In this document: in pieces, positions 1 to 64,000 of the stretch | Position numbering within the stretch: the first letter of the stretch is position 1 | Layout: every line of letters starts with the position of its first letter | Source: a virus | Lineage: Duplodnaviria; Caudoviricetes | IMG/VR virus record: IMGVR_UViG_3300005805_000068 | Location: 16,627-80,626 of that record | Length of the DNA stretch: 64,000 bases | Reading direction: 5' to 3' (one strand) | The notes under the pieces: model-generated | Told to the model about the DNA's origin: nothing | The model's database searches: none | Seen by the model: only the letters and a program-made list of their open reading frames with translations | Translations under genes and position numbers: made by a program

Positions 1-1605
1 CGTATCTATATCGAACGTAGATTAGGTATTACACATGACGGTTCACCGGTTGCTGACGGATTATTAATTCCTAGCGTAACAGGTGGATATATGGCCTTAG
101 ATGGTCAATTGGCTATGAAGGCCAATATGGATCTTGATAACAATAAGATTGTCAACGTTGGTAATCCGGTAAGTCCATTAGATGCTGTTAACCTACAGAG
201 TTTGACTTTTGATAACTTCCAAAACTTCAGTGGTGGTGATTTATTCGCCAATGATATTTTAGTTTTCACAGGTGACGGTGCCGAAGCTGTTAATGCTACA
301 GTAGTGGGTGATATTGCTCTTGATATTGATTCAACAGCAAATACAGTTGACGCACAAATTAATCCTAATGTTATCTTAGATGCTGATGTTAATACCAATG
401 CTGACGTTCTACAAAGCAAGTTATTATTAAATCTATCTACTACTAGAGCAGCAGCACCAACCGGTACTGCTAGAGATAAACAAGCAGCCAGTGGTGTAGC
501 AAGTTTTGATAATATTGAATTTACAATCACAGACGGTTGGGTAACATTAAGAACAGCTTCTACAACAACTAACGGAGTTTCTCCTAGTAAGTTACAATGG
601 CTTCCAGGAACTAGTGTTCTTGGTAATCCAGATATTGGTATTAATGGAAATGTTGAATCTGTTCAATTTAGCCAGGTGGTTAATCTAGGTGAAGGTATTA
701 GAAAAGATCAATATGGTCAATATCCTTTAATTCCAGGAGGTACTACCGGAGTCCTACGTAGAAATACTACTGGTAGTTTAGATACAGCATTTACTACCAT
801 TGACGTAGGTGTTGGTACAGCGGCGGCTCCAGAAGCTAACAAACTTATTTTAAGAAGTGCTGCTGGTAATTTTGGTGCTAACATCGGTGATCTAAGTCAA
901 TTACATATCGATAGTAGACTTGCTATTGATAGTGCTGCTGTCGCTGGAGTAGGAACCAATGGATATTTCCGTTTATACGGTTACACAGGAAACGGCGGTA
1001 TATTAATACAAGATGGTGATGATCCAGCTAACAGAAAAAATTCTTATTGGAATACCATCCATCAATTTAAAACCAGAGACGGTGCATCTGATGCTCCAAT
1101 AACAGCATCAAGTGTACAATGTCAATCACTGACCACAGGTGGTAATAGAACTAACGGTGAAATAACAGGACGTTGGACCTTAACTGGTACAAGCCCAAAT
1201 GAATCAAGATTACAAGCAACATACTCAGCTGACTTGGCAGAAAACTATGAAGGTGACAAAGTGTATGAAGTTGGTACTGTTCTAGTGTTTGGCGGTGATA
1301 AAGAAGTTACAACAACTACTGCCAAAGGCGATACAAGAGTAGCAGGTGTTGTTTCTAATACTGCTGCTTACACTATGTATGAAGCATGTCCAGGACATAA
1401 GAACTTAGTAGCACTACAAGGTCGTGTACCTTGTCGAGTAGTTGGCAAGATTACCAAAGGTGATATATTGATCACAGCAGGTATTCCTGGTGTTGCAATG
1501 TCAGCCACAGGCGACGTTAAAGTTGGAACTGTTGTCGGTAAATCACTAGTAGACTATGATTCAGATCATATCGGAACAATTGAAATAGCGGTAGGGAGAA
1601 CATAA
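1..1605 (+). CDS. Tail fibre/structural protein, 5'-partial, with C-terminal intramolecular-chaperone (peptidase G2 IMC-like) domain
   Basis: Frame 1 is open from base 1. Gly/Thr/Asn-rich body. C-terminus ADLAENY..GTVLVFGG..EVT...RVAGVVS...VALQGRVPCRVVG...KGD fits tail-fibre chaperone domains. Confidence 0.75.
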   Translation, partial: RIYIERRLGITHDGSPVADGLLIPSVTGGYMALDGQLAMKANMDLDNNKIVNVGNPVSPLDAVNLQSLTFDNFQNFSGGDLFANDILVFTGDGAEAVNATVVGDIALDIDSTANTVDAQINPNVILDADVNTNADVLQSKLLLNLSTTRAAAPTGTARDKQAASGVASFDNIEFTITDGWVTLRTASTTTNGVSPSKLQWLPGTSVLGNPDIGINGNVESVQFSQVVNLGEGIRKDQYGQYPLIPGGTTGVLRRNTTGSLDTAFTTIDVGVGTAAAPEANKLILRSAAGNFGANIGDLSQLHIDSRLAIDSAAVAGVGTNGYFRLYGYTGNGGILIQDGDDPANRKNSYWNTIHQFKTRDGASDAPITASSVQCQSLTTGGNRTNGEITGRWTLTGTSPNESRLQATYSADLAENYEGDKVYEVGTVLVFGGDKEVTTTTAKGDTRVAGVVSNTAAYTMYEACPGHKNLVALQGRVPCRVVGKITKGDILITAGIPGVAMSATGDVKVGTVVGKSLVDYDSDHIGTIEIAVGRT

Positions 1606-3305
1606 TGGCATTGCCAAATCCAAATATACAATTAGGAGCTCCTCCATTATTATGGAGTGATGTACAGACAGCATTTACGAGAGTGAATGAAAACTTTGAC
1701 TCAGTGGCTGCTGCATTAGGCGTTGCTGGATTAACTCCAATAGATTTTGAAACATTAGATACTAATGTTAGTCCTACTACTGATAGTGAATACTCATTAG
1801 GTAGCAGCACAAATAAATGGGCTAATGTTTATACGTCCGAATACTCTACTGTTCCTGGTGAAGAATTAAATGGTGTATGGTTAGGTACTGCTCATATCAA
1901 AGGAATCGGTAGTACAGTTGATCTACCCCTATCATCAACAATAGGTGGCAGTTTAATTATTGATCCAACTAAGACAACATTTAAAATTGTTAATGTAGAA
2001 GGTGAAGGTGAAATAATAGCCAGCTCATTTACAGATACATTAAATTTTGTCAATGGTACTGCTATACGATTAACTGTTAATTCAAGTTCAGATAGTATTA
2101 TATTCGATAACACAGGTGTTATCAAAGTATCAGGTACTGCTGGACAGATTGGTGTAACTTATACAGGTGCTGAAATAGGCACTGGTGAAATCACCTTAAC
2201 TAATCTCGGTGTAGTTTCTTTACTGAGCACGACTGCATTACCATCAGGAAGAACTGAAGGTGTGGGTATTAATATCAATGCTGCCAATGGTAGCAATATT
2301 AAAATTACCAATACTGGCGTATTATCTATTTCATCTGTTACTGCAAGTTTAACAGTTACACCAAATGCTGCCACAGGTAATGTTGAATTAGAAAATTTAC
2401 TTCCAGCATATCCTGCATTCGGTAATATAGTCGCAAACGCTGGATTAATTTCAGCAGTTGGTAGCAGCAGCGGAACAACCTTAAACATTGAACAAGGATA
2501 TGGTATTGCTTTATCCACAAACAATACAACAAAAACATTAACCATTAGTCTGGACAATAGCAGTGGTGCTATTGATCTAAATGCTAGTATTTTCGCAGAC
2601 AACTCAACATTATTAGTTGACGGTGTTAGCGGTCTTATTCCAGCAGAAGTAGTACAAGGTACATTTACTGGTAGTCATGTTGGTGATTCTAAAGGTAGTG
2701 TATTTGCAGATGACAGCACATTATTAGTAGATGCTGTTTTAGGAGTTATTCCGGCAGCAGTTGTAGTAGGAACATTTACCGGTAGTGTGATAGGAAATGT
2801 CACTGGTAATACCACAGGCACCCACGATGGAGATGTTAGAGGTTCTGTATTTGCTGATGATTCTACATTGCTGGTAGATGGTACTGGTGGGAAGATAGTA
2901 GGACCTATCAACTCGTTTGATGGTGGAAACAGCATCACTATGGATCCAGTAAACGGTGTGATCATCGGAGGCACTGCTGGAGCACAGATCATAGGGGCAG
3001 CAGGTGCCCCTGTTTATATAGGTGGAGGTACTAGTGGTGGTACCAGTGGTGATATTTTCTTAGGCAACGGTACAAACAGAGTTTTATTTGTCAGCAATAT
3101 TATCGACACTGACGATTCGTCTGCGTTGATCTTTGAACCTCCTGTAACATTCAATACTGATGTTACATTTGAAAACGATATCACTGTGGCGGAACAATTA
3201 ACAGTCAAAGGCAGTAGAGTAATTAATATAACAGAATTACAAGCTATAACAGCGGCAAGCACAAGTTTCAGTGACTTCCAATCAAGAATAGCAGCATTGG
3301 TATAA
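1605..3305 (+). CDS. Tail fibre/virion structural protein with three internal S(I/V)FAD(N/D)STLLVD repeats
   Basis: 566 aa, G/T/S-rich. TAATG overlap with the upstream gene. Located in the structural module. Confidence 0.65.
   Translation: MALPNPNIQLGAPPLLWSDVQTAFTRVNENFDSVAAALGVAGLTPIDFETLDTNVSPTTDSEYSLGSSTNKWANVYTSEYSTVPGEELNGVWLGTAHIKGIGSTVDLPLSSTIGGSLIIDPTKTTFKIVNVEGEGEIIASSFTDTLNFVNGTAIRLTVNSSSDSIIFDNTGVIKVSGTAGQIGVTYTGAEIGTGEITLTNLGVVSLLSTTALPSGRTEGVGININAANGSNIKITNTGVLSISSVTASLTVTPNAATGNVELENLLPAYPAFGNIVANAGLISAVGSSSGTTLNIEQGYGIALSTNNTTKTLTISLDNSSGAIDLNASIFADNSTLLVDGVSGLIPAEVVQGTFTGSHVGDSKGSVFADDSTLLVDAVLGVIPAAVVVGTFTGSVIGNVTGNTTGTHDGDVRGSVFADDSTLLVDGTGGKIVGPINSFDGGNSITMDPVNGVIIGGTAGAQIIGAAGAPVYIGGGTSGGTSGDIFLGNGTNRVLFVSNIIDTDDSSALIFEPPVTFNTDVTFENDITVAEQLTVKGSRVINITELQAITAASTSFSDFQSRIAALV
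2586..2900 (+). repeat. Three degenerate coding repeats (SIFADNSTLLVDG / SVFADDSTLLVDA / SVFADDSTLLVDG)
   Basis: Visible in the translation. DNA copies start near 2586, 2698 and 2844 and are synonymously diverged. Confidence 0.85.
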
Positions 3306-3316
3306 CGGAGCGATAA

Positions 3317-5641
3317 ATGGCAAAACAAAATATTAACGTAGGCACAACAGCCAATGACAAACAAGGCGATAGCCTACGTGCTGCGTTCCAAAAAGTAAAT
3401 GCTAACTTTACAGAACTTTATACAGCACTGGGATTAACTGATGTCACACTAAATTTAGGTGCGTTTACATTTACCGGTAGCACGATGAGTACTGATGACA
3501 GTACTAACATTGTTATCGATAAACCAATTACAGTAAACGGTGAGATTACAGTAGACGGGGATATTACTCCAAGTGTAGCCAATGGTGGTAACTTAGGTAG
3601 TCTAGCAAAACCTTTCCGCAGTCTTTTTGTCAGCAACAACACAGTATTCTTAGGTGGTGTTCCTCTAAGCCTAGACCCAGGAACTAACGAACTAAGAGTT
3701 AACAATGTTCCTATTAGTCAAAACATAACCTACGCAGACATTCCTAATGCTCCTACTGATGTGTCAGACTTAACCGACACTGACGGGCTGCTAGGAGGAG
3801 GTGGTGGAGGTGCAGGTCCAGTACAACCATATTTAGAATTAACCAACTCACCATTTATCATCCAGCCTGTGGTATTAGGCTCTCCGGTGTCTGTATCAAC
3901 AGCAGGTGATGGATCAGGAGCCGAAGTTGAAGTAGTCATTGGCGCAGGTCCTGTAATAACATCCGTCACTGTGACAACTCCGGGTACTGGATATACAGTA
4001 GGACAGCGTTACAGAGTACAGTATTGGGAAATAGGCGGCAACAACGATGACAGTCATATTGAGTTCGAAGTTGCCACAGTTAGTAGCGGCGGGTTATTAA
4101 CTGTCACTGATGCTGCCTTTACAGGTGCTGCGGCGGCAAATACTCCGGGTACATATAGCAATTTAGGTATGCAACTTCGAGCATCACCAGGCGATAGTAT
4201 AGGTCCTGGACTGACCTTGGTTAGAAGTTATCATCGTGCCTTATTTAATATAGAAGCAGAAACACAATACGACACCAACAACGACACCAGTCCTCTAGGC
4301 ACAGAGTGGAACAGTGAAGGATGGGGCGACTTAACAGGATTTAACACAAGAACATATACAACATTCTATGAAGCATTGAACCGTGCTGTTGGTAATAACA
4401 TCATCGGTGCTGAACTGATTATGCACGACACCATCAATGATCAGTACTATAAATTCAGTTTCTCAAATTGGGGCGGCAACAACGGCGGATCATATGCCTA
4501 CACAAGAACTCTAATAGAACGAGATCCTAACTATTTCAAGAAAGAAAACTACGCCACTGCCAACAATGTTGATGTTATTGAAGACGACTCTACCCTACAG
4601 ATTGGTATTACCAGGGGCAACAACAACGGTATCTACAATCCTTTCACTGAAGAAGGCTGGGATGAAGATATCAGTCCAGACGGCACAGAGTGGAATATAG
4701 ATGGGTGGGATGATTTAACTGATGTTGAAACTAGAATCTATACTAATTTCTATGATGCCTACGGTAATGGTGGCTTAGGTAATCGTGTTCCTGGATCAAA
4801 GGCTGTGATGTATGTGCCCAGCATAGACAAGTACTATGCTATACAATGGCTAAGTTGGACACAGAATAATGCGGGTGGCGGATTCAGTTATCTACGCTAT
4901 GAAATAGATTTAACCAAACTCAACGAGGGTGTCACATTCTCAGACGGCACAGTATTAAAAAGTGCAGAAGGTATAGGTCGTGTTAAACTAACAGCACCTG
5001 GCAATCGTAGAATTGAAGAAGCTTCAGGTTACAAATCTGTTTCGGTAACATCTAGAAACAGAACTGAAATTACTGGGGCTACATATACCGGTGTTTATGC
5101 CTATGAACTAAGAGTCAAGAAAACCACAGAAATAAATGCTTTTATCAGTCCTTACTATAATACAGGTACGGTTGCTGTATGGTATATATCTTTCGATAAT
5201 GTGACATTTAGAGCAGCTACCATTAACAGTGAAGGCGGAGATAACTGGATGTTCTACTATGTCAATGCCAATGATCCAACACTTCAAGTTGAAGATGCTC
5301 CTTTTTATATAAGGAGAGATGTTGGCGGTGAACCAGTTGTATGGTGGGACGAAGACGACTTACCAGGTGGCAGTGCAAACTTCCGCGGTGCTGTTATAGA
5401 CTATCACGCCTACACAGGTGATGCCACTATCATAGGAACTATACACATTGTGGATGACAACGACGAAGAACACATCACCCATACTGAAGTCGCAAGTGGC
5501 AGTGACGACAGTGAAAACGACGACTTATGGTTGGTACAGAACGAAGGCACTATCAGCTATCGTCGATTAGACGGTGACAGTGCTACACTAAGAATACAGT
5601 GGACCGCGAAAGTGTTTTACGGTTCGGAATATTACGATTAA
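3317..5641 (+). CDS. Baseplate/tail fibre protein with T4 gp9/gp10-like N-terminal motif
   Basis: N-terminus INVGTTANDKQGDSLRAAFQKVNANFTELY. Duplicated internal GTEWN..GW.DLT module. Confidence 0.65.
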   Translation: MAKQNINVGTTANDKQGDSLRAAFQKVNANFTELYTALGLTDVTLNLGAFTFTGSTMSTDDSTNIVIDKPITVNGEITVDGDITPSVANGGNLGSLAKPFRSLFVSNNTVFLGGVPLSLDPGTNELRVNNVPISQNITYADIPNAPTDVSDLTDTDGLLGGGGGGAGPVQPYLELTNSPFIIQPVVLGSPVSVSTAGDGSGAEVEVVIGAGPVITSVTVTTPGTGYTVGQRYRVQYWEIGGNNDDSHIEFEVATVSSGGLLTVTDAAFTGAAAANTPGTYSNLGMQLRASPGDSIGPGLTLVRSYHRALFNIEAETQYDTNNDTSPLGTEWNSEGWGDLTGFNTRTYTTFYEALNRAVGNNIIGAELIMHDTINDQYYKFSFSNWGGNNGGSYAYTRTLIERDPNYFKKENYATANNVDVIEDDSTLQIGITRGNNNGIYNPFTEEGWDEDISPDGTEWNIDGWDDLTDVETRIYTNFYDAYGNGGLGNRVPGSKAVMYVPSIDKYYAIQWLSWTQNNAGGGFSYLRYEIDLTKLNEGVTFSDGTVLKSAEGIGRVKLTAPGNRRIEEASGYKSVSVTSRNRTEITGATYTGVYAYELRVKKTTEINAFISPYYNTGTVAVWYISFDNVTFRAATINSEGGDNWMFYYVNANDPTLQVEDAPFYIRRDVGGEPVVWWDEDDLPGGSANFRGAVIDYHAYTGDATIIGTIHIVDDNDEEHITHTEVASGSDDSENDDLWLVQNEGTISYRRLDGDSATLRIQWTAKVFYGSEYYD

Positions 5642-5656
5642 TCAGGGGCAAGATAA

Positions 5657-8600
5657 ATGACAACAGTACGCAGAATAAATCAAAGCCAAGTTAGAGGCAA
5701 CAATGATGGTGTGTTGCCCGCAGGCACCATTATGGTCTATGAAGTCAATGGTGAGTATCGTCTTCGAGTACACAATGGCGTAACCCTTGGCGGTGTTCCG
5801 TTTCCTAATGCTCCAAGTATCGTACACAACGACGATGTTAACATCATAATTAACGGCGGAGATAGCAGCACCTATACTTGGAACTTTGGACAAACTGGTA
5901 CATTAACTGCTCCTGGAATGGCAGTATTTGGCGGCACTGACGGCATTGTTGTAGACAATCTCAATAACGGCATTGCGGCATTATTCAACAACGGTGATGT
6001 TTATATCACAGGCGGTGAAAGTTTAAGATTTACTGGGCTTGATAATATTGAGGGAGAAAGTTCGGCAGTATTAAGATTCTGGAACGGCGAAGGTCGTCAT
6101 TCTTCAGGCAACGATGCTACAGAACTAGTAACATTGAATGTGGGTAATGACGCTGACTCAGGCGACCCTACACTAGGCTTCTTTAAGATTATTACAGAAA
6201 AACAAGTGGGAGGAGAAAAAGAGTGGAAGTTTGATGCCGACGGTGTACTAACATTACCAACAGGCGGCGATATCGTAGACGAAAACGGTGACTCAGTATT
6301 GGGTGGTGGCGCAAGTGATAGTAATGTTTGGGTACAGACATTTGAAACTCAAAACGGTGCTCCAACAGACATTGTGTCACTAGCAATGAGTGTGGAATAC
6401 GATGACGCGGGCAATGTGATTGCCTTGTTCAATCATTTCAACGACGATGGTGGTGGTAGTTATTATTCCGTGGGCAAGTACACCACAACTGGCGCCAAGA
6501 TATGGACAGCAAGATTTGACGATGAATTTTACACAGACGGATGGGGGCTGGCAGTGGACAACGACAGCAACTCGATATATGTAGCAGGCGAGACAGATGT
6601 TGAAGGACAGGACAATGCCACTTTGACCAAACTTGACAGCACTGATGGCAGTGTACTATGGAGCAAGATCTATGACTTTGGATTCAGTAGTCAAAGTTCA
6701 GTAGTGGATGTAGCCTCAGACGGCGATCCTGTCATGGTTGGATATGCCTACAATGGCACAGACAATTATGTTGCCACTACCAAGGTAGATGCCGCAGACG
6801 GTAGTATTATTTGGTCAAGAGCACTGGACGGTCAGGCCGACGAAGAAGCCTACGGCATGGCCGTGGGTCCTAGTGGTGAAGTGGTGGCTATTGGTTACAT
6901 GAGTCAATTGGGCGTTAGCGACGGTGTAGCAACCTTGTACGCTGACAGTAACCCCAACTGGACTGGCGGTGGAACTACAGGAACTTCAAATGGTGTGACC
7001 TTTAGTGTTACGGTTACCGACGGAGTCGCTACATTCAGCAACATCAGTGATACAATTGGCAATCGATCTGTAGATGAAGTGATTGCCACTATCAATGGAA
7101 GCATCTTTGGTGGAGAAACAGTTAGTTTACTTACTCAAACCACTTATCCAGAGACATTTAATGAGCAACAAGTAGTCGGTATAAGATTAGTAGGAGACCA
7201 TACTGATAAAGTTGGATGTACAATAAGTGGATCGGGCCTTACTGGTAATATGTTAATTGTTGATACTGACCCGTTAGATCCAGGTGATCCAAACGCAGGC
7301 CCCCCAATTCCTGAAAACACTATAGTTTATGTAGTAGCAGATTGGAGTAGTATAACACTTCAATCAGGAACTGATTACAATATAACTCCTCCTGACATGG
7401 TTGTCAAAGTTGGCACACTGGCCACTAACGAGCCAGACGATCGTATGTTGGTGGTCAAGTATGACAGCGCAGGATCTATACAGTGGCAAAAGGCCATACT
7501 GTTTGATGCGGGCTTTGACTGCTACGGGGCAGATGCTGATATTGACAGCGACGGAAACATCTATGTTACTGGCAGTTATCGATATGATTCTGGAGAGCAG
7601 TTTAGTACAACCAGTGCTCTAAGTATACTGAAACTTGACGGCAACGGTGCTAAACAGTGGAGCAGACGAGTAACAGGCACCTGTGACACATTTGGCATCA
7701 GCGTAGTGGTTGGTGCCGATGACAAACTTTATCTGTCAGGCGTAACTGGCTTTGCTGGCGGCAACACGGACACAAATAACGGTTACACATGGGTCGCAGC
7801 CAAGTATGGCATCGATGGCACAGTAGAATGGCAAAGACTCATTGACAATACCACAGGCTGGACATTTACCGGAGGCCTCTTTTTTGGCTCCGGTGGCGGC
7901 AGCAACATAGCAGTTAAAGAAAATTATGTGCTACTTGGCGGCGGCTTTGGCGATTTTGAGAATAGTGGCGATCCACTGGCCACAGTGGTACAGGTCTCGG
8001 CCACTGGAGATGTATTCTCTGTAGGCGACTGGGATTTCAAAGCAGCCTCATTCAGCGGAGTACTCAACAGTTCAGCCAGCGACATTACTGTGGTCAACGC
8101 TGGTAAGACTGACACAGACAATGCTGAAAACATCACCACCGGCACAGTGACACTGACTACAGAAGTCAGCGGATTCTTGATAGGCACATTATACTCAACC
8201 ACTGCCAACAACAGATTATTCAACGGCAGTAACGAACTGGTATTAGGTACAACAGGAACTGTGACATTGCCACAAGGTGGTACAATCACTGAAGGGTATG
8301 TTACCAGCAATCCAACTATTCAACTAACTCCAGCAACGCCATCAGTGGCCAGCCAGAAGTTGGTGATCAAGGGTGGTGGAAACTATTCAAATACAGAAAA
8401 CGGTATTACGGTAACCCTCAATAACATTACTCAGATAGTAGGCGATGTAGTCAATGTGTATGTAGAAGCACCGACTAGGGTCGGGCAAACACTCTATTGG
8501 TGGATCTATCCAGAGAGTGCCGGCCTCGCAGATCCTGGCACAGGCACAGTGATACTAGATGAGATAGGTGACGGTCTTTTTACTTTTACACTAGACAGTG

Positions 8601-9730
8601 ACGACTATGAATTTAATGTGCGTATATCACCTGAAGACAACAACTATGACCCTGCTAATATAGGTGTTGAATCAGTACTGGTTAACGGTGACGCACCTAC
8701 TTTCGAAGGCGATCATCACCTGCACTTGACCACAGGCGATTTGTCAGAGACCAGCATCTTCTTGGGCACAGACGATCACAATGTGCGTACTACAGTAGAT
8801 GGTGGCATTTCTATGACCACAACTCGTGGTACAGTATTGTTTGGCAACACTCCCGACAATCCTGTAACCGCATCAAGTCACTTTCACATAATGAAGGATA
8901 GTCCAGACATTGTTGATCTATTCTTCGGCGATGACGACAACTATGTTAAACTACCAAGTACACAGGGTGTAGAAGTCAGCGCCAACGGCAGCAGTTGGAC
9001 CTTTGGTACAGATGGTGCGTTAACTATCCCTGGTGATATTAAGAGCGAAAATGCCATTAACATTGATATCAACCTAAGTGATAGTACTCTGCGTAGATGG
9101 AGTTTTGGAGAAGATGGTGATCTAACATTCCCAGATAATACTGTACAGACAACGGCTTATACTGGTAGTACCCTAACTACAGTGGCCAAGACTGGCATTG
9201 CCTATAACACTGGAACAGCAACTGCTCTGGAAGATAGCACATATATAGGTTCTATTGTAGATGGAAACTACGGTCCATTTACTCTAAGTGGAGTTACATT
9301 TACAGTAGTAGTCACTAGCGGAGTAGCCGCATATACTGTCACTGCCACAACTGGTAATACCGCAGTAGGTGCTGTTATTGGAACATTAGATACCGGTGAT
9401 CTGGGTGGAACATCTGGAAGCACCTCAAATATATCAGTTGCGGATGTTGTTCAAGGGGTTACGGCTATTGACCTAACTAAAACCATTAACAAACTCACTG
9501 ATGGTTATTATTATTTGGCCGACGGTGTAGAAGGTCAGATCATGTATGTAGTGAGACAGAACGGTTCAACTGCGGCAAATATATTTGTACTAGTTGCCAA
9601 CGCACGTTGGGACGGAACTGTATATTCAGAGCAACCTGTTATTCCATTTCAAATTCCTTTTACTGATATGGTCACAATAATCTTTACAGACGGTGCTTGG
9701 CAATCAAGCACATTTGGCAGTTTAACTTAA
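5657..9730 (+). CDS. Large mosaic tail fibre/receptor-binding protein with beta-propeller-like repeats
   Basis: 1357 aa. Repeated (K/V)(Y/L)DxxGxxxW units and recurring WxFGxDGxLTxP motifs. Confidence 0.65.
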   Translation: MTTVRRINQSQVRGNNDGVLPAGTIMVYEVNGEYRLRVHNGVTLGGVPFPNAPSIVHNDDVNIIINGGDSSTYTWNFGQTGTLTAPGMAVFGGTDGIVVDNLNNGIAALFNNGDVYITGGESLRFTGLDNIEGESSAVLRFWNGEGRHSSGNDATELVTLNVGNDADSGDPTLGFFKIITEKQVGGEKEWKFDADGVLTLPTGGDIVDENGDSVLGGGASDSNVWVQTFETQNGAPTDIVSLAMSVEYDDAGNVIALFNHFNDDGGGSYYSVGKYTTTGAKIWTARFDDEFYTDGWGLAVDNDSNSIYVAGETDVEGQDNATLTKLDSTDGSVLWSKIYDFGFSSQSSVVDVASDGDPVMVGYAYNGTDNYVATTKVDAADGSIIWSRALDGQADEEAYGMAVGPSGEVVAIGYMSQLGVSDGVATLYADSNPNWTGGGTTGTSNGVTFSVTVTDGVATFSNISDTIGNRSVDEVIATINGSIFGGETVSLLTQTTYPETFNEQQVVGIRLVGDHTDKVGCTISGSGLTGNMLIVDTDPLDPGDPNAGPPIPENTIVYVVADWSSITLQSGTDYNITPPDMVVKVGTLATNEPDDRMLVVKYDSAGSIQWQKAILFDAGFDCYGADADIDSDGNIYVTGSYRYDSGEQFSTTSALSILKLDGNGAKQWSRRVTGTCDTFGISVVVGADDKLYLSGVTGFAGGNTDTNNGYTWVAAKYGIDGTVEWQRLIDNTTGWTFTGGLFFGSGGGSNIAVKENYVLLGGGFGDFENSGDPLATVVQVSATGDVFSVGDWDFKAASFSGVLNSSASDITVVNAGKTDTDNAENITTGTVTLTTEVSGFLIGTLYSTTANNRLFNGSNELVLGTTGTVTLPQGGTITEGYVTSNPTIQLTPATPSVASQKLVIKGGGNYSNTENGITVTLNNITQIVGDVVNVYVEAPTRVGQTLYWWIYPESAGLADPGTGTVILDEIGDGLFTFTLDSDDYEFNVRISPEDNNYDPANIGVESVLVNGDAPTFEGDHHLHLTTGDLSETSIFLGTDDHNVRTTVDGGISMTTTRGTVLFGNTPDNPVTASSHFHIMKDSPDIVDLFFGDDDNYVKLPSTQGVEVSANGSSWTFGTDGALTIPGDIKSENAINIDINLSDSTLRRWSFGEDGDLTFPDNTVQTTAYTGSTLTTVAKTGIAYNTGTATALEDSTYIGSIVDGNYGPFTLSGVTFTVVVTSGVAAYTVTATTGNTAVGAVIGTLDTGDLGGTSGSTSNISVADVVQGVTAIDLTKTINKLTDGYYYLADGVEGQIMYVVRQNGSTAANIFVLVANARWDGTVYSEQPVIPFQIPFTDMVTIIFTDGAWQSSTFGSLT

Positions 9731-9749
9731 TGGCAGCTGGCTTAACGTA

Positions 9750-10460
9750 ATGATGGAACTTATCTTAATCACACTACTAATGATACACTTGACTATGGTG
9801 TCAGTTACACTGTACCTACATCGCAGTCAAAGTCACAAGGGGGTTGAGTTTCATCCTGTACTAGCACATCTTATGCGTTTTTGGTTATGGCTCACTACAG
9901 GTATGAATACCAAGCAATGGGTAGCTGTACATCGCAAACACCATCAAAATCCAGATGTAGAAGGTGATCCGCATAGCCCACATGTATTTGGACTACTAAC
10001 AGTAATAACCACTGGCATGAAGTTGTACAACACACCATGTCGATCAGCAGACTTTGTTATGAAGTATGGAGCTGGTACTCCTCGAGATTGGATTGAACGT
10101 CAACTATACACTCCGTATCCTGTACTAGGTATTTTCATAATGTTGGCTATCGATCTATTGTTATTTGGACCATGGGGATTACTAGTATGGGTAATCCAAA
10201 TCGTTTGGATTCCTGTGGCGGCAGGTAGTTTAATTAACGGACTAGGACATTGGTGGGGTTATCGCAACGGTGAAACTAAAGATTTTAGCCGCAATATTAG
10301 TCCAATTGGTATTATAGTTGCAGGAGAAGAACTACATAATAATCATCATTTAGATCCAGCGAGCCCAAAATTTAGCCGTAAGCCTTGGGAGTTTGACATA
10401 GCTTGGATGTATATACAGATATTAAGTACAGTAGGTTTGGCTAAACTTAGAACCGGATAA
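9750..10460 (+). CDS. Membrane fatty-acid (delta-9, DesA-type) desaturase
   Basis: Three His boxes (LHRSQSH, HRKHH, ELHNNHH) plus hydrophobic segments. Confidence 0.9.
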   Translation: MMELILITLLMIHLTMVSVTLYLHRSQSHKGVEFHPVLAHLMRFWLWLTTGMNTKQWVAVHRKHHQNPDVEGDPHSPHVFGLLTVITTGMKLYNTPCRSADFVMKYGAGTPRDWIERQLYTPYPVLGIFIMLAIDLLLFGPWGLLVWVIQIVWIPVAAGSLINGLGHWWGYRNGETKDFSRNISPIGIIVAGEELHNNHHLDPASPKFSRKPWEFDIAWMYIQILSTVGLAKLRTG

Positions 10461-10481
10461 ATATACAAAAGAGAGCGTATT

Positions 10482-11057
10482 ATGACCATACAAACAATCA
10501 ATATAGGTAATTTAGTCAACGACGGGCTAGGTGATGATCTACGCACCGCGTTCCAAAAGGTAAATGCTAATTTTAGCAGTCTTGCTGCGGAATTAACCGT
10601 AACAGTAGGTACTCCAACAGCTAGTGGTGTTAATATCTTTAAGGAAAAAATTGGGTCTGAATTAATTTTTAAATCACTAGTATCTGGTACTAAGATGCAG
10701 ATTGCAGACGCTGGTGACAGCGTTGTATTCAACAATCTATCTCCAGATGCCTTTACTAGATTTGATACTGATGCTGGAGTATTATTAGCCAGTATCAATC
10801 AAGAAATATCTTTACAAGGTATTGCAGCACCCGGATCTACTTCAAGTAGACCAGATATAGAAGTTACAGCGATAGGACAATTTTTAAATTTTAAAACGAT
10901 ATTACCTGTTAGTGATATTTTAGAAACAGCAGACTTTGGTCCTATCAACGGAGCATTTACAAACGCAGTACAATTTAATACAGCGACATCCAATGTAGAT
11001 TTTGGCACTGTTCTTTTACCTGGACGAATTGATCTAGACCTAGGTCCAATTGTCTAA
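10482..11057 (+). CDS. Baseplate/tail protein with gp9/gp10-like N-terminal motif
   Basis: INIGNLVNDGLGDDLRTAFQKVNANFSSL, paralogous to the N-terminus of 3317..5641. Confidence 0.65.
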   Translation: MTIQTINIGNLVNDGLGDDLRTAFQKVNANFSSLAAELTVTVGTPTASGVNIFKEKIGSELIFKSLVSGTKMQIADAGDSVVFNNLSPDAFTRFDTDAGVLLASINQEISLQGIAAPGSTSSRPDIEVTAIGQFLNFKTILPVSDILETADFGPINGAFTNAVQFNTATSNVDFGTVLLPGRIDLDLGPIV

Positions 11058-11078
11058 CGCATCTAAGGATCTATATAG

Positions 11079-13826
11079 ATGATCACATGGCAAACACCTG
11101 CAGGAAACTTAGGGGTTATCACTGAACGTGTGATACAAGAAATTCCTTTATCAGCTACTTCGACTGTAGGCGTCGTTACATATTCTGTTATTGCTGGAAA
11201 TCTTCCTCGAGGGTTACGTCTTTCAGGTAATCATATTTTAGGTAGTCCGTCAGAAGTTAAGAGATATACAGAAAGTAGATTTGTTGTCAGAGCCAGTGAT
11301 GGTGTCGATCTTGAAGATAGAACTTTTAGCCTATCGGTTGATGGATCAGATATTCCTTATTGGTTAACTAACGAAGGCTTTTTAAAAGTTGGTGAAGGTG
11401 AAGCGTATTTTATATTAGACAATAGTTTTGTCAGTTTTCAACTCGATGCTTCTGATACAGATCTTACTGCCGGCGACAGTCTAACATTTTATCTAACTCC
11501 TAATGCTGGAGAACTACCTCCTGGTCTGTCATTAAGTAAAACTGGTCTCATTTCTGGATTTACCGATCCTGTATTTGCTTTGGAATACACTGGATTTCCT
11601 AGCGGAGGATACGACACTGGTCCGTTAGATGTAACTCCTTTAGATTATGTTGAGGCAAGATCTAATGGGTTTGATACATTCTTCTATGACAATGTTACCT
11701 ACGATTACAATGAGCCTAGTCAAGTGCCAAGAAGATTAAGTAGAATCTATAACTTCGTGGTATCGGTAACTGATGGGGTTAATGTAGTCAACAGATTATT
11801 TAAGATATTTGTAGTCACAGAAGAATTCTTACAATCTGACAATAGTATCATACAAGTTGATACAAATTTATTCCAAGCCGACAGCGGAAGTGGTCGTAAA
11901 CCACTGTGGATTACAGAAAGCAATCTTGGACGTTTTCGTGCTAATAATTATGTGACTATCTTTTTAGATGTATATGATCCACCTACATTAAGTGGAACTA
12001 TCACATATTTCTTATTACCTACCAATCCTGATGGAGGTGTGAGTGCATTACCACCAGGTATGACCTTGGATAGTATCACTGGCGAAATTTCCGGTAAAGT
12101 TCCTTATCAAGCAGCCATAACGAAAACATACTCATTTACAATGATGGCTGTAAACTTTCCAGCTACACTTTCATATTCTACATATACACTCAAAGGTAAC
12201 TGGAACTCTTTTACAGTCTACGCAGTAAATGACGCTGTAAGATATCAAGGATTTGTATATACCTGTACACAGACTCATAAGAATAAAACTCCAGAAGATG
12301 GAAGTGATTATTGGTTCAAAGGAGTATCAACTGCTGATAAAACATTTACAGTTGATATCATTGGCGAGATTGAAAGTTCTATAGAATGGATTACTCCTAG
12401 CAATAGAGGAACCATCAAACCTAATCAACCTAGCCAGATATATGTCGAAGCCAAGAGTCTGCTTTACGGAGGATCAGTATCTTATGAATGGGTCAGCGGA
12501 AGAATACCACCAGGATTAAAATTTTTATCCACTGGGGACATTGAAGGTAAAGTAAAACAGTTCGCCGATGATATTATTACCTCAGCATCCAAAGGTACTT
12601 GGAATGATGAAACTTCTTATCTAACTAACGATACTATTTTTTACAACGGATTTTATTATCGTTGTATTAAATCAAACACAAACAAACTTCCATTCGATAC
12701 AGAATATTGGGACGGTCCGGGATTAACACGTTTCTTCGATAGAGATTCTAGTTTAATAGATTCAACAGGATCAAGAACATTTAATACCACGTTTGATGGA
12801 AGTACTACTAGTTTCGATAAAACATTTACGTTTGTAATTAAAGCTAGAGATTCTGCCAATGTTGCAGAATCGCTAAGAACCTTTAGTATCACGGTAATAG
12901 CAGATGGAACTAAAACATTTGCTAATATGTTTGTTAGAGCATTACAAAGCAAAGATAAGAGATTAAATTGGTACAATTTCATTACAGATTCTACTATATT
13001 CAATGCTGATGATATCTATAGATATGGTGATGAAAATTTTGGTATACAGACTGATTTAAAAATGCTAATGTTTGCCGGTATTGAAAGTGTAGAAGCTGTT
13101 ACTTATGTACAGGCCATGAGTCGTAATCATTATCGCAAGAGATTGTTATTCGGTGATTTAAAAGTAGCCAAGGCTAAAGATCCAGAAACACAAGAAACTA
13201 TATACGAAGTTATCTACGTCGACGTTATTGATGATCTTGAAAAGAACGGCAAAAGCATCAGTGCTACCGTACAGCTAGCTGATTATATTAATAGCAAGGT
13301 CATCGTTAGTTATGATGCTATTAAAGTAGACAGTGATATTCCTTTTGTCAGTGACGCTGATCATCAAAGAATATTTCCAAACAGCATAAAAAATATGCGT
13401 AAACGTATTAAAAATATAGGTGAAAGAGATCGTGAATTCCTTCCATTATGGATGCGTAGTATTCAAGATACTTCTAATTATGAATTGGGGTTTACCAGAG
13501 CATTGGTATTGTGTTATGCTAAACCAGGACGCTCTGCAGATATCGTAGCAAAAATAAAAGGAAAGACCACATTTGCTTCTAGAGGTTATTGGTCAAATGT
13601 CATTAATTATACCGTTAACGACTCTGTAGAATATAATGGACAATATTTTACCTGTATACAAAACAATAGAAACATAATACCTGATAAAAATACTGATTAT
13701 TGGGTTAAAAACTTTAACTTTAAAGATATCGATTTCACAGCAGACCGTTATCTAATTGACATCATAGACGGGCAAATAGAGGATAAATACCTTGCATTCC
13801 CGCAACGTGGAGAAAAATTACCGTGA
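11079..13826 (+). CDS. Baseplate wedge-like protein with Ig-like repeats and three CBM5/12-like inserts
   Basis: Ig-type LPPG(L/M)(S/T)L...G.ISG repeats and three W-x(5)-Y-x(3)-D-x-(V/I)-x-Y-x-G-x(2)-(Y/F)-x-C...YW modules. Confidence 0.65.
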   Translation: MITWQTPAGNLGVITERVIQEIPLSATSTVGVVTYSVIAGNLPRGLRLSGNHILGSPSEVKRYTESRFVVRASDGVDLEDRTFSLSVDGSDIPYWLTNEGFLKVGEGEAYFILDNSFVSFQLDASDTDLTAGDSLTFYLTPNAGELPPGLSLSKTGLISGFTDPVFALEYTGFPSGGYDTGPLDVTPLDYVEARSNGFDTFFYDNVTYDYNEPSQVPRRLSRIYNFVVSVTDGVNVVNRLFKIFVVTEEFLQSDNSIIQVDTNLFQADSGSGRKPLWITESNLGRFRANNYVTIFLDVYDPPTLSGTITYFLLPTNPDGGVSALPPGMTLDSITGEISGKVPYQAAITKTYSFTMMAVNFPATLSYSTYTLKGNWNSFTVYAVNDAVRYQGFVYTCTQTHKNKTPEDGSDYWFKGVSTADKTFTVDIIGEIESSIEWITPSNRGTIKPNQPSQIYVEAKSLLYGGSVSYEWVSGRIPPGLKFLSTGDIEGKVKQFADDIITSASKGTWNDETSYLTNDTIFYNGFYYRCIKSNTNKLPFDTEYWDGPGLTRFFDRDSSLIDSTGSRTFNTTFDGSTTSFDKTFTFVIKARDSANVAESLRTFSITVIADGTKTFANMFVRALQSKDKRLNWYNFITDSTIFNADDIYRYGDENFGIQTDLKMLMFAGIESVEAVTYVQAMSRNHYRKRLLFGDLKVAKAKDPETQETIYEVIYVDVIDDLEKNGKSISATVQLADYINSKVIVSYDAIKVDSDIPFVSDADHQRIFPNSIKNMRKRIKNIGERDREFLPLWMRSIQDTSNYELGFTRALVLCYAKPGRSADIVAKIKGKTTFASRGYWSNVINYTVNDSVEYNGQYFTCIQNNRNIIPDKNTDYWVKNFNFKDIDFTADRYLIDIIDGQIEDKYLAFPQRGEKLP

Positions 13827-14413
13827 GCAATATAAATTACCTAAGTATTAATGAAAACTTCCCTGTAGCAGGGCAAGATAACGATACACAGACATTTAGA
13901 GATAACTTTGATACTATTAAAACTTCATTAAGAGTAGCCCAAAGTGAAGTAACTGCTTTAGAAAATAATGCAGCCAAATTAAATGAAACCAATGATTTTG
14001 GACTAAACATTGTCGAAAATGCTGTTTTACAAAGAGTCAGAGAACAAAAATTTCCTTTAGAAGGAAGTGGTGATGAATATACCGGTGGTTCAGGAATTGA
14101 TTGGTTAAATGGATCATATCAGATTTGGAGATTCAGCGGCAACTCTACAGTATCTTTTGAAAATCTACCAGGTGATCCTGCATACGCATCTGAAGTTGTT
14201 CCTGTAGGAGTAGGTAAACTTACATTAGAATTATATAGTACTGGTGGTTCATTTACCATTACATTTACAACATCAGCGGGTACAGTTATCAAAAAAGATC
14301 CAAGTTTCCCAACAACATTTACAGTATCATCATCAACTAATCCTATATTCATTGAAGTTTGGCGTCATAATACAGACACTATCTTCATGCGCTATTTGGG
14401 GCAATTTGCATAA
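13823..14413 (+). CDS. Virion structural protein (baseplate-associated)
   Basis: GTG start overlapping the upstream stop. N-terminus FPVAGQDNDTQTFRDNFDTIK is typical of such structural genes. Confidence 0.5.
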   Translation: MSNINYLSINENFPVAGQDNDTQTFRDNFDTIKTSLRVAQSEVTALENNAAKLNETNDFGLNIVENAVLQRVREQKFPLEGSGDEYTGGSGIDWLNGSYQIWRFSGNSTVSFENLPGDPAYASEVVPVGVGKLTLELYSTGGSFTITFTTSAGTVIKKDPSFPTTFTVSSSTNPIFIEVWRHNTDTIFMRYLGQFA

Positions 14414-14646
14414 TGTTTCACCCTTTCGAAGGTGATATTACTCAACTCAAAGATTCCGAAGTGGAAGAAAAGCTGTTTGAATTGAATAAAAAATACTTCG
14501 CAGCCTACCGTTTAGGTAAACCAGAACTGTTGACACAGCTCGCAACTTTTGTTACAATATATAAAGACGAATTAAATCGTAGAAATTCGTTACGTATGAA
14601 AGGACAATTAGATGGCGATTTGGATCAACTAATCAATGTGGAATAA
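14413..14646 (+). CDS. Hypothetical protein
   Basis: 77 aa ORF with TAATG coupling. Confidence 0.6.
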   Translation: MFHPFEGDITQLKDSEVEEKLFELNKKYFAAYRLGKPELLTQLATFVTIYKDELNRRNSLRMKGQLDGDLDQLINVE

Positions 14647-15100
14647 CACAGAACAAGAATTAATTGAAGGAATTTTAAAATATGGTCCAGACATTTTGGA
14701 TCATTGTCAAACTTCTGACGATCTTAAACTTTATCTTGATAGAATAGATCAAGAAAGATTGGATTATCCTCGTCCAACTGATCATATCGATACAACAGAA
14801 TGGTTCTTACCAAAAGAATATCAAGACTTAGATATTGAGAAATATTGTTTAGATCTTTGCCAAAATGATGATGAATATGCCAGAGTAGCATTAGAATTAG
14901 AGCTATTTCGTAAACACAACATGACAGTAATACTTAAATGTATGAAATATGTTGTTGATACTCTTAGAAAAAATAATGTAGTTTGGGGTGTGGGTCGTGG
15001 ATCCAGTGTGGCCAGTTATGTGCTTCACTTAATTGGGGTCCATAAGATCAACAGTATTAAATACAATTTACCAATAGAAGAATTCTTCAAGGAGGCATAA
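14636..15100 (+). CDS. Stand-alone DNA polymerase III alpha (DnaE)-like fragment
   Basis: RVALELELF...YVVD..RKNNVVWGVGRGSSVASYVLHLIGVHKINSIKYNL..EEF matches the DnaE GRGS region. The ORF ends before the PDIDxD catalytic motif. Confidence 0.75.
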   Translation: MWNNTEQELIEGILKYGPDILDHCQTSDDLKLYLDRIDQERLDYPRPTDHIDTTEWFLPKEYQDLDIEKYCLDLCQNDDEYARVALELELFRKHNMTVILKCMKYVVDTLRKNNVVWGVGRGSSVASYVLHLIGVHKINSIKYNLPIEEFFKEA

Positions 15101-15201
15101 TGTCTAAACGTAGAAGTCCATCAAGTATTGCCAGCAGAAATGCTAAAAGAATTTTGGAAGGTCGAAAACCTTCAAAAACAAGAATTAAAAGGAGAAAATA
15201 A
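15100..15201 (+). CDS. 33-aa highly basic peptide (not in ORF track)
   Basis: MSKRRSPSSIASRNAKRILEGRKPSKTRIKRRK. GGAGG SD at 15091 and TAATG overlaps at both ends. Confidence 0.65.
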   Translation: MSKRRSPSSIASRNAKRILEGRKPSKTRIKRRK

Positions 15202-15428
15202 TGGGTAAAGTATATACCAGTGTGCGTGGTAAGGAAATTGATTTAGAAAAATTAGCTCTAAAACACGAAACAGAGCCAGCTGTAGGTAATGCTAAATTGA
15301 ATGCTCGAGGTGACGAAATTGGGCCAGGTGGTAAAATTATTCGCACACGTGAACAGATTTTGCAAGACTATTATGCGGCTAATCCACGTGCAATTCGAGA
15401 AGAAGTTCCAACACGTAAGAAAGGTTAA
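15201..15428 (+). CDS. Hypothetical protein
   Basis: 75 aa with GGAG SD, directly upstream of the GroES-like gene. Confidence 0.65.
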   Translation: MGKVYTSVRGKEIDLEKLALKHETEPAVGNAKLNARGDEIGPGGKIIRTREQILQDYYAANPRAIREEVPTRKKG

Positions 15429-15431
15429 TCA

Positions 15432-15827
15432 ATGTCTTTAGATCCAATTAAGTGTCAACTTCGTGCTATCAAAGAAGATGTCCTTGCCCATAATATGGAC
15501 ATGGGAGATCAAGTTACCAGTGCCGGCATCGTGATTCAAAGTGATAATGGTAAAGCACACGGTGTTAAACCTCGCTGGTGTCAGGTATACAAAGTCGGAC
15601 CAGAACAGAAAAAATTTAAACCAGGTCAATGGATACTCGTTGAACACGGTCGTTGGACTCGAAAAATCGATATCGACGACGGGGAAAGCATCAAAGAAGT
15701 TCAAAAAGTAGAAACTAAATCCATTATTATTGTTTCAGACGAAAAACCTAATGACTTCTATATCGGACAAGAATATAGTCACGGTGCTGGTCTAGATATC
15801 AAACCAGAAGATTTCATGAAAAAATAA
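15432..15827 (+). CDS. groES: GroES/gp31-like co-chaperonin
   Basis: LRAIKEDVL...TSAGIVI...VYKVGP...KPGQWILVE resembles the Cpn10 pattern. Confidence 0.7.
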   Translation: MSLDPIKCQLRAIKEDVLAHNMDMGDQVTSAGIVIQSDNGKAHGVKPRWCQVYKVGPEQKKFKPGQWILVEHGRWTRKIDIDDGESIKEVQKVETKSIIIVSDEKPNDFYIGQEYSHGAGLDIKPEDFMKK

Positions 15828-16054
15828 TGTCAAGTAAATTTGACAATATAATAAAGGAGATCCATAATATTTCTAGGGAATGCAATAATCCCTATAATGA
15901 TGGAATTTCCTCTTTCGAATTCAAGAAAGATCTATATCAAATTAAATTTGTTGTAGATCACGCTCTTGAAAGCTGTCCAATTTTTCAAAATGAAAAAGAA
16001 TGGTTGGACAATCAATCCAAGAAACGTGTAATAGACATACTCAGGTCATCTTAA
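15827..16054 (+). CDS. Hypothetical protein
   Basis: 75 aa ORF with TAATG coupling. Confidence 0.55.
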   Translation: MSSKFDNIIKEIHNISRECNNPYNDGISSFEFKKDLYQIKFVVDHALESCPIFQNEKEWLDNQSKKRVIDILRSS

Positions 16055-16089
16055 ATTACACTACTCACACAGAAATAAAGGAGTAAGAA

Positions 16090-16446
16090 ATGACAAATCC
16101 ATTCCGTGATCAAGAGAATTTTATGCGTGCCTGCGATCAAAGTGTAGGCGAGCCTAATCAAAATCAATTTCTCTTATATAGGAATCTGATCGAGGAAGAA
16201 TATAAGGAACTTCAATTTGCTCGCGATAGGGTTGAAGAACTTGATGCTTTGATAGATATCTTAGTCGTAACGATCGGCGCGATCCATAGTATGGGGGCTG
16301 ATGCGGAAGGTGCTTGGAAAGAAGTTATGGCTACTAATTTTGCCAAGGTTGATAAAGACACAGGAAAAGTTCGCAAGCGTGAAGATGGAAAAGTTTTAAA
16401 ACCTATAGGGTGGACGCCACCTAATTTAAAACCTTTTATTAAATGA
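16090..16446 (+). CDS. MazG-like all-alpha NTP pyrophosphohydrolase
   Basis: LIEEEYKEL...ELDALIDILVV...EV..TNFAK...REDGKVLKP..W.PP pattern. Confidence 0.8.
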   Translation: MTNPFRDQENFMRACDQSVGEPNQNQFLLYRNLIEEEYKELQFARDRVEELDALIDILVVTIGAIHSMGADAEGAWKEVMATNFAKVDKDTGKVRKREDGKVLKPIGWTPPNLKPFIK

Positions 16447-17246
16447 TAAGATTATTATTCTTAGTGCTGTTATTAACAGCGTCAACTTTATGTTATGCTC
16501 ACTCTAGCATAGTCTACAATTATACAGATAATGTTCTAGAGTACGAAGAAGATATGGACAAACCAAGACCAATCGCATCGTTAACAAAGTTAATGACAGC
16601 ACTATTAATAGTTGAATCGAATCTTGACCTTGCTAAAGAAGTAAAATATAAAGGCGGTATTTGGCAAACACGCATGGTATCAAGACAAGAGTTATTAGAT
16701 TCTTTATTGATACGCAGCGACAATGCAGCGGCTGATGCATTAGCTGATAGTTGGCCAGGTGGGCGTACTTACTTTATTAAAGAAATGAATTTTCGTGCAG
16801 AACAATTAGGCATGACTAAAACTAAATTTTTTGATCCGCACGGATTAGACAAAAGAAATATCAGTTGTGCCAAAGACCTTGCCAGATTAATTGTTGAAGA
16901 TAGTAAACACAAATTAATTGCAAATACCTCAACAAACAAATACCTAATGATCGAACGTAAGAATAAGAAAAAAATCTCTTATGTGTCTATTGGAAACACC
17001 AATAAGAATCTATTATTTGAATTTGACGAAATTATTTTATCCAAAACAGGTTGGACTAACCCAGCGGGTAGATGTCTTGCTTTGATGGTTCAAAAAGGCG
17101 ATAAAAAATATGTTATCGTTATTTTGGGCGAATCAACTCCTAAAGATCGTGAAGAAAAAGCTAGACAACTTATATTCAACTATGCTATAATGAATGAAAC
17201 AGAAAAGGATAGACATGAAAATAGGTTTCACTTGTTCCACTTTTGA
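16443..17246 (+). CDS. Peptidase S11 D-Ala-D-Ala carboxy/endopeptidase (low-MW penicillin-binding protein) with signal peptide
   Basis: SxxK (IASLTKLMT), SxN (RSDN), KTG (SKTGWT) and FFDPHGL motifs. Hydrophobic N-terminus. Confidence 0.9.
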   Translation: MIRLLFLVLLLTASTLCYAHSSIVYNYTDNVLEYEEDMDKPRPIASLTKLMTALLIVESNLDLAKEVKYKGGIWQTRMVSRQELLDSLLIRSDNAAADALADSWPGGRTYFIKEMNFRAEQLGMTKTKFFDPHGLDKRNISCAKDLARLIVEDSKHKLIANTSTNKYLMIERKNKKKISYVSIGNTNKNLLFEFDEIILSKTGWTNPAGRCLALMVQKGDKKYVIVILGESTPKDREEKARQLIFNYAIMNETEKDRHENRFHLFHF

Positions 17247-17655
17247 TTTGTTTCACGCTGGGCACATTATGATGCTCAAAGAAGCCAAGAAACAATGTGA
17301 TTATTTAATTGTAGGATTACAAACAGATCCTACTATCGATCGACCAAAAAAAAATAAACCTGTGCAAGGTGTTTTTGAACGATACGTACAACTACAGGCT
17401 TGTAAGTATGTTGATGAGGTTGTTCCTTATGCCACAGAAAAAGAACTGTTAGACATATTGCTTTCTTATCCTATTAATGTTAGAATAGTAGGACAAGAGT
17501 ATGAGCACACAGACTTCACAGGACGCGATGAATGCCGATCACACGATATTGAAATCTATTACAATCGTCGTGAACACAGTTTTTCAACCTCAGAATTACG
17601 ACAACGAGTAGTTGCCGCTGAAATTAACAAAGGAATTAGAAATGAGTCAAAATAA
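17215..17655 (+). CDS. Cytidylyltransferase (TagD/glycerol-3-phosphate type)
   Basis: FDLFHAGH (HxGH), LIVGLQTD and RxxSFSTSELR motifs. Likely start is ATG 17215. Confidence 0.85.
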   Translation: MKIGFTCSTFDLFHAGHIMMLKEAKKQCDYLIVGLQTDPTIDRPKKNKPVQGVFERYVQLQACKYVDEVVPYATEKELLDILLSYPINVRIVGQEYEHTDFTGRDECRSHDIEIYYNRREHSFSTSELRQRVVAAEINKGIRNESK

Positions 17656-17899
17656 TGAAAACATCGAAGTAATGAAAGATATTCGAAATAGGCTAGATGC
17701 TGTTCTTAACAAAGAAGAATTTAACGGAACAAAATCTAAAGAAAAGCATCCTGATGCACTTTGGCATTTACGTATTAGCATGGCAAAAAGTCTAGTTAGA
17801 ATAGTTGCAGGTGGAGTATTATGCACAGGTGAATTATTTCTAGCAGGTAGTTTACTGATTCTAGCAGAAGTATTAGGCATAGTAGAAGAATTGGTATGA
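17642..17899 (+). CDS. Hypothetical membrane protein
   Basis: Hydrophobic C-terminus. Start taken at ATG 17642. Confidence 0.55.
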   Translation: MSQNNENIEVMKDIRNRLDAVLNKEEFNGTKSKEKHPDALWHLRISMAKSLVRIVAGGVLCTGELFLAGSLLILAEVLGIVEELV

Positions 17900-18048
17900 C
17901 AACCCCGTTGCCACAAGATGAACCGTGGGATTACAAATGTAACCTTTGTAATTGGAAGGGTACTATAGATGAATGTGATATACAAGACGAAGGTGATGTC
18001 TGCTGTCCTGTATGTGGTGATAACGAACTTGAAATGAGGTCTGAATGA
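17896..18048 (+). CDS. 50-aa zinc-ribbon-like protein (not in ORF track)
   Basis: MTTPLPQDEPWDYKCNLCNWKG...CCPVCGDNELEMRSE, with CxxC...CPxC. ATGA overlaps at both ends. Confidence 0.6.
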   Translation: MTTPLPQDEPWDYKCNLCNWKGTIDECDIQDEGDVCCPVCGDNELEMRSE

Positions 18049-18206
18049 ATATTATAGAACTTGCGGGAGCAGTAACCACGTTACATAATATAGCACGAAT
18101 AGTTGAATCTCAGCTAGGTGTGGGTGATATTAGTAAGTCTATTAGAAAATCTGCAGATGATCTGAGCGACATCGTTAAACAAGAAAAAAGAAAGGCTGAA
18201 GAATGA
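18045..18206 (+). CDS. 53-aa hypothetical protein (not in ORF track)
   Basis: MNIIELAGAVTTLHNIARIVESQLG...KAEE. Fills the gap with ATGA overlaps at both ends. Confidence 0.55.
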   Translation: MNIIELAGAVTTLHNIARIVESQLGVGDISKSIRKSADDLSDIVKQEKRKAEE

Positions 18207-19117
18207 AAGAATTGTGGGTAGAAAAATATCGTCCTAAAACACTAGATGGGTATGTATTCCGCGACGACCATCAAAAGAAACAAATCCAAACTTGGGTCAA
18301 GGACAAATCTATTCCGCATCTTTTGTTTAGTGGTAGTGCTGGTATTGGCAAAACTACTATGGCTAAAATTCTTGTAAACGAGTTAGGCATTGAAGAATAT
18401 GATGTATTAGAAATTAACGCATCACGTACAAACTCCGTCGAAGACGTTCGTGATAAGATCACTAACTTTGTACAGATGATGCCGTTCGGTCCGTTTAAAG
18501 TAGTATTACTCGACGAGGCCGATTACTTGTCACCAAACGCACAGGCAGCATTGCGTGGTGTTATGGAAGAATATCATCAGACAGCACGTTTTATTTTAAC
18601 TTGTAACTATCCCAATCGTATTATTCCAGCGTTACATAGTAGATGTCAAGGATTCCATATTGAACGTGTAGACCAAACAGAGTTTATTGCTCGTGTGGCA
18701 ACTATCTTAGTCGAAGAAAATGTTGAATTTGATCTTGACACACTAGACAACTATGTTAAGGTTACATATCCAGACTTGCGTAAATGTATCAATCTTGTAC
18801 AACAAAATGTAGCAGATAGTAAGTTAGTTGGTGCTAACGATGCCGATGCCGGCGAGCAAGAATGGAAGTTTGATATGGTTGAACTGTTCAAAGCAGGTAA
18901 GATCAACGAAGCACGCAAAATGCTTTGTGGTAAATTACGTGCTGAAGAAATGGAAGAAGTGTATCGTTGGTTATATGACAACCTTGCTATCTTTGGCGAT
19001 GAAGCAAAACAAAATTCAGCAATCTTAATTATTAAACAAGGTCTTGTTGATCATACCTTAATCGTAGACCCAGAAGTTAACTTAGCAGCCACATTAGTTA
19101 AACTAGCAAGGCTCTAA
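18203..19117 (+). CDS. Clamp loader AAA+ subunit (RFC small subunit / T4 gp44-like)
   Basis: WVEKYRP, Walker A GSAGIGKTT, LEINAS, Walker B LLDEAD, SRC motif. Confidence 0.92.
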   Translation: MKELWVEKYRPKTLDGYVFRDDHQKKQIQTWVKDKSIPHLLFSGSAGIGKTTMAKILVNELGIEEYDVLEINASRTNSVEDVRDKITNFVQMMPFGPFKVVLLDEADYLSPNAQAALRGVMEEYHQTARFILTCNYPNRIIPALHSRCQGFHIERVDQTEFIARVATILVEENVEFDLDTLDNYVKVTYPDLRKCINLVQQNVADSKLVGANDADAGEQEWKFDMVELFKAGKINEARKMLCGKLRAEEMEEVYRWLYDNLAIFGDEAKQNSAILIIKQGLVDHTLIVDPEVNLAATLVKLARL

Positions 19118-19552
19118 GTGAAATTCAAACCAGAAGATCCTGCCAGAAGAAATAGTTTAACCTATCCAATGGATGTAGGTTCACCTAAATTTGAACTGGT
19201 TCCGGTCAAAAAACAAAAAGATGTAATGCTCAATGTAGCAAGACTACATGCCAAACAAGAATACAACAGGATAATGGAACTTGTCGGTGTATTGCAAAAA
19301 CAAGCAGAAGACATACAACAAAGATTAGATTTAACTGATCAAGTACACGGTGCTGTATACGATTTTCAAATAGCTCACGGCAACATCTATTGGTTATTGT
19401 ATGATACTGAAAAAAAATGTACTAGATTATGTCTACAAGGTCCTGAGGACTGGACCACAGGTAAACCTCAACACTATGAATATATTACTCGTGTAAAATG
19501 GTTAGGTGATTACACCTGGATCGAAGTTAGTGATACTGGAGAATCTTCATGA
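19118..19552 (+). CDS. Hypothetical protein (DUF2452-like, from recall)
   Basis: GTG start. Y.F....G.IY.LY...L....P..W...Y...V..LGD.TW pattern. Confidence 0.55.
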   Translation: MKFKPEDPARRNSLTYPMDVGSPKFELVPVKKQKDVMLNVARLHAKQEYNRIMELVGVLQKQAEDIQQRLDLTDQVHGAVYDFQIAHGNIYWLLYDTEKKCTRLCLQGPEDWTTGKPQHYEYITRVKWLGDYTWIEVSDTGESS

Positions 19553-19785
19553 AAGAAAGATACATGATTGTTACATATATCTTAAAACATTATCAAAAAT
19601 GGGACGAACTAACGGAATTTAAAAATAGAGTGTCAAAGAAACACCTAACTACCGCTAAGGTAATTTTAGATTTTAAAGAAAAAAAGATAGTCAAGAATTC
19701 TCTTAGACCCGACCTGGGATATGAAGAGCTACTAGAATTCTACAAAAGGTTATTGGGGGATCGATTAACCCCCCATTTACCTTAA
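19549..19785 (+). CDS. Hypothetical protein
   Basis: 78 aa with ATGA overlap. Confidence 0.55.
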   Translation: MKERYMIVTYILKHYQKWDELTEFKNRVSKKHLTTAKVILDFKEKKIVKNSLRPDLGYEELLEFYKRLLGDRLTPHLP

Positions 19786-20501
19786 AAATCTTTATAGATT
19801 GCTAAAATTTCTTTTACCGCTTCGTGTCTTTCAACATCCTTAACTGTAAAGTGACAAGTTTCAACATAACGATGATCTTGGAAATCGTTAAACAATCCTA
19901 AGAATTCTAGTAAACCATTATTACTCGGTCGATCTGCTTGCTGTAAATCACCAGTAACAACCATCTTAGATCCCGTTCCTAATCTCGTTAATAACATTTT
20001 CATCTGGCTAGGCGTAGCATTCTGCATTTCGTCAGCGATAATTGCTGCTCGTTTAAATGTTCTACCACGCATATAGGCAAGCGGACTGATCTCGATTACT
20101 CCTTCTCTAATCATGCTTTCAATCTCTCTTGCGGTATAGTTTTCGGAAAACACGTCCATTATAGGCTTAGTCCAAGGTTCCATCTTTTCTTGGAGTGATC
20201 CTGGTAAGAATCCGTGTTGCTCATCTACTGAAACAGCAGGTCTTGTAATGATAACTTTATCGATCAGATTATCTTTGAGTTGATTAATAGCCCATTGCAC
20301 TGCTAACATAGTTTTACCCGTACCTGCAGGCCCGATAGCAAAAACTATCATTTTTTGTGGGTCATTTAGTTTGAGTAGATATGTTTCTTGACTGAGATTT
20401 TTGGGATATATTTGGACTCGCTTGCGCTTCTCTTGGAGTCGTTGATCAATATTTATTACATTATGTTGTAAAGCTGCTGCTACCGCTCTTTTTCGCTTCA
20501 T
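19782..20501 (-). CDS. phoH: PhoH-family ATPase
   Basis: GPAGTGKT, ITRPAV, PLAYMRGRTF, DEMQN and GDLQQAD motifs. AAGGAGG SD. Confidence 0.95.
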   Translation of the reverse strand: MKRKRAVAAALQHNVINIDQRLQEKRKRVQIYPKNLSQETYLLKLNDPQKMIVFAIGPAGTGKTMLAVQWAINQLKDNLIDKVIITRPAVSVDEQHGFLPGSLQEKMEPWTKPIMDVFSENYTAREIESMIREGVIEISPLAYMRGRTFKRAAIIADEMQNATPSQMKMLLTRLGTGSKMVVTGDLQQADRPSNNGLLEFLGLFNDFQDHRYVETCHFTVKDVERHEAVKEILAIYKDF

Positions 20502-20650
20502 ATTAAGGTATTGCCTCCTTTTTGTGAAGTGTTAGGTACGGACCTAAAAACAGCTTATGTCCGCGACCGAACACAATCGTATTTAAGTCGAAGTCAATAA
20601 TATAATAGTTTATGTTAAAGTTTCATAGATAAATACAATTAGGAGACATC

Positions 20651-21187
20651 ATGGCAGACATTAAAGACATCATTACTAATATAGAACAGATTTACGGGTC
20701 TAACAATAGCCTTAATTTGCTCAAGGACTTTGAGCGTGTTATTGACGAGTTAGATACCTATGTTTACGATAATTGGATCGACGGTGAATTAGTTAGTGGC
20801 CCTAAAGAATCACGCTACTTTGTAGAGTGTACATTTATGTGGCCTAAAGATAAGATGCCCGAACCTAAAGGTGGACAACGTTTATTAGATTATGGCTGTA
20901 AAGTAGAATTTGCAGAAAGCGTAATAAGCCAAGTTCGAAAAATTAAAAATCCAGATGATATTCGCCCCGGGACACGAAAAGGTAAGATTGATCAAAAACC
21001 TATCTGGATGGTTAAGATCACTATGCCTAAAAAACTCATGCACGATATTACTCGTGGATATACAGAATTAGACAGAAACAAAATTGAAGATATGGTCACT
21101 ATGAACGGCGGAGTAAATGCGCATATTGATCCAGCAGAAATACAAGCACAGGAGATGGCAAGTGCCGAACAACAATCAGCAGCTTAA
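20651..21187 (+). CDS. Conserved hypothetical phage protein
   Basis: 178 aa with AGGAG SD and upstream ATAAATA motif. Confidence 0.7.
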   Translation: MADIKDIITNIEQIYGSNNSLNLLKDFERVIDELDTYVYDNWIDGELVSGPKESRYFVECTFMWPKDKMPEPKGGQRLLDYGCKVEFAESVISQVRKIKNPDDIRPGTRKGKIDQKPIWMVKITMPKKLMHDITRGYTELDRNKIEDMVTMNGGVNAHIDPAEIQAQEMASAEQQSAA

Positions 21188-21908
21188 TGAAGGACTTCGT
21201 CCTATGGACCTAGCAGAAATGGTCTATCCAACTTTTGAAGTTGATACATACAGTTCTAAAATGGGAGAAGACCGCGATGTCTGTGTAGTTAGCTTTTGTG
21301 TTAAAGATCGTGCTCCAGCAAAAGACCTTATGGAGTTTATCGAAAAAGGTTACTATTTTGTATTAGACAGCGATGTTAGTTCTGGAGAAAATTCCGAAGG
21401 AGAGTATTCAGTATTTGTCGAACTTCCAAGAAGTCCACGATTAGCAGAACAGATCAAAGAATTAACGTATGGTGTACGTAAGCTAACAGGGATCGATGAT
21501 TTTAAATTTAAATATCATAAACAAAATCAAGAACACGCAGTCACAGAAGAAACCTTAAGATCGATTATTCCTGCAACTGCTAGAGATTATGATGGACTGT
21601 TAACTCGCATTAAAGTTGAAGGCATCAAACATTTCTTTAATAAGACACTAATGGATGATCTTACACTTGATAATGATATAATCACTATACACAAACCTTT
21701 TGATAAAAAAGTACAATTACGTATGATCAAAGAAGGTTCAACAGATACCATCCTCGAAGGATCAACAGATCCGATCGCAGCCGACGAAGCTGCTACAAGC
21801 GAAATATTTTGGCTCACTAAAGTTTTAGGTGACTACAATATTAATAAAGTAGGTGACAAGTTTGTATTTGACAATAACGGTCAATCAATGATTTTACAAA
21901 GGATATAA
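21162..21908 (+). CDS. Hypothetical phage protein
   Basis: Likely GTG start at 21162 after AGGAG. In frame with the track ORF 21117..21908. Confidence 0.65.
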   Translation: MPNNNQQLNEGLRPMDLAEMVYPTFEVDTYSSKMGEDRDVCVVSFCVKDRAPAKDLMEFIEKGYYFVLDSDVSSGENSEGEYSVFVELPRSPRLAEQIKELTYGVRKLTGIDDFKFKYHKQNQEHAVTEETLRSIIPATARDYDGLLTRIKVEGIKHFFNKTLMDDLTLDNDIITIHKPFDKKVQLRMIKEGSTDTILEGSTDPIAADEAATSEIFWLTKVLGDYNINKVGDKFVFDNNGQSMILQRI

Positions 21909-21909
21909 G

Positions 21910-22539
21910 ATGAGTTTTACATTTGATTTTAAAAAAGAACATCTAGCACAAGTTATTCCTGGAAATCCATATTTGGATCACTGGCATCATGCACTCAGCG
22001 AGATACTTCCAGAATATGAAATTAATACTCCGAAACGTGTTGCTGCTTTTCTAGCACAGTGTGCTCATGAGAGTGGCGGATTTAAATTTTTGAAAGAGAA
22101 TCTAAATTATAGAGCAGAAACTCTTGTTAAACTCTTTAAAAAATATTTTCCAACATTAGAAGAAGCGAAAAAATACGAGAAACAACCAGAAAAGATCGCT
22201 AACAAGATCTACGGTGGACGTATGGGAAATGGTCCAGAGGCAAGCGGCGATGGGTTCCGCTATTGTGGACGTGGACTTATACAATTAACAGGCAAAGACA
22301 ATTATACATTGTTTGCTGCGTCTATTGATACTCCAATAGAAGAAATTCCAGAATACCTGCAAACTTTCGAAGGTGCTGTTCAATCAGCCTGCTATTTCTG
22401 GGAAAGCACAGGATTAAACAAAGAAGCCGATGCTGGTGATATCAAAACTATGACTCGCAAAATTAACGGCGGATATATCGGACTTGAAGATCGTATCAAA
22501 CATTATGAACACGCTCTTCATATCTTTGGAGCACATTAA
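21910..22539 (+). CDS. Glycoside hydrolase family 19 endolysin
   Basis: AAFLAQCAHESGGF..LKENLNY, GDG.RYCGRG.IQLTG..NY and TRKINGG..GLEDR motifs. Confidence 0.92.
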   Translation: MSFTFDFKKEHLAQVIPGNPYLDHWHHALSEILPEYEINTPKRVAAFLAQCAHESGGFKFLKENLNYRAETLVKLFKKYFPTLEEAKKYEKQPEKIANKIYGGRMGNGPEASGDGFRYCGRGLIQLTGKDNYTLFAASIDTPIEEIPEYLQTFEGAVQSACYFWESTGLNKEADAGDIKTMTRKINGGYIGLEDRIKHYEHALHIFGAH

Positions 22540-22541
22540 TT

Positions 22542-23033
22542 ATGTGGTTGCTCAATTTTGTTTGGAGCATGTTGCCAGATAGTTTTTTACAATGGATTAT
22601 TAATGTAGTCCTTTACGTAGGTTTATTTTCTACTATTTCTGGTTTTTTCTTAGCATGGATTCCATTTTTCAATAGATATAAATTACCATTACAGTTAGTA
22701 GGTATTATATTACTAGCCGCTGGTTTATTTTTCAAAGGCGGATATGCTACAGAAATGATGTGGCGCGAACGTGTAAAAGAACTAGAATCTAAAATTGCGA
22801 TTGCTGAAGATAAATCCAAAAAGGCTACAGAACAGCTTAATAATAAAGTTAAATCACAAACAAAAGTAATACACGATACAAAAGTGATCACTAAGGAAAA
22901 AATTAAGGTGGTTGAAAAACTTATCGACAGAGAATGCAAAGTACCTAAAGAAGCAGTTGACGTACACAACGAAGCCGCAAAGGCTCCGGTTGTTGAAGTT
23001 GGCCCTGTTGTAATCGAAGGGGGCAAAAAATGA
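22542..23033 (+). CDS. Putative inner-membrane spanin (Rz-like)
   Basis: N-terminal TM segments followed by a coiled coil. Immediately follows the endolysin. Confidence 0.6.
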   Translation: MWLLNFVWSMLPDSFLQWIINVVLYVGLFSTISGFFLAWIPFFNRYKLPLQLVGIILLAAGLFFKGGYATEMMWRERVKELESKIAIAEDKSKKATEQLNNKVKSQTKVIHDTKVITKEKIKVVEKLIDRECKVPKEAVDVHNEAAKAPVVEVGPVVIEGGKK

Positions 23034-23299
23034 AAAAATTAGCATTATTATTTTCAGTGTTTTTACTTACCGGATGTTTAGAAACTGTGCCCGTTAAACG
23101 TAGTTTTCCAGACATCCCAGCAGAACTAAAAGCTGCTTGTCCGGAACTACAAAAAGTAGAACCAGGAACAACACAATTAAGCAAGGTCATGGAAGTAGTA
23201 GTTGATAACTATTCAACATATTATGAATGCCGTGTTAAAGTAGATGCTTTCTTACAGTGGCATCAAGAACAAAAGAAAATTTTTGAAGAAGTTAAGTAA
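23030..23299 (+). CDS. Putative outer-membrane spanin lipoprotein (Rz1-like)
   Basis: Lipobox LLTGC, Pro-rich segment and additional Cys residues. Confidence 0.7.
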   Translation: MKKLALLFSVFLLTGCLETVPVKRSFPDIPAELKAACPELQKVEPGTTQLSKVMEVVVDNYSTYYECRVKVDAFLQWHQEQKKIFEEVK

Positions 23300-23327
23300 A
23301 TAATAGTATCAGTTTAAGGAGCGAAAC

Positions 23328-23870
23328 ATGGCAACAGCAGCAGAGAAAAAAACAGAAGATTGGATGACTACTAAATGGCGTCCGTTAATGGCCGTAACAT
23401 ATATGGCTACTATTTGGTTTGACTTTATACTAGGTCCAATCATTTTTAACATATTACAATTTCACAATCCAGGTCAGGCAGTTACAACCTGGACACCATT
23501 GACCTTACAAGGTGGTGGTTTATATCACTTAGCAATGGGTGGTATTTTAGGTATTGCTGCTTGGACACGTGGTAAAGAAAAAGTAGCGGCTATCGAATCA
23601 GGTGAAAACAAACAGGGTTTTAATTTGGGGACCGGTGCTTTCCCCGAAGTAAAAGCATCAGAGCCACAATGGGTAAGTAACCCAAATCAAGGTATGTCAC
23701 CGCAGCAAACGTGGGCACCTAATCCTGCTCCAGTAGCGCCTGCACCGAGCTACGCAGCTCCTGCAGCTTATAGCAGTAGACCAGTGTCTGTACCTAGCTA
23801 TGGTGGTTCAACATTTACATCGGCAAGTGGTAAATTAGGGCCAACACCAGAGCCGCAACCGGAACTATAA
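23328..23870 (+). CDS. Putative holin (3TM, GTA-holin-like) with long Pro/Ala/Ser-rich tail
   Basis: WRPLMAVTY...GGLYHLAMGGILGIAAWTRGKEK, within the lysis cassette. Confidence 0.65.
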   Translation: MATAAEKKTEDWMTTKWRPLMAVTYMATIWFDFILGPIIFNILQFHNPGQAVTTWTPLTLQGGGLYHLAMGGILGIAAWTRGKEKVAAIESGENKQGFNLGTGAFPEVKASEPQWVSNPNQGMSPQQTWAPNPAPVAPAPSYAAPAAYSSRPVSVPSYGGSTFTSASGKLGPTPEPQPEL

Positions 23871-23880
23871 GGAAAATAAA

Positions 23881-24105
23881 ATGAAAAAATTAGTAACATT
23901 AGTTTTTGCAAGTATATTATCGTTTGCATCATTAACGGCGTGTGCAAAAGAAGAAGCAGCAGCACCCGCTGTTGAAGCACCAAAAACCAAACAAGTTTGC
24001 ATCGATACTAAAGGTAAAGATGGTAAAGTAGTTAAACAATGCAAAACGGTCAAAGTTCATAAGAAATTTGAAGGTACTAAAGTTCCAGAAAAATCAAAAA
24101 AATAA
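23881..24105 (+). CDS. Small secreted/lipoprotein-like protein
   Basis: Signal peptide ending in LTAC/A, and a Lys-rich C-terminus with two Cys. Confidence 0.55.
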   Translation: MKKLVTLVFASILSFASLTACAKEEAAAPAVEAPKTKQVCIDTKGKDGKVVKQCKTVKVHKKFEGTKVPEKSKK

Positions 24106-24131
24106 TTTACCTCAGTAAATCTCGATTAAAT

Positions 24132-24161
24132 AAAAGGACTGCTTGACACAGTCCTTTTTTT
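24132..24161 (+). terminator. Rho-independent terminator ending the lysis cassette
   Basis: AAAAGGACTG-cttgaca-CAGTCCTTTT perfect inverted repeat followed by a T-run. Confidence 0.85.
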
Positions 24162-24171
24162 ATTATATAAT
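24143..24171 (+). promoter_or_regulatory. Consensus sigma70 promoter for dnaJ-def-clpA
   Basis: TTGACA (24143-48), N17, TATAAT (24166-71). ATG at 24178. Confidence 0.85.
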
Positions 24172-24177
24172 ATTATT

Positions 24178-25014
24178 ATGGACTATTACTCAACTCTTGG
24201 ATTAAAACGCGGTGCTAGTGCTGATGATATTAAAAAAGCCTATCGAAGCCTAGCAATGAAACACCATCCAGACCGCGGTGGTGATGAAAAGAAATTTAAA
24301 GAAATTTCACAAGCCTACGAATTTTTAACCGACCCTCAAAAGAAATCTATTATCGATATGGGTGGTGATCCAAATTCCCAAGGAGGATTCCATCATGGTC
24401 GAGGGGATCCTTTTGAATTCCATTTTGGAACTGAAGATTTAAATGATCTATTTGGTAACTTTGGATTTGGATTCGGTGGTAGACCCCAACGAAGAAATAG
24501 AAGTCTAAGTATTAATGTTGAAATTAATCTAGAAGAAGTACTAACCGGAAAAGAAATTAACGCAGAAGTTGGTGTTCCGGGTGGTAGTAAAAAAATGATT
24601 AATATTGAAATACCACCAGGTATACAACATGGACAACAGATCAAATATCAAGGAATGGGAGATCACACCATGACTGATATTCGTCCTGGTGATTTAATAG
24701 TCAACATTTTTGTAAGACCGCATAGTACATTCCGCAGAGAAGGAAATAATCTAATATTTGAAAAATCTATCACTATCTGGGATGCAATATTAGGATCAAA
24801 AATTGCTATCGATACATTAGATAAAAAAACTTTACATATTACAGTACCTCCAGGCACACAACCAGATACTGTAATGAGTTGTAACGGTGAAGGATTACCT
24901 GATATGAGAACTAAACATCGAGGTAATTTGTTGATTAGAATTAAAGTCAACGTACCAAGAAATCTAACTTACGATCAATATCAAAAAATACAGGAACTAA
25001 AGAATGTCATTTAA
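24178..25014 (+). CDS. dnaJ: DnaJ-class (CbpA/type II) co-chaperone
   Basis: J domain with HPD, G/F-rich linker, DnaJ C-terminal domains, no Zn finger. Confidence 0.92.
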   Translation: MDYYSTLGLKRGASADDIKKAYRSLAMKHHPDRGGDEKKFKEISQAYEFLTDPQKKSIIDMGGDPNSQGGFHHGRGDPFEFHFGTEDLNDLFGNFGFGFGGRPQRRNRSLSINVEINLEEVLTGKEINAEVGVPGGSKKMINIEIPPGIQHGQQIKYQGMGDHTMTDIRPGDLIVNIFVRPHSTFRREGNNLIFEKSITIWDAILGSKIAIDTLDKKTLHITVPPGTQPDTVMSCNGEGLPDMRTKHRGNLLIRIKVNVPRNLTYDQYQKIQELKNVI

Positions 25015-25501
25015 TTTAGGTCCTCACGAAAGTCTTATACAAGTCAGTACTAACTGGGAGTTTGGTATTGATGGAGACGCTAAACAATTAGAAAAAGATC
25101 TAATTGAATTTATGTTGGCCAATAAAGGAATTGGTTTGGCTGCTAATCAGATCGGATTAACTAAACGTGTTTTTGTAATGGGAAGTAACAATATCGAAGG
25201 ATTTCCTGTACCTTTCGCTGTGTTTAATCCTGTAATAACAGAAGCCAGCACAGATTTAGTATTAGATGAGGAAGGATGTTTAAGTTATCCCGATTTATTT
25301 TTAAAAGTAAAAAGGCCAAACTGGATTATCGCACAGTATCAAGACAGCGAAGGTAATCTAAAAGAAATTAAAGCCGAAGGATATTTGGCCAAATGCTTTC
25401 AACACGAATATGATCATCTAAATGGTGTATGTTTTGTTGACAGAGTATCACAGATGAAGTTACAATTAGCTATGAAGAAAATAAGGAAAAAGAATAAATG
25501 A
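25004..25501 (+). CDS. def: Peptide deformylase
   Basis: GIGLAANQ, EGCLS and QHEYDHL (HExxH) motifs. Confidence 0.95.
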   Translation: MSFNLGPHESLIQVSTNWEFGIDGDAKQLEKDLIEFMLANKGIGLAANQIGLTKRVFVMGSNNIEGFPVPFAVFNPVITEASTDLVLDEEGCLSYPDLFLKVKRPNWIIAQYQDSEGNLKEIKAEGYLAKCFQHEYDHLNGVCFVDRVSQMKLQLAMKKIRKKNK

Positions 25502-27846
25502 TCGAACCGAGCCAAAATCTACAAGCTATCTTTGAAAACAGTATTAAGATCGCTCAAGAAAATCAGCATGAATATATCACTATTGAACATTTAGTTTATG
25601 CGATCTTATGTGATCAGGAATCTCATGCTTTCATGGAAGGGTTTGGTGCTGATGTTAATTTTATCAAAACCAATCTTGAACACTACATTAAAAATAATAT
25701 GGCTGATATTAAAACCGATAATAAAAATATCAAACCTAAAAAAACAAATAGTGTAGAACGTGTACTTAATCGATGCTTTACTCAAGTTCTGTTTAGCGGA
25801 CGTCAACGTATGGAAGTTGCTGATGTGATTGTTAGCGTTCTTTCGGAAAAGAATAGTTTTGGATTTTACTTCTTACAGAAGGGCGGAGTTACCAAAGAGA
25901 AGTTTGTTAAGTTCTTCCAAGAAAATCTTATCATAGAAGAAGTTGAAGAGATGGAAGAAGAAACCAGAGTTACTGCTCATCACGGAAATGGTGAAAAAAT
26001 ACTTAATCAATTTTGTACTAATCTTTCATTAAAGGCGAAACAAAGAACCATCGACCCAGTTATTGGTCGTGATGAAGAAATTGAAAAAATTAATCTTGTG
26101 TTAGCAAGACGTAATAAATCAAATGTGTTAATGGTAGGTGAACCAGGTGTAGGTAAGACTGCTATTGCTGAAGGTATCGCTCGTAAAATCTTTGAAAAGA
26201 AAGTACCTAAATTTATTCAAGACCACACAGTATACACATTAGATATCGGAGCATTACTTGCTGGTAGTAAGTATCGAGGAGACTTTGAAGAACGTATCAA
26301 ATCAGTATTAAACACACTCGAGAAAAAAGGAAAAATTATTTTATTCATTGACGAAGCACACATGATGAGTGGTGCTGGAACCGCTAGCAACAGTCCAAAT
26401 GATCTGGCCAATCTGTTAAAACCAGTGCTTACTAAGGGTGTAATAAAGCTCATCGCAAGTACCACTTGGGAAGAGTATCGCAAGCACTTTGAAAAAGACC
26501 GTGCTTTAATGCGCAGATTCCAACGTGTTAATATTGATGAACCTACTCCAGACATGGCAGTTAAAATCCTCAAAGGTCTTAAAAAGTATTACGAAAAACA
26601 TCACAACGTTAAGATTAGCGATGCTGCTATCGAACAAGCAGTTAAATTGTCAGTTAAGTATATGAGTGATAAAAAATTACCTGATAAAGCCATCGATATC
26701 ATTGACTGTGCTTCAGCTCGTTACAAACTTAAAGACGATGAAACTACAGAAGGTGTAGAACAGATTGTTGATATTGAACAGGTCACTTATGAGCTTAGTA
26801 AGATGATTAATATGCCATTAGAAACAGTGGCTCAAAAAGAAAGTAAAAATCTTGCTGATTTAGAATCAGGTATGAAAGGTGCTGTATACGGGCAGGATGA
26901 TGCTGTAGATACATTGCTCGATAAGATCTTTGTATCACAGGCAGGAATGAAGTCACCAAATAAACCTATTGGATCATTCCTTTTCCTTGGGCCAACTGGT
27001 TGCGGTAAGACCGAAACTGCTAAACAACTGTCAGATAAGATGGGGATGCCTCTTGTGCGATTTGATATGGGCGAATATCAAGAGAAACATTCAGTAGCAC
27101 GTTTGATTGGTGCGCCTCCGGGATATGTAGGTTATGAAGATAATGCCGGTCAACTTATTACTAAATTACAAGAAACTCCTAACAGTATTCTGTTATTGGA
27201 TGAAATTGAAAAAGCACATCCAGATGTTACTAATATCCTGTTAGCATTCATGGATAATGGATTTGTTACAGGTTCTAACGGCAAACAGGCAGATGGACGT
27301 AACTGTATTCTTATCATGACATCAAACTTAGGTGCTGCTGATAATGAAAACAATACTATTGGTTTTGGTGCGTTGGACAAAGAAGGCGAAGATGATAAAG
27401 CAGTTAAGAAATTCTTTGCTCCAGAGTTTAGAAATCGGTTAGATGGTATTATTAAATTTACTAAACTATCACAAGATACTGTTGCACAGATTGTTAAAAA
27501 ATTCATCGGTGATCTCAATGATCAACTTAAAGACAAAGGTATTGAAATTGTCGCAGGTGCTAATGCTGTTAAATGGTTGTCAGATAAAGGGTATGACAGC
27601 AAGATGGGTGCTAGACCGTTGGCAAGATTGATTGATAATAAAATTAAGAGTCCATTAAGTCGACGTGTATTATTTGGAGATTTAGTAGATGGTGGTCGTG
27701 TAAATATCACCGTTGAAAACGATGAGTTATCTTTTACAATAACAGAATTACCTAAGCCCTTAACAAAAGCAGAACGCAAGGCTCTCAAAGCTGCAAAATT
27801 TACAGAAAATATAGTTGAGACCGCAGATGAAAACACTGACAACTAA
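25498..27846 (+). CDS. clpA: ClpA-type Hsp100 ATPase
   Basis: Clp N domain, two Walker A motifs (GEPGVGKT, GPTGCGKT), GAPPGYVG and a ClpP-docking IGF loop (NTIGFG). Confidence 0.92.
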   Translation: MIEPSQNLQAIFENSIKIAQENQHEYITIEHLVYAILCDQESHAFMEGFGADVNFIKTNLEHYIKNNMADIKTDNKNIKPKKTNSVERVLNRCFTQVLFSGRQRMEVADVIVSVLSEKNSFGFYFLQKGGVTKEKFVKFFQENLIIEEVEEMEEETRVTAHHGNGEKILNQFCTNLSLKAKQRTIDPVIGRDEEIEKINLVLARRNKSNVLMVGEPGVGKTAIAEGIARKIFEKKVPKFIQDHTVYTLDIGALLAGSKYRGDFEERIKSVLNTLEKKGKIILFIDEAHMMSGAGTASNSPNDLANLLKPVLTKGVIKLIASTTWEEYRKHFEKDRALMRRFQRVNIDEPTPDMAVKILKGLKKYYEKHHNVKISDAAIEQAVKLSVKYMSDKKLPDKAIDIIDCASARYKLKDDETTEGVEQIVDIEQVTYELSKMINMPLETVAQKESKNLADLESGMKGAVYGQDDAVDTLLDKIFVSQAGMKSPNKPIGSFLFLGPTGCGKTETAKQLSDKMGMPLVRFDMGEYQEKHSVARLIGAPPGYVGYEDNAGQLITKLQETPNSILLLDEIEKAHPDVTNILLAFMDNGFVTGSNGKQADGRNCILIMTSNLGAADNENNTIGFGALDKEGEDDKAVKKFFAPEFRNRLDGIIKFTKLSQDTVAQIVKKFIGDLNDQLKDKGIEIVAGANAVKWLSDKGYDSKMGARPLARLIDNKIKSPLSRRVLFGDLVDGGRVNITVENDELSFTITELPKPLTKAERKALKAAKFTENIVETADENTDN

Positions 27847-28480
27847 TAAGAAATTTTACAACAAATGGTTGTATAAGGTTTCTCTCAATGCTCCCTATTC
27901 CAATGCTTTTAGAATATATGATTTTGACGAGATTAAGAATCACTGTTATTCTAATAATGAAGACCATCTTAGATGGATAGGGGCTAATGTTAGGGAGCAT
28001 AAGGATCAAATAATTCCGTTGGTAGAATATTTAGAAACATTAGATCCTAGTGCATGGACTAAACGTATAGAGACTCGACAGATAGATTTTTATACTAATG
28101 ACTCTATTATATACGAAGACCTTTTTGAAAAATTCCAAGATCAAGTCATACATAGATCTGCTCCTTCCGGACAGACATTAGATTCAAAATCTATATTAAC
28201 TACTAAATTACCTCACGGAAAATATCGATATAGGGTATATCTACAACCTCATAAACTTAAAAATGATCGAGATGGTAAGAAAAAGTATTTAGATTGGCTT
28301 ATCGGGCAATCTCCTAGAATTACCTGTACAGATGCTGTACAACGTTGGTTCTTAAAAACTGATTGGAATTGGGACCGCAGATACGTATTAGTAGAAGATG
28401 AAGGCACTTTATTGATGCTTAAACTAAGAAATCCAGAGGTTATGGGCAGTGTCTATAACTATGTCTTAAGCGATAAATAA
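27827..28480 (+). CDS. Hypothetical protein
   Basis: Long ORF overlapping the clpA end. Start taken at ATG 27827. Confidence 0.65.
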   Translation: MKTLTTNKKFYNKWLYKVSLNAPYSNAFRIYDFDEIKNHCYSNNEDHLRWIGANVREHKDQIIPLVEYLETLDPSAWTKRIETRQIDFYTNDSIIYEDLFEKFQDQVIHRSAPSGQTLDSKSILTTKLPHGKYRYRVYLQPHKLKNDRDGKKKYLDWLIGQSPRITCTDAVQRWFLKTDWNWDRRYVLVEDEGTLLMLKLRNPEVMGSVYNYVLSDK

Positions 28481-28483
28481 GAG

Positions 28484-28837
28484 ATGTCCACTGAAAGTAC
28501 AATTCTAATATCTAATATCACAACAGAAGTTTTATCACCTTCTGTTTTTTCCTATTCTGATAAACAAAAGGGAGCAGGCTATCACAAATACAATGATGGC
28601 GTTCATACCGCTGTTTATCAACTCAGCGAATTTGTTGGAACTATTAAAATACAGGCTACATTAGAATTATATCCAGGCGATAATGACTGGTTTGATGTAG
28701 ATGGTACTGAACATAGTTTTGATAGTTCTATATCAAATGGTGCGTATCCTTATACATTTACTGGTAAATTTACCTGGATTCGTGCTGCATACAACCTACA
28801 AAACGGTACTATTACCCAAATCCGATATAATTACTAA
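28484..28837 (+). CDS. Hypothetical (probably virion) protein
   Basis: Preceded by ATAAATA. Beta-rich composition. Confidence 0.55.
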   Translation: MSTESTILISNITTEVLSPSVFSYSDKQKGAGYHKYNDGVHTAVYQLSEFVGTIKIQATLELYPGDNDWFDVDGTEHSFDSSISNGAYPYTFTGKFTWIRAAYNLQNGTITQIRYNY

Positions 28838-28861
28838 GTTTCAAAAGGCGATAAATATAGT

Positions 28862-29944
28862 ATGACCTTACGGAACCATACTATGAGAGACCTTATATCA
28901 AAATTAGACGCATTAATCAATGAAACTACACTTAGTACATTCGATCCTAAAGATGACTATGATGCTAAATCTAAAAATTTACAAGATCTAGAAAGAAACA
29001 AAGACATAGATCCCGAAGCTGTTAAGCAACGTAAACTAGATCTAGATAAAGAAGCACGTGCTAAAGGTGTTAAAGAAGAGTTTGAAGTTGGGGACTCCTT
29101 CGGAATTAGCTTTTCAGAAGATCACGAAATTTCTACAGAAATTGTAGGATTTTTAGAAGATGGCATCGTTATTGATCTTGATGATGCTGCTTTAGAGATG
29201 TTAGATCAAGAAGGAATATTCTTTATCGAAGGCGAAGTTCTAGATGAAAGTAAAGGACCATGTTGGGTAGGCTACAAACAGGTAGGAATGAAAAATAAAG
29301 GCGGTAAGCAGGTTCCTAATTGTGTAAAAGAAAGTGGACTACAATACTACACCGGCAAAAAGAAATACGGTAAAGATGGAATGACTGCATTAGCACAAGC
29401 CGGTCGTGATGGTGCTTCAGAACAAGAATTAGGCAAAATCAAAGACAAATACAAGAAAGAAGATCACGGTCCGGAAGATCCAGACGCAAGTTACAATGTT
29501 GGTGAATATGATCGTGAAGGTGATATGGCCAAAGATCAATTACGTACTGTAAATGATGCTGCCAAAGAACTATACAGTATTATCCAAGCAGATGAAAATC
29601 TTCCAGAATGGGTGCAGGCTAAGATTACTAAGGCCATGGACTATTTAGATACAGCACGTGATTACATGAAGGCCAACAAATATGCCGAAGATATTGATAT
29701 GGACGAAGCCAAATATCACGGTAAAGAAGTTCCGCTAGGTAAAAAATTACCAGGCGATGTAAAGAAATCAAAAGTATATGTGCGTAAGCCTAATGGTAAG
29801 ATCGTTAAAGTAAACTTTGGCGATAAGAAAATGCGTATCAAGAAATCTAATCCAGCACGTAGACGTTCATTCCGTGCTAGACATAATTGCAAAAATCCAG
29901 GACCGCGTTGGAAAGCACGCTATTGGTCATGTAGGAGTTGGTAA
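28862..29944 (+). CDS. Modular putative internal head protein
   Basis: Short modules (GPCWVGYKQVG..PNCVK; EGDMAKDQL..LPEWVQAKIT; KVNFGD..RRSFRARHNC..ARYWSC) separated by Glu-ending motifs. Start may be 28883. Confidence 0.6.
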   Translation: MTLRNHTMRDLISKLDALINETTLSTFDPKDDYDAKSKNLQDLERNKDIDPEAVKQRKLDLDKEARAKGVKEEFEVGDSFGISFSEDHEISTEIVGFLEDGIVIDLDDAALEMLDQEGIFFIEGEVLDESKGPCWVGYKQVGMKNKGGKQVPNCVKESGLQYYTGKKKYGKDGMTALAQAGRDGASEQELGKIKDKYKKEDHGPEDPDASYNVGEYDREGDMAKDQLRTVNDAAKELYSIIQADENLPEWVQAKITKAMDYLDTARDYMKANKYAEDIDMDEAKYHGKEVPLGKKLPGDVKKSKVYVRKPNGKIVKVNFGDKKMRIKKSNPARRRSFRARHNCKNPGPRWKARYWSCRSW

Positions 29945-30282
29945 TGAAGTTATTCGAACTGTTTAGTCCTATCGGAGCTCCTAAGGAAGCCGATCAAGAT
30001 ATTGATTGGATAGGTGACTTAAAATTTTATATCGACAATGATGAAAAAATGCTCAGCAATTATTTCTTTCCTGCTGTTAAGCGTCATCAAGAATACAAAG
30101 GCAATCCAAATGCCTATAAAATTTATATCAGACCTATTGAAAAATGTTTAGATAGTTATTGTCAACAATATGAAATCCAAGATCGAGAAGTAAAATTTCC
30201 TAAGGAACAGCTTATTGAATTGGCTAAGCAAATGGCTGAAGAACAAGAAAAGCACATAGACCACGGCGACTATGAGAATTAA
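29944..30282 (+). CDS. Hypothetical protein with MKLFELF N-terminus
   Basis: TAATG coupling gives a start at 29944. Confidence 0.6.
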   Translation: MKLFELFSPIGAPKEADQDIDWIGDLKFYIDNDEKMLSNYFFPAVKRHQEYKGNPNAYKIYIRPIEKCLDSYCQQYEIQDREVKFPKEQLIELAKQMAEEQEKHIDHGDYEN

Positions 30283-31366
30283 CGAACTATTTGAAGCAGA
30301 TTCGAAGCATGCCGCATTTTGTTTCGGCAGAATGAATCCTCCTACGGTTGGACATAAACAATTACTAAACACTGTTAAAAGTGTAGGTGGGGATCATTTC
30401 ATTTTTGTTAGCCAATCACAAGATCCTAAAAAAAATCCTTTAGATTATTCTACCAAAATTAAGTTTATGAAACTTATGTTTCCCGAACATGCTAAAAATA
30501 TTGTAGAAGATTCAAGTCTAAATACGGTTGTAAAAGTTGCTAGTTACGTGTATAATTTAGGTTATAGAAATGCAACCTTTGTAGCAGGGAGTGATAGATT
30601 AGATACTATGAAACAGCTACTTACGCAATACAATGGAGTAGAAGGCAAAGCACACGGTTTCTATCAGTTCGATGTACTTGATTTTAAGTCAAGCGGTGAT
30701 CGTGAAGACGGAGCGGAAGGAGTTGCTGGAGTTAGTGCGAGCAACGCTCGAGTTGCCGCAGCTAATAATGATTTAGAAGCATTTAAAGAATCAACAGGTG
30801 CTGGACAGTATGCAGAACCACTGTTCAAAGCAGTTCGTCAAGGTATGGGAATACAAGAAGGACTAGAAGAAGGAAAATTTAGAAGTAGAGATGTTGAAGA
30901 ACGATTGATACCTAATAAAAAATTAAATGATCTAAAAAGTAAATATCTTCCCGATTGGGAAATGTTGGATCACAGAATTCTACAGGCAAAGTATGTTGCT
31001 AAGGATCATAGACATGCCGAGGAATTGGTTTCTTACATAAACAAAATCAGTGAAGAAATGGATCATTTTGCTGAAGTTACCCAAGATGTTGCAGAAGTAA
31101 CTGTTAAGACTTCAACCTTTGATGTTAAAGGTTTAACTGTGTTAGATTTTAAACTAGCATTAAAAGTTGACAAATATGCAGAGTCTAACGATATCGAACA
31201 GGTAAGAATGCAAGGTAATTTTGGTATGCACGAAGGCAAGAAAGATGCCTGCTATAACAAAGTTAAAAGTCGTGTCAAAGTATGGCCTTCAGCTTATGCC
31301 AGCGGACAGTTAGTGCAATGTCGCAAACGCGGTGCTGCCAATTGGGGAACAGGTAAGAAAAAATGA
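30272..31366 (+). CDS. Fusion of an HxGH nucleotidyltransferase-like domain, a pterin-4a-carbinolamine dehydratase-like domain and a basic Cys module
   Basis: FGRMNPPTVGH; W...LQAKY..KD......INKISEEMDHFAEV....VTVKTSTFDVKGLTVLDFKLA; DACY.KVKSR.KVWPSAYASG.LVQCRK. Confidence 0.65.
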   Translation: MRINELFEADSKHAAFCFGRMNPPTVGHKQLLNTVKSVGGDHFIFVSQSQDPKKNPLDYSTKIKFMKLMFPEHAKNIVEDSSLNTVVKVASYVYNLGYRNATFVAGSDRLDTMKQLLTQYNGVEGKAHGFYQFDVLDFKSSGDREDGAEGVAGVSASNARVAAANNDLEAFKESTGAGQYAEPLFKAVRQGMGIQEGLEEGKFRSRDVEERLIPNKKLNDLKSKYLPDWEMLDHRILQAKYVAKDHRHAEELVSYINKISEEMDHFAEVTQDVAEVTVKTSTFDVKGLTVLDFKLALKVDKYAESNDIEQVRMQGNFGMHEGKKDACYNKVKSRVKVWPSAYASGQLVQCRKRGAANWGTGKKK

Positions 31367-31719
31367 GAGCGCACGAGTTTATCAATGAGGACCTGCGTAA
31401 ATGGTTTAAACAAAAGTGGGTACGATTTGGTCCCGACGGTAAGATCCGCGGAGACTGTGCTAGAGGATCAGAAAAAGAAGGCAAGCCTAAGTGTTTACCA
31501 CAAAGCAAAGCACATGCACTAGGCAAGAAGGGTAGGGCCTCGGCAGCGGCTCGCAAGCGTAGAGAAGATCCTAATCCAGAACGCAAAGGCAAGGCGATTA
31601 ATGTCAGTACTAAGAAAAAATCAAATGAAGATGTAGCAGAAGGATATGGACGTTACTGGTGTTCAACAGATAAGAAATGGAAAACTCGCAAAGGGCCTAA
31701 ACAAAAGAGATCATCATGA
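31363..31719 (+). CDS. Basic putative internal head protein
   Basis: MRAHEFINE leader followed by an EDLRKWFKQKWV...C...KPKCLP module. Confidence 0.6.
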   Translation: MRAHEFINEDLRKWFKQKWVRFGPDGKIRGDCARGSEKEGKPKCLPQSKAHALGKKGRASAAARKRREDPNPERKGKAINVSTKKKSNEDVAEGYGRYWCSTDKKWKTRKGPKQKRSS

Positions 31720-32177
31720 AGATAGCCGATATTATTGAAAGTCGTGGGCATAAGATTATTGCTACTAAACTGGCAAATATGGACCGTATGAAAAATATTC
31801 AAATTCCTACTCCCGCCGAACGTAGAGCACAACTAGATAAACAAAAAGAACAAGAAAAGAAAATTAAAGAAGGAATGCCTGGTTGGGATCGAGAATTTTC
31901 TGTAGGCACATATACATACTATACCTACGACGAAAGAGAAGAGGATAATCGTAAAACATTCCATGCTGTACAAAGTGATGACGGAAAACAATTTGATGTA
32001 GATTGGACACCATACGGAAAAATGACTCCACAAGACTTAAAAATTTGGATCAAATTAGGTATGCCTGATCGCAAATCTATTAAGAGTATCGGTCCATTGC
32101 GTCATGAAGATCTAGTCAAATATGCACAAGCACAAGGTATTGCTAATCTAGATCCAGAATTAGCAGGCGCAAAATAA
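31716..32177 (+). CDS. Hypothetical protein with MKIADIIE leader
   Basis: 153 aa with ATGA overlap. Confidence 0.6.
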   Translation: MKIADIIESRGHKIIATKLANMDRMKNIQIPTPAERRAQLDKQKEQEKKIKEGMPGWDREFSVGTYTYYTYDEREEDNRKTFHAVQSDDGKQFDVDWTPYGKMTPQDLKIWIKLGMPDRKSIKSIGPLRHEDLVKYAQAQGIANLDPELAGAK

Positions 32178-32386
32178 TGGAATTAGACGAACTAAAAAAA
32201 TTAGCAGGTATTACAGAGTTCAAAGGATTTCAACTTTACGGTGGTAGCAATATCAGTATTACCGGTAATGAGAAACAAAAGTTAGAAAAGGAGCATAATA
32301 TTAAACCAGGTACTCCAGAATGGTTTCAATTATGGTTCAGTTTACCATACCTAACTGGTGAACCACCGATAGGAGATAAGAAATGA
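32177..32386 (+). CDS. Hypothetical protein
   Basis: 69 aa, [11 protein letters not shown]...PGTPEWF.LWF. Confidence 0.6.
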
Positions 32387-32733
32387 TCACAGTAATAGAG
32401 CAACCACAATTAGTCACCATAGCACCAGGTGCTATTGCTAAGATCAAAGAACTGATCGCAGAAGAAAATAATCCTAATTTAAAATTGCGTATGTTCGTTA
32501 GTGGTGGCGGATGTAGTGGTATGCAGTATGGATTTACTTTTGAAGAAGAAGCCAACGAAGATGATTTTGATCTAGAGTTTGAAGGCATACATCTGTTGAT
32601 TGACAGTATGAGCAGTCAATATCTACAAGGTGCAGAAGTAGACTATACAGAGTCATTACAAGGTAGTCAATTTAGTATTAAAAATCCACAAGCACAAACT
32701 ACATGTGGGTGTGGGAGTTCTTTTAGCGCATGA
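32383..32733 (+). CDS. erpA: A-type Fe-S carrier (ErpA/IscA, HesB family)
   Basis: [17 protein letters not shown] and TCGCGSSF motifs. Confidence 0.92.
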
Positions 32734-33380
32734 GAGCCAGTGATTTAGCATTACCGGAGGGAATGGAAATCTATCTAGATATGGATGGGGTTCTTGCAGA
32801 CTTCTTTCACGAATATGCTAAGTTGGCAGGTGTTCCAGCAAACAAATATGGTAAACACGATTATCGCAGTATTCCTCCAGCCAAGGCAGATCCTACATTA
32901 GATAAAATGGTAGGTACAGATTTCTTTGATAGACTTCCTAAGTTCCCTACAACTGATAAACTAATACAAATTGCTGTAGATGCAGCAGGTGGATATAATA
33001 TCTGCTCAAGTCCATTACGTGGTGATCACGAAGGATCAGCAAAATATAAACGTAGTTGGATTGCTAGAGAATTAGAAACACAACCTAAACTAATACACAT
33101 CACTCCAAACAAAGCCAAATATGCTAAAAATGCTGATGGTATGCCTAATGTATTAATTGACGATCGAGGCAGTAATATTTCAGCATGGGAAGCAGCAGGC
33201 GGCATTGGTATCAAATATCAAGCAGACGAGAACAGCCTCAAAGTAGTATTAGACGGACTTAAACGTGCCCGTCGTATTGCTAAGGGTGAAGAAGAACATG
33301 AACCGCAAGAATTAGTCAGCAAGGATAGAGGCGGCAGTTCTGCTATTGCTACTCCTGGAGATAAGAATGAGAGCATTTGA
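32730..33380 (+). CDS. HAD-family 5'(3')-deoxyribonucleotidase-like protein
   Basis: [19 protein letters not shown] and LIDD...W..AGGIGI motifs. Confidence 0.85.
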
Positions 33381-33690
33381 ATTTATCACAGAAGCCAAGC
33401 GTAAAAAGCGCAAACCACGCTGGGCTGCTTATGGTCCAGGTCCATTTGGCGGATATGGATATGCTGTAGGCTATAGTGGAGACGGCGGTGTTGCCAGTGG
33501 AGACGGTGGCGGAGTTGGAGAAAACTTCGCAGATAGTAAAAAGCCAGGACGTAAAGGACTAGCCAAACGTAGTGGTGTAAACTGTAAAGCCAGTATTAGC
33601 AGCCTACGTAAAACTGCTAAGAACAGCACAGGTGAAAAACGTAGAATGGCACATTGGTGTGCTAATATGAAGTCAGGTAGAAATAAATAG
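33367..33690 (+). CDS. Basic Gly-rich protein with MRAFEFITE leader
   Basis: Start at ATG 33367. C-terminal KPGRKGL..R.G..C...AHWC.NM module. Confidence 0.6.
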   Translation: MRAFEFITEAKRKKRKPRWAAYGPGPFGGYGYAVGYSGDGGVASGDGGGVGENFADSKKPGRKGLAKRSGVNCKASISSLRKTAKNSTGEKRRMAHWCANMKSGRNK

Positions 33691-33696
33691 TATATC

Positions 33697-33957
33697 ATGA
33701 AAATTAAAGACATTTTAGAATCAGCAACAGCGGGAGCTACAAGCTCTGGCAATATTGCTACTGTTGTAAGCCCACATCTTGCTATAGGTAAAGATCTCGG
33801 CAATAAATCATATACAGGCAGTCCTGGAAAATCAGGTACAAAAGCACCTAAAGTTCCTAAAGTAAAACAACCAAAGAATCTAGATGGAACAGCTAAAAAC
33901 GCTTTGGACATGAAAGGCACCAATATATTTGGTGGTGGCTCTGCCATTAAAAGATAA
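33697..33957 (+). CDS. Hypothetical protein with MKIKDILE leader
   Basis: ATAAATA directly upstream. Confidence 0.6.
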   Translation: MKIKDILESATAGATSSGNIATVVSPHLAIGKDLGNKSYTGSPGKSGTKAPKVPKVKQPKNLDGTAKNALDMKGTNIFGGGSAIKR

Positions 33958-33994
33958 ATACAATATGACCCTTTAAAACCCAAGGAATAAGGAA

Positions 33995-34840
33995 ATGGAC
34001 TTTAAATCACTAGTACAAAAAATTACAAGCATGGACGATCCTATCAAGACCGTTGCTGCTCCAGAACTTCCAAAAGCTGTTCAACTCAATGAAGACGCAG
34101 AATTGCGTGTCTTAGCTGGAACTTCAACTATTCTTGCAGAAGCAAAGAAAAAAGAAGAATCTGAAAAGAAAGAAGAAAGTGTTAAAGAAGAAATGGAAGT
34201 TGGTGATTCAAAGAAAACTGCAGGTGGTGGCACAGTTACTAAAACAGCAACTGGTATTATCCACAAAGGTAAAAAATACGGCGGTGAAGAAGAAAAGTCA
34301 GATGACGAAGAAGACGCACCTAAATCTAAGAAAGAATCTATCGATGCAGAAGCATTTAAAGGCAAGTTTGCTAAAATGGTAGAAGCAAAGAAAGAAAAGA
34401 AAGAAGATAAAAAGAAACCAATGAAAGAAGCTGCTAAACCAGATTTCTTAGACATTGACAAAGATGGCGACAAGAAAGAGCCTATGAAAAAAGCTGCTAA
34501 AGAAAAGGGCGGCGATAAGAAAGATGGCAAGAAGGGCATGAGTGCTAAACAAGCCAAATATTTTGGAAAGAAAGACGAGTCTGTAAAGTCCGATAAGAAA
34601 GTAGTAGCAGAATCAGTAGAACCAAAATTAACTTTCAAAGATATGGTTAAACTTGTACAAGAAAGTGGTGGCCAACAACGTATCGATGCTAAAGACGAAG
34701 CATTATTTTCCTGGGCTCAACGTGTAGCTGCTGCTAAATTTACAGAATCAGCAAAACAAGAAGTATATGCCGGATTAGTTTATGAACGTATGGGCGGCGT
34801 ATTTGAAATGTACGACGTTCTTTCAGAAAATCAAAAGTAA
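33995..34840 (+). CDS. K/E-rich putative head core/scaffold-like protein
   Basis: Highly charged, with about ten xxE-(A/S/D) motifs and an EF-hand-like DFLDIDKDGDKKE segment. Confidence 0.55.
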   Translation: MDFKSLVQKITSMDDPIKTVAAPELPKAVQLNEDAELRVLAGTSTILAEAKKKEESEKKEESVKEEMEVGDSKKTAGGGTVTKTATGIIHKGKKYGGEEEKSDDEEDAPKSKKESIDAEAFKGKFAKMVEAKKEKKEDKKKPMKEAAKPDFLDIDKDGDKKEPMKKAAKEKGGDKKDGKKGMSAKQAKYFGKKDESVKSDKKVVAESVEPKLTFKDMVKLVQESGGQQRIDAKDEALFSWAQRVAAAKFTESAKQEVYAGLVYERMGGVFEMYDVLSENQK

Positions 34841-34855
34841 TATTACCAAAATAAC

Positions 34856-34889
34856 AAAAAGCCAGCAATTTTAATTGACTGGCTTTTTT
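34856..34889 (+). terminator. Rho-independent terminator ending the head-protein cluster
   Basis: AAAAAGCCAG-CAAT-TTTA-ATTG-A-CTGGCTTTTT inverted repeat with T-run. Confidence 0.75.
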
Positions 34890-34903
34890 GTTGGCTATAT
34901 AAT
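34875..34903 (+). promoter_or_regulatory. sigma70 promoter for the dsbA-like to DNA polymerase unit
   Basis: TTGACT (34875-80), N17, TATAAT (34898-903). Confidence 0.8.
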
Positions 34904-34923
34904 AGTGATTATAGGAGAATATT

Positions 34924-35184
34924 ATGGCAAAAATTTACGGTCCAGAAGAAGCAGCAAAATTACAAAAACTCATCCAAGAAGGCTCAACAGTATTGAGAGA
35001 AGTTGAAGATCTTTCAGAAGGTCTACGTGAAACTGTTAAATCAGTGGCAGAAGAATTACAAATCAAACCTAGCATCATTAATAAGGCGATTAAGATTGCG
35101 CATAAAGGCGATTGGAAAGCACACGAAGAAGAATGGGAAGAATTAGAAGGCATTCTTGGCATCACTAAAAATATAGGCGAGTAA
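34924..35184 (+). CDS. T4 DsbA-like dsDNA-binding protein
   Basis: Helical 86 aa protein ...LRETVKSVAEELQIKPSIINKAIKIAHK.... Located upstream of the polymerase. Confidence 0.6.
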   Translation: MAKIYGPEEAAKLQKLIQEGSTVLREVEDLSEGLRETVKSVAEELQIKPSIINKAIKIAHKGDWKAHEEEWEELEGILGITKNIGE

Positions 35185-35483
35185 TGGATCAGATAACCAA
35201 TGTCTTCGTCGACGTATATAAATGGGCTAAAAAAGACTATAGGACTTATCCTTTTAGGTTTTTCATTGAGTTTATTGCTTGGCTCATTAGTATTGGTTGC
35301 TCTATCACTATGGCACTCACCGTTCCTAACCCTCCTCTTGTTATTCTTTATCCTATATGGATTGCTGGGTGTGTTATGTACGGCTGGGCTTCTTATAGTC
35401 GTGGGTCTTTTGGTATGTTGGCCAATTATCTATTACTTGTCACGATAGACACTGTAGGCCTAATTAGGATGCTAAGTAATTAA
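35184..35483 (+). CDS. Small multi-pass membrane protein
   Basis: Three hydrophobic segments. Confidence 0.65.
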   Translation: MDQITNVFVDVYKWAKKDYRTYPFRFFIEFIAWLISIGCSITMALTVPNPPLVILYPIWIAGCVMYGWASYSRGSFGMLANYLLLVTIDTVGLIRMLSN

Positions 35484-35495
35484 TGAATAAGGTTA

Positions 35496-35549
35496 GATCA
35501 GCCATAAATGATCATTTTGGTATTTGCAAGCCGGAAGTTGCATAAGGAG
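35496..35549 (+). promoter_or_regulatory. Twin hairpins upstream of the polymerase SD (candidate translational operator)
   Basis: GATCA-GCCATAAA-TGATC (35496-513) and TGCAA-GCCGGAAG-TTGCA (35525-542), followed by TAAGGAG. Confidence 0.5.
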
Positions 35550-35554
35550 AATAA

Positions 35555-38224
35555 ATGAGTTACGTAGATGCTTTCTATGATAGAGAGCAAGATATCATTC
35601 GCATCGTTGAACGTGATGAAAATGGTCAACGACATTTCAAAGAATATGCACCAAGGCATATCTTCTACTTTGCAGATCCAAAAGGTAAACATCAGAGTAT
35701 TAAAGGAGAACCTCTTACTCGTGTAACCTGTAAAAACATCAAAGAATTACGCAAAGAACTTGCTATTCATAATAACAAAAAACTTTATGAAAGCGATATC
35801 AATCCAATCTATCGTTGTTTAGAAGATAACTATCTTAATGTTGATGCTCCAAAATTAAATATAGCGTTCTTCGACATTGAGGTTGACTTTGACCCAGACC
35901 GTGGGTATGCAAGTCCAGATGATGCGTTCATGCCAATTACTGCTATTGCAGTACATCTACAATGGTTGGATACTTTAGTTTGTCTAGCACTTCCACCTAA
36001 AACATTAAGTATGGAAGAAGCGCAACGTCAAGTTGAAGAATTTCCTAATACCTTACTCTTCGAAAGCGAAGCAGACATGCTTGATACCTTTCTTAATTTA
36101 ATCGAAGATGCTGATGTGTTAAGTGGTTGGAACTCAGAAGGCTTTGATATTCCATATACCGTTAATCGTGTGACCAAGGTGCTGTCAAAAGAAGACACAC
36201 GCAGATTTTGCTTATGGAATCAATATCCTAAAAAACGTGAATATGAAAAATACGGTAAGATGTCAGTAACATATGACTTTATCGGACGTGTTCATATGGA
36301 TAGTTTAGAATTATATCGAAAATATACCTATGAAGAAAGACATACCTATCGATTAGATGCTATTGCTGAATACGAATTAGGTAAAACTAAAACACAATAT
36401 GAAGGCACCCTAGATCAATTATACAACAATGACTTTAAAAAGTTTATCGAATATAATAGAAATGACACAATGCTTCTTGACAATTTAGATAAGAAACTTA
36501 AATTCTTAGATCTTGCTAATACAATCGCGCATGAAAATACAGTTTTACTTCAAACTACAATGGGTGCAGTAGCAGTTACTGAACAAGCTATTATCAATGA
36601 AGCACATCGCAGAGGTATGATTGTTCCTAATCGTTTAAGAATGGATGATCGAGGTGATACACAGGCTGCTGGTGCGTATGTTGCCTACCCTAAAAAAGGC
36701 ATTCACGAATGGATCGGCTCACTGGATATTAATTCACTGTATCCATCTGCAATTCGTGCATTAAATATGGGTCCAGAAACTATCGTTGGACAGTTACGTC
36801 AAGATGGTACTAAAGATTATATCGCTGCGGAAATAGGCAAGGGGAAATCATTCGCTAGTGCCTGGGAAGGTATGTTTGGCAGTGTTGAATACTTATCTGT
36901 AATGAATAAAGAAGTAGGCAGAGAAATTACCATCGATTGGGAAGGCGGAGGCGAAGATACTCTTAGTGCGTCACAAGTTTATGATCTAATATTCGAAAGC
37001 GGTCAACCTTGGATGCTTTCAGCTAACGGTACTATCTTTACTTATGAAACAGAGGGTATTATTCCAGGATTACTCAAACGTTGGTATGCTGAACGTAAAG
37101 ACATGCAGGCCAAACTAAAAGAATGTATCAAGAATGGTAATAAGATTGAAGAAGAATACTGGGACAAGCGACAGCTAGTTAAGAAGATTAACCTAAATAG
37201 TTTGTATGGTGCTATTCTTAATGCAGGATGTCGTTTCTTTGATAATCGTATCGGTCAGTCTACTACGCTTACTGGGCGACAAGTAGTTAAACACATGGCT
37301 GCAAAAATCAATGAGATCATCACAGGCGAGTATGATTATGTAGGTAAAGCAGTTATTTACGGTGACACTGACTCATGTTATTTTTCAGCATATTCTACTC
37401 TACGCAAAGAAATCGAATCGGGAAATATTCCATGGAATAGGGAAAGTGTTGTTGAATTGTACGATACTATCGCCGAAGAAGTTAACGGAACGTTTGTTAA
37501 ATTCATGGGTGATGCGTTTCACTGTCCTAAAACACGCGGAGAAGTTATTAAAGGTGGACGTGAGATCGTAGCAAGTAAAGGATTATTCATTACTAAAAAA
37601 CGTTATGCCGTATTATATTATGACAAAGAAGGCAAACGTTCAGATACAGATGGTAAGCCTGGAAAGATAAAGGCTATGGGGCTTGACCTAAAACGTTCAG
37701 ATACACCTGTGGTTATTCAAGATTTCTTAAGCGAAGTGTTGACCAAAGTGCTAAATGGAGCACCAAAAGAAGAAGTTTTAGACTATATCACTGATTTTAG
37801 AACAGAGTTTAAAACAAGACCTGGTTGGGAAAAAGGCAGTCCTAAACGTGCCAATAATATTTCAGAATATCGTGAAAAAGAAAAGAAAGCAGGTAAAACT
37901 AACATGCCCGGACACGTTCGTGCTAGTTTAAATTGGAATACTCTAAAACGTATGTATGAAGACAAATATTCGATGAATATTGTTGACGGTGCGAAAGTAA
38001 TTGTATGTAAACTTAAAGATAATCCGATGGCATATACCTCGGTGGCATATCCTGTAGATGAATTACGTTTACCACAATGGTTCAAAGACTTACCATTCGA
38101 CGATGCTGAAATGGAAAGTACCGTTATTGATGAAAAGTTAGGGAACTTAATTGGTGTTCTAGAATGGGATATCAGTTCAACACGCAGTGATAACAATTTT
38201 AACAAATTATTTGATTTTGAATAA
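35555..38224 (+). CDS. polB: Family B DNA polymerase (T4 gp43-like) with 3'-5' exonuclease
   Basis: FFDIEV, GWNSEGFD, SLDINSLYPS, KKINLNSLYG, YGDTDS and KKRYA motifs. No intein or intron interruption evident. Confidence 0.97.
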   Translation: MSYVDAFYDREQDIIRIVERDENGQRHFKEYAPRHIFYFADPKGKHQSIKGEPLTRVTCKNIKELRKELAIHNNKKLYESDINPIYRCLEDNYLNVDAPKLNIAFFDIEVDFDPDRGYASPDDAFMPITAIAVHLQWLDTLVCLALPPKTLSMEEAQRQVEEFPNTLLFESEADMLDTFLNLIEDADVLSGWNSEGFDIPYTVNRVTKVLSKEDTRRFCLWNQYPKKREYEKYGKMSVTYDFIGRVHMDSLELYRKYTYEERHTYRLDAIAEYELGKTKTQYEGTLDQLYNNDFKKFIEYNRNDTMLLDNLDKKLKFLDLANTIAHENTVLLQTTMGAVAVTEQAIINEAHRRGMIVPNRLRMDDRGDTQAAGAYVAYPKKGIHEWIGSLDINSLYPSAIRALNMGPETIVGQLRQDGTKDYIAAEIGKGKSFASAWEGMFGSVEYLSVMNKEVGREITIDWEGGGEDTLSASQVYDLIFESGQPWMLSANGTIFTYETEGIIPGLLKRWYAERKDMQAKLKECIKNGNKIEEEYWDKRQLVKKINLNSLYGAILNAGCRFFDNRIGQSTTLTGRQVVKHMAAKINEIITGEYDYVGKAVIYGDTDSCYFSAYSTLRKEIESGNIPWNRESVVELYDTIAEEVNGTFVKFMGDAFHCPKTRGEVIKGGREIVASKGLFITKKRYAVLYYDKEGKRSDTDGKPGKIKAMGLDLKRSDTPVVIQDFLSEVLTKVLNGAPKEEVLDYITDFRTEFKTRPGWEKGSPKRANNISEYREKEKKAGKTNMPGHVRASLNWNTLKRMYEDKYSMNIVDGAKVIVCKLKDNPMAYTSVAYPVDELRLPQWFKDLPFDDAEMESTVIDEKLGNLIGVLEWDISSTRSDNNFNKLFDFE

Positions 38225-38231
38225 AATAAAT

Positions 38232-38260
38232 TTGCTTTTTATTCAAAACCTAAATATAAT
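38232..38260 (+). promoter_or_regulatory. sigma70-like promoter for the clamp/tgt-like unit
   Basis: TTGCTT (38232-37), N17, TATAAT (38255-60). Confidence 0.65.
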
Positions 38261-38287
38261 AGTAGTATACACATGGAGGTAATTTAA

Positions 38288-39025
38288 ATGAAAGACATTC
38301 TATCAGATATCGTTAGTCACACACAAAACTTAGGTTTTTTAACCACAGTTAAAGTTACAGGCACAGCAGAAGGCACTACAATCAACTCAATGGCTGATGA
38401 CCGTTCGGTTATCATGGAGGCAGAAACAGCAAATCCATACCCGGACATGTTAGGCACATTTGGTATGCCACAATTACAAAAATTAAAATATTTACTTGAT
38501 GGTAGTGAATATAAAGAAAATGCAAAGATTACTATTACTAACGCAGAACGCAACGGCGAAACTGTGCCAGTAGGTATACATTTTGAAAACAAAGATGGCG
38601 ACTTTAAGAACGATTATCGGTTTATGTCACAAGAAATTATCAACGAAAAGATGAAAACTGTTAAGTTCCGCGGTGTTAAGTGGGACGTTGAAGTTGAACC
38701 AAGCGTAGCAGCAGTGCAGCGTTTCAATTTCCAAGCAGGTGCCAATAACGAACATCCAACATTCTTAGCAAAAACAGATGGTGGTAACTTAAAGTTTATT
38801 TTTGGTGATGCGTCAACACATGGCGGTGAGTTTATTTTTGCACAAAATGTTGAAGGTAAATTAGATCGTGGCTGGACTTGGCCAGTGCTTCCGATCTTAA
38901 GCATCTTAAAAATTGCTGATGTAAACAACACTAAAATGAGTTTGAGTAACGAAGGTGCTATTCAGATCACTCTTGATAGCGGTTTAGCAACTTACAAATA
39001 CATTATTCCAGCACAGGCTGCTTAA
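38288..39025 (+). CDS. Sliding clamp (gp45/PCNA-like)
   Basis: 245 aa alternating alpha/beta protein directly after the polymerase. C-terminal YKYIIPA. Confidence 0.65.
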   Translation: MKDILSDIVSHTQNLGFLTTVKVTGTAEGTTINSMADDRSVIMEAETANPYPDMLGTFGMPQLQKLKYLLDGSEYKENAKITITNAERNGETVPVGIHFENKDGDFKNDYRFMSQEIINEKMKTVKFRGVKWDVEVEPSVAAVQRFNFQAGANNEHPTFLAKTDGGNLKFIFGDASTHGGEFIFAQNVEGKLDRGWTWPVLPILSILKIADVNNTKMSLSNEGAIQITLDSGLATYKYIIPAQAA

Positions 39026-39026
39026 T

Positions 39027-40646
39027 ATGAAATCACCCGTCAATTTAACTCCACTACAAAAGGACTACGCAGTTTACCTCCCTGCGATTAGTTCTTTTTA
39101 TAGTACCTATGTTGCCAAACAAAGGTTAGAAGAGTTTGTACCAAACGATCGTATTCCTAAAGGGTTCGATCGTGGCATCGAAGGTATGAACTTTCTAAAT
39201 GCAGATCAAGGATATTTTACATACAAGTATGCACTATATTCAGCAGGGCATGCACAACTAGACTTACAAAAAAGTCTTACTCAAGAATCAATGATTCAAG
39301 ATCGCGATCGCGGTAATACGATGATCTTAGGTGACTCCGGCGGGTATCAGATTGGTAAAGGTGTTCTTAAGTTTGACTGGTTAAACTTTGAAGGTGCAGA
39401 AGCTACTAAGACTCGTCAGAAAATTCTTGAATGGTTAGAACTTACTGCTGATTGGTCCATGATGCTGGACGTTCCAACGTGGGCATGTGATCATATTCAC
39501 AGTCCAAAAACTGGATTGAAGACATTTGAAGATTGTTTAGAAAAGACTCGTTACAATAACGATTATTTCTTAATGAATCGGTTAGGAGCCACTAAATGGC
39601 TTAATGTACTACAAGGTTCAGATTGGGATACTGCTGAGAAATGGTATAACGGTGTTAAAGAGTTTAGCGATCCAAATGGCAAGTATGCTGGACGTGAAGC
39701 AGAAGGGTGGGCCATGGGTGGTGCTAATATGTGTAAAATGGACATTACTCTCAAACGTCTAATGACCATGCGTGATGAAGAAATGCTTACAGGTAAGAAC
39801 TGGATTCACTTCTTGGGAACAGCACAATTAGATTGGTCGTGTTATCTAACACAGATCCAACGTCAAATACGCAAACATATCAATCCAGAACTTACTATTA
39901 GTTTTGACTGTGCAAGTCCGTTTATTGCTACAGCGCATGGACTTGTTTACACAAACGCACAACATACTAACAAGCGTTGGTCAGTTATTATGGACAAGGC
40001 ACCAGACAATAAAGGACTTTCCGGAAGTGATATTCCATTTCCGTTTGAAAGCGAATTTGCAAGTCGTTTAACAATGGGTGATATTGCATATTATGATTAC
40101 GGTGTTCGCAAGACTGATGAAGAACTTGGCGGTGTTAAATTTAATCATTTAGATCCAACACATTACAATGTTGTACCTAAACTTAACAAATTAGGTAAGA
40201 TACCAAACAAGACTAGTTGGGATAGTTTTAGTTATGCACTAATGATGGGGCATAACGTTGAATGTCATATTAAAGCAGTACAACGTGCTCAACAGTTAAT
40301 GGACATTGAATGCGCTAGATTTAAACCAGACTGGCGAATGAAGAGCATCGAAGGTAAGAAAGAAATCGAATTTAGCGATTGGGTTCCTAATAAGATTTTA
40401 TACTTTGGTACATTCGTTGAAGAACTGTTTAACACCAAGACTAAAGCAGAAGCATTTGATATGATCGAAACTGCTGGACAATTCTTGAAATCATTAGAAG
40501 GTGCTCGATTACAAGGTGGTCCTGCTGCTAATACATTTGGTAGTTTGTTTGATTTTGACGATGGTAAGAAATCAGGTGAAATTGATTTTTCAAATCCAGA
40601 CGATGACGAATTAAACAATCTCGAACACGAACTAAATGGTGACTAA
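39027..40646 (+). CDS. TGT-fold protein, putative DpdA-like DNA deazaguanine transglycosylase
   Basis: LGDSGGYQ, MMLDVP, NVLQG, HFLG and FDCASP align with the TGT catalytic motifs. Surrounded by preQ0/CDG synthesis genes. Confidence 0.7.
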   Translation: MKSPVNLTPLQKDYAVYLPAISSFYSTYVAKQRLEEFVPNDRIPKGFDRGIEGMNFLNADQGYFTYKYALYSAGHAQLDLQKSLTQESMIQDRDRGNTMILGDSGGYQIGKGVLKFDWLNFEGAEATKTRQKILEWLELTADWSMMLDVPTWACDHIHSPKTGLKTFEDCLEKTRYNNDYFLMNRLGATKWLNVLQGSDWDTAEKWYNGVKEFSDPNGKYAGREAEGWAMGGANMCKMDITLKRLMTMRDEEMLTGKNWIHFLGTAQLDWSCYLTQIQRQIRKHINPELTISFDCASPFIATAHGLVYTNAQHTNKRWSVIMDKAPDNKGLSGSDIPFPFESEFASRLTMGDIAYYDYGVRKTDEELGGVKFNHLDPTHYNVVPKLNKLGKIPNKTSWDSFSYALMMGHNVECHIKAVQRAQQLMDIECARFKPDWRMKSIEGKKEIEFSDWVPNKILYFGTFVEELFNTKTKAEAFDMIETAGQFLKSLEGARLQGGPAANTFGSLFDFDDGKKSGEIDFSNPDDDELNNLEHELNGD

Positions 40647-40647
40647 T

Positions 40648-40821
40648 ATGTATGAACTTCGAATCGCAGAATTAGAAAAGGCTCATAAAAATTTAGATAG
40701 GCATATAAAAGAAATAGAAAAGTCGGGAGACTTTGATGATATTAAGCTAAAAGAACTTAAGAAAAAGAAATTATTCTTAAAAGATGTAATTGCTGAACTC
40801 AAAATAAAGGATCAAACATGA
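40648..40821 (+). CDS. YdcH/DUF465-like small coiled-coil protein
   Basis: RIAELEKAHKNLDRHIKE...LKKKKLFLKDVIAEL. Confidence 0.65.
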   Translation: MYELRIAELEKAHKNLDRHIKEIEKSGDFDDIKLKELKKKKLFLKDVIAELKIKDQT

Positions 40822-40988
40822 CAGAAGAAAGATTACAATATCTCGAAAGAGTACTCAGCGATATTGATAAAAAAATCGCTAGCAAGTATAGTCACTTTTT
40901 AGATGATTCTGGACTTTCAAAGATTAAACAAGAACGAAATAATGTAATAGACGAAATAAATCAATTAAAGGCAATCAATGAAACGTGA
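40818..40988 (+). CDS. 56-aa second YdcH-like coiled-coil protein (not in ORF track)
   Basis: MTEERLQYLERVLSDIDKKI...KIKQERNNVIDEINQLKAINET. ATGA overlap. Confidence 0.5.
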   Translation: MTEERLQYLERVLSDIDKKIASKYSHFLDDSGLSKIKQERNNVIDEINQLKAINET

Positions 40989-41496
40989 TTATGACACAGG
41001 CGAAGCAACGGGTATAGAATTCTTTACAGGAGTAGAAATTGAAAAAACTCCTGCATACGGAATGATGACTTTGTTTATTGTTGGAGTTCAGGCTCCGGAG
41101 AAGATATTGGAACTTGCCACACTATATGAATGCAAGCACATATACTTCGGAGCCAATCAATCTTACAATCCAAAAGATACAAACGAAATGTTTGTTTGGG
41201 ATCGCATGATTATGGATTGTTTAGAGGCTGGCTTATGGTGTACTTTGGATTTTGACGTTCGTTGGGTTGAAGATGTTATCGAAGGCGGAATAGTTGAACA
41301 ACGTAGATTTATTCCGCAGATTTCGGTAAAAATTCCTTACTTGACACAACTAGGATATAATGCTACAATAAAGATTGATGATAAAGATTTTTCGGCAACG
41401 AATCCGGGTGTTTGGTGTCACAGACTTCGTGATTTAACAACGACACAAACATTTACAGATTGGGATCAATACGGTAAGGATAAAATCATAAAATGA
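40978..41496 (+). CDS. Conserved hypothetical protein in the deazaguanine region
   Basis: 172 aa with HIYFGANQS and NPGVWCH motifs. Confidence 0.7.
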   Translation: MKRDYDTGEATGIEFFTGVEIEKTPAYGMMTLFIVGVQAPEKILELATLYECKHIYFGANQSYNPKDTNEMFVWDRMIMDCLEAGLWCTLDFDVRWVEDVIEGGIVEQRRFIPQISVKIPYLTQLGYNATIKIDDKDFSATNPGVWCHRLRDLTTTQTFTDWDQYGKDKIIK

Positions 41497-41783
41497 AATT
41501 CTTAAGACGCTGGATCAATAATTGGTTAAACACAGACGATTATGATGATTTAGTCTGTAGATCTGAAACTCCTTCTATAGGGTATAACACTTTCGAAACT
41601 CAAGGATTTAATCTGCGTATCTGGCGTGCTGATGGTGGAACTATCGTAGAAAGCAATTATTACAGTAGAAAAAAAGATCAAGGCAATAATAAATTGTATA
41701 TTATCACTGATGAAAAAGATCTCGGACAAGAGCTTGCTAAGATTGTTACCATCGAAGGATTGAAACACAATGAGCATTATTAG
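41493..41783 (+). CDS. Hypothetical protein
   Basis: 96 aa with ATGA overlap. Confidence 0.6.
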   Translation: MKFLRRWINNWLNTDDYDDLVCRSETPSIGYNTFETQGFNLRIWRADGGTIVESNYYSRKKDQGNNKLYIITDEKDLGQELAKIVTIEGLKHNEHY

Positions 41784-42147
41784 ACAAGATATAAGACCTG
41801 CTAAATTTATTTGGGTTACTTTTCAAAAGGAAGGTATTCATAAATATCCGGCAGCATTAGAAGATCCTAATCTAGCAGATGTTAGTTTCTTAGGATATCC
41901 ACATAGACATATATTCCATTTTAAAGTATGGATCGGTGTTGAGCATAATGATCGAGATATTGAATTTATACAATTTAAACGTTGGTTAGAATCATTATAC
42001 AACGATGCTACATTAAGTTTAGACTATAAAAGTTGTGAAATGATGTCAGATGATTTGTATGAAAAGATTCACGAAAGATATTCAGATCGTGAGGTTTGGA
42101 TTGAAGTAAGTGAAGACGGAGAGAACGGTTCGTTCATAAAATATTAA
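41770..42147 (+). CDS. QueD/PTPS-like T-fold protein (putative CPH4 synthase)
   Basis: H...HRHIFHFKV.I...DRDIEF...K....SCE metal-binding pattern. Context with folE and queE. Confidence 0.6.
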   Translation: MSIIRQDIRPAKFIWVTFQKEGIHKYPAALEDPNLADVSFLGYPHRHIFHFKVWIGVEHNDRDIEFIQFKRWLESLYNDATLSLDYKSCEMMSDDLYEKIHERYSDREVWIEVSEDGENGSFIKY

Positions 42148-43244
42148 TGTCTAAAATATTCTTAGTTGATCTAGAAGCAGTTGAATCGAGGTATACAGGA
42201 CAATGGAAATTTCATGTACCTAATCTATTAAAGGAGAAAGGACACGACATTCATATCATCAGTGGACCCGCTGATATTCCAAGTGCTACTACCCCTGGTG
42301 CTTTTCTTAATTTTGGTGGCACTAATATATACAAAGCCCGTCAAGTCGAGCAGATCGGAAGGTTGTTTTGCTCTGGTGCTGTCAAGCCTGGTGATCACTT
42401 TCTTTTTACTGATGCATGGCATCCTGGAATTATTAATCTAAAATATATGAGCGAGTTGCTTGGAATAAAAGTAACCATTCATGCACTTTGGCATGCTGGT
42501 AGTTATGACCCACAAGATTTTTTAGGCAGATTGATTGGTAATGCTCCTTGGGTTAGAAATGCTGAAAAGAGTTTCTTTCATGCTATTGATCATAACTACT
42601 TTGCTACAGACTTCCATATTAAAATGTTCTTTGAAAATCTACTACAAAGTGGATTGATGTTAGAACATGCTTGGGCAGAAGAAGAATTTAAAGAACTACA
42701 AGAAGAAGGAAAGATTGTACGCACAGGATGGCCTATGGAATATATGTCAGACACGTTGCTTATGTATAAAAACATGCCTAAGCGTGATTTAATTTTGTTC
42801 CCACATCGTATTGCACCAGAAAAACAGGTTGAGATTTTCCGTGATTTGAAAGAACATTTAACTCAATACGAATTTGTTATTTGTCAAGATCAACAACTTA
42901 CAAAGAACGCATATCATAATTTGTTAGGTGAAGCAAAATTAGTATTCAGTGCTAACTTGCAAGAAACTTTAGGTATTAGTATGTATGAAGGTAGTCTAGT
43001 AGATTCTATTCCTATGGTACCAGATCGTTTATCATATAAAGAAATGTTTGCAGACGTTTGGAAATATCCAAGTGAATGGACAGAATCTTGGGGAATGTAT
43101 GTTAAACATCGAAAAGAACTATGTGATAAAATTATAGATTTTATGGAAAATTATAGAGAATATTCTAAATCTATTCCACAACAATCACATAGTTTAAATG
43201 AGCACTTTTTTAGTTGCAAACCGCTTCTAGAGAAGTTAAAATAA
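42147..43244 (+). CDS. GT-B fold glycosyltransferase
   Basis: FPHRIAPEKQ and ANLQETLGISMYEG (ExxG...E) GT4-like C-terminal motifs. Confidence 0.75.
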   Translation: MSKIFLVDLEAVESRYTGQWKFHVPNLLKEKGHDIHIISGPADIPSATTPGAFLNFGGTNIYKARQVEQIGRLFCSGAVKPGDHFLFTDAWHPGIINLKYMSELLGIKVTIHALWHAGSYDPQDFLGRLIGNAPWVRNAEKSFFHAIDHNYFATDFHIKMFFENLLQSGLMLEHAWAEEEFKELQEEGKIVRTGWPMEYMSDTLLMYKNMPKRDLILFPHRIAPEKQVEIFRDLKEHLTQYEFVICQDQQLTKNAYHNLLGEAKLVFSANLQETLGISMYEGSLVDSIPMVPDRLSYKEMFADVWKYPSEWTESWGMYVKHRKELCDKIIDFMENYREYSKSIPQQSHSLNEHFFSCKPLLEKLK

Positions 43245-43282
43245 GTAATACGCCAATCCACTGGCTTAACATCGGAGACAAA

Positions 43283-43981
43283 ATGTCAGAAAAGCATCTA
43301 AGCGAAGCCATTCGCGAACAAATGAAGCAACATGGTAAAAGATTCTGGGCAGGTGATAATATCTCAGAATATATTACTAGTCCTCAAGATAAAGAAATCT
43401 TAATCAACGAAGCAACTATTGCATTTGAAAAGGTACTAGATACCTTGCTGATTGATCGAGAAAATGATCCAAATTCAAAAGGTACAGCTCGTCGTCTTGC
43501 TAAAATGTATTTTAATGAAATCATGGCTGGTCGATACGAACCATCTCCTGATGCTACAAGTTTTCCTAATGATACTGATGATCGATATGAAGGTATGCTC
43601 GTAGTACGTAGTGAACTTCGTAGCATGTGCAGTCATCATCATCAACCAGTCGCTGGAGTTGCTTATATTGGTATTATTGCAGCTCAACATCTAATTGGAT
43701 TATCTAAATATACACGTATCGCTCAATGGTGTGCTCGTCGTGGTACACTACAAGAAGAACTTGCCAACGATATTGCCCGTGAAATAATGAAAGCCACAGG
43801 TAGTGAGAATGTAGCAGTCTATATTCAAGCAACTCATGGTTGCTGTGAGAATCGTGGTATTATGGCACATAGTTCACTTACACAAACAACAGTGTTAAGA
43901 GGAGCATTTAAAGACGATCCAAATACTAAAAAAGAATTCTTTGATAACATTAAACTGCAACAAGAATTTGCTCCGAGATAA
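43283..43981 (+). CDS. folE: GTP cyclohydrolase I
   Basis: SMCSHHHQP, GLSKYTRI, LQEEL and HGCCENRG motifs. GGAG SD before ATG 43283. Confidence 0.93.
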   Translation: MSEKHLSEAIREQMKQHGKRFWAGDNISEYITSPQDKEILINEATIAFEKVLDTLLIDRENDPNSKGTARRLAKMYFNEIMAGRYEPSPDATSFPNDTDDRYEGMLVVRSELRSMCSHHHQPVAGVAYIGIIAAQHLIGLSKYTRIAQWCARRGTLQEELANDIAREIMKATGSENVAVYIQATHGCCENRGIMAHSSLTQTTVLRGAFKDDPNTKKEFFDNIKLQQEFAPR

Positions 43982-44076
43982 TGAAACTTAAAGGTATAAA
44001 CAAATATACTATTTTAATTTTGGCAATATTCTTATTGATATGTCTAATTACCATTCCTATATTAAAAATTTTATGA
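43981..44076 (+). CDS. 31-aa single-pass membrane peptide (not in ORF track)
   Basis: MKLKGINKYTILILAIFLLICLITIPILKIL. TAATG overlap with folE and ATGA overlap with the next gene. Confidence 0.5.
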   Translation: MKLKGINKYTILILAIFLLICLITIPILKIL

Positions 44077-44507
44077 TAATTCCCTTACGCGATGATCTAA
44101 TGGTACAGGAACAACTACCAGCCACAAACCCATACATACGAGGATGGCAACATATGGTAGCAGTGATCATGCTCAACCAAACTGGTCGTATTCCTGTCAA
44201 ACAGATCCTTCCTTTATTCCTGAGCAAGTGGCCTACTCCGCAACAATTTGCCGCTTTTGGCGAGGAACAAGCTGTCAAGGATATCATTTGGAGTCTAGGT
44301 ATGATGAATGTAAGATATACTAGACTAAAGAGAATGACTCAGGACTACTTAATATGGGACATGAACGATGCTACAAAATTATACGGTATTGGAAAATACG
44401 GTAGTGATAGTTATGAAATATTTTTCAAACATAATTACACCGTACATCCTACAGACAAAGAATTAATTAGATATTTAGAGGAAATTTATGAACAAGCGTG
44501 TAGTTAG
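44073..44507 (+). CDS. MBD4-like HhH DNA glycosylase
   Basis: W..MVAVIMLNQT...KWPTP...LG....R...LYGIGKYGSDSYEIF...VHPTDKEL..Y closely resembles the recalled MBD4 catalytic domain (LHGIGKYGNDSYRIF..VHPEDHKL). Confidence 0.8.
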   Translation: MIIPLRDDLMVQEQLPATNPYIRGWQHMVAVIMLNQTGRIPVKQILPLFLSKWPTPQQFAAFGEEQAVKDIIWSLGMMNVRYTRLKRMTQDYLIWDMNDATKLYGIGKYGSDSYEIFFKHNYTVHPTDKELIRYLEEIYEQACS

Positions 44508-45078
44508 TTGGAATGAGTATCAAGGACTAGTAGGAAAAATTGCCCGAGATATTGTTATTAGCGGATGGCGACCGGATTATATTGTAGGAATCACTAGAGG
44601 TGGTTGTTTACCTGCGGTAATGTTAAGTCATTATTTTGATGTGCCTTGCGAAACACTTAAAGTTAGTCTTCGCGATCATTCATCAACTGAAAGTAATACT
44701 TGGATGGCTGAAGATGCGTTAGGATCTCAATCGAGAGAAAGATTTGTCGCAGATGAAAACGATATTGGTAGTATATTAGAAACCGCTAGCGGATTATTAG
44801 AAGAAGGCGGTAATTTTAAAAATATTCTAATTGTTGACGATATGAACGATAGTGGTGCTACTATTAATTGGATAATCCAAGATTGGCAGGCTAGTTGTTT
44901 CCCTGGTGATCCTAGTTGGGAAGAGGTTTGGAATGGTAATGTAAAATTTGCTGTGTTGTTCGACAATTTAGGGTCTAACTGTAATGTTAAAATGGATTTT
45001 GTCGGGGAAGAAGTTAACAAAGAAGCAGAAAATAACATTTGGATTGATTTTCCGTATGAAGATTGGTGGGCAAAATGA
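44488..45078 (+). CDS. Purine phosphoribosyltransferase (Gpt/Hpt-like)
   Basis: IVGITRGG, the PRPP motif ILIVDDMNDSGAT, and WIDFPYE. Confidence 0.85.
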   Translation: MNKRVVSWNEYQGLVGKIARDIVISGWRPDYIVGITRGGCLPAVMLSHYFDVPCETLKVSLRDHSSTESNTWMAEDALGSQSRERFVADENDIGSILETASGLLEEGGNFKNILIVDDMNDSGATINWIIQDWQASCFPGDPSWEEVWNGNVKFAVLFDNLGSNCNVKMDFVGEEVNKEAENNIWIDFPYEDWWAK

Positions 45079-45290
45079 GTAAGATAAAAGTATATTGTAC
45101 AGACAAAGATAAATTTGTTGATGCCGATGTTCTTAATATTCGTGAAGGTCAGTTTGTAGAAATAGCATTGAATACTGTTAAGGTTCGATTAAATTACAAT
45201 AAAAACGATTATGTTGGCAGTATGGCTGGTTTAGAATTTGTTCTTAAAGAAGATCAATTACCTCGCAATTATAGAGAATATACAAGATAA
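45075..45290 (+). CDS. Hypothetical protein
   Basis: ATGA overlap gives a start at 45075. Confidence 0.55.
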   Translation: MSKIKVYCTDKDKFVDADVLNIREGQFVEIALNTVKVRLNYNKNDYVGSMAGLEFVLKEDQLPRNYREYTR

Positions 45291-46108
45291 TGTCTAGAAG
45301 CATTTTTATAGGTGATAGTCACACATGTGGGTACTGGAGCCATCCTACTAAAAGAGGCCCAGGATCTTATACCTATTGGAACGACAATAATTATGCTGAA
45401 TCGTACGCTAAACAAAATAATAAACCAACAGCTATCTATTCAATGGCGGGCGTGACTAATCGAGTTTATACAGATTGGTTGAAATCAATGTTTGAAAAAT
45501 ACGACGACATTGATGAAGTTTTTATTTGCCTTACAGCATTCAATAGATTTGTATTGGGATTTGATGATAAGTTAAGTGATGATGTAGCATCAGTAGATCA
45601 TTTTAGTAAAAAGATGGAAAATTCAGACGGATTCATCGATCGATATTCAGATCTAACTGTTTCTGACAAACACATACAGTTGTTCAATAAACCTACCTAC
45701 GAAGATTACGATCAATTTCCCGGAATTGATCTCAACATGGATCAAGGATTAACCATCCCCGATCTTAGAAAAAATACGTTTATGCAGGTTAAATTATTTT
45801 TTGAACTTAATACCTTTGTAGAAAAAAGAGATTTTTTGTTAAATGTCTATACTTGGGATAATATCTGTGCAGATCATGGTGCTAAACTTTATCTATTTAA
45901 TTTTACAGAACGATTGAGATTTCCAAAATCTTTTGAATATTATGGAAAGTTAAAGACTACGATTTTATCTCCGCTAACTGTTGAAAAATTTTTTAAAGAT
46001 AAAAATATAGATCATAATAATTATCTTATAGAGGATAAAGAACATTACAATAAATTCTTTCATGATCTAATTGCTGAAAAATATATACCATGGCTGAAAA
46101 ATCTTTAA
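45290..46108 (+). CDS. SGNH/GDSL-like hydrolase or acyltransferase
   Basis: FIGDSHTCG, SMAGVTN and C-terminal DKEHY. Confidence 0.6.
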   Translation: MSRSIFIGDSHTCGYWSHPTKRGPGSYTYWNDNNYAESYAKQNNKPTAIYSMAGVTNRVYTDWLKSMFEKYDDIDEVFICLTAFNRFVLGFDDKLSDDVASVDHFSKKMENSDGFIDRYSDLTVSDKHIQLFNKPTYEDYDQFPGIDLNMDQGLTIPDLRKNTFMQVKLFFELNTFVEKRDFLLNVYTWDNICADHGAKLYLFNFTERLRFPKSFEYYGKLKTTILSPLTVEKFFKDKNIDHNNYLIEDKEHYNKFFHDLIAEKYIPWLKNL

Positions 46109-46686
46109 AATTACTAATTGCCGGCGATAGTTTTGCAGCCAAATGGCCAACTAAAGAATCTAGTTGGGTAGATCTATTGTCTAGAAATTATATTGTTACA
46201 AACGTTGCGCAGGCCGGCGTTGGCGAATATAAAATTCTTAAACAAATACAAAGTGTAGATTTAAAAGAATTTGACTGTATAATTGTAAATCATACCAGCC
46301 CTAGCAGATTACATACTCCAAATCATCCTGTGCATAAAGAGGGATTTCATAAAGATTGTGATTTAATAATCTCAGACCTATTAGAACACAATTCGTGGTT
46401 TAATAAAAGTTTAAAGACAGCTAAAGATTGGTTCGAATATCATTATGACGATGCCTATCAGATCGATATGTATAATCTGATAAGAAAAGAAATTAATGAC
46501 CTAATCGATATTCCCTATATCGCCACCGGACATCTAAAGATTGTTACTCGATTGTCTATAGAAAAAAATTATGTAGATTTTAGTAATTTCTGGGATTTAG
46601 AAAAAGGAAATGTTAATCATTACAATGAATTTGGTAATAGATATGTATACAAAAAAATAAACAAAAAATTGTGGGAAATAATTTGA
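46090..46686 (+). CDS. SGNH/GDSL-like hydrolase or acyltransferase
   Basis: IAGDSFAA, NVAQAGVG and VNHYN..GN. Confidence 0.6.
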   Translation: MAEKSLKLLIAGDSFAAKWPTKESSWVDLLSRNYIVTNVAQAGVGEYKILKQIQSVDLKEFDCIIVNHTSPSRLHTPNHPVHKEGFHKDCDLIISDLLEHNSWFNKSLKTAKDWFEYHYDDAYQIDMYNLIRKEINDLIDIPYIATGHLKIVTRLSIEKNYVDFSNFWDLEKGNVNHYNEFGNRYVYKKINKKLWEII

Positions 46687-46904
46687 ACATTAGAAAATCT
46701 ATTAAAATTTTCATATTGTCGCTATTATTTCTAGCGATTATTATCTATTATGAAACTCATACTGTTGTATATGATTGCAGCATAGTTTTACTTCAGCCGG
46801 ATACTCCAAAAGAAATATTGAAAGAATGTGAAAAATTAAAACAAGAAGAAATAAATGAAATGATAGATTGGTACCACAACAACCGTGCTCTTATTAGAGT
46901 TTAG
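46671..46904 (+). CDS. Small membrane-anchored protein
   Basis: N-terminal TM segment and two Cys. Confidence 0.5.
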   Translation: MGNNLNIRKSIKIFILSLLFLAIIIYYETHTVVYDCSIVLLQPDTPKEILKECEKLKQEEINEMIDWYHNNRALIRV

Positions 46905-46905
46905 G

Positions 46906-46934
46906 TTGACTTTAATTAAAAACGAGTGTATAAT
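46906..46934 (+). promoter_or_regulatory. sigma70 promoter for queE
   Basis: TTGACT (46906-11), N17, TATAAT (46929-34). ATG at 46940. Confidence 0.8.
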
Positions 46935-46939
46935 AAATT

Positions 46940-47785
46940 ATGAGCAAAATTAAAATAGCAGAATTATTTTATAGCATACAAGGCGAAGGACGTTACATGG
47001 GTGTACCGTCTGTTTTCTTACGTACATTTGGCTGTAACTTTAAGTGTGCTGGCTTTGGTATGCCAAAAGGAGTATTAAGTGAAGAATACCTCACAGTGGA
47101 TCCAGAAAATTATACTGAATATGGAGGACTTCCTCTCGTTAGTACAGGGTGTGATAGTTATGCTAGTTGGGATCCTCGCTTTAAGCATCTTAGTCCCCTT
47201 ATGGATACTAGTGCTATTGCTGAAAAAATCGTTGAAACTCTTCCGTATAAAGAATGGAGAGACGAGCATCTAGTTATCACAGGCGGTGAGCCATTATTAG
47301 GATGGCAACGTGCTTACCCGGAATTATTGATGCATGATAAAATGCGATCATTAAAAGAACTTACGTTCGAAACAAACGGTACTCAGGAAATAAGCAAAGA
47401 ATTTAAAACTTGGTTACGTGACTATTGGATTGAAAATAAAGGGTATCAAAGTTTAACATTTAGCGTTAGTGCTAAATTGAGTGTTAGTGGAGAGCCTGCT
47501 AGTGAAGCAATACGTCCAGATATCGTGTGTTCATATCAAGAGCTTGGTCATACGTATCTTAAGTTTGTTATTGCCACTGAAGACGATGCTGAAGAAGCAT
47601 TAGAAGCGGTTGATATATATAGAGCAGAAGGATTTGATGGACATGTTTATCTAATGCCAGTGGGAGGTATTGAGAGCGTTTATACATTAAACAATAAACG
47701 TGTAGCAGAGCTAGCAATGAAAATGGGCTTGCGTTATAGCGATAGACTACAAGTACCGTTATTTAAAAACGCATGGGGAACATAA
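46940..47785 (+). CDS. queE: 7-carboxy-7-deazaguanine synthase (radical SAM)
   Basis: ELFYSIQGEG...FLRTFGCNFKC...CDS.ASW, VITGGEPLL, ETNGT and RLQVPL motifs. Confidence 0.92.
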   Translation: MSKIKIAELFYSIQGEGRYMGVPSVFLRTFGCNFKCAGFGMPKGVLSEEYLTVDPENYTEYGGLPLVSTGCDSYASWDPRFKHLSPLMDTSAIAEKIVETLPYKEWRDEHLVITGGEPLLGWQRAYPELLMHDKMRSLKELTFETNGTQEISKEFKTWLRDYWIENKGYQSLTFSVSAKLSVSGEPASEAIRPDIVCSYQELGHTYLKFVIATEDDAEEALEAVDIYRAEGFDGHVYLMPVGGIESVYTLNNKRVAELAMKMGLRYSDRLQVPLFKNAWGT

Positions 47786-48207
47786 TGAAAAAAGTTATTA
47801 AAAAATTATTTGGCATTGATAAGGTTGAAGAAAGTATCGCCTTAGCTACTAAAAAACTAGAAGAAACAGAAGCACAATTAGCCAAAGCCAAAGAAGATGC
47901 AGAATTAGTGACACTAAATGAAAAAGATCGTGCCACACGCAAAAAAGAACCTTGGGTTGGGGTAATTAATACTCATGTTAATAAAGATAACATTCGAAAT
48001 GGATTTTTTGAACTTGATTGGAACAAATATTTTGTTGAAAAATTAAAAAATGAAGGGTATGGATTAGAAGGTGATCCCGAAGAAGAGATTGTAGATCGTT
48101 GGTTCCGTGAATTGTGTGCTAATGTAGTTGTTGACGGTGACTATGGTGGTGCGATCATTGAAACAGGATCACTTGATGTTAACGCTGTTAAGAAAGCAAA
48201 CGAATGA
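47782..48207 (+). CDS. Conserved hypothetical phage protein
   Basis: ATG at 47782. FFELDWN..F...L...GY.G pattern. Confidence 0.65.
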   Translation: MMKKVIKKLFGIDKVEESIALATKKLEETEAQLAKAKEDAELVTLNEKDRATRKKEPWVGVINTHVNKDNIRNGFFELDWNKYFVEKLKNEGYGLEGDPEEEIVDRWFRELCANVVVDGDYGGAIIETGSLDVNAVKKANE

Positions 48208-49211
48208 CATATATTTTAGTAGACACAGCAAATACATTTTTCCGTGCTAGGCATGTTATCAACGGTGACGCTGATATCAAATTAGGCATGGCGTTTCATA
48301 TTACATTAAATTCTATTCGTAAAGCATGGCAACAGTTTAACGGTACTCACGTTATATTCTGTTTAGAAGGTCGCAGTTGGCGTAAAGATTTTTATACTCC
48401 ATACAAAGCACAGCGAGCAGAAGCACGTGCAGCACACACAGAACGTGAACAAGAAGAAGATCGAGTATTTTGGGAAGCCTTTGATACATTTAAAGAATTT
48501 ATTAATGATAAAACTAATTGTACTGTTTTACAAAATCCACGATTAGAAGCAGATGATTTAATTGCAGGATGGATACAAGGGCATCCAGACGATAATCATG
48601 TGATTATTTCAACAGATACAGATTTTGCCCAATTAATTGCTCCTAACGTCAAACAATATAATGGTGTGATGGAAACTACTATTACACACGAAGGTTACTT
48701 TGATGACAAAGGTAAATCTATTATCGATAAGAAAACGCAGGAGCCTAAGGCAGCACCTAATCCAGAATGGCAGTTATTTGAAAAATGTATGCGTGGCGAT
48801 ACATCGGATAATGTGTTTTCAGCATATCCAGGTGTACGTACCAAAGGCACAAGTAAAAAGGTCGGACTTACAGAAGCTTTTGAAGATCGTAATAACAAAG
48901 GATTTAACTGGAATAATTTAATGTTACAACGTTGGACCGATCACGAAGGTAAGGAACACCGTGTACTAGAAGATTATGAACGAAATCGTAGATTAATTGA
49001 TCTAAATCATCAGCCTGATGATATTAAAGAAATTATTAAAGAAACTATCAGATTGGGAACTAGTGCAAATAAAAATATTAGTCAGGTTGGAATTAGATTA
49101 ATGAAATTCTGTCACTTGTATGATCTTAAAAAGATTTCAGATCAAGCACAGAGCTATGCGGAGCCATTAAATGCAAGATATGTTGTTGAATCAAAAACCA
49201 TGTCTGTATGA
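48204..49211 (+). CDS. T4-type RNase H / 5'-3' exonuclease
   Basis: ILVDTAN.FFR, EGRSWRK..Y..YK..R, EADD, ISTDTDF.QL and GDTSDNV motifs. Confidence 0.9.
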   Translation: MTYILVDTANTFFRARHVINGDADIKLGMAFHITLNSIRKAWQQFNGTHVIFCLEGRSWRKDFYTPYKAQRAEARAAHTEREQEEDRVFWEAFDTFKEFINDKTNCTVLQNPRLEADDLIAGWIQGHPDDNHVIISTDTDFAQLIAPNVKQYNGVMETTITHEGYFDDKGKSIIDKKTQEPKAAPNPEWQLFEKCMRGDTSDNVFSAYPGVRTKGTSKKVGLTEAFEDRNNKGFNWNNLMLQRWTDHEGKEHRVLEDYERNRRLIDLNHQPDDIKEIIKETIRLGTSANKNISQVGIRLMKFCHLYDLKKISDQAQSYAEPLNARYVVESKTMSV

Positions 49212-49254
49212 AACTACATGCATCAATAAAACAAAAGGATGCAGGGAGATTATT

Positions 49255-49731
49255 ATGAACGAACTACATGCTAAACCAATTATAGAAAACAAATTTTGGA
49301 TCGTTGAACAAGACGGTGAAAAGGTTGCTACATTAAGAAAAAATGAAGACGATCATTTTGTTATGAGCAATGAAGCCGGTATTAAAGTTTATCCTAATAA
49401 AGAAAGTTTAACACGTCAATTTGGTAAAGATTTCTTTGTTGCTAAAATTGTTCGAGAAGCCAACGATGCACAACCTAATGAAGTGCATGGATATTCTACT
49501 AGTGTAGAACCACACAACGCCATGTTCGATATTCAACGCAAATTACCACTATTCACAAAGAGCGGTGATAGTAAGAGTTTGTACTGCGCAGGTTATTATG
49601 TCATACGTTTTGAGAAAGGTTGGGTCAAGTCATTTTGCCCTAAACTAATCACTCTACAACGATATGAATATAAAGGACCATTTAAAACAGATTTAGAAAT
49701 GAAACAGGTACTGTCTAATGTCAGCAAATAA
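49255..49731 (+). CDS. Hypothetical protein
   Basis: Start taken at ATG 49255 after GGGAG. Confidence 0.65.
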   Translation: MNELHAKPIIENKFWIVEQDGEKVATLRKNEDDHFVMSNEAGIKVYPNKESLTRQFGKDFFVAKIVREANDAQPNEVHGYSTSVEPHNAMFDIQRKLPLFTKSGDSKSLYCAGYYVIRFEKGWVKSFCPKLITLQRYEYKGPFKTDLEMKQVLSNVSK

Positions 49732-49975
49732 TTTACCTAATAATTTGCCTTCAGTTGAAAAGCTGATACAACGAGTTTCGGCTGCCGAAAAAGCACAACA
49801 GAAGAATATTACCATTTCAATTCAGGAAGTTAGAGAATTGACCTCTGAATTGGCTATTATGACCAGTAAATTAGGTCGTACAGTGCAAGAAATACATCAA
49901 ATATTGTCTGAAATTAAAGAATCTACCACTAATATAGACGTTAAGTTCGACGGTGGAGGGTTCGGTCCAGGATAA
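49718..49975 (+). CDS. Hypothetical coiled-coil protein
   Basis: 85 aa. Confidence 0.6.
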   Translation: MSANNLPNNLPSVEKLIQRVSAAEKAQQKNITISIQEVRELTSELAIMTSKLGRTVQEIHQILSEIKESTTNIDVKFDGGGFGPG

Positions 49976-50009
49976 ATATATACGTGTTTAATTAGGACAT
50001 GTATAGATT

Positions 50010-50294
50010 ATGTCAAGACCAAAACCTCGCATATTATTAGAATATGCTAATAAAGAAAATTTCAAAGTAGAGCAAATCCTCGATAGCGAAGCTATCTGGG
50101 CAGTATTCTATAAAGATCAACCATTTAATCTTAAGAGTGGTAGCTTAATCGCTAGTTATCCTGGACCTAAATACAAAAAGGTATCATTTAGTAATCCAGG
50201 ACACGCATATAATCTTGCCAAAAAACTTAACAAGTTATTCAAGACCGAAGATTTTGCAGTATACAAGCTCACCCAGGGCGAAAGGTTAGAATAA
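50010..50294 (+). CDS. Conserved hypothetical phage protein
   Basis: MSRPKP..LL...KYKKVSFSNPGHA.NLA.KLN. Upstream ATAAATA. Confidence 0.7.
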   Translation: MSRPKPRILLEYANKENFKVEQILDSEAIWAVFYKDQPFNLKSGSLIASYPGPKYKKVSFSNPGHAYNLAKKLNKLFKTEDFAVYKLTQGERLE

Positions 50295-50695
50295 TGGATC
50301 TTAAGGATACCTATACTACGGTATTCCTCAAAGCAGCAAATCAACCCGTAGACACAAACACCCTAAAACAATATCGCAGTACTTGGTGGTGGAATGTCCG
50401 CGATAATACCAGCGGGGGATTAAGACTAACTGAGCCTGCTATGGATTTTGTAGAAAAAGAAGCTCAGATTAAAACCTACAAGGTAGATTTCCCTAAAGAC
50501 TTTGCCATCACAGCACAGATACTTCTATGGTTAGAAAATAATATAGATGGTCCTTACTATATTACTAAAAAATCAATAACAGTATTGAAAGAAAAGGCAG
50601 CCTTCCAACTTTACATGTTTTCAGGCGATATCAAAAAGATGGGCTATAATAAAGCTCTAGCCAGAAAATTTAGCCAAGATTCAGACACTGAATAA
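50294..50695 (+). CDS. Hypothetical protein
   Basis: 133 aa with TAATG coupling. Confidence 0.65.
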   Translation: MDLKDTYTTVFLKAANQPVDTNTLKQYRSTWWWNVRDNTSGGLRLTEPAMDFVEKEAQIKTYKVDFPKDFAITAQILLWLENNIDGPYYITKKSITVLKEKAAFQLYMFSGDIKKMGYNKALARKFSQDSDTE

Positions 50696-50758
50696 TAGTA
50701 GTATATAAATATTTTACTATAATTAATTTTATTAGTGCCATACCTAAGGAGAAAATAA

Positions 50759-50986
50759 ATGACAGAAGAAGTACAAACTCAAGAACAACAACCAGCAGCA
50801 GCACCTGCTCCTGAAGCAGCGGCAGCAGCACCTGATTTAAATATCAGTGATCTTGTTGCTCTAAAAAGTATTATTGATGTAGCATCACAAAGAGGAGCGT
50901 TTAAAGGTAACGAACTAGAAGCAGTTGGTAAAACTTACAATAAGTTAAACAACTTCTTAGAGTCTGTAGCCAAGAAGGAGGCTTAA
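50759..50986 (+). CDS. Hypothetical protein
   Basis: TATAAATA upstream and AAGGAG SD. Confidence 0.7.
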   Translation: MTEEVQTQEQQPAAAPAPEAAAAAPDLNISDLVALKSIIDVASQRGAFKGNELEAVGKTYNKLNNFLESVAKKEA

Positions 50987-50987
50987 G

Positions 50988-51605
50988 ATGGGTCCATTAA
51001 AACACGTAGGTAAAGTAAAAAATACAGGAGCAAAAGTTCTTGTAATTTTTAGAACTTTACCAGGCGAATCAGACAAAGCATTGGTATTGCCAACAGCAAC
51101 ATTACCAGACGCATATCATAATTCAATTATGGAATTAGTCGAAACTGATCAAGCTCAACAATCATTTGAGTTTGGTGAATTAATGTTTGTAAGATTATTT
51201 CCGGATGGAAGACCGATGTTACAGGCTATGAGAGCTGACAATCGTTTGCAAAAAGTTTCAACGGATTCGATTATCATGACTCCTACAAACAACAACGAAG
51301 TCGCTTTAGATCAATTAAACATATTAATTGCTGAACAAAGAAACTGTACTGTTGATGAACTCTGTACATTTGTTAAAGGTGCTGAGAAAGAAACTACAGT
51401 AACAAAAGAAGTTGTTGAAACAGCAGCTCCAACTAAACTTCAAGCACCTAATAATGCACCATTAAGTGATGCAGATATTGCTAAATCATATCGTAGTCAA
51501 GCAGATGCTATGTATAAAGAAGCAGCAAGATTACGCAAAGAAGCAGATGAATTAGATCCTCCTAAAAAGAAAGTAGCTAAAGTTTCAGAGGACGCTAGTG
51601 CCTAA
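50988..51605 (+). CDS. Hypothetical protein
   Basis: 205 aa with GGAGG SD. Confidence 0.7.
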   Translation: MGPLKHVGKVKNTGAKVLVIFRTLPGESDKALVLPTATLPDAYHNSIMELVETDQAQQSFEFGELMFVRLFPDGRPMLQAMRADNRLQKVSTDSIIMTPTNNNEVALDQLNILIAEQRNCTVDELCTFVKGAEKETTVTKEVVETAAPTKLQAPNNAPLSDADIAKSYRSQADAMYKEAARLRKEADELDPPKKKVAKVSEDASA

Positions 51606-51903
51606 TCCACTGTTTAAACCGCCAAGACATCTTGTTAAAGAATGGCCAGAAGTTTTTGAAGATTTGTACATGAATACTATGCCGGTAGCATACCTAGAGT
51701 TTGTTCATCTAGAATTTGCTAACGGCAGGGTATGGCAAATTGATATCAAAGAACAACTAACCCATTCAGATCCTGATGCTGTGGCAACTAAGTTATTAGA
51801 TACCATGAGCGAGTATAAAGACGAAATTAAAAAGTTGGATTTTAAAGTAGATATTGAGAAACTTAAAAAAGATATCTTAGATTCTACAAAAGAAATACTT
51901 TAA
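51598..51903 (+). CDS. Hypothetical protein
   Basis: GTG start, 101 aa. Its end converges with the minus-strand cassette. Confidence 0.6.
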   Translation: MPNPLFKPPRHLVKEWPEVFEDLYMNTMPVAYLEFVHLEFANGRVWQIDIKEQLTHSDPDAVATKLLDTMSEYKDEIKKLDFKVDIEKLKKDILDSTKEIL

Positions 51904-52691
51904 CTGATATTTCTGGCAATTAGTCTTGCCATATCTTTAGCGTTTTTTCTTCCGGGATGGATTAAATCTCGAGCTTGATTATCGATTTGTAACCAATCTG
52001 AATCAGTATAATAAGCAGACCTATCAAAAAAACTTGCAGAATAATACCTGCATCTAGATTTCCATAGATTCTTATTGGCCATGCTAATAAATTTAGCTCT
52101 TAACATTGAATGAGTGTCATTCTTGATGTATTCAGTGAAATAGGGATGTTCTTCCCAAATTCCACAATTTTTTATTTCAGTATTGTCAAAATAGGTACAT
52201 CTGTCTGTACCTGTCCATAAATCTATAACAGCATATGGTGTAGGATAATATTCTGATAAAATAATCGAATTGTAAAAACTAAAATCAAAAGATACTCCAG
52301 GGCCTCCTAAATTTACCACAGGACGATCCATCAACAAACTTAGTTGATGTGATATAGTCTCATCTTCAGCTAATCCAATTCCTAACACATTAGAGCATCC
52401 AAGGATAACTACTGCTTCTTTCCAATCAATATTTTTCCATTCTGGTGAACGATACCCATTAGAATTAATTTTATATTCTATTTCTTTGGTACGATAATGC
52501 CAATCATCTGGTTGAGTTTTTAAATTTTTTTCAAAAGTTTCTGGAGAGTCGGTTCCGGAAAATCTATGATCAAATTCATTGGTTTCTCTGTTCACCGGGT
52601 GATTCAATAGCACCACCGGAAGAAAATTAGGAGGATTAAAATATACAGGTTCCGGTATAACATTAACTAAGTTTTCTAAACTGTTAGTCAT
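51900..52691 (-). CDS. SGNH-like hydrolase or acyltransferase
   Basis: ILGCSNVLG, NLGGPGVS and ARDLIHPG. Confidence 0.6.
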   Translation of the reverse strand: MTNSLENLVNVIPEPVYFNPPNFLPVVLLNHPVNRETNEFDHRFSGTDSPETFEKNLKTQPDDWHYRTKEIEYKINSNGYRSPEWKNIDWKEAVVILGCSNVLGIGLAEDETISHQLSLLMDRPVVNLGGPGVSFDFSFYNSIILSEYYPTPYAVIDLWTGTDRCTYFDNTEIKNCGIWEEHPYFTEYIKNDTHSMLRAKFISMANKNLWKSRCRYYSASFFDRSAYYTDSDWLQIDNQARDLIHPGRKNAKDMARLIARNIS

Positions 52692-53559
52692 TGATATATC
52701 CTTTAAGTTTACAAAATTCGTAAATTTCTTCCGCCATTATTCCATATCCTGTTTGGGTAGGGTGCATACAATTAGTAATATATTCTGTAGGATATTTTAA
52801 CTTACTATAATATTCATAAAAATTTCCGTTTGACAATTCAGGATGTCCGTCATAATTTAATAATAATTCCATAAAACTTTTACAGCCTTTCGGATACAAA
52901 AATTTATCCCAAGGCATCGATTCTATTAAATTAGCGTGTTCTGATCCTAGATGCTCATAAAAATATTCTTTATGTACTCGTTGGTCAAATGCGCAAGAAA
53001 CTATAAAATCAAATCCATGAGCCTTGGCGAACATTTCACCTTCTCTAATATTCATCAATGTTTCAATTAGTATAAATTTTTCACTCCAGAGATCTTTAGC
53101 GTATGCTTCCCATAGTTGTTTATTTGTGCTTTTCTCATCTTGAGGATTAGGCCACATGGTATAGAAATGATGATCTAGATATTCTTTATTAATAAAGTCG
53201 AATCGTTCTATTCCACTTAACATCAGTATCATTATACCGCCAGAGGCGTTATCTAATTTAAGAGCAGGGTTCAAGTATAATTCTTTAACAGCAGCTCGAT
53301 TTCCTTTACCTGTGATACCAAGATTAATAGGGATATAATCCGGTAAATGATTACGACTTAATTGACATGGCCAACTATTGTAGTACATTTCATCGTATAG
53401 ATCTTTAGGAACTTTCAGTGGATCAATAAATCCATCATACTTATTATAGGTAGACTTCGACCAACTGCCAACACCTTCGGTAAAACTATCACCGAGTCCA
53501 ATTATGATCTTAGAACCTTTAGGTATATCAGGATTTCTATATTTTGGCATTCTTATCAT
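52684..53559 (-). CDS. SGNH-like hydrolase or acyltransferase
   Basis: GLGDSFTEG, NLGITGKGN and CMHPT..GY. Confidence 0.65.
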   Translation of the reverse strand: MIRMPKYRNPDIPKGSKIIIGLGDSFTEGVGSWSKSTYNKYDGFIDPLKVPKDLYDEMYYNSWPCQLSRNHLPDYIPINLGITGKGNRAAVKELYLNPALKLDNASGGIMILMLSGIERFDFINKEYLDHHFYTMWPNPQDEKSTNKQLWEAYAKDLWSEKFILIETLMNIREGEMFAKAHGFDFIVSCAFDQRVHKEYFYEHLGSEHANLIESMPWDKFLYPKGCKSFMELLLNYDGHPELSNGNFYEYYSKLKYPTEYITNCMHPTQTGYGIMAEEIYEFCKLKGYIND

Positions 53560-54818
53560 AAATTAAAATATTCTTTGTAATGATTTTTTAATTCAATACA
53601 AGCAGGATTTTCTCTTTTAGAATTTCTTTGGAATGTATTATAGTTATGTATCAGAATGTCTTTCATCGATTCATACCAAGCAAATTTATTCTGTATAGAT
53701 TGTACTTGCTTAATAGATTCGATTATCGCTTCAAATCTTTCAAAGGTAGGTAATTCATCATAGGATTCGTCTATAAATCCTTCAAACGTTCTGTACCCCA
53801 TTTCACGTAATTTTTTTAAACTTCCTTTATTACCCACTACAATAAAAGGATGTAGGCACGCTATAGGTTTAAAAACTTTTTCACTTAAAAATAAAGTATG
53901 ATCTTGATCACCAAAACTTGCTTCAGATACTACCGAAATCCAACTGTCTAAACACACAGTATCTAATATTCTTCTAATATAAAAATTGTCATTGTGTTCT
54001 ATGTTAGATTTTCCATGAACTAATAATGGCAGTATTTTATTGGCATTTTCAGAAATTAATTGGCTTGGAACACGACCTTCAAAATATGTTTGAGTATATT
54101 CATATGGATTCATACTCACCAAACCTTGATCTAATAAATTTGCTTCATAAAGATATATGTAGAACCAGATTCTATGTGCCCTGAGTCTTTTTTGAAGGCA
54201 ATTATATGTTTTAATCTTGTCTACATTTTCTTTTTTATATTGAATATGTTTTTCAACTGTAATATCTAATTTCATTTCTTTTGATATAAAATGAACATCT
54301 TCTTCAAAATGTGCATAGGGCAATACATTCATTCTTTCAGAAATATTGTGTTCGTTGGCCCAATTTGTATATTGTTCTTTACAGAGAAGATTTCCTGTAA
54401 TGTATATTATTGCTCTAGGATTAATATTATAGTCTTTACATTCTGTGTGAAAATATTCCCACAACCAAGTTGTCTGATATCCTTCAAGGCTTTGATCTAA
54501 TAACAACATCGCACGACCTTCTCTAAGATCTGTTAGGTATTGATCATTTAGATAAGAGAACCCATTTTTAACTTCATTTCGAAATGCTAAAGATGTTCCT
54601 GCCCAATTGTCTGGATGGTGGTTTACACCTGAACAGATCATATAATGAGATGGAAGATTCTGTATAGTCATTGCCTTATTTTCTTGACCTCTAGGCCCAT
54701 ATACCATTAATTGTGTTATTGGTGAGGTCGCAAATCTTTTTATACCAGAGCGATTAACATCGGGGCAATTTGTAAAATTTTCTAAATTTTCTAAATTTTC
54801 AAATACAAAATTAATCAC
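53556..54818 (-). CDS. Putative glycosyltransferase-like protein
   Basis: C-terminal WISVVSE...LSEKVFKPI...PFIVVG..GSL..LREMGY.TF, reminiscent of GT10/GT47-type nucleotide-sugar binding ends (weak). Confidence 0.45.
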   Translation of the reverse strand: MINFVFENLENLENFTNCPDVNRSGIKRFATSPITQLMVYGPRGQENKAMTIQNLPSHYMICSGVNHHPDNWAGTSLAFRNEVKNGFSYLNDQYLTDLREGRAMLLLDQSLEGYQTTWLWEYFHTECKDYNINPRAIIYITGNLLCKEQYTNWANEHNISERMNVLPYAHFEEDVHFISKEMKLDITVEKHIQYKKENVDKIKTYNCLQKRLRAHRIWFYIYLYEANLLDQGLVSMNPYEYTQTYFEGRVPSQLISENANKILPLLVHGKSNIEHNDNFYIRRILDTVCLDSWISVVSEASFGDQDHTLFLSEKVFKPIACLHPFIVVGNKGSLKKLREMGYRTFEGFIDESYDELPTFERFEAIIESIKQVQSIQNKFAWYESMKDILIHNYNTFQRNSKRENPACIELKNHYKEYFNL

Positions 54819-55828
54819 ATTAATCTATCTCGCCAAGTTCTTGGAGTTTTTTCGTTTATGATTTCTAAAGGAAACCCATAATCAAATGGTTTTGGTCCGC
54901 GTTTTCGTATCCAATCTGCTGTGGTCTTTATCGCTGTTCTCACATCTGTTTTTGTATCATATCCTAATATTTTGCGAGCTTTATCAGCAGAACACATTGC
55001 ATCTTTTACTTCTCTCGGTCTTTCAGGAAAATGTATAGGAGGTTCAGTAAATTTACATTCTTCTGCTACCATGGCAACTAATTCATTAATCGTAATAGTA
55101 CCTTCATCCGGTCCAATGTTTATTGTTTCGCTAATAATAGATGGGTCTAATGCTAATTTTTCTAAACAAAAAACACAATCGTCTACATAACTAAAACATC
55201 GAGTTTGTTCTCCATCTCCATAAACGATCGCAGGCTTACCTTGTAAGTTACGATTAATCATGATACTCATTACATTACGAAACGGATCATCATATCTCTG
55301 GCGGGGTCCGACGATATTATGTGGTACAGCAATATTCCATTCCATACCGTGAGTTTCACAAAGTGATTTAAGCACTTCTTCGCCAGCTACTTTAGCTATA
55401 CCATAAGGGTCAACGGGTTTAGGTATTTGAGATTCACGGAATGGTGTACCTTGAGCTCCATATCGAGCCATGCTAGAACAATATACAAATCTCTTTACAT
55501 TGCATGCTATGGAGGCGCTTATAGTGCTTACAGATGCCTGGAATATGTTCTTAGTAATAAAGTTAGGACTAAACACGCTAAGACCTTCGTGTGCAGTCGC
55601 AGCGGTATGTATTACGATGTCTACCCCTTTCATTTTTTCGCATAGCATGTCGTATTCACAGCAATCGATGGTATATAATTCTGCTTTAGGATTTACATTA
55701 TCTAAATAGCCTCCGATGAGAGTATCATTACCCACAACTTCGTGCCCGAGTTCTATCATTCTATCTGCTAAATGGCTTCCTAAGAATCCTGCAATTCCTG
55801 TGATAAAAATTTTCATATGTTCATACAC
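54815..55828 (-). CDS. NAD-dependent nucleotide-sugar epimerase/dehydratase
   Basis: GIAGFLGS, SSMARYG, YGIAK (YxxxK) and GDGEQTRCFSYVDD motifs. Confidence 0.92.
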   Translation of the reverse strand: MYEHMKIFITGIAGFLGSHLADRMIELGHEVVGNDTLIGGYLDNVNPKAELYTIDCCEYDMLCEKMKGVDIVIHTAATAHEGLSVFSPNFITKNIFQASVSTISASIACNVKRFVYCSSMARYGAQGTPFRESQIPKPVDPYGIAKVAGEEVLKSLCETHGMEWNIAVPHNIVGPRQRYDDPFRNVMSIMINRNLQGKPAIVYGDGEQTRCFSYVDDCVFCLEKLALDPSIISETINIGPDEGTITINELVAMVAEECKFTEPPIHFPERPREVKDAMCSADKARKILGYDTKTDVRTAIKTTADWIRKRGPKPFDYGFPLEIINEKTPRTWRDRLM

Positions 55829-57177
55829 CTAAAATAAAATGTCGATAATTCAGGGAATGTTTCAACAAAATTTGTGCCTCGTCTATGATCATATTCTGTA
55901 AACCAATTATAGAAATCTCTCCAACCTTCTAATAATTTGTCATCGGAATATTTTGAAGTTTCCATATACTTAACTACACGTAGAAATTTTTCATATTCAA
56001 GTTCTGAAAATTTACTGCGATTTTTATCATCGAGATTGGTCTTGATGTATTCTAGATGTTTATACATATACGGCATGAAATCTTCTTTAGGTAATAAATT
56101 CATATCATATTGTAAAGGTTCTTTTAAGAAAGGAGTATCAAATCTAATACGTTGCCATTTATTCTGTTCAAATCCATTATATTTCTCACGCCATTCTAAT
56201 ATTTTTTCTAGCAGTGACTGAAAATTAGTCACTGTTAAAATATTAAATGTTATCATAAATGTGATAGGTAATTGTGTCTTGGTTAGATAAGTGTCTAGAT
56301 TACGTTCCCATACTTCTAAATCTAATCCAGTACGGATGTATTCAGCAGGTTTACCCCAAGTATCAATACTGGTAAAAATTTTAAAATCTTTGATACAACC
56401 TTTTGATAGTAGATTGTTTACCTTTTCTACAAGACGATCTATCATCACGGGTTTCACACCGAAGTTACTATTGATATTCAATTCAAGTTGTGGTTGGGGA
56501 TTTTTTTCTAATTCATCAAATAATCGCCAGGTGCTTTGTTGTAACAAAGGTTCTCCACCTGTGATACGCAAGATAGTTAGTGTCTTGCTAACTTCCGGCC
56601 ACCATTTCCACCATGCTTCAACATAGGGATTAGTTTCTTCTTCGTATATAGTAAACCAATCGATGTCATTCCGATGATTTTTAACCATAGAGTAAGGACC
56701 GTGATCTTTAATCTCTTTGTAGTATGCTGAACTATGTTTAGGATGGCAGTACCCGCATTTAAAATTACATTCATTACCGAAACTAATCTCAATGTACTGC
56801 GGGTTTATGTGCTTTAAAGGATTATGTTTTATTTCAGCAAGCCTTTCTTCGGTATAGATACTAGCATTGCGTTCTTTACGATCGCTGATGTAATCCTCAC
56901 CCATGGCTTCGATGTTCCAGCAATAATTACATCCACTCGGCTTACCGCCTGATAGCATTTCAGCACGTTCTGATATTTTTTGTCTAGTGTTGTGAAGAGC
57001 GTCTACTTTGTGTGCAAGTTCTTGTAACGGAATCTTATGCGGAGCAGGATGGTAACAACTATGTGTTTCTCCTGTACCTAAGTAGATGGTCGTGTGATGC
57101 CACTTCGCTAAACAAAATGTCGGCGAAACCTCATTCATTATAGGAATGAATTTTTGTATGCGAGCTTTATCGTCCAA
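55813..57177 (-). CDS. Radical SAM protein with N-terminal auxiliary Cys cluster
   Basis: CNFKCGYC and ITGGEPLL. N-terminal FCLAKW...SCYH...CNYCW (SPASM/twitch-like). Confidence 0.85.
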   Translation of the reverse strand: MDDKARIQKFIPIMNEVSPTFCLAKWHHTTIYLGTGETHSCYHPAPHKIPLQELAHKVDALHNTRQKISERAEMLSGGKPSGCNYCWNIEAMGEDYISDRKERNASIYTEERLAEIKHNPLKHINPQYIEISFGNECNFKCGYCHPKHSSAYYKEIKDHGPYSMVKNHRNDIDWFTIYEEETNPYVEAWWKWWPEVSKTLTILRITGGEPLLQQSTWRLFDELEKNPQPQLELNINSNFGVKPVMIDRLVEKVNNLLSKGCIKDFKIFTSIDTWGKPAEYIRTGLDLEVWERNLDTYLTKTQLPITFMITFNILTVTNFQSLLEKILEWREKYNGFEQNKWQRIRFDTPFLKEPLQYDMNLLPKEDFMPYMYKHLEYIKTNLDDKNRSKFSELEYEKFLRVVKYMETSKYSDDKLLEGWRDFYNWFTEYDHRRGTNFVETFPELSTFYFRCMNI

Positions 57178-57844
57178 ATCGTTCTCTCAACCAATCAAAA
57201 TCATTGATCATTTTTAATGCTTCATTGTTGTCTTTATTTTCTAATCCGTATTGTTTTCCTTGCACAGCACCTTCAATAGCTTCTCTACCAAAAGGTCGAT
57301 CAAGTCCTCTAGTACACCAAACATTTAATCTATAGTTTGTGTCAGCATCATCCTGTCGATCGATAGTCTTACTGGCTAGCTTTACACATTCTCTAAAAGC
57401 ACTTTTCCATGTGTTAAACGGATCTACATTGAAAGCTGTAACGTTACTAACCTCTGGCATTGCTTTGAATAGCGTTGAGATACTAGTGGTCATATCTGGC
57501 TTAGAAATATCCATATTTTGTGTCAATCGTTTAGGCAATAACTTTACACCGCCGTACCCATATTCTAAATCGTTAATAGGATTGCGACTGCGCCATACGT
57601 GTACATTTTCTAAATCATAGTCGCTAACTACATGATCAAAATTAAAAGTATCTAATATATGAGCATCTGCATCAACTACCCAGAACATTTTTGTAAATGC
57701 TTTTTTAGCAGCAGCGATGTGAGCCTGATGTATACCTTTAATACCATCGACTCTCTGAGCATAAGGAAATCTAGATTTAAGTTTAGAAAAATTCTCATCT
57801 GCCTGAGGTTCATTATAGCTGATGAATATAATATCGTATCTCAT
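57167..57844 (-). CDS. GT-A-like protein (paralog A)
   Basis: IFISYNEP.AD and FWVVDADA (DxD). Confidence 0.6.
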   Translation of the reverse strand: MRYDIIFISYNEPQADENFSKLKSRFPYAQRVDGIKGIHQAHIAAAKKAFTKMFWVVDADAHILDTFNFDHVVSDYDLENVHVWRSRNPINDLEYGYGGVKLLPKRLTQNMDISKPDMTTSISTLFKAMPEVSNVTAFNVDPFNTWKSAFRECVKLASKTIDRQDDADTNYRLNVWCTRGLDRPFGREAIEGAVQGKQYGLENKDNNEALKMINDFDWLRERFGR

Positions 57845-58722
57845 CGTTTATAGTATGTCCTTACTAATTCGATAGTTTCATCATATAAGTCTAAAGTAAA
57901 CTTACTCTGTTGTTCATCTAAATATGGCCAATCTAATCCTAGATTTATTTTTATTTTTTCTCCTAATTCTCGAATATCACGTTCTACATTTTTATGATCA
58001 ATATTTTGTTCGTACATGTTTCTTAGGATTTCAAAATCTCTAACATCAATATAATTCCAATCGGTACAGTTAGTCATCCAGGTTCCCATTCGAGCTCCAA
58101 GAATAGAATATGCTCCATACTCTTCGTGTGAACCCACAGTTGACCACATACGCAATCTATGGATATTGTGCCACCAGATACGTTCTTTGATTTCCATCGG
58201 TGGAACTTTAACTCCGTCAAGCAAAGTCATCTTAACTCCTTCACGGAATCCTGCACGCCAGGCTTGGAAAGGACTGCCGTTAATTATACTATCACTATAA
58301 ACTGTAGGAAAATTACGGTATCCATCTTCCCAACAGAAATCTACTTGAGCTCGATCGCTTTCGCTAGCTTCATGGGTTCTCATATTAACTACAAAATCTT
58401 TTTTCCAGATTTTTAATCCGCCATTACCATAACGTAATCCATTAATTTTATTTCTTCCACACCATCCATAAACCTGTATCTTTGGATCTGTCATATCTAG
58501 ATCCAAATCAAAAAAACTTGGATGTACTATGTTATCTGCATCAACAGTAATAAACCATTCAGTATCAGATAATGCTGCGGCCGCTTTATGTGCTGCATCT
58601 GATCCTTTAACTCCATGAACACGTTTTGCCCACGGTGCTTTGTTACATAGATCAGCGTAATGTAAATCTGCGTTGGGTTCATCATAACTGATGAATACTA
58701 TATCAAATTCTACTATTTTCAT
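57841..58722 (-). CDS. GT-A-like protein (paralog B)
   Basis: VFISYDEPNAD, FITVDADN and AWRAGFREGVK. Clearly paralogous to 57167..57844. Confidence 0.6.
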   Translation of the reverse strand: MKIVEFDIVFISYDEPNADLHYADLCNKAPWAKRVHGVKGSDAAHKAAAALSDTEWFITVDADNIVHPSFFDLDLDMTDPKIQVYGWCGRNKINGLRYGNGGLKIWKKDFVVNMRTHEASESDRAQVDFCWEDGYRNFPTVYSDSIINGSPFQAWRAGFREGVKMTLLDGVKVPPMEIKERIWWHNIHRLRMWSTVGSHEEYGAYSILGARMGTWMTNCTDWNYIDVRDFEILRNMYEQNIDHKNVERDIRELGEKIKINLGLDWPYLDEQQSKFTLDLYDETIELVRTYYKR

Positions 58723-59348
58723 TTAATTTCTACAGCGTAATTTTTAAAAATTCTCTTGGTATAGATGCTAAATCTTTCCGGGAGATCGATATCATAAAAT
58801 ACTTTCGAAACATCTACAAGATCAGACACGTGCAATTTAAGAATCTTATGTAATATATTAGGATCATTGTAATCTGTAATATAAAGATCCATAGCGGTAT
58901 CACCGTTCCAGTGTATACGTTTTTTCTTATTTGGAGTAGTACCATCAGTTACTTCCATAAACTGATTAAAATCATCTATAAGATTAACTGTTAATGTTTT
59001 TTCAGATCGGTTATACACTATATAGATATCATGCTTGTCAGATGTTGAATATTCTATACCAATTATTCGATGGAGTATGTCAGATATCTTGAATATAGAT
59101 CTAACCTCTGCTATTTCAACTGTGCGCGAATCGAGATCCACGTAACAATGATGTAATGGTATTTTTCCCTGAAGTATTTTTTCGGCGACTTCTTGATCTA
59201 TAGAAGCTTTATGGAATTCATTAATCAGTGCTCTAGCAGGTCCAACCTTAGTTACGCTTCCTGTTTGAGGATCAAATGCCGCGGCATATTCAACTTCTGG
59301 TGGTTTATATTCAGCTAACCATTTTTCAACATCCATTATTTCTTCCAT
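58719..59348 (-). CDS. Hypothetical protein
   Basis: 209 aa within the cassette. Confidence 0.65.
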   Translation of the reverse strand: MEEIMDVEKWLAEYKPPEVEYAAAFDPQTGSVTKVGPARALINEFHKASIDQEVAEKILQGKIPLHHCYVDLDSRTVEIAEVRSIFKISDILHRIIGIEYSTSDKHDIYIVYNRSEKTLTVNLIDDFNQFMEVTDGTTPNKKKRIHWNGDTAMDLYITDYNDPNILHKILKLHVSDLVDVSKVFYDIDLPERFSIYTKRIFKNYAVEIK

Positions 59349-60175
59349 GCGATTTCCTCTAGAATGTTGACTATTTCAGTATTAATTTTGTCTTTTTCAA
59401 CATAATGCACGATATCGTGTTGTTGATAATTTCCTATTTTTAATTTTGCTTCACGATTAAAATAAAAACCAACATTGTCTGACCACTTGTTGCTGGCCCA
59501 CGGCCAATTTTGTACCATAGGTTTCATATGAACTACTCTTGGAAATTCTAAAGGATATGCAATATCATTTTCTATTCCTAATATTTTTGCCGATAGCGCA
59601 AACGCTTCGTCTGTTCCAACTATTTTAGGTCTATAGTCAGACAAAAACATATTTGAAAATTCTATAGGATTCTTAATAATATATCGACCTAGTGTAAAAA
59701 ATTCTTCAGCTAATTTACTATCTTTCTTAAAAAAAGTCCAGAATGAATATAAATTAGGTAATTCATTTTCTGTAAATGTTTTTCTATATTCGTCGCTGGT
59801 AACTACCTCACTACGATATGTATAAGATTTATTAGCTACATATAATTCTGAGTTTTCTATAAAATAGTCAATCCAATGACTATAATCTCTGGTAAACAAC
59901 ATATCAGAATCTAAACATACTGTATGATCAAAAGGAGTTAATTTATCCATCCATGATCGACCATTCCAAAATGTTTCTTGATCCCAAGATATCACATGAT
60001 CAAATACCCACTTAGATGTGTACCCTTCAATTTGTGATGGATCGTCTATAACCAAGGCAATCTTGTCATACCCTTCTTTCTGAGTATTTTTAATGCTTAA
60101 TGCAAGAGCGTAAGCTAGTTGAGCATAGTCAACTTTTTCGTCTTTGGCTACAAAAATCAAATATCCAAAATTCAT
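59336..60175 (-). CDS. GT-A (GT8/GT6-like) glycosyltransferase
   Basis: TPFDHTVCLDSDMLF (DxD), D.AFALSA and VHMK. Confidence 0.65.
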   Translation of the reverse strand: MNFGYLIFVAKDEKVDYAQLAYALALSIKNTQKEGYDKIALVIDDPSQIEGYTSKWVFDHVISWDQETFWNGRSWMDKLTPFDHTVCLDSDMLFTRDYSHWIDYFIENSELYVANKSYTYRSEVVTSDEYRKTFTENELPNLYSFWTFFKKDSKLAEEFFTLGRYIIKNPIEFSNMFLSDYRPKIVGTDEAFALSAKILGIENDIAYPLEFPRVVHMKPMVQNWPWASNKWSDNVGFYFNREAKLKIGNYQQHDIVHYVEKDKINTEIVNILEEIAWKK

Positions 60176-61035
60176 ATCAGTCTCATTAATGAGTCAGCAT
60201 TTCTTATCATGCTGTGTTTGTTCATTACGTGTACATCCAATCCATCAACAGCAGCCGCACAAAAATTAGAATCAACCATAGGACTAATTAAGAATATTAA
60301 TTTACCTTTATCACTGACTTGATACAAAGAATCTTTATCCATAGTTGTTAAAATAGGAGGAAGAGAAAATTTTAAATCAGTTTCGAACCCATCCATGATA
60401 TGTTTAGCGACACTGAATGATATATCATTTCTATACTGTCTGGTACTAAATCTAAATAGATCTCCGAAGTATTGATAATTATCTCTGACATAATTCACAA
60501 GATCAAAAAACGTTTTAGTTGTTTCATTTTTATTAAACATAACTGTAGTAGCCCACATAAGATGAACGCCAGTATCTGAAACATACTTGTCAAGATATCC
60601 AATCCTATTTTGAGAATAGATGTCTTTAATAGAGTCTGATATCATGATATCTTGATCAATATCCCAATATTGATTTAATCTATCTGAAAATACTAAAAAA
60701 TCACTGTCTAATAATAGTGTTCGATCGTAAGGAGTAATTTCACAAGCATTAGCCCTATTGGCATTTACAAACGGAACCATTTTACTTTGTGTTCCATCAT
60801 GTAATTTTCTTTGATTACCGGTAAGAGGTTTTTCTATTTCGATGATCTGATCAAATATATCAATCGCTTTTTCATAGGTTCCTGATGTTTTCATCCACTC
60901 AATTGTAGACATGTCTGTGGCCAAACTAACAGGAACTTTTAAATTCTTTTTAACCAACCCGCCGGATATAATTGCCATTAGAGCATAATCAATATCTCTA
61001 CTGTTATGAGCAAATATTAATGCACCTTTTTTCAT
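60172..61035 (-). CDS. GT-A (GT8/GT6-like) glycosyltransferase, paralog
   Basis: TPYDRTLLLDSDFL (DxD), RND.SFSVA and HVMNK. Confidence 0.65.
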   Translation of the reverse strand: MKKGALIFAHNSRDIDYALMAIISGGLVKKNLKVPVSLATDMSTIEWMKTSGTYEKAIDIFDQIIEIEKPLTGNQRKLHDGTQSKMVPFVNANRANACEITPYDRTLLLDSDFLVFSDRLNQYWDIDQDIMISDSIKDIYSQNRIGYLDKYVSDTGVHLMWATTVMFNKNETTKTFFDLVNYVRDNYQYFGDLFRFSTRQYRNDISFSVAKHIMDGFETDLKFSLPPILTTMDKDSLYQVSDKGKLIFLISPMVDSNFCAAAVDGLDVHVMNKHSMIRNADSLMRLI

Positions 61036-61382
61036 AGATCTAATAATTTTTCCACACTTCTATTTCTTTTAAGAGCTTCATATTGTTCATAATATTCTAG
61101 GGTAGTGGTAAAATATCTATCTATGATCTCATCTCGGAATTCTGTAAGATCATCGATCATCACAGGGTTTTCATTCATATCGATTAGTGGAATGCCGTTG
61201 ATACGGCCTTGATCTATTAAAATTTGGACGAAAGATATGAGCTCTCTATCAATTTTAAAAATGCCGCCATTAAATCCATAGACTAGTTTGGATTCAATTT
61301 TTTCTTTTAAAGTTCTTCTTTGAATAGAAAAAGTATGGCGATAATTAGAAAATTCTAGAGCTTTTTTGAACTGCTCATCCAT
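61032..61382 (-). CDS. Hypothetical protein (first gene of the cassette)
   Basis: AGGAG SD. TATAAATA on the minus strand at 61412-61419. Confidence 0.7.
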   Translation of the reverse strand: MDEQFKKALEFSNYRHTFSIQRRTLKEKIESKLVYGFNGGIFKIDRELISFVQILIDQGRINGIPLIDMNENPVMIDDLTEFRDEIIDRYFTTTLEYYEQYEALKRNRSVEKLLDL

Positions 61383-61450
61383 ATTGTACTCCTAAAATAA
61401 ACATAGCAGTTTATTTATAGTACTTAGATGAACCTAAGAAAATTTAAGAA

Positions 61451-64000
<2,550 letters not shown>

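Follow-up and report, generated by a model that had tools for sequence, protein, structure and literature searches.

The window analysed here, a 64,000-nt stretch of an 80.6-kb contig, contains a block of eleven translationally coupled genes (A to K; Table 1) that would form a single operon, from 28.88 to 34.84 kb, in an uncultured T4-superfamily phage of roughly 350 kb, whose polB is of the T4 type. Replication and chaperone genes, rather than structural genes, surround the operon. The true start of gene A is at 28883, and its orthologues in three related sequences (L005, L009 and G001) begin at MRD(L/I)L. The ATAAATA motifs and the closing terminator claimed in a preliminary description of this DNA were both found: four boxes are present (28473, 28851, 33683 and 33954), and 0 of 200 shuffles produced a structure as stable as the hairpin and U-run at the end of the block. 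Across the contig, ATAAATA occurs 14 times on the forward and twice on the reverse strand, against about 29 expected per strand, often as sGATAAATA just 5' of gene starts, those of tail-fibre-like genes included. It is a weak candidate for a late promoter, two of the boxes lying merely 4 nt ahead of an ATG.

Table 1. Genes of the block and flanking signals, in window coordinates.
Feature	Position	Strand	Description
T4 late-promoter-like box	28850..28857	+	GATAAATA; gap before gene A; putative promoter
Gene A	28883..29944	+	ORF opens 28862; 14-aa N-terminal motif MRDLISKLDALINE, then module mosaic
Gene B	29944..30282	+	112 aa, acidic; begins MKLFELFSPIGAPKE, loose tag; orthologues begin MLLKEMFSPIGAPK
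Gene C	30272..31366	+	Tag MRINELFE; HxGH nucleotidyltransferase; PCD-like domain; basic two-Cys module
Gene D	31363..31719	+	Tag MRAHEFINE; two basic Cys modules; pI 10.4
Gene E	31716..32177	+	Tag MKIADIIE; body without assigned function
Gene F	32177..32386	+	Conserved, 69 aa; 12-residue start motif, different from the tag
Gene G	32383..32733	+	IscA/HesB-type Fe-S protein; no tag
Gene H	32730..33380	+	10-residue tag; 5'(3')-deoxyribonucleotidase-like HAD domain; phrog_2643
Gene I	33367..33690	+	Tag MRAFEFITE; basic Gly-rich segment; NFADxKKPG two-Cys module; pI 10.5
ATAAATA box	33683..33689	+	Immediately 5' of gene J
Gene J	33697..33957	+	Tag MKIKDILE; conserved SATAGATSSGNIA segment; phrog_17311; pI 10.1
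ATAAATA box	33954..33960	+	34 nt 5' of gene K
Gene K	33995..34840	+	281 aa, Lys/Glu-rich; conserved start MDFKSL(I/V)xKI, a different motif
Intrinsic terminator	34852..34893	+	Long hairpin and U-run; closes the operon; dG -17.4 kcal/mol, z -3.66
Sigma-70-like promoter	34875..34903	+	TTGACT-17-TATAAT, 11/12 matches; opens the next unit, leading to polB

All ten gene starts quoted in the preliminary description are present where it had placed them, but the consensus drawn from them extends to fewer. The strict form (^M[KR]..[ED][FIL].{1,3}E), drawn up post hoc, fits the six starts at 30272, 31363, 31716, 32730, 33367 and 33697, with tags of 8-10 residues (n = 6), and gene A carries a 14-residue version with the final residues L-I-N-E. 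The genes starting at 29944, 32177 and 33995 also have conserved N-termini, but with motifs of a different type. Of the ten starts on the list, three or four are different motifs, and the supposed library of tagged proteins comprises about seven genes. The claim that the tag is essentially absent elsewhere was upheld: the strict consensus matched none of the approximately 95 other ORFs of the whole 80.6-kb contig, either at their starts or internally, giving 6 of 11 block genes versus 0 of 95 (Fisher's exact p = 2.7e-7, for a pattern defined post hoc). Gene G is untagged here and in all relatives, and therefore serves as an internal negative control. An all-against-all BLAST of the block proteins returned matches only between D and I (first 24 aa) and between E and J (first 9 aa), and long DNA repeats are absent, in line with the unrelated bodies and unrepeated DNA described earlier. 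The bodies nevertheless retain some relatedness, being mosaics in which small basic modules have been shuffled.

Gene A combines a two-Cys basic module (CWVGY...PNC) with a basic two-Cys C-terminus, and these modules match phrog_727, phrog_7595 and the cyanophage family T4-GC119; gene D is likewise homologous to T4-GC119 modules (Syn9 gp114, S-P4 'structural protein'). Gene C reads, in order, tag, HxGH nucleotidyltransferase, a tag remnant (MGIQEGLEE), a pterin-4a-carbinolamine-dehydratase-like (PCD-like) domain, the junction GNFGMHE and a basic two-Cys module, with matches to PF01467, PF01329 and phrog_3041 (E = 1.9e-48 for the last). Its nucleotidyltransferase domain is 41-47% identical to cyanophage and Melnitz proteins (tblastn) and homologous to the cyanophage T4-GC190 cytidylyltransferase. 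In relatives, the body of gene E lies inside 1000-aa proteins, where it follows ...LREFKE. The start motif of gene F (LKKLAGI) is of the same type as the C-terminus of the relatives' head scaffold protein. In one relative (L030), the orthologue of gene H is fused both to a basic module and to a GH19 wall-hydrolase domain, the latter typical of entry-associated virion enzymes.

A scan of relatives, proposed as a check in the preliminary description, recovered the tag in a replication set of 82 related IMG/VR loci. Among their 1867 ORFs, 126 matched at the first Met and 139 when a nearby Met was allowed, versus the 2.6-8.1 ORFs expected from column shuffling, a 15- to 50-fold excess. These tagged ORFs are always co-oriented and clustered, and their 97 distinct tags have F, I, L or V at positions 6/7 and mostly Glu at positions 8/9. 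The tag marks the precise point at which modules move between genes. Relatives encode the PCD portion of gene C as a stand-alone gene whose own tag falls right at the junction, C-terminal modules exchange after GNFGMHE, and the same body is seen with different tags and the same tag with different bodies. The junction residue was Glu in 29 of 62 cases, which fits cleavage after Glu, although this residue could instead belong to the modules. Module boundaries within longer proteins keep the Glu and are therefore probably further protease sites, which would make some block genes small polyproteins.

The T4 capsid-targeting sequence (CTS) is MKTYQEFIAE, with a single cut directly after it (PMC8442874), and its positions 4 (aromatic) and 7 (Phe) are required for targeting and 8 (I/L-type) and 10 (Glu) for processing (PMC9026906). 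The resemblance to this sequence that had been pointed out earlier is apparent in several respects. Like the CTS, the block tags are N-terminal, about 10 residues long and begin with M-K/R, and an acidic-Phe-Ile-x-Glu core is common to both, as E-F-I-x-E in genes D and I. The processing determinants are present in every strict tag, which ends in [FILMV]-x-E and hence has a hydrophobic P3 and Glu at P1 (with Pro at P2 in gene H). Given a one-residue deletion, the tags of D and I also match targeting positions 4/7; those of C, E, J and H have no aromatic residue at position 4. As in T4 internal proteins, the signal sits on otherwise unrelated, partly very basic proteins (pI 10.1-10.5 for D, I and J) in a variable locus, and T4 ip genes likewise lie apart from the head cluster. 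The block differs from T4 in that its tags are one to two residues shorter and more degenerate, in that they sit on enzymes and mosaic, polyprotein-like proteins, and in belonging to an uncultured lineage of jumbo size that is distant from the T-evens. In the T4 internal proteins IPI-III, the CTS is removed by the prohead protease gp21. The 80.6-kb contig contains no head genes, including no prohead protease or scaffold, and these two are therefore known only from relatives at approximately 60% identity. The identification of the protease called for earlier succeeded in the relatives, where it is of the T4 type (PF03420, Peptidase S77, in contigs G001, G002, G003 and G009), but not on the contig itself; G009 encodes portal, core protein, protease, scaffold and MCP in T4 order.

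Homologues of two block proteins have been recovered from cyanophage particles. In purified S-SM1 virions, mass spectrometry detected the T4-GC190 cytidylyltransferase with 25 counts and T4-GC119 with 13 counts (Sullivan 2010, PMC3037559, Table S8), together with their neighbours GC1454 and GC1455 (PMC3037559, text and Table S8), while T4-GC190 went undetected in the virion proteomes of S-PM2 and Syn9 (PMC3037559, Table S8). ORF154-156 of S-CREM2, including a cytidylyltransferase, were also detected in virions by mass spectrometry, with the authors' caveat that enzymes present in abundance might be carried along when virions are purified (PMC10665884). T4-GC190 is homologous to gene C, and the basic modules found in A, C and D have homologues in T4-GC119; however, the cyanophage modules are concatenated in one protein without a tag at its start, whereas in the block they are spread over several tagged genes. 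The C-terminal Pfam domain DUF6321 scores in Syn33_105 and in none of the window proteins, in which other GC119 modules are present, and the window proteins are therefore relatives by module rather than members by DUF6321. The starts among these virion-detected cyanophage proteins are MKKFSAFLNE (T4-GC190, CTS-like), MKNFSSFLTE, MNLNELPD and MLSFKELQE, of which the first two fit the spacing of T4 positions 4/7 exactly and are more T4-like than the block tags. The open-access literature searched draws no link between the GC190 and GC119 virion proteins and the CTS.

Given the relatives of two block proteins in purified cyanophage particles, the block probably comprises proteins that are packaged alongside the DNA and then injected upon infection. 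We favor the reading that it encodes head-internal cargo proteins with a CTS-like cleavable propeptide, ejected with the DNA, and we read it as a variant of the T4 internal-protein system. The earlier proposal that the tag marks encapsidated cargo is strengthened by the homologues in cyanophage virions, the T4-like starts, the protease in relatives and the Glu junctions, and is weakened by the missing head genes on the contig. By analogy with T4, we infer docking, cleavage, retention and ejection. About 7 of the 11 genes would begin with a propeptide of 8-14 residues (M-K/R, two variable residues, an acidic one, one or two hydrophobic ones and Glu), which would let the protein dock on the scaffolding core during prohead assembly in the fashion of the T4 CTS. 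Next, a prohead protease of the T4 type (Peptidase S77) would cleave behind the Glu, with a hydrophobic residue at P3, leaving the mature protein amid the packaged DNA until both exit at infection. The predicted cargo would include enzymes, namely an NMNAT-like nucleotidyltransferase fused to the PCD-like domain and a 5'-deoxynucleotidase-like protein, along with small, very basic two-Cys modules, the same as those strung together in T4-GC119.

Marine and freshwater T4-like phages rank among the most abundant viruses, and their purified particles repeatedly yield 'non-structural' enzymes; we know of no explanation so far for the route by which these enter the particle. A recognisable, cleavable address tag would supply such an entry mechanism. 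With it, sequence would suffice to list the proteins that uncultured phages inject. It would also single out candidates for effectors that act early, for example enzymes of nucleotide metabolism, wall hydrolases and possible anti-defence proteins, and carry the T4 CTS packaging tool over to other phage chassis. More tentatively, and as a possibility we consider less likely than not, the block may represent a combinatorial system for head cargo that uses two address codes, a cleavable N-terminal CTS-like tag and an LKKLAGI motif copying the scaffold C-terminus. In this system, the prohead protease would cut Glu-delimited mosaic polyproteins into enzymes and into small basic two-Cys peptides whose role would be to condense the packaged DNA or to protect it. 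If this two-code reading were true, a short tag rule applied to sequence alone could predict which proteins uncultured T4-like phages inject, and the metabolic enzymes in cyanophage virions would be explained.

The peptide could alternatively be a docking or recognition tag for another machine, such as a phage ClpA-type unfoldase, DnaJ, a degron or a multi-enzyme complex in the infected cell. The genes dnaJ, def and a 782-aa ClpA/B-type ATPase directly upstream of the block (24178-27846), the ordinary metabolic enzymes among the tagged proteins and the position of the operon in the replication region would be consistent with such a role. We nonetheless consider it unlikely, given the homologous proteins in virions and the match to the T4 CTS core. 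In addition, among the five cultured phages with tag-like starts on a homologous cluster (Melnitz, S-SM1, S-CREM2, Syn33 and P-SSM4), a ClpA-type AAA_2 domain scored above cut-off in none, whereas the S77 prohead protease was found in all five. We give similarly low credence to the possibility that the proteins are virion-associated but that the N-terminal motif is a short helix for folding, solubility or oligomerisation, with packaging achieved through basic modules binding DNA or through other features. T4-GC119 does occur in virions despite its untagged start, and basic modules could bind DNA alone, but tagged proteins without basic modules exist (e.g., H and E), the tag lies at the extreme N-terminus of unrelated bodies and reappears each time a module turns into its own gene, and in T4 the 10-residue CTS suffices alone.

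A signal for translation initiation or one at the mRNA level, for instance early codons rich in AU or a RegA-type operator spanning the start codon, appears very improbable. The genes are translationally coupled, and AAA, AGA, TTT and TTA are more strongly preferred in the tags than in gene bodies; however, the information in the tags sits in codon positions 1 and 2, with third positions near background, GAA/GAG usage matches background (0.84 vs 0.82), and conservation tracks amino-acid class (E/D, and F/I/L/V via second-position T). The tag is constrained at the protein level, not at the RNA level, and a locus-wide initiation effect is further disfavoured because the IscA gene within the same operon is untagged, as are the approximately 95 other genes. 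Chance or simple paralogy, in which a few related genes have an N-terminus common by descent, is the least credible explanation: the shared first residues of D and I and the post hoc consensus would allow it, but the bodies are otherwise unrelated, the excess over shuffles recurs in independent loci, and tags and bodies recombine.

The proposed head-internal cargo also has parallels outside the T4-like phages. In the giant phages phiKZ, 201phi2-1 and SPN3US, which have propeptide-bearing ejection and inner-body proteins, a protease related to gp21 cleaves many proteins inside the head after Glu, the propeptides have several sites, and large protein cargo is ejected; these phages belong to another lineage, however, and their propeptides are long, lack a common N-terminal 9-mer and are cleaved at S/A/G-x-E. 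Encapsulin cargo-loading peptides similarly send unrelated enzymes inside an HK97-fold shell by means of a short terminal peptide, but are usually C-terminal, bind the shell directly and remain uncleaved, and the LKKLAGI motif of gene F may be a closer analogue of them than the block tags.

Six of the 11 genes of the block, including gene J (MKIKDILE), start with M-[KR]-x-x-[ED]-[FIL]-x(1-3)-E, and beyond these six starts the strict tag is absent from the entire contig, at ORF starts as well as at internal Met residues, in line with its near-absence from the rest of the window in the preliminary description. Its enrichment in the block (Fisher's exact test, p = 2.7e-7) was calculated for a pattern defined post hoc. 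The ten tagged starts originally listed are thereby reduced to the six strict ones and gene A, which closes in hydrophobic-x-Glu as they do and whose start was set where several orthologues begin; the starts of genes B, F and K, although conserved, belong to other motif families. The protein bodies behind the tags are unrelated in general, as had been claimed, with the exception of genes D and I, which have 24 N-terminal residues in common, and the block contains no long DNA repeats, also as described. The tag observation itself stands, and the most likely reading is that the block is a predicted head-cargo operon of the type served in T4 by the capsid-targeting sequence (CTS), with products that would probably be processed by a protease. 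A short linker of tag-like, acidic-hydrophobic-Glu character, VKEE(F/M)EVGDS, is encoded within genes A and K by a 34-nt stretch that is 82% identical between them, in proteins that are otherwise unrelated.

Positions of features in the window and in related or homologous sequences
Feature	Sequence	Position	Strand	Start or terminus
sGATAAATA	window	10457, 28473, 28851, 49972		
DnaJ, deformylase, ClpA/B-type trio	window	24178-27846		
Block, genes A-K	window	28.88-34.84 kb		
Gene A	window	28883 (start)		MRDLISKLDALINE
34-nt stretch in gene A	window	29064-29097		
Gene B	window	29944 (start)		MKLFELFSPIGAPK
Gene F	window	32177-32386		...ELKKLAGI
Antisense ORF, 170 aa	window	33471-33983	minus	
Gene K	window	33995 (start)		MDFKSLVQKI
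34-nt stretch in gene K	window	34176-34209		
Contig end with raised GC content	window	62000-64000		
Head scaffold protein	G009	56872-57963 (L115:16872-17963)		...DLRKLAGL
Head scaffold protein	G001	93107-94198		...IRKLAGLKV
Gene H orthologue	L030	9652-11301		
Tag-like cluster	Melnitz EXVC044M (L108)	12203-21701		

Scanning of 82 related IMG/VR loci (1.19 Mb) placed the tag at the first Met of 126 of 1867 ORFs, or gave 139 matches in 97 distinct proteins when a nearby Met was allowed, versus 2.6-8.1 expected from column shuffles, and the matches were always clustered and co-oriented. Among 92 distinct tag DNAs, the first two codon positions carry the information and the third is close to background; the choice between GAA and GAG is the same as in the gene bodies. 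Together these results imply that selection acts on the peptide. The IscA-type gene G, inside the operon and without a tag here and in every relative, speaks against a locus-wide effect on initiation.

The T4 signal, MKTYQEFIAE, is cut once, after its final Glu (PMC8442874); mutagenesis assigned targeting to positions 4 and 7 and processing to positions 8 and 10, and varied proteins sit behind CTS-like leaders in T-even phages (PMC9026906, PMC3012670). The tags of genes D and I have the same core, E-F-I-x-E, and all strict tags of the window have a hydrophobic P3 and a Glu at P1; the T4 peptide exceeds them in length by 1-2 residues. No head genes were found on the 80.6-kb contig, of which the window is the terminal 64 kb; a search for the prohead protease proposed in the preliminary description located Peptidase S77, the T4-type (gp21-like) enzyme, in the related contigs G001 (364 kb, complete), G002, G003 and G009. 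The gene order in G009 is portal, small protein, acidic core protein (starting MENKFEQLIE), protease, 363-aa scaffold and major capsid protein. A resemblance between the gene A N-terminus and that of the G009 scaffold (MLDVIKPLLDSDLINE) reached only E=4.8 in short BLAST and was discarded as evidence.

The HxGH nucleotidyltransferase encoded by gene C has a homologue in the cyanophage core gene T4-GC190, and homologues of the basic two-Cys modules of genes A, C and D lie concatenated within T4-GC119. Both families were detected in purified S-SM1 virions (25 and 13 counts, respectively), as were the adjacent genes GC1453, GC1454 and GC1455 (Sullivan et al. 2010; PMC3037559 text and Table S8), and in the S-SM1 genome GC190 starts with MKKFSAFLNE, GC1454 with MNLNELPD and GC1455 with MLSFKELQE. 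The cytidylyltransferase of S-CREM2, which starts with MKNFSSFLTE, was likewise detected in virions together with the next two ORFs; the authors noted that cytidyltransferases are frequent in cyanophage virions and that co-purification is possible (PMC10665884). GC190 was undetected in the virion proteomes of S-PM2 and Syn9 (PMC3037559 Table S8), and in S-SM1 any rule covering all tag variants expects about two genes by chance, leaving too little power to link the tag with virion detection. In the cultured OM43 phage Melnitz, a convenient experimental system, the cluster is syntenic and its genes have T4-like starts: MKKFSEIIE on the transferase, MKKFSELTSE and MKNFKNHIAEE. Peptidase S77 was present in all five cultured phages with homologous tag-like clusters that were checked, and none of the five had a ClpA-type domain above the cut-off, indicating that the tag is independent of the ClpA gene upstream in the window. 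Gene J had no tblastn match in cultured phages. The open-access literature searched held no published link between the CTS and enzymes in marine phage or cyanophage virions; the CTS-type reading would offer a mechanism for these published, unexplained enzymes.

The predicted cargo is also mosaic and resembles a polyprotein. Gene C is a fusion whose part resembling pterin-4a-carbinolamine-dehydratase is a separate gene in many relatives, beginning with its own tag (e.g., MKITDILEGKFRS) exactly at MGIQEGLEEGKFRS of the window protein, and its family continues from a conserved GNFGMHE into differing basic C-terminal modules. The module NFADGKKPG lies directly behind the tag in one relative and elsewhere behind ...GVGE, ...GMHE, ...HVEE and similar sequences. 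A systematic comparison of bodies that lie behind the tag in one protein and inside a second one aligned Glu with the last Glu of the tag at 29 of 62 distinct junctions, a count that is not independent because the sequences are interrelated. This pattern fits cleavage after Glu; alternatively, the Glu may be part of the modules. In the related locus L030, a single protein joins the tagged, 5'-nucleotidase-like orthologue of gene H with the basic NFADGK module and with a GH19 domain (PF00182, E=6e-12; chitinase class I type), a fusion that would suit an entry-associated virion enzyme. The predicted system differs from the known CTS system in its distant jumbo lineage, its shorter tags, the enzymes among its cargo and the mosaic, Glu-delimited make-up of that cargo.

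Gene F may carry a second address, directed to the shell or scaffold, and we regard this as a lead only. Its invariant start resembles the extreme C-terminus of the head scaffold proteins of G009 and G001; the motif occurs once in the contig, and among ~2500 proteins it was found in only two further ones, once C-terminal and once internal. Complex prediction of LKKLAGI docking on the coat protein, with the major capsid protein and gene F orthologue of G009, gave no call in either direction (score, 0.10; mark, 0.32).

The 11 genes of the block are co-directional and mostly overlapping (translationally coupled). As described previously, the block contains ATAAATA motifs (four copies in or at it) and ends at a terminator, a strong hairpin with a U-run that was confirmed by folding and missed by a consensus scan because its stem and loop are long; a near-consensus sigma-70 promoter of the polB unit follows directly. 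Across the contig, ATAAATA is rarer than the ~29 copies expected per strand and unevenly split between the strands (14 forward, 2 reverse), and some copies outside the block precede tail-fibre-like genes. The longer sGATAAATA, also present at contig positions before the window, lies just 5' of tail-fibre-like and other gene starts. These motifs would be compatible with a candidate T4-like late promoter of the lineage, a weak lead given that two boxes sit 4 nt from an ATG. The antisense ORF overlapping genes I and J is Pro/Leu/Ser-rich and almost certainly spurious; gene calling that simply takes the longest ORF is misled by it.

The contig encodes tail-fibre-like genes, a clamp loader, a 7-deazaguanine cluster, several host-like genes and a T4-type family-B DNA polymerase, which matches 2669 T4-type phage records and is 46-50% identical to the enzymes of the jumbo phages Phosso and Atu_ph07. 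CheckV completeness of closely related contigs (18% for 62 kb, 23% for 86.5 kb and 36% for 132 kb) implies a full genome of ~350 kb. Adjoining the predicted cargo operon upstream is an overlapping trio of DnaJ (J and C-terminal domains), peptide deformylase and a 782-aa ClpA/B-type double-AAA ATPase. At the contig end, GC content rises abruptly from ~0.34 to 0.49, and the minus strand carries genes for a P-II nitrogen regulator truncated to 70 aa and for the C-terminal portion of an ammonium transporter; they are auxiliary genes of host origin, or else the assembly is chimeric here.

Follow-up and report, generated by a model that had tools for sequence, protein, structure and literature searches.

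A stand-alone MBD4-type DNA glycosylase gene within a 7-deazaguanine cluster of a giant freshwater T4-like phage

A gene for a small DNA glycosylase of the MBD4 type lies among guanine-modification genes in a 64,000-nucleotide stretch of viral DNA (positions 16,627 to 80,626 of IMG/VR record IMGVR_UViG_3300005805_000068; hereafter the window), which belongs to an 80.6-kb record estimated to be 23% complete. MBD4 is usually regarded as a eukaryotic enzyme, and the locus raises the question of whether such a protein takes part in the modification of phage guanine or is a repair enzyme encoded beside the modification genes. The initial annotation, made from the sequence, had described a minimal helix-hairpin-helix (HhH) glycosylase of ~144 aa without an Fe-S motif inside a modification cluster, and had suggested that it might proofread modified against unmodified G, attack unmodified host DNA or create abasic intermediates for base exchange. 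The coordinates of the gene, its active-site features and its neighbors are given in Table 1.

Table 1. Coordinates of the glycosylase gene, its functional sites and the surrounding genes in the window
Feature	Coordinates	Strand	Basis or remark
T4-type family B DNA polymerase	35555..38224	+	
539-aa TGT-fold DNA transglycosylase candidate (DpdA-like)	39027..40646	+	fold match
125-aa protein	41770..42147	+	33% identity to Cellulophaga phage phiST protein, E 3e-9
365-aa gene, conserved in cluster	42147..43244	+	no family match
GTP cyclohydrolase I (FolE)	43283..43981	+	PF01227, 1.7e-40; ORF may begin at 43214
Stand-alone MBD4-type DNA glycosylase gene	44073..44507	+	144 aa plus stop, from the second in-frame ATG
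Val-Gln-Glu, equivalent to human MBD4 Val448-Gln449-Glu450	44103..44111	+	alignment; base-reading role from PMC3479182
Leu-Asn-Gln-Thr loop, equivalent to human 466-469, minor-groove wedge loop	44172..44183	+	alignment
HhH Gly-rich hairpin LYGIGKYGSDSY with Tyr equivalent to human Tyr540	44379..44414	+	Y in 109/110, both G near-invariant
Codon of the catalytic Asp of VHPTD (human Asp560)	44454..44456	+	D in 109/110 aligned members
Purine-type phosphoribosyltransferase (PRTase)	44488..45078	+	PF00156, 3.2e-12
QueE radical-SAM 7-carboxy-7-deazaguanine synthase	46940..47785	+	phrog_2076, 5.3e-52
RNase H / 5'-3' exonuclease (FEN type)	48204..49211	+	possible downstream base-excision-repair partner

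Identity and active site of the glycosylase

The open reading frame extends over 44040..44507 (+) and encodes 155 aa when read from an upstream in-frame ATG at 44040. Of the two starts, the second in-frame ATG, at 44073 (144 aa), has the better support, because residue 1 of each of six 50%-cluster representatives aligns to residue 12 of the glycosylase query, the orthologue at locus L106 starts MIKPLRDDLMVQQQ, and the AlphaFold model of the longer, 155-aa form has low confidence over its first 10 residues (block pLDDT 58). Scanned for promoters and terminators, the surroundings of the gene gave uninformative counts, with 61 promoter-like sites vs 50.0 +/- 6.2 expected and 6 terminator-like sites vs 5.3 expected.

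The protein is confirmed to belong to the MBD4 glycosylase-domain family (HhH-GPD superfamily), as the initial annotation had it. Searched against PDB chains with phmmer, it matched 15 MBD4 glycosylase-domain sequences over 117 residues (E 3.1e-14 to 5e-13), and the next match was Endonuclease III (E 0.4). A family profile built from 48 sequences (A1) matched MBD4 at full length (7.2e-43), and its N-terminal two thirds only, spanning ~90 of 138 profile positions, matched MIG (1.7e-13), Nth (6e-12) and MutY (5e-9). The best 16 PDB fold matches of the AlphaFold model (mean pLDDT 94) were all MBD4 (TMt 0.81-0.85), followed by Endonuclease III at TMt ~0.45. The Pfam HhH-GPD score was slightly below the cut-off (24.6 vs 26.2 bits), the NCBIfam search gave a 16-bit Nth match only, and the PHROGs search of the protein found no family. 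Compared with the 92%-identical copy at locus L004, the one pair in which dS is not saturated, the gene has a dN of 0.031 and a dS of 0.379 (dN/dS 0.082), indicating purifying selection.

Over the whole domain the phage protein is ~30% identical to the mammalian MBD4/MED1 glycosylase domain (human residues ~426-580; PDB 4DK9, 4E9E-H, 6VJW, 1NGN, 4EVV), with which it shares the fold, the catalytic Asp, the Gln/Val/Tyr pocket, the Leu-Asn-x-Thr loop, the GIGKYG hairpin and the lack of an Fe-S cluster. Unlike its mammalian counterpart, it is a 144-aa protein with no MBD or linker, with Gln for Arg468 and Glu for Lys562, and it is phage-encoded within a guanine-modification cluster. A methyl-CpG-binding domain was sought in the 144 aa and not found, the glycosylase domain standing alone, so the protein is not MBD4 in architecture; MBD (PF01429) is present in the long family members P0202, P0225, P0230, P0257 and P0264. 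MIG (Mig.MthI), Endonuclease III and MutY belong to the same superfamily and have the N-terminal six-helix and HhH part in common with the window glycosylase, but it differs from them in lacking an Fe-S loop and in fold (TMt 0.25-0.49). The absence of a 4Fe-4S loop, claimed from the start, follows from the presence of a single Cys in 144 aa; the model stops after the last helix.

The family is large, with 5,962 matches at E <= 0.001 and 1,045 50%-cluster representatives, and some of its members are already labeled MBD4 by annotation pipelines. No paper on phage-encoded MBD4-type enzymes was found in a literature search whose scope was exclusive of bioRxiv supplements and of the supplementary tables of PMC10516641.

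In human MBD4, the pocket for the flipped base consists of residues 447-449, 560-562, Leu466, Gly471 and Tyr540, where the Val448 amide reads O4, Tyr540 reads O2, and Gln449 reads N3 and O2; the Q449A mutant is dead, and the 5-hydroxymethyl group of 5hmU is left uncontacted (PMC3479182). The 466-471 loop enters via the minor groove, and Arg468 and Leu506 use their main-chain carbonyls to read the N1 and N2 positions of the orphan G (PMC3479182).

These features were compared across a family alignment of 110 full-coverage members (63 of <200 aa, 29 of at least 300 aa, and the rest between). The U/T pocket residues V22, Q23 and Y120 (155-aa numbering) are conserved in the window glycosylase, in which Leu86 is a further equivalent of the human active-site residues, and at the Val-Gln-Glu site Q occurs in 88 and E in 89 of the 110 members. 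The window glycosylase also has the majority residue at Trp36 (106/110), Asn46 (104), Thr48 (106), Gly87 (110), Arg92 (103), Tyr120 (109), Asp139 (109) and Leu142 (110), in agreement with the catalytic role originally assigned to the Asp of VHPTD. Tyr stands where bifunctional HhH enzymes have their lyase Lys, and the window glycosylase is therefore presumably monofunctional; MIG also has Tyr at the lyase position. From these residues we infer that the enzyme would excise T, U or 5hmU opposite G.

The equivalent of Arg468 is Gln in the window glycosylase, at a position occupied by K in 40, Q in 33, R in 18 and L in 12 of the 110 members. An adaptation of this residue to deazaguanine was considered and rejected, because K, Q, R and L all occur there family-wide, with K in 23 of the 29 long eukaryote-type members. 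Glu replaces human Lys562 at a position that is variable across the family, and no clade-specific change was seen in the orphan-base loops in the 110-member alignment.

The deazaguanine cluster and its linkage to the glycosylase

The glycosylase gene is located among the replication genes of an uncultured giant T4-like phage (here the lake phage), in the order family B polymerase, 245-aa conserved gene, 539-aa protein, small genes, 125-aa protein, 365-aa gene, FolE, glycosylase, PRTase (PRT), two genes, QueE and RNase H. The 125-aa phiST-related protein is one that we take to be a candidate QueD/DpdL-type T-fold protein. The PRTase ATG overlaps the glycosylase gene, lying 20 nt inside its 3' end. 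The nearest family of the PRTase is xanthine PRTase (8e-08, far under the cut-off), and uracil salvage by this adjoining enzyme was rejected because that nearest family is of the xanthine/guanine type. The 539-aa transglycosylase candidate has no Pfam match and no PDB sequence match, and is not detectably similar in sequence to PDB TGTs; the best 50 Foldseek matches of its AlphaFold model (pLDDT 75.7) are all tRNA-guanine transglycosylase (E ~1e-8, TMt 0.50-0.56), and it is 43.5% identical to a protein of PA5oct, the DNA of which is restriction-resistant at G-containing sites (PMC12191111).

Within the window no QueC was seen and no AP endonuclease was identified. With FolE, QueE, the TGT-fold enzyme and the phiST-related protein around it, the glycosylase does lie inside a modification cluster, as annotated, and this looks like a genuine QueC-less 7-deazaguanine cluster of the phiST type. 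The phiST-type system is made up of FolE, QueD, QueE, DpdL and DpdA3 (PMC10516641), and the lake cluster likewise has FolE, QueE, a phiST-related protein and a TGT-fold enzyme. The term "glycosylase" occurs 0 times in the main text of PMC10516641, so the phiST-type system as described in that main text includes none.

Seen from the glycosylase side, a scan of viral contigs with the protein gave 62 loci (58-92% identity), and a scan of genome contigs gave one relative, on a 4.6-kb Polynucleobacter MAG contig, for a total of 63; the MAG relative was rejected as a cellular homologue because its contig carries phage genes. Single-protein scans of viral contigs for distant members gave 5 loci. The flanks of the 63 loci, many on contigs of merely 4-6 kb, contain QueE at 34, RNase H at 45, FolE at 21, PRT at 20 and transglycosylase at 7, and about a dozen loci have no cluster gene nearby. 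All four long glycosylase-positive records (59-79% complete) hold transglycosylase and QueE; both are missing from a fifth record, which is a 25% fragment. The related contigs, about 150 loci sampled, are all of one phage lineage, and these counts are not independent.

The glycosylase (M) adjoins deazaguanine genes in at least four arrangements: FolE-M-PRT, PRT-M-QueE, QueE-x-M and M-x-PRT-HIT. Locus L160 has the order QueE, small gene, glycosylase, RNase H, and L163 the order glycosylase, small gene, PRT, HIT and then FolE; PRT is the immediate neighbor, in either order, at L019, L058 and L060. At other loci the gene overlaps that of the UV-damage endonuclease UvdE (L005), precedes genes for a MazG-type pyrophosphohydrolase and ClpP (L045, L052, L055, L034) with an ATP-dependent DNA ligase after these at L045 and L055, is flanked by ligase and ClpX (L031), or lies within ~4 kb of a DenV-like pyrimidine-dimer glycosylase (L060, L162). 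In about 23 distinct sequences it follows RNaseH-p186. Within this one lineage, physical linkage between glycosylase and cluster thus ranges from adjoining genes in several arrangements to a separation of >100 kb in record G003, with repair-gene contexts elsewhere. Linkage with the cluster therefore looks real but loose, and the lack of genomic linkage that the initial annotation had named as counting against its proposal is found only in part.

Context was mapped on a FastTree tree of 86 sequences, in which identical sequences were collapsed, loci on the minus strand or with a match of <115 residues were left out, five eukaryote-type proteins were trimmed to the domain, and the L087 row was omitted although that gene is intact. 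Under Fitch parsimony the glycosylase context changed at least 10 times, compared with a mean of 30.3 and a minimum of 24 changes in 500 shuffles of the context labels, and the in-cluster position arises in three separate lineages of the tree. The context is largely inherited, with repeated shifts.

Seen from the cluster side, viral contigs contain 588 relatives of the transglycosylase, the best 80 of which were examined. Among these best 80 of 588, 35 loci have both FolE and QueE; the glycosylase lies between the two in 21 of the 35 and is missing in 14, and PRT is kept in 31 of the 35 intervals. A whole-record search of 5 of the 14 glycosylase-less records found the gene in none, and one of these 5 cluster-bearing records is 331.6 kb long and 93% complete. 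The 57 ORFs in 8 glycosylase-less intervals gave PRT, HIT, cupins, a cytidylyltransferase-like protein, PfkB kinase, MazG, Bax1-I and dCMP deaminase, and no glycosylase family; a replacement glycosylase in the gene-less relatives was thereby ruled out for these 57 ORFs and 8 loci. From this pattern of presence and absence and from the ORF content, the FolE-QueE interval is a variable slot of which the glycosylase is an optional occupant.

Cultured phages give a wider view. In a tblastn search of 50,697 phage records, full-length members of the family were found in only 3 bacterial-phage lineages and an Aeropyrum virus, and no record is shared between the 13 cultured ones that have the transglycosylase and the 14 that have the glycosylase; among the transglycosylase carriers, the PA5oct-like phages gave no glycosylase match. 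The proteins of Xp12 relatives (Xanthomonas), Donnerlittchen (Janthinobacterium) and S-TIM54 (a cyanophage) are 28-42% identical to the window glycosylase over at least 82% and are likewise small stand-alone proteins of the same family encoded in a phage DNA-metabolism region. These copies are annotated just as hypothetical, ENDO3c or endonuclease III. Their genomes differ from that of the lake phage in that thymidylate-synthase-family or C5-methylase genes are present and QueE, sought in S-TIM54, Xp12 and Donnerlittchen, is absent. In Xp12 and Donnerlittchen the glycosylase gene comes directly before a hydrolase, a thymidylate-synthase-family gene, dCMP deaminase and DHFR; in S-TIM54 a PF00303 gene and a C5-methylase are elsewhere in the genome and do not adjoin it. 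The complete marine record G014 (224.9 kb) has the glycosylase and a TS-like gene, and no QueE. The glycosylase is thus neither a constant component of the 7-deazaguanine system (21/35 intervals, 0/5 glycosylase-less records elsewhere in the record, no match in PA5oct-like phages) nor restricted to deazaguanine genomes (S-TIM54, Xp12, Donnerlittchen and G014).

The DNA of Xp12 is fully 5-methylcytosine (PMC7653180). In the lake lineage, PF00303 turned up in 1 of 5 records (G002) and then in 0 of 5, and PF00145 in 0 of 5, these records being 23-93% complete, and cytosine modification is on these counts not supported as an explanation for the glycosylase there. Neither a thymidylate-synthase-family nor a C5-methylase gene was found in four long glycosylase-positive relatives (61-80% complete).

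Possible roles of the glycosylase

The glycosylase is probably an accessory enzyme for the repair of U or T opposite G, or opposite deazaG, encoded in a plastic DNA-metabolism region, and not a step in the synthesis or insertion of deazaguanine. This reading follows from three points: the features for excision of a 2,4-dioxopyrimidine are kept, the gene is optional to the deazaguanine system, and it travels with repair and nucleotide-sanitizing genes. As proposed, the predicted active, monofunctional enzyme would flip out U, T or a 5-substituted uracil mispaired with G, the orphan G in the lake phage probably being a 7-deazaguanine, and would cut the glycosidic bond to leave an abasic site, after which C may be restored by an AP endonuclease and then the phage polymerase, RNase H/FEN and ligase. 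A substituent at position 7 lies in the major groove and should not block the glycosylase, since MBD4 approaches the orphan purine through the minor groove and reads its N1 and N2. The gene would then be an optional anti-mutator repair gene of a giant freshwater T4-like phage lineage, and its place between FolE and QueE would reflect the plasticity of that interval, which serves as a slot for genes of early DNA and nucleotide metabolism. Proofreading of modified against unmodified G, in contrast, is not supported, given the absence of the gene from 14/35 intervals and from the 93%-complete relative, its presence in genomes without QueE and its repair neighborhoods.

Several observations go against the accessory-repair reading. 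If cytosine is unmodified, a host uracil-DNA glycosylase could already remove U, which leaves the selective need unexplained. The four arrangements near deazaguanine genes and the presence of the cluster in all four long contigs could mean functional coupling, besides ancestry. No thymidylate-synthase-family or C5-methylase gene was found in the four 61-80%-complete relatives, the window yielded no AP endonuclease gene, and the counts from related contigs, all of one lineage, are not independent.

A closer tie to modification is conceivable, though we rate it as unlikely: modification and repair may form a coupled module, in which the glycosylase is kept because G:C pairs carry major-groove modifications that host repair handles poorly (7-deazaguanine here, 5-methylcytosine in Xp12-like phages) and because MBD4, as a minor-groove reader, is blind to them. 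In its favor, the gene occurs in the modification cluster of two unrelated systems (Xp12/Donnerlittchen and the FolE-QueE cluster here), and it lies near QueE, FolE or PRT in the four arrangements, including 45-47%-identical members. The rarity of the family in cultured phages also fits, all three bacterial-phage lineages among the 50,697 records having cytosine-C5-type enzymes, and a PDB title has MBD4 acting opposite O6-methyl-G. MBD4 touches the orphan G at N1 and N2 only and ignores the 5-substituent of 5hmU (PMC3479182). Against a coupled module, however, cluster-bearing relatives can do without the gene, PA5oct-like phages lack it, the S-TIM54 copy is away from the TS and methylase genes of that phage, the orphan-base loops show no clade-specific change, and the deazaguanine-linked loci are one lineage and not independent. 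Thymidylate-synthase genes are common in phages, so the presence of a TS gene is weak evidence of cytosine modification. The data cannot separate a coupled module from shared ancestry in a shared plastic region.

It is very improbable that the glycosylase serves as a pathway enzyme or a weapon, by making abasic sites for base exchange, by removing unmodified G with salvage by the PRTase, or by attacking host DNA. The overlap with the purine-type PRTase gene, the adjoining position of PRT in either order (L019, L058, L060) and the possibility that a free base released by the glycosylase is consumed by the PRTase would suit such a role, but the cluster has its own TGT-fold enzyme, and guanine freed by this transglycosylase already explains the PRTase. 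TGT/DpdA-type transglycosylases swap bases without a separate glycosylase. The conserved Gln/Val/Tyr pocket is one for 2,4-dioxopyrimidines, into which a purine should not fit, and the gene is absent from the 93%-complete cluster genome and from 14 of the 35 intervals among the best 80 of 588 relatives, of which 31 have PRT. Two suggestions of the initial annotation lose their ground here: attack on unmodified host DNA, because the U/T-reading Val-Gln and Tyr are kept, against a purine target, and the gene is optional in cluster relatives; and abasic intermediates for base exchange, because the pyrimidine pocket is kept and the gene is missing from those intervals and from the nearly complete relative.

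Hardly credible is an idle DNA-binding protein that would shield modified DNA or act as a decoy against host sensors resembling an inactivated EndoIII: HhH-GPD domains can read modified DNA, as in the host END nucleases, which sense hypermodified phage DNA, including that of PA5oct, by an inactive EndoIII/Ogg1-like domain (PMC12191111), but the catalytic Asp and all pocket residues of the glycosylase are kept under strong purifying selection with no sign of lost catalysis, and the PA5oct inhibitor of END is a different protein, gp52 (PMC12191111).

The enzyme is real and correctly identified, its function is most likely ordinary and its context is modestly interesting. The separation of a cluster core from optional passengers guides the choice of genes for reconstituting QueC-less deazaguanine modification, a system that is widespread in giant freshwater phages. 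A bolder and doubtful, though not far-fetched, proposal is that MBD4-type glycosylases are dedicated guardians of hypermodified phage G:C, clearing deamination products where host repair fails. With the orphan purine read via the minor groove and position 5 of the pyrimidine left free, they could act on DNA with a major-groove modification at cytosine (Xp12-like phages) or at guanine (the lake lineage, with a 7-deazaguanine that possibly bears a sugar). If this is true, modification plus MBD4-type repair would be a recurrent and undescribed two-part strategy. Should the glycosylase turn out to be tuned to modified G:C, it would offer a simple means of excising mismatches from 7-deaza-G DNA. 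Small stand-alone forms of the MBD4 family are abundant in phage metagenomes, and phage genomes would, if the guardian proposal holds, possibly be a reservoir of the enzyme that later came to guard methylated CpG in eukaryotes.

Genes within and beside the FolE-QueE interval

A xanthine/guanine-type phosphoribosyltransferase (PRT) gene is retained in 31 of the 35 intervals carrying both FolE and QueE, drawn from the best 80 of 588 transglycosylase relatives, and PRT genes are also present in the related loci L019, L058, L060, and L163. The enzyme may return guanine freed by the transglycosylase to the GTP pool, or its role may be to activate the deazaguanine base. Two adjoining genes downstream (see table) matched no Pfam, NCBIfam or PHROG family and occur in just a handful of related loci (L004/L120, L089, L090, L096, and L123); their products are putative SGNH hydrolases, a designation taken solely from a GDS(H/F) motif typical of that group. 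A deaminase-family gene in the related locus L132 and an IMP dehydrogenase/GMP reductase gene in L060 illustrate how rich the FolE-QueE slot is in nucleotide-metabolism functions.

Coordinates of the genes discussed in this section and the next
Gene	Sequence	Position	Strand	Match or setting
Cytidylyltransferase-like and pterin-4a-carbinolamine dehydratase domains, single ORF	window	30272-31366		PF01467 + PF01329
Xanthine/guanine-type PRT	window	44488-45078		
Putative SGNH hydrolase	window	45290-46108		N-terminal GDS(H/F); between PRT and QueE
Putative SGNH hydrolase	window	46090-46686		N-terminal GDS(H/F); between PRT and QueE
Ammonium transporter, C-terminal part	window	63395-64000	-	PF00909, 3.1e-44; also phrog_33847
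Thymidylate-synthase-family gene	G014	52959-54023		Pfam model match, two pieces
dCMP/cytidine deaminase-family gene	L132	9400-9918		inside or beside FolE-QueE interval
IMP dehydrogenase/GMP reductase	L060	3266-4285		inside or beside FolE-QueE interval

Other metabolic genes

The PF01467/PF01329 fusion is a peculiar combination, given that the phage also makes a pterin-derived base. In G014, a 224.9-kb complete marine viral record, both pieces of the thymidylate-synthase Pfam match lie within a single 396-aa frame, an arrangement suggestive of an insertion in the fold. The ammonium transporter is the final ORF of the contig, and G+C content across its stretch is 0.49 (0.487) vs about 0.34 in its neighbours; the fragment represents either an auxiliary gene of host origin or an assembly join at the end of the contig.

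Possible host

Locus L003, a 4.6-kb contig from a Polynucleobacter metagenome-assembled genome, carries a copy of the glycosylase (83%) together with QueE, a 144-aa virion protein homologue, RNase H, and a 186-aa gene. The contig is a piece of phage DNA that was sorted into a Polynucleobacter bin, and this binning hints at Polynucleobacter as a possible host.

Follow-up and report, generated by a model that had tools for sequence, protein, structure and literature searches.

A predicted soluble glycan-building and tailoring operon linked to an A4-domain gene in a large tailed phage: a candidate virion glycosylation system

RESULTS

Organization of the operon

The window, i.e. the whole stretch of 64,000 nt that was analysed, covers positions 16,627 to 80,626 of IMG/VR record IMGVR_UViG_3300005805_000068 (Caudoviricetes). 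The phage has an apparent genome size of ~350 kb, judged from the CheckV value of 23 % for 80.6 kb. A co-directional block of 11 ORFs (9,483 bp) runs from 61382 to 51900 on the minus strand, and neighbouring genes overlap by 4–14 nt at all 10 of the junctions within it. The first-pass annotation had described ten overlapping minus-strand genes at this place; the overlaps and the strand were borne out, but the count has to be raised to 11. The features of the locus, in the direction of transcription, are as follows.

61451..63189, minus strand: Ser/Thr/Gly-rich fibre-like ORF, 5'-truncated, with the frame open up to a contig junction
61451–62401, minus strand: A4 domain, the C-terminal ~310 aa of the fibre-like ORF (HMM and AF2 model)
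61412..61419, minus strand: TATAAATA box (exact match), resembling a T4-type late promoter, 29 nt upstream of the first ATG of the operon
61032..61382, minus strand: 116-aa conserved core protein, shared by 66 close relatives and by every divergent module (Rso_354 among them)
60172..61035, minus strand: 287-aa GT8-like protein, paralog a, with invariant DxD (D110/D112); Rso_353 is 35 % identical
59336..60175, minus strand: 279-aa GT8-like protein, paralog b, related to the 287-aa protein; Rso_352 is 35 % identical
58719..59348, minus strand: 209-aa core protein, the most divergent core member
57841..58722, minus strand: 293-aa putative GT-A-fold (GT2-like) transferase with a helical C-terminal domain (invariant D61-x-D63; AF2 model)
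57167..57844, minus strand: 225-aa putative GT-A-fold paralog of the 293-aa protein; Rso_348 is 45 % identical
55813..57177, minus strand: 454-aa predicted radical SAM enzyme (N_Twi_rSAM) with an N-terminal auxiliary 4-Cys (twitch) domain
54815..55828, minus strand: 337-aa SDR-family NDP-sugar 4-epimerase-like enzyme (Pfam, PHROG and PDB matches)
53556..54818, minus strand: 420-aa member of a very large, uncharacterised family, with one to five paralogs per relative
52684..53559, minus strand: 291-aa SGNH/GDSL-like protein (motifs and a sub-threshold GDSL match)
51900..52691, minus strand: 263-aa protein with SGNH-like motifs (GCS ... DxxH; motifs only)

The box at 61412–61419 lies before the first gene, as the -10 box of T4-type late units does. 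The TATAAATA sequence is depleted in the window (two copies observed, 9.3 expected). Its TAAATA core was retained in 67 of 67 relatives, in nearly all of them at -31 to -39, with divergent flanks. The earlier proposal that the operon stands under a late-promoter motif is thus upheld, and a conserved late-type promoter probably drives the operon, which would then be expressed late.

Kyte–Doolittle hydropathy over 19-residue windows did not exceed 1.41 in any of the 11 products, all of which are predicted to be soluble proteins free of membrane segments. By this measure no membrane-embedded flippase, polymerase, Gtr-type protein or polyprenyl-phosphate transferase was found among the 11 proteins, in line with the earlier statement that membrane proteins of the flippase and polymerase type are missing. 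Taken as a whole, the set supports the soluble glycan pathway claimed for it previously: it combines four GT-A-type genes with genes for an NDP-sugar epimerase and for a radical SAM enzyme, and amounts to a soluble equipment for building and tailoring a glycan. A conserved core (A4, the four GT-A-like genes and the radical SAM gene) is followed by a tailoring section, the downstream half of the operon, which is hypervariable between relatives and comprises the genes for the 337-, 420-, 291- and 263-aa proteins.

Glycosyltransferase-like and other core proteins

The four transferase-like core proteins form two pairs. The 287- and 279-aa proteins are paralogs of each other (22 % identity, E 2e-5), as had been noted before, but their assignment to GT8 or GT6 proved weak. 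The 287-aa protein matched Pfam GT8 (PF01501) with 16 bits (E 0.0096), below the cut-off of 24.3, and a weak match of this kind was seen in only two of the 32 family members. When the family profile was compared with the PDB, glycogenins alone were retrieved (E 0.02–0.3); the aligned stretch takes in the DxD of the family and extends to the DxD region of glycogenin. Both paralog groups have D110 and D112 without exception, at the position of the GT8 DxD; H269 and K273 are also invariant and lie outside the stretch aligned to glycogenin.

The 293- and 225-aa proteins, previously described as two further GT-A-like paralogs with a DxD motif, are clearly related (33 % identity, E 1e-30) and share an invariant D61 and D63 across both paralog groups, the DxD following the fourth strand. 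The AF2 model of the 293-aa protein (pLDDT 86.8) aligned with many GT-A enzymes at Z 10–10.8 (rmsd ~3.2 Å over 138–143 residues), and the nucleotidyltransferases MobA and IspD, which have the same superfold, scored similarly. The GT-A fold of this pair, as predicted by the model, is therefore supported at the level of the fold. No sequence match was obtained in Pfam, NCBIfam, PHROG or the PDB, so that no curated GT family was reached, and the alignment of this pair with the 287/279-aa pair by hhalign was not significant. The 293-aa gene is represented by more than 8000 metagenomic protein clusters at 90 % identity and occurs on 515 IMG/VR contigs; bacterial homologs of the 293/225-aa family adjoin GT1/GT4 glycosyltransferase genes.

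Two core proteins have no assigned family. The 116-aa protein had no match in Pfam, PHROG or NCBIfam, and a match to PqqD/RRE was likewise absent. The 209-aa protein varies between 33 and 93 % identity among relatives; its HMM gave a weak link to Rso_351 (E 1.5e-7) and to the genes that take its place in divergent modules.

Radical SAM enzyme, epimerase and variable tailoring genes

The 454-aa protein matched NF033640 over its full length (model positions 1–398) with 317.3 bits (cut-off 170), and the cysteines C137/C141/C144 (CX3CX2C), the GGEP motif at 207–210 and the further cysteines C22/C41/C83/C86 were invariant in 53 of 53 relatives. Its earlier description as a radical SAM enzyme can be made more precise: the match gives solid grounds for predicting a two-cluster enzyme of the NF033640 family. 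This family (N_Twi_rSAM) has been catalogued, and a literature search for its chemistry yielded no paper. Among the genomes that were checked, only contigs with the module had members scoring above the cut-off, and a single phage contig could hold as many as eight N_Twi paralogs.

The identification of the 337-aa protein as an NDP-sugar epimerase, also made before, is equally solid at the level of prediction and can be narrowed to a 4-epimerase. Matches were obtained to Pfam Epimerase (8e-44; 150 bits, cut-off 20.9), to the PHROG nucleotide-sugar epimerase (7e-58) and, best in the PDB, to the UDP-glucose 4-epimerase 4ZRM (2.5e-45); the solved structures nearest to it are those of UDP-hexose and UDP-GlcA 4-epimerases. 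The translation contains GIAGFLG (GxxGxxG) and YGIAK (YxxxK).

The remaining three products are assigned at the level of motifs. The 420-aa protein belongs to a family of 14,282 clusters at 50 % identity, and neither the protein nor its family profile had a sequence match in Pfam or the PDB. A weak Atlas lead (score 0.79) pointed to GT10, and an invariant E313-K314 lies in a motif, SEKxFKP, that we take to resemble the TEK motif of GT10. The protein is possibly fucosyltransferase-like, and its earlier designation as GT-like stands as a motif-level assignment. In the 291-aa protein, S25, G81/84/86, N87 and H266 are invariant and Pfam GDSL was matched below threshold (E 0.003; 18.1 bits, cut-off 23.6). 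In the 263-aa protein, S100, N127/G129, N141 and D242-x-x-H245 are invariant among six sequences, and no match was found in Pfam or the PDB. Profiles of both proteins retrieved no solved relatives from the PDB. The two SGNH proteins of the first-pass annotation are thus SGNH-like by their Ser/Gly/Asn/His motifs, but not by a family-level match.

The upstream fibre-like gene and the A4 domain

The upstream gene had been described as a Thr/Ser-rich structural gene. Its composition was confirmed, with the highest S+T content of the window (26.4 %), but the gene is not intact. Phage homology ends at 63189 and unrelated high-GC DNA lies beyond the 63189/63190 junction, which is most likely an assembly chimera; the full-length homolog has 779 aa, and ~200 N-terminal codons are missing.

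The AF2 model of the A4 domain (pLDDT 84.6) shows a three-helix bundle at the N-terminus and, after it, a beta-sandwich. The A4 family, which is new, is strictly linked to the enzyme core: an A4 homolog was detected by HMM directly upstream of it in every relative examined. In the Pseudomonas phage PA5oct the A4 homolog is EST35_0123 (E 1.5e-35), which is virion-associated by ESI-MS/MS and adjoins a gp10-like baseplate wedge gene. The link to a tail gene claimed earlier was therefore substantiated, and the arrangement typical of virion glycosylation systems, with GT genes in or beside virion genes, was found here. A4 also occurs without the cassette, in PA5oct and as Rso_417, and does not therefore depend on it.

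Conservation of the module in relatives

The order A4-116-GT8a-GT8b-209-GT-A(293) was preserved among relatives, with the 225-aa GT-A gene and the radical SAM gene close behind in varying mutual order. This eight-gene synteny was retained from ~90 % down to 25–35 % identity, in 12 of 12 long IMG/VR loci and, as judged with HMMs, in 14 of 14 divergent MAG loci. Among 50,697 phage records the sole carrier was RsoM2USA (MG752970), a cultured Ralstonia jumbo phage, whose ORFs 355–348 comprise the same genes in near-identical order (29–45 % identity), all annotated as hypothetical. RsoM2USA has the core only and lacks the variable tailoring section of the present operon, and its cassette lies beside tail sheath or tube genes rather than fibre genes. 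It possesses two A4 paralogs, of which one travels with the enzyme cassette and the other lies amid very large, unannotated genes that are probably tail genes. Phages whose hosts differ widely (Ralstonia, marine and freshwater bacteria) have the core enzymes in common. The variable region of relatives is enlarged by genes for SPASM and B12-binding radical SAM enzymes and for 2OG-Fe(II) oxygenases. In a Bdellovibrionia genome, an N-terminal-SPASM radical SAM gene and further radical SAM genes come after the GT-A pair.

DISCUSSION

We infer late timing, a glycan product, its acceptor and any biological role from these results as follows: the phage would encode a cytoplasmic, late-expressed pathway for a short tailored glycan, placed most likely on its own A4 baseplate/fibre-associated protein, a reading to which we give about an even chance of being right. 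Transcription would start at the TATAAATA late promoter, or read through from the fibre genes, and yield one translationally coupled message. The four GT-A-type transferases (two GT8-like and probably retaining, two GT2-like) would add sugars from nucleotide-sugar donors and the SDR epimerase would supply a non-host sugar epimer; the two-cluster radical SAM enzyme, the 420-aa transferase-like protein and the SGNH-like proteins would tailor the product, and the modified A4-domain protein would be assembled into the tail. The earlier suggestions of an acylated glycan and of a part in masking or adsorption are conjectural.

Virion glycosylation is favoured by the identities of the enzymes, their solubility, the conserved promoter core, the synteny with A4 and the presence of an A4 homolog in the PA5oct virion, as well as by the A4 paralog of RsoM2USA that has moved with the cassette and by the bacterial homologs of the 293/225-aa pair beside GT1/GT4 genes. 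That the core enzymes were kept across unrelated hosts argues for a constant, phage-encoded acceptor over a host-specific one. Several observations weaken this reading. T4-type late promoters also drive non-virion genes, A4 exists without the cassette, and the GT8-likeness is weak, as are the identities assigned to the 420-aa and SGNH-like proteins; comparable islands have been interpreted in terms of the host O-chain. No conserved Ser/Thr acceptor motif was found in the A4 protein, and in close relatives its candidate surface loop was no richer in S/T (median 0.21) than the remainder of the protein (0.24). Ten abundant virion bands of RsoM2USA have been identified and ORF355 is not among them (PMC8504454), which also counts against this reading. 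A broader form of the hypothesis, in which a widespread self-contained phage system decorates the A4 family of baseplate or fibre proteins with glycans in the cytoplasm, the conserved core of four GT-A enzymes and a phage-specific two-cluster radical SAM enzyme building them and the fast-changing tailoring enzymes diversifying them, is put forward tentatively, at somewhat less than an even chance. In effect, the host-recognition apparatus of giant phages that infect Gram-negative and aquatic bacteria would carry a variable, 'O-antigen-like' coat, and the same reservation applies to this.

GT8 enzymes are commonly LPS enzymes, and the transferases might instead alter the O-antigen, LPS or capsule of the host, so blocking superinfection or preventing the binding of progeny to debris. 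The downstream part of the operon is hypervariable, as O-antigen loci are, and modification of the O-chain is the published, favoured explanation of comparable islands, hypervariable tail-fibre clusters with GT8-type transferases and radical SAM enzymes (PMC7029224). For the present operon this explanation is weakened and we regard it as unlikely: a flippase, polymerase, ligase, polyprenyl-phosphate transferase or other membrane protein was not found among the products, the promoter is of the late type, the core enzymes are shared by phages of unrelated hosts with differing surface glycans, and the linkage is strictly to the phage's own A4 protein. A tailoring of A4 that resembles RiPP maturation, with radical SAM enzymes modifying fibre residues and sugars being only part of the outcome, would accommodate the additional radical SAM enzymes and oxygenases of relatives, the numerous N_Twi paralogs and the Bdellovibrionia arrangement, and the 116-aa core protein could act as an adaptor for substrate recognition. 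The lack of a PqqD/RRE match in that protein, the absence of a leader-peptide-like substrate and the carbohydrate chemistry implied by NDP-sugar epimerase/dehydratase genes and four to five transferase-like genes nevertheless make it quite improbable.

Phage glycosyltransferases often target hydroxymethylated bases, and the phage DNA itself must also be weighed as the target, its glycosylation (hypermodification) being familiar from T-even and other phages. RsoM2USA has two genes of the thymidylate-synthase family, which could include a hydroxymethylase, but these lie more than 100 kb from the cassette, and such genes were not found on four marine contigs (80–186 kb, only 23–53 % complete). 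With a late-type promoter, an operon among tail rather than replication genes and a linkage to a virion protein, this explanation is very unlikely. Slightly less credit still is due to a free sugar-derived small molecule or secreted glycoconjugate (e.g. aminoglycoside- or nucleoside-like) without attachment to the virion. Aminoglycoside pathways include twitch-type radical SAM enzymes such as BtrN, and the enzymes are soluble with a variable tailoring set. However, no exporter, resistance gene, aminotransferase or cyclase core was found in the window, no PADLOC defence or counter-defence family was matched, and the conserved coupling to A4 would be left unexplained.

Virion glycosylation is an established fact in a few actinobacteriophages and in giant eukaryotic viruses, but not, to our knowledge, in large phages that infect Gram-negative or aquatic bacteria. 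Glycans on the capsid and tail-tube C-termini of mycobacteriophages were reportedly shown by Freeman et al. in 2023. The mycobacteriophages likewise have GT genes within or beside structural genes; in the present, putative system the candidate acceptor is a baseplate/fibre protein, and the cassette has in addition a radical SAM enzyme and a hypervariable set of tailoring genes. The glycan clusters of giant viruses, including A64R of the chlorovirus PBCV-1, are similar in that virus-encoded, soluble, cytoplasmic GT-A enzymes are involved, which in those viruses act on a virion protein. Foldseek ranked A64R first for the 293-aa model (E 5.8e-5), but the likeness is that of a generic GT-A fold (TM 0.25–0.38) in which many GT2 enzymes tie (Z 10–10.8), with no sequence-level relationship and in a virus of another realm.

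The module, which is very common in metagenomic data, has a radical SAM family among its components and is tied to the host-recognising part of the phage. If its product were located on the fibres, this would constitute a new layer in host-range determination and phage antigenic variation, would provide a function for several large 'hypothetical' families, and would overturn the current reading of such islands as modifiers of the host surface. As the cultured phage RsoM2USA carries the core, the question is directly testable.

The nearest described islands are the hypervariable 'host recognition clusters' (HRCs) of pelagimyophages and cyanomyophages (Zaragoza-Solas et al., 2020; PMC7029224), which contain tail fibres, GT8-type transferases, sugar-nucleotide enzymes and radical SAM cassettes. 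These tail-fibre islands of aquatic T4-like phages vary as the downstream half of the present operon does. HRCs are defined by their position between VrlC and gp14; the likeness described here is one of gene content and variability. The published description of the HRCs is a general one that does not include the eight-gene core, the A4 linkage, the N_Twi family or the late promoter (PMC7029224). The present phage is also apparently larger than the pelagimyophages.

Operon layout and promoter

The operon comprised 11 ORFs on the minus strand, running from 61382 down to 51900, one more than the ten genes counted in the first-pass annotation, and encoded proteins of 116, 287, 279, 209, 293, 225, 454, 337, 420, 291 and 263 aa in that order. 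As every junction overlapped, by 4–14 nt, the operon had no intergenic gaps. The overlapping, motif-headed arrangement described in the first-pass annotation was confirmed, as was the lack of flippase or polymerase-type membrane proteins, since no transmembrane-like segments were found in any of the 11 products. The G+C content (0.32–0.35) matched that of the remaining phage sequence, and sigma-70-like promoters and terminators occurred within the operon at chance level only. The heading motif was located as follows.

61412–61419, minus strand: TATAAATA, late-type box, 29 nt 5' of the first ATG

Exact copies of TATAAATA were strongly depleted in the window (two versus 9.3 expected), as were copies of ATAAATA (12 versus 33 expected), and most motif copies were located no more than about 55 nt ahead of a gene start, as at 10457, 20629, 33954, 49972 and 50705. 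Selection against stray late promoters would fit this pattern. The TAAATA core was found in all 67 related loci, nearly always at −31 to −39 relative to the homologous first gene, whereas the intergenic sequence around it diverged. Because the core was kept while its flanks diverged, this sequence comparison indicates that the box upstream of the operon is likely to be a functional late-type promoter.

Conservation of the module in phages and bacteria

The gene for the 293-aa protein was represented in more than 8000 metagenomic protein clusters and on 515 IMG/VR contigs, with contigs of 338–353 kb among the carriers. Gene order was fixed in 12 long loci: one or two proteins of about 300 aa, followed by the 116, 287, 279, 209, 293 and 225-aa proteins and the radical SAM enzyme. 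The leading proteins of about 300 aa were homologous to the final 310 aa of the truncated fibre-like ORF upstream of the operon in the window (61451–63189), and are referred to here as the A4 family; tail-fibre genes lay upstream of the module in relatives. Gene content after the core varied by locus, and included extra paralogues of the radical SAM enzyme (N_Twi family), B12-binding and SPASM radical SAM enzymes, a 2OG oxygenase, a GDP-mannose-dehydratase-like SDR, one to five paralogues of the 420-aa protein and SGNH-like genes. The core also recurred at 25–50 % identity on phage-like MAG contigs, where an A4 HMM placed A4 directly 5' of the 116-aa gene in 14 of 14 cases. As judged from sequence, the module is a conserved unit and not a chance neighbourhood.

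A single core carrier was found among 50,697 phage records, the Ralstonia jumbo phage RsoM2USA (ORFs 355–348, 29–45 % identity), in which the core is next to genes for the tail sheath and virion proteins (PMC8504454). A near-identity DNA search of the same records with the operon region gave no match. Virion glycoproteins have been reported for XacN1, a relative of RsoM2USA; no XacN1 match to the cassette proteins searched was seen, in a collection that may not include this phage, and these glycoproteins therefore cannot be credited to the cassette system. The ‘moraphage’ paper describes four core groups of putative glycosyltransferases.

On true bacterial chromosomes, members of the 293/225 family were usually single and adjoined GT1/GT4 genes. 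A bacterial-looking locus on a 494-kb contig of a Bdellovibrionia MAG (L142, 9980–13144) carried a 293-like and 225-like GT-A pair, then a radical SAM gene with an N-terminal SPASM domain, while the other strand held two further radical SAM genes. The locus may represent a cellular counterpart of the enzyme core that lacks A4. The whole module, with up to eight tandem N_Twi paralogues, was present on four MAG contigs of 150–335 kb (L099 and L107, Haliscomenobacter; L088 and L127, Neomarinimicrobiota), which are probably jumbo-phage contigs binned with bacteria.

Predicted functions of the encoded proteins

The radical SAM enzyme and NDP-sugar epimerase named in the first-pass annotation were both substantiated. 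The 454-aa protein was a full-length member of NF033640 (N_Twi_rSAM; 317 bits against a cut-off of 170). Its CX3CX2C motif, GGEP motif and four N-terminal cysteines were invariant in 53 of 53 relatives, including paralogues near 22 % identity, and it is therefore an intact two-cluster enzyme. A PDB sequence search with this enzyme alone returned no match. In the genomes checked, N_Twi members above the cut-off were confined to two module-carrying MAGs, mostly on contigs bearing the module; three other bacterial genomes and 14 control genomes had none. The 337-aa SDR was an NDP-sugar epimerase/dehydratase whose nearest solved structures were UDP-glucose and UDP-glucuronate 4-epimerases.

The 293 and 225-aa paralogues (33 % identity) gave no sequence-family match, and a PDB profile search with the family was empty. 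When modelled with AlphaFold (pLDDT 86.8), the 293-aa protein had an N-terminal GT-A domain that aligned to many GT2-type enzymes (Z 10–10.8 over about 140 residues); the top Foldseek match was PBCV-1 A64R, with no single family standing out. D61-x-D63 was invariant in the family, in keeping with the DxD GT-A-like pair that had been proposed. The 287 and 279-aa proteins, described as GT8/6-like paralogues, shared 22 % identity and were weakly GT8-like: their family profile matched only glycogenins in the PDB (E 0.02–0.3), in an alignment reaching the invariant D110-x-D112, but Pfam GT8 matches remained below threshold. Comparison of this profile with that of the GT-A pair by hhalign was non-significant.

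The 420-aa protein (53556–54818, minus strand) belonged to a very large unannotated family (at least 14,282 clusters at 50 % identity, no Pfam model), often tandem-duplicated or fused into proteins of 740–1090 aa. Its earlier description as GT-like retains a weak GT10 lead, but no Pfam or PDB sequence match: a PDB profile search with the family gave none, homologue searches returned unnamed proteins only, and no GT10 sequences for a profile–profile test were found in five genomes or the controls. Pfam scans of all GT8-like and 420-aa family members added nothing. The 291 and 263-aa proteins had the invariant Ser/Gly/Asn/His positions typical of SGNH enzymes, but neither family had a significant family or structure match, PDB profile searches included. 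A PADLOC search gave no defence-family match.

The A4 family

In the A4 model (pLDDT 84.6), a three-helix bundle precedes a beta-sandwich. The model had no convincing match among solved structures, the best, to a Csp protease jelly-roll (Z 6.9), being no better than noise, and the family profile matched no PDB sequences. BFVD held only three uncharacterized homologues and the Atlas only unnamed viral clusters. The A4 HMM matched EST35_0123 of Pseudomonas phage PA5oct (E 1.5e-35), which carries the GenBank note ‘ESI-MS/MS’, the label of the 93 PA5oct proteins associated with the virion. Its neighbours, a gp10-like baseplate wedge/tail pin protein and a homologue of the 590-aa fibre protein preceding A4 in relatives of the window, were also virion proteins, which indicates that A4 is a tail or baseplate-associated virion protein and agrees with the original placement of the operon after a structural gene.

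A4 can occur independently of the enzyme cassette, which PA5oct lacks. Two A4 paralogues were present in RsoM2USA, ORF355 beside the cassette and ORF417 far from it.

L174 (RsoM2USA) 5968–6828: ORF417, A4-family, between genes of 1257 and 1369 aa

The two large flanking genes are probably tail genes, and the enzyme-adjacent A4 copy appears to travel with the cassette. Divergent cassette-linked copies had a longer Ser/Thr/Gly-rich surface loop, which ORF417 lacked; as close relatives showed no enrichment, the loop was not supported as a Ser/Thr-enriched acceptor site, and no acceptor motif emerged.

Candidate acceptors

Judged by its enzymes, the operon probably builds a glycan out of nucleotide sugars and then tailors it. 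The main alternative for its target is modification of host O-chains, the reading given to the ‘host recognition clusters’ of pelagi- and cyanomyophages (PMC7029224). A phage-encoded acceptor is favoured over this by the absence of membrane components together with the late-type promoter, and by the strict co-inheritance with a virion protein and the retention of the core in phages whose hosts are unrelated. Glycosylation of DNA, residue-level tailoring of A4 by the radical SAM enzyme and production of a free metabolite are possible at lower odds. We infer that the acceptor is phage-encoded, with A4-domain proteins as the best candidates; the virion glycosylation initially proposed would then stand in a sharper form.

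Phage setting and contig end

The source was a linear IMG/VR viral contig (80.6 kb), with the window covering its final 64 kb. CheckV completeness was 23 % for this contig and 53 % for a related contig of 186 kb, which together imply a genome of about 350 kb. T4-type genes on the plus strand, among them those for a Lon-like protease and a 5'–3' exonuclease, included the following.

3317–13826, plus strand: gp9/gp10-like baseplate and tail-fibre proteins
35555–38224, plus strand: family B DNA polymerase

The operon lay in a convergent block of minus-strand genes at the end of the contig. Upstream of it, the frame was open from 61451 to about 63190; full-length homologues of this gene encoded 779 aa and started with a glycine-rich domain. 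DNA homology with relatives ended at 63189, and from 63190 to 64000 the G+C content rose abruptly to more than 60 %, over a P-II (GlnB-like) gene that lacks its C-terminal end and the last approximately 195 aa of an ammonium transporter. As the P-II gene and the phage fibre gene are both truncated at the join, the terminal stretch starting at 63190 most likely stems from chimeric assembly and is foreign to the phage.

Several other plus-strand genes were recorded. The Lon-like ATP-dependent protease (782 aa, 25498–27846) matched phrog_4871 over its full length (E 2e-249). A 364-aa cytidylyltransferase with an extra C-terminal domain (30272–31366; PHROG match, 2e-48) is a possible source of an activated sugar or polyol and might contribute to glycan synthesis. 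Another radical SAM protein, a small one of 281 aa (46940–47785; weak Radical_SAM and Fer4_12 matches), was encoded among replication genes, adjoining the 5'–3' exonuclease, and could be a NrdG- or QueE-like activase. A 504-aa protein (91–1605; phrog_6427/22593) had a C-terminal domain that also occurs in PA5oct EST35_0124 and in the 590-aa fibre protein found ahead of A4 in relatives; the phage therefore has two fibre clusters using one domain.
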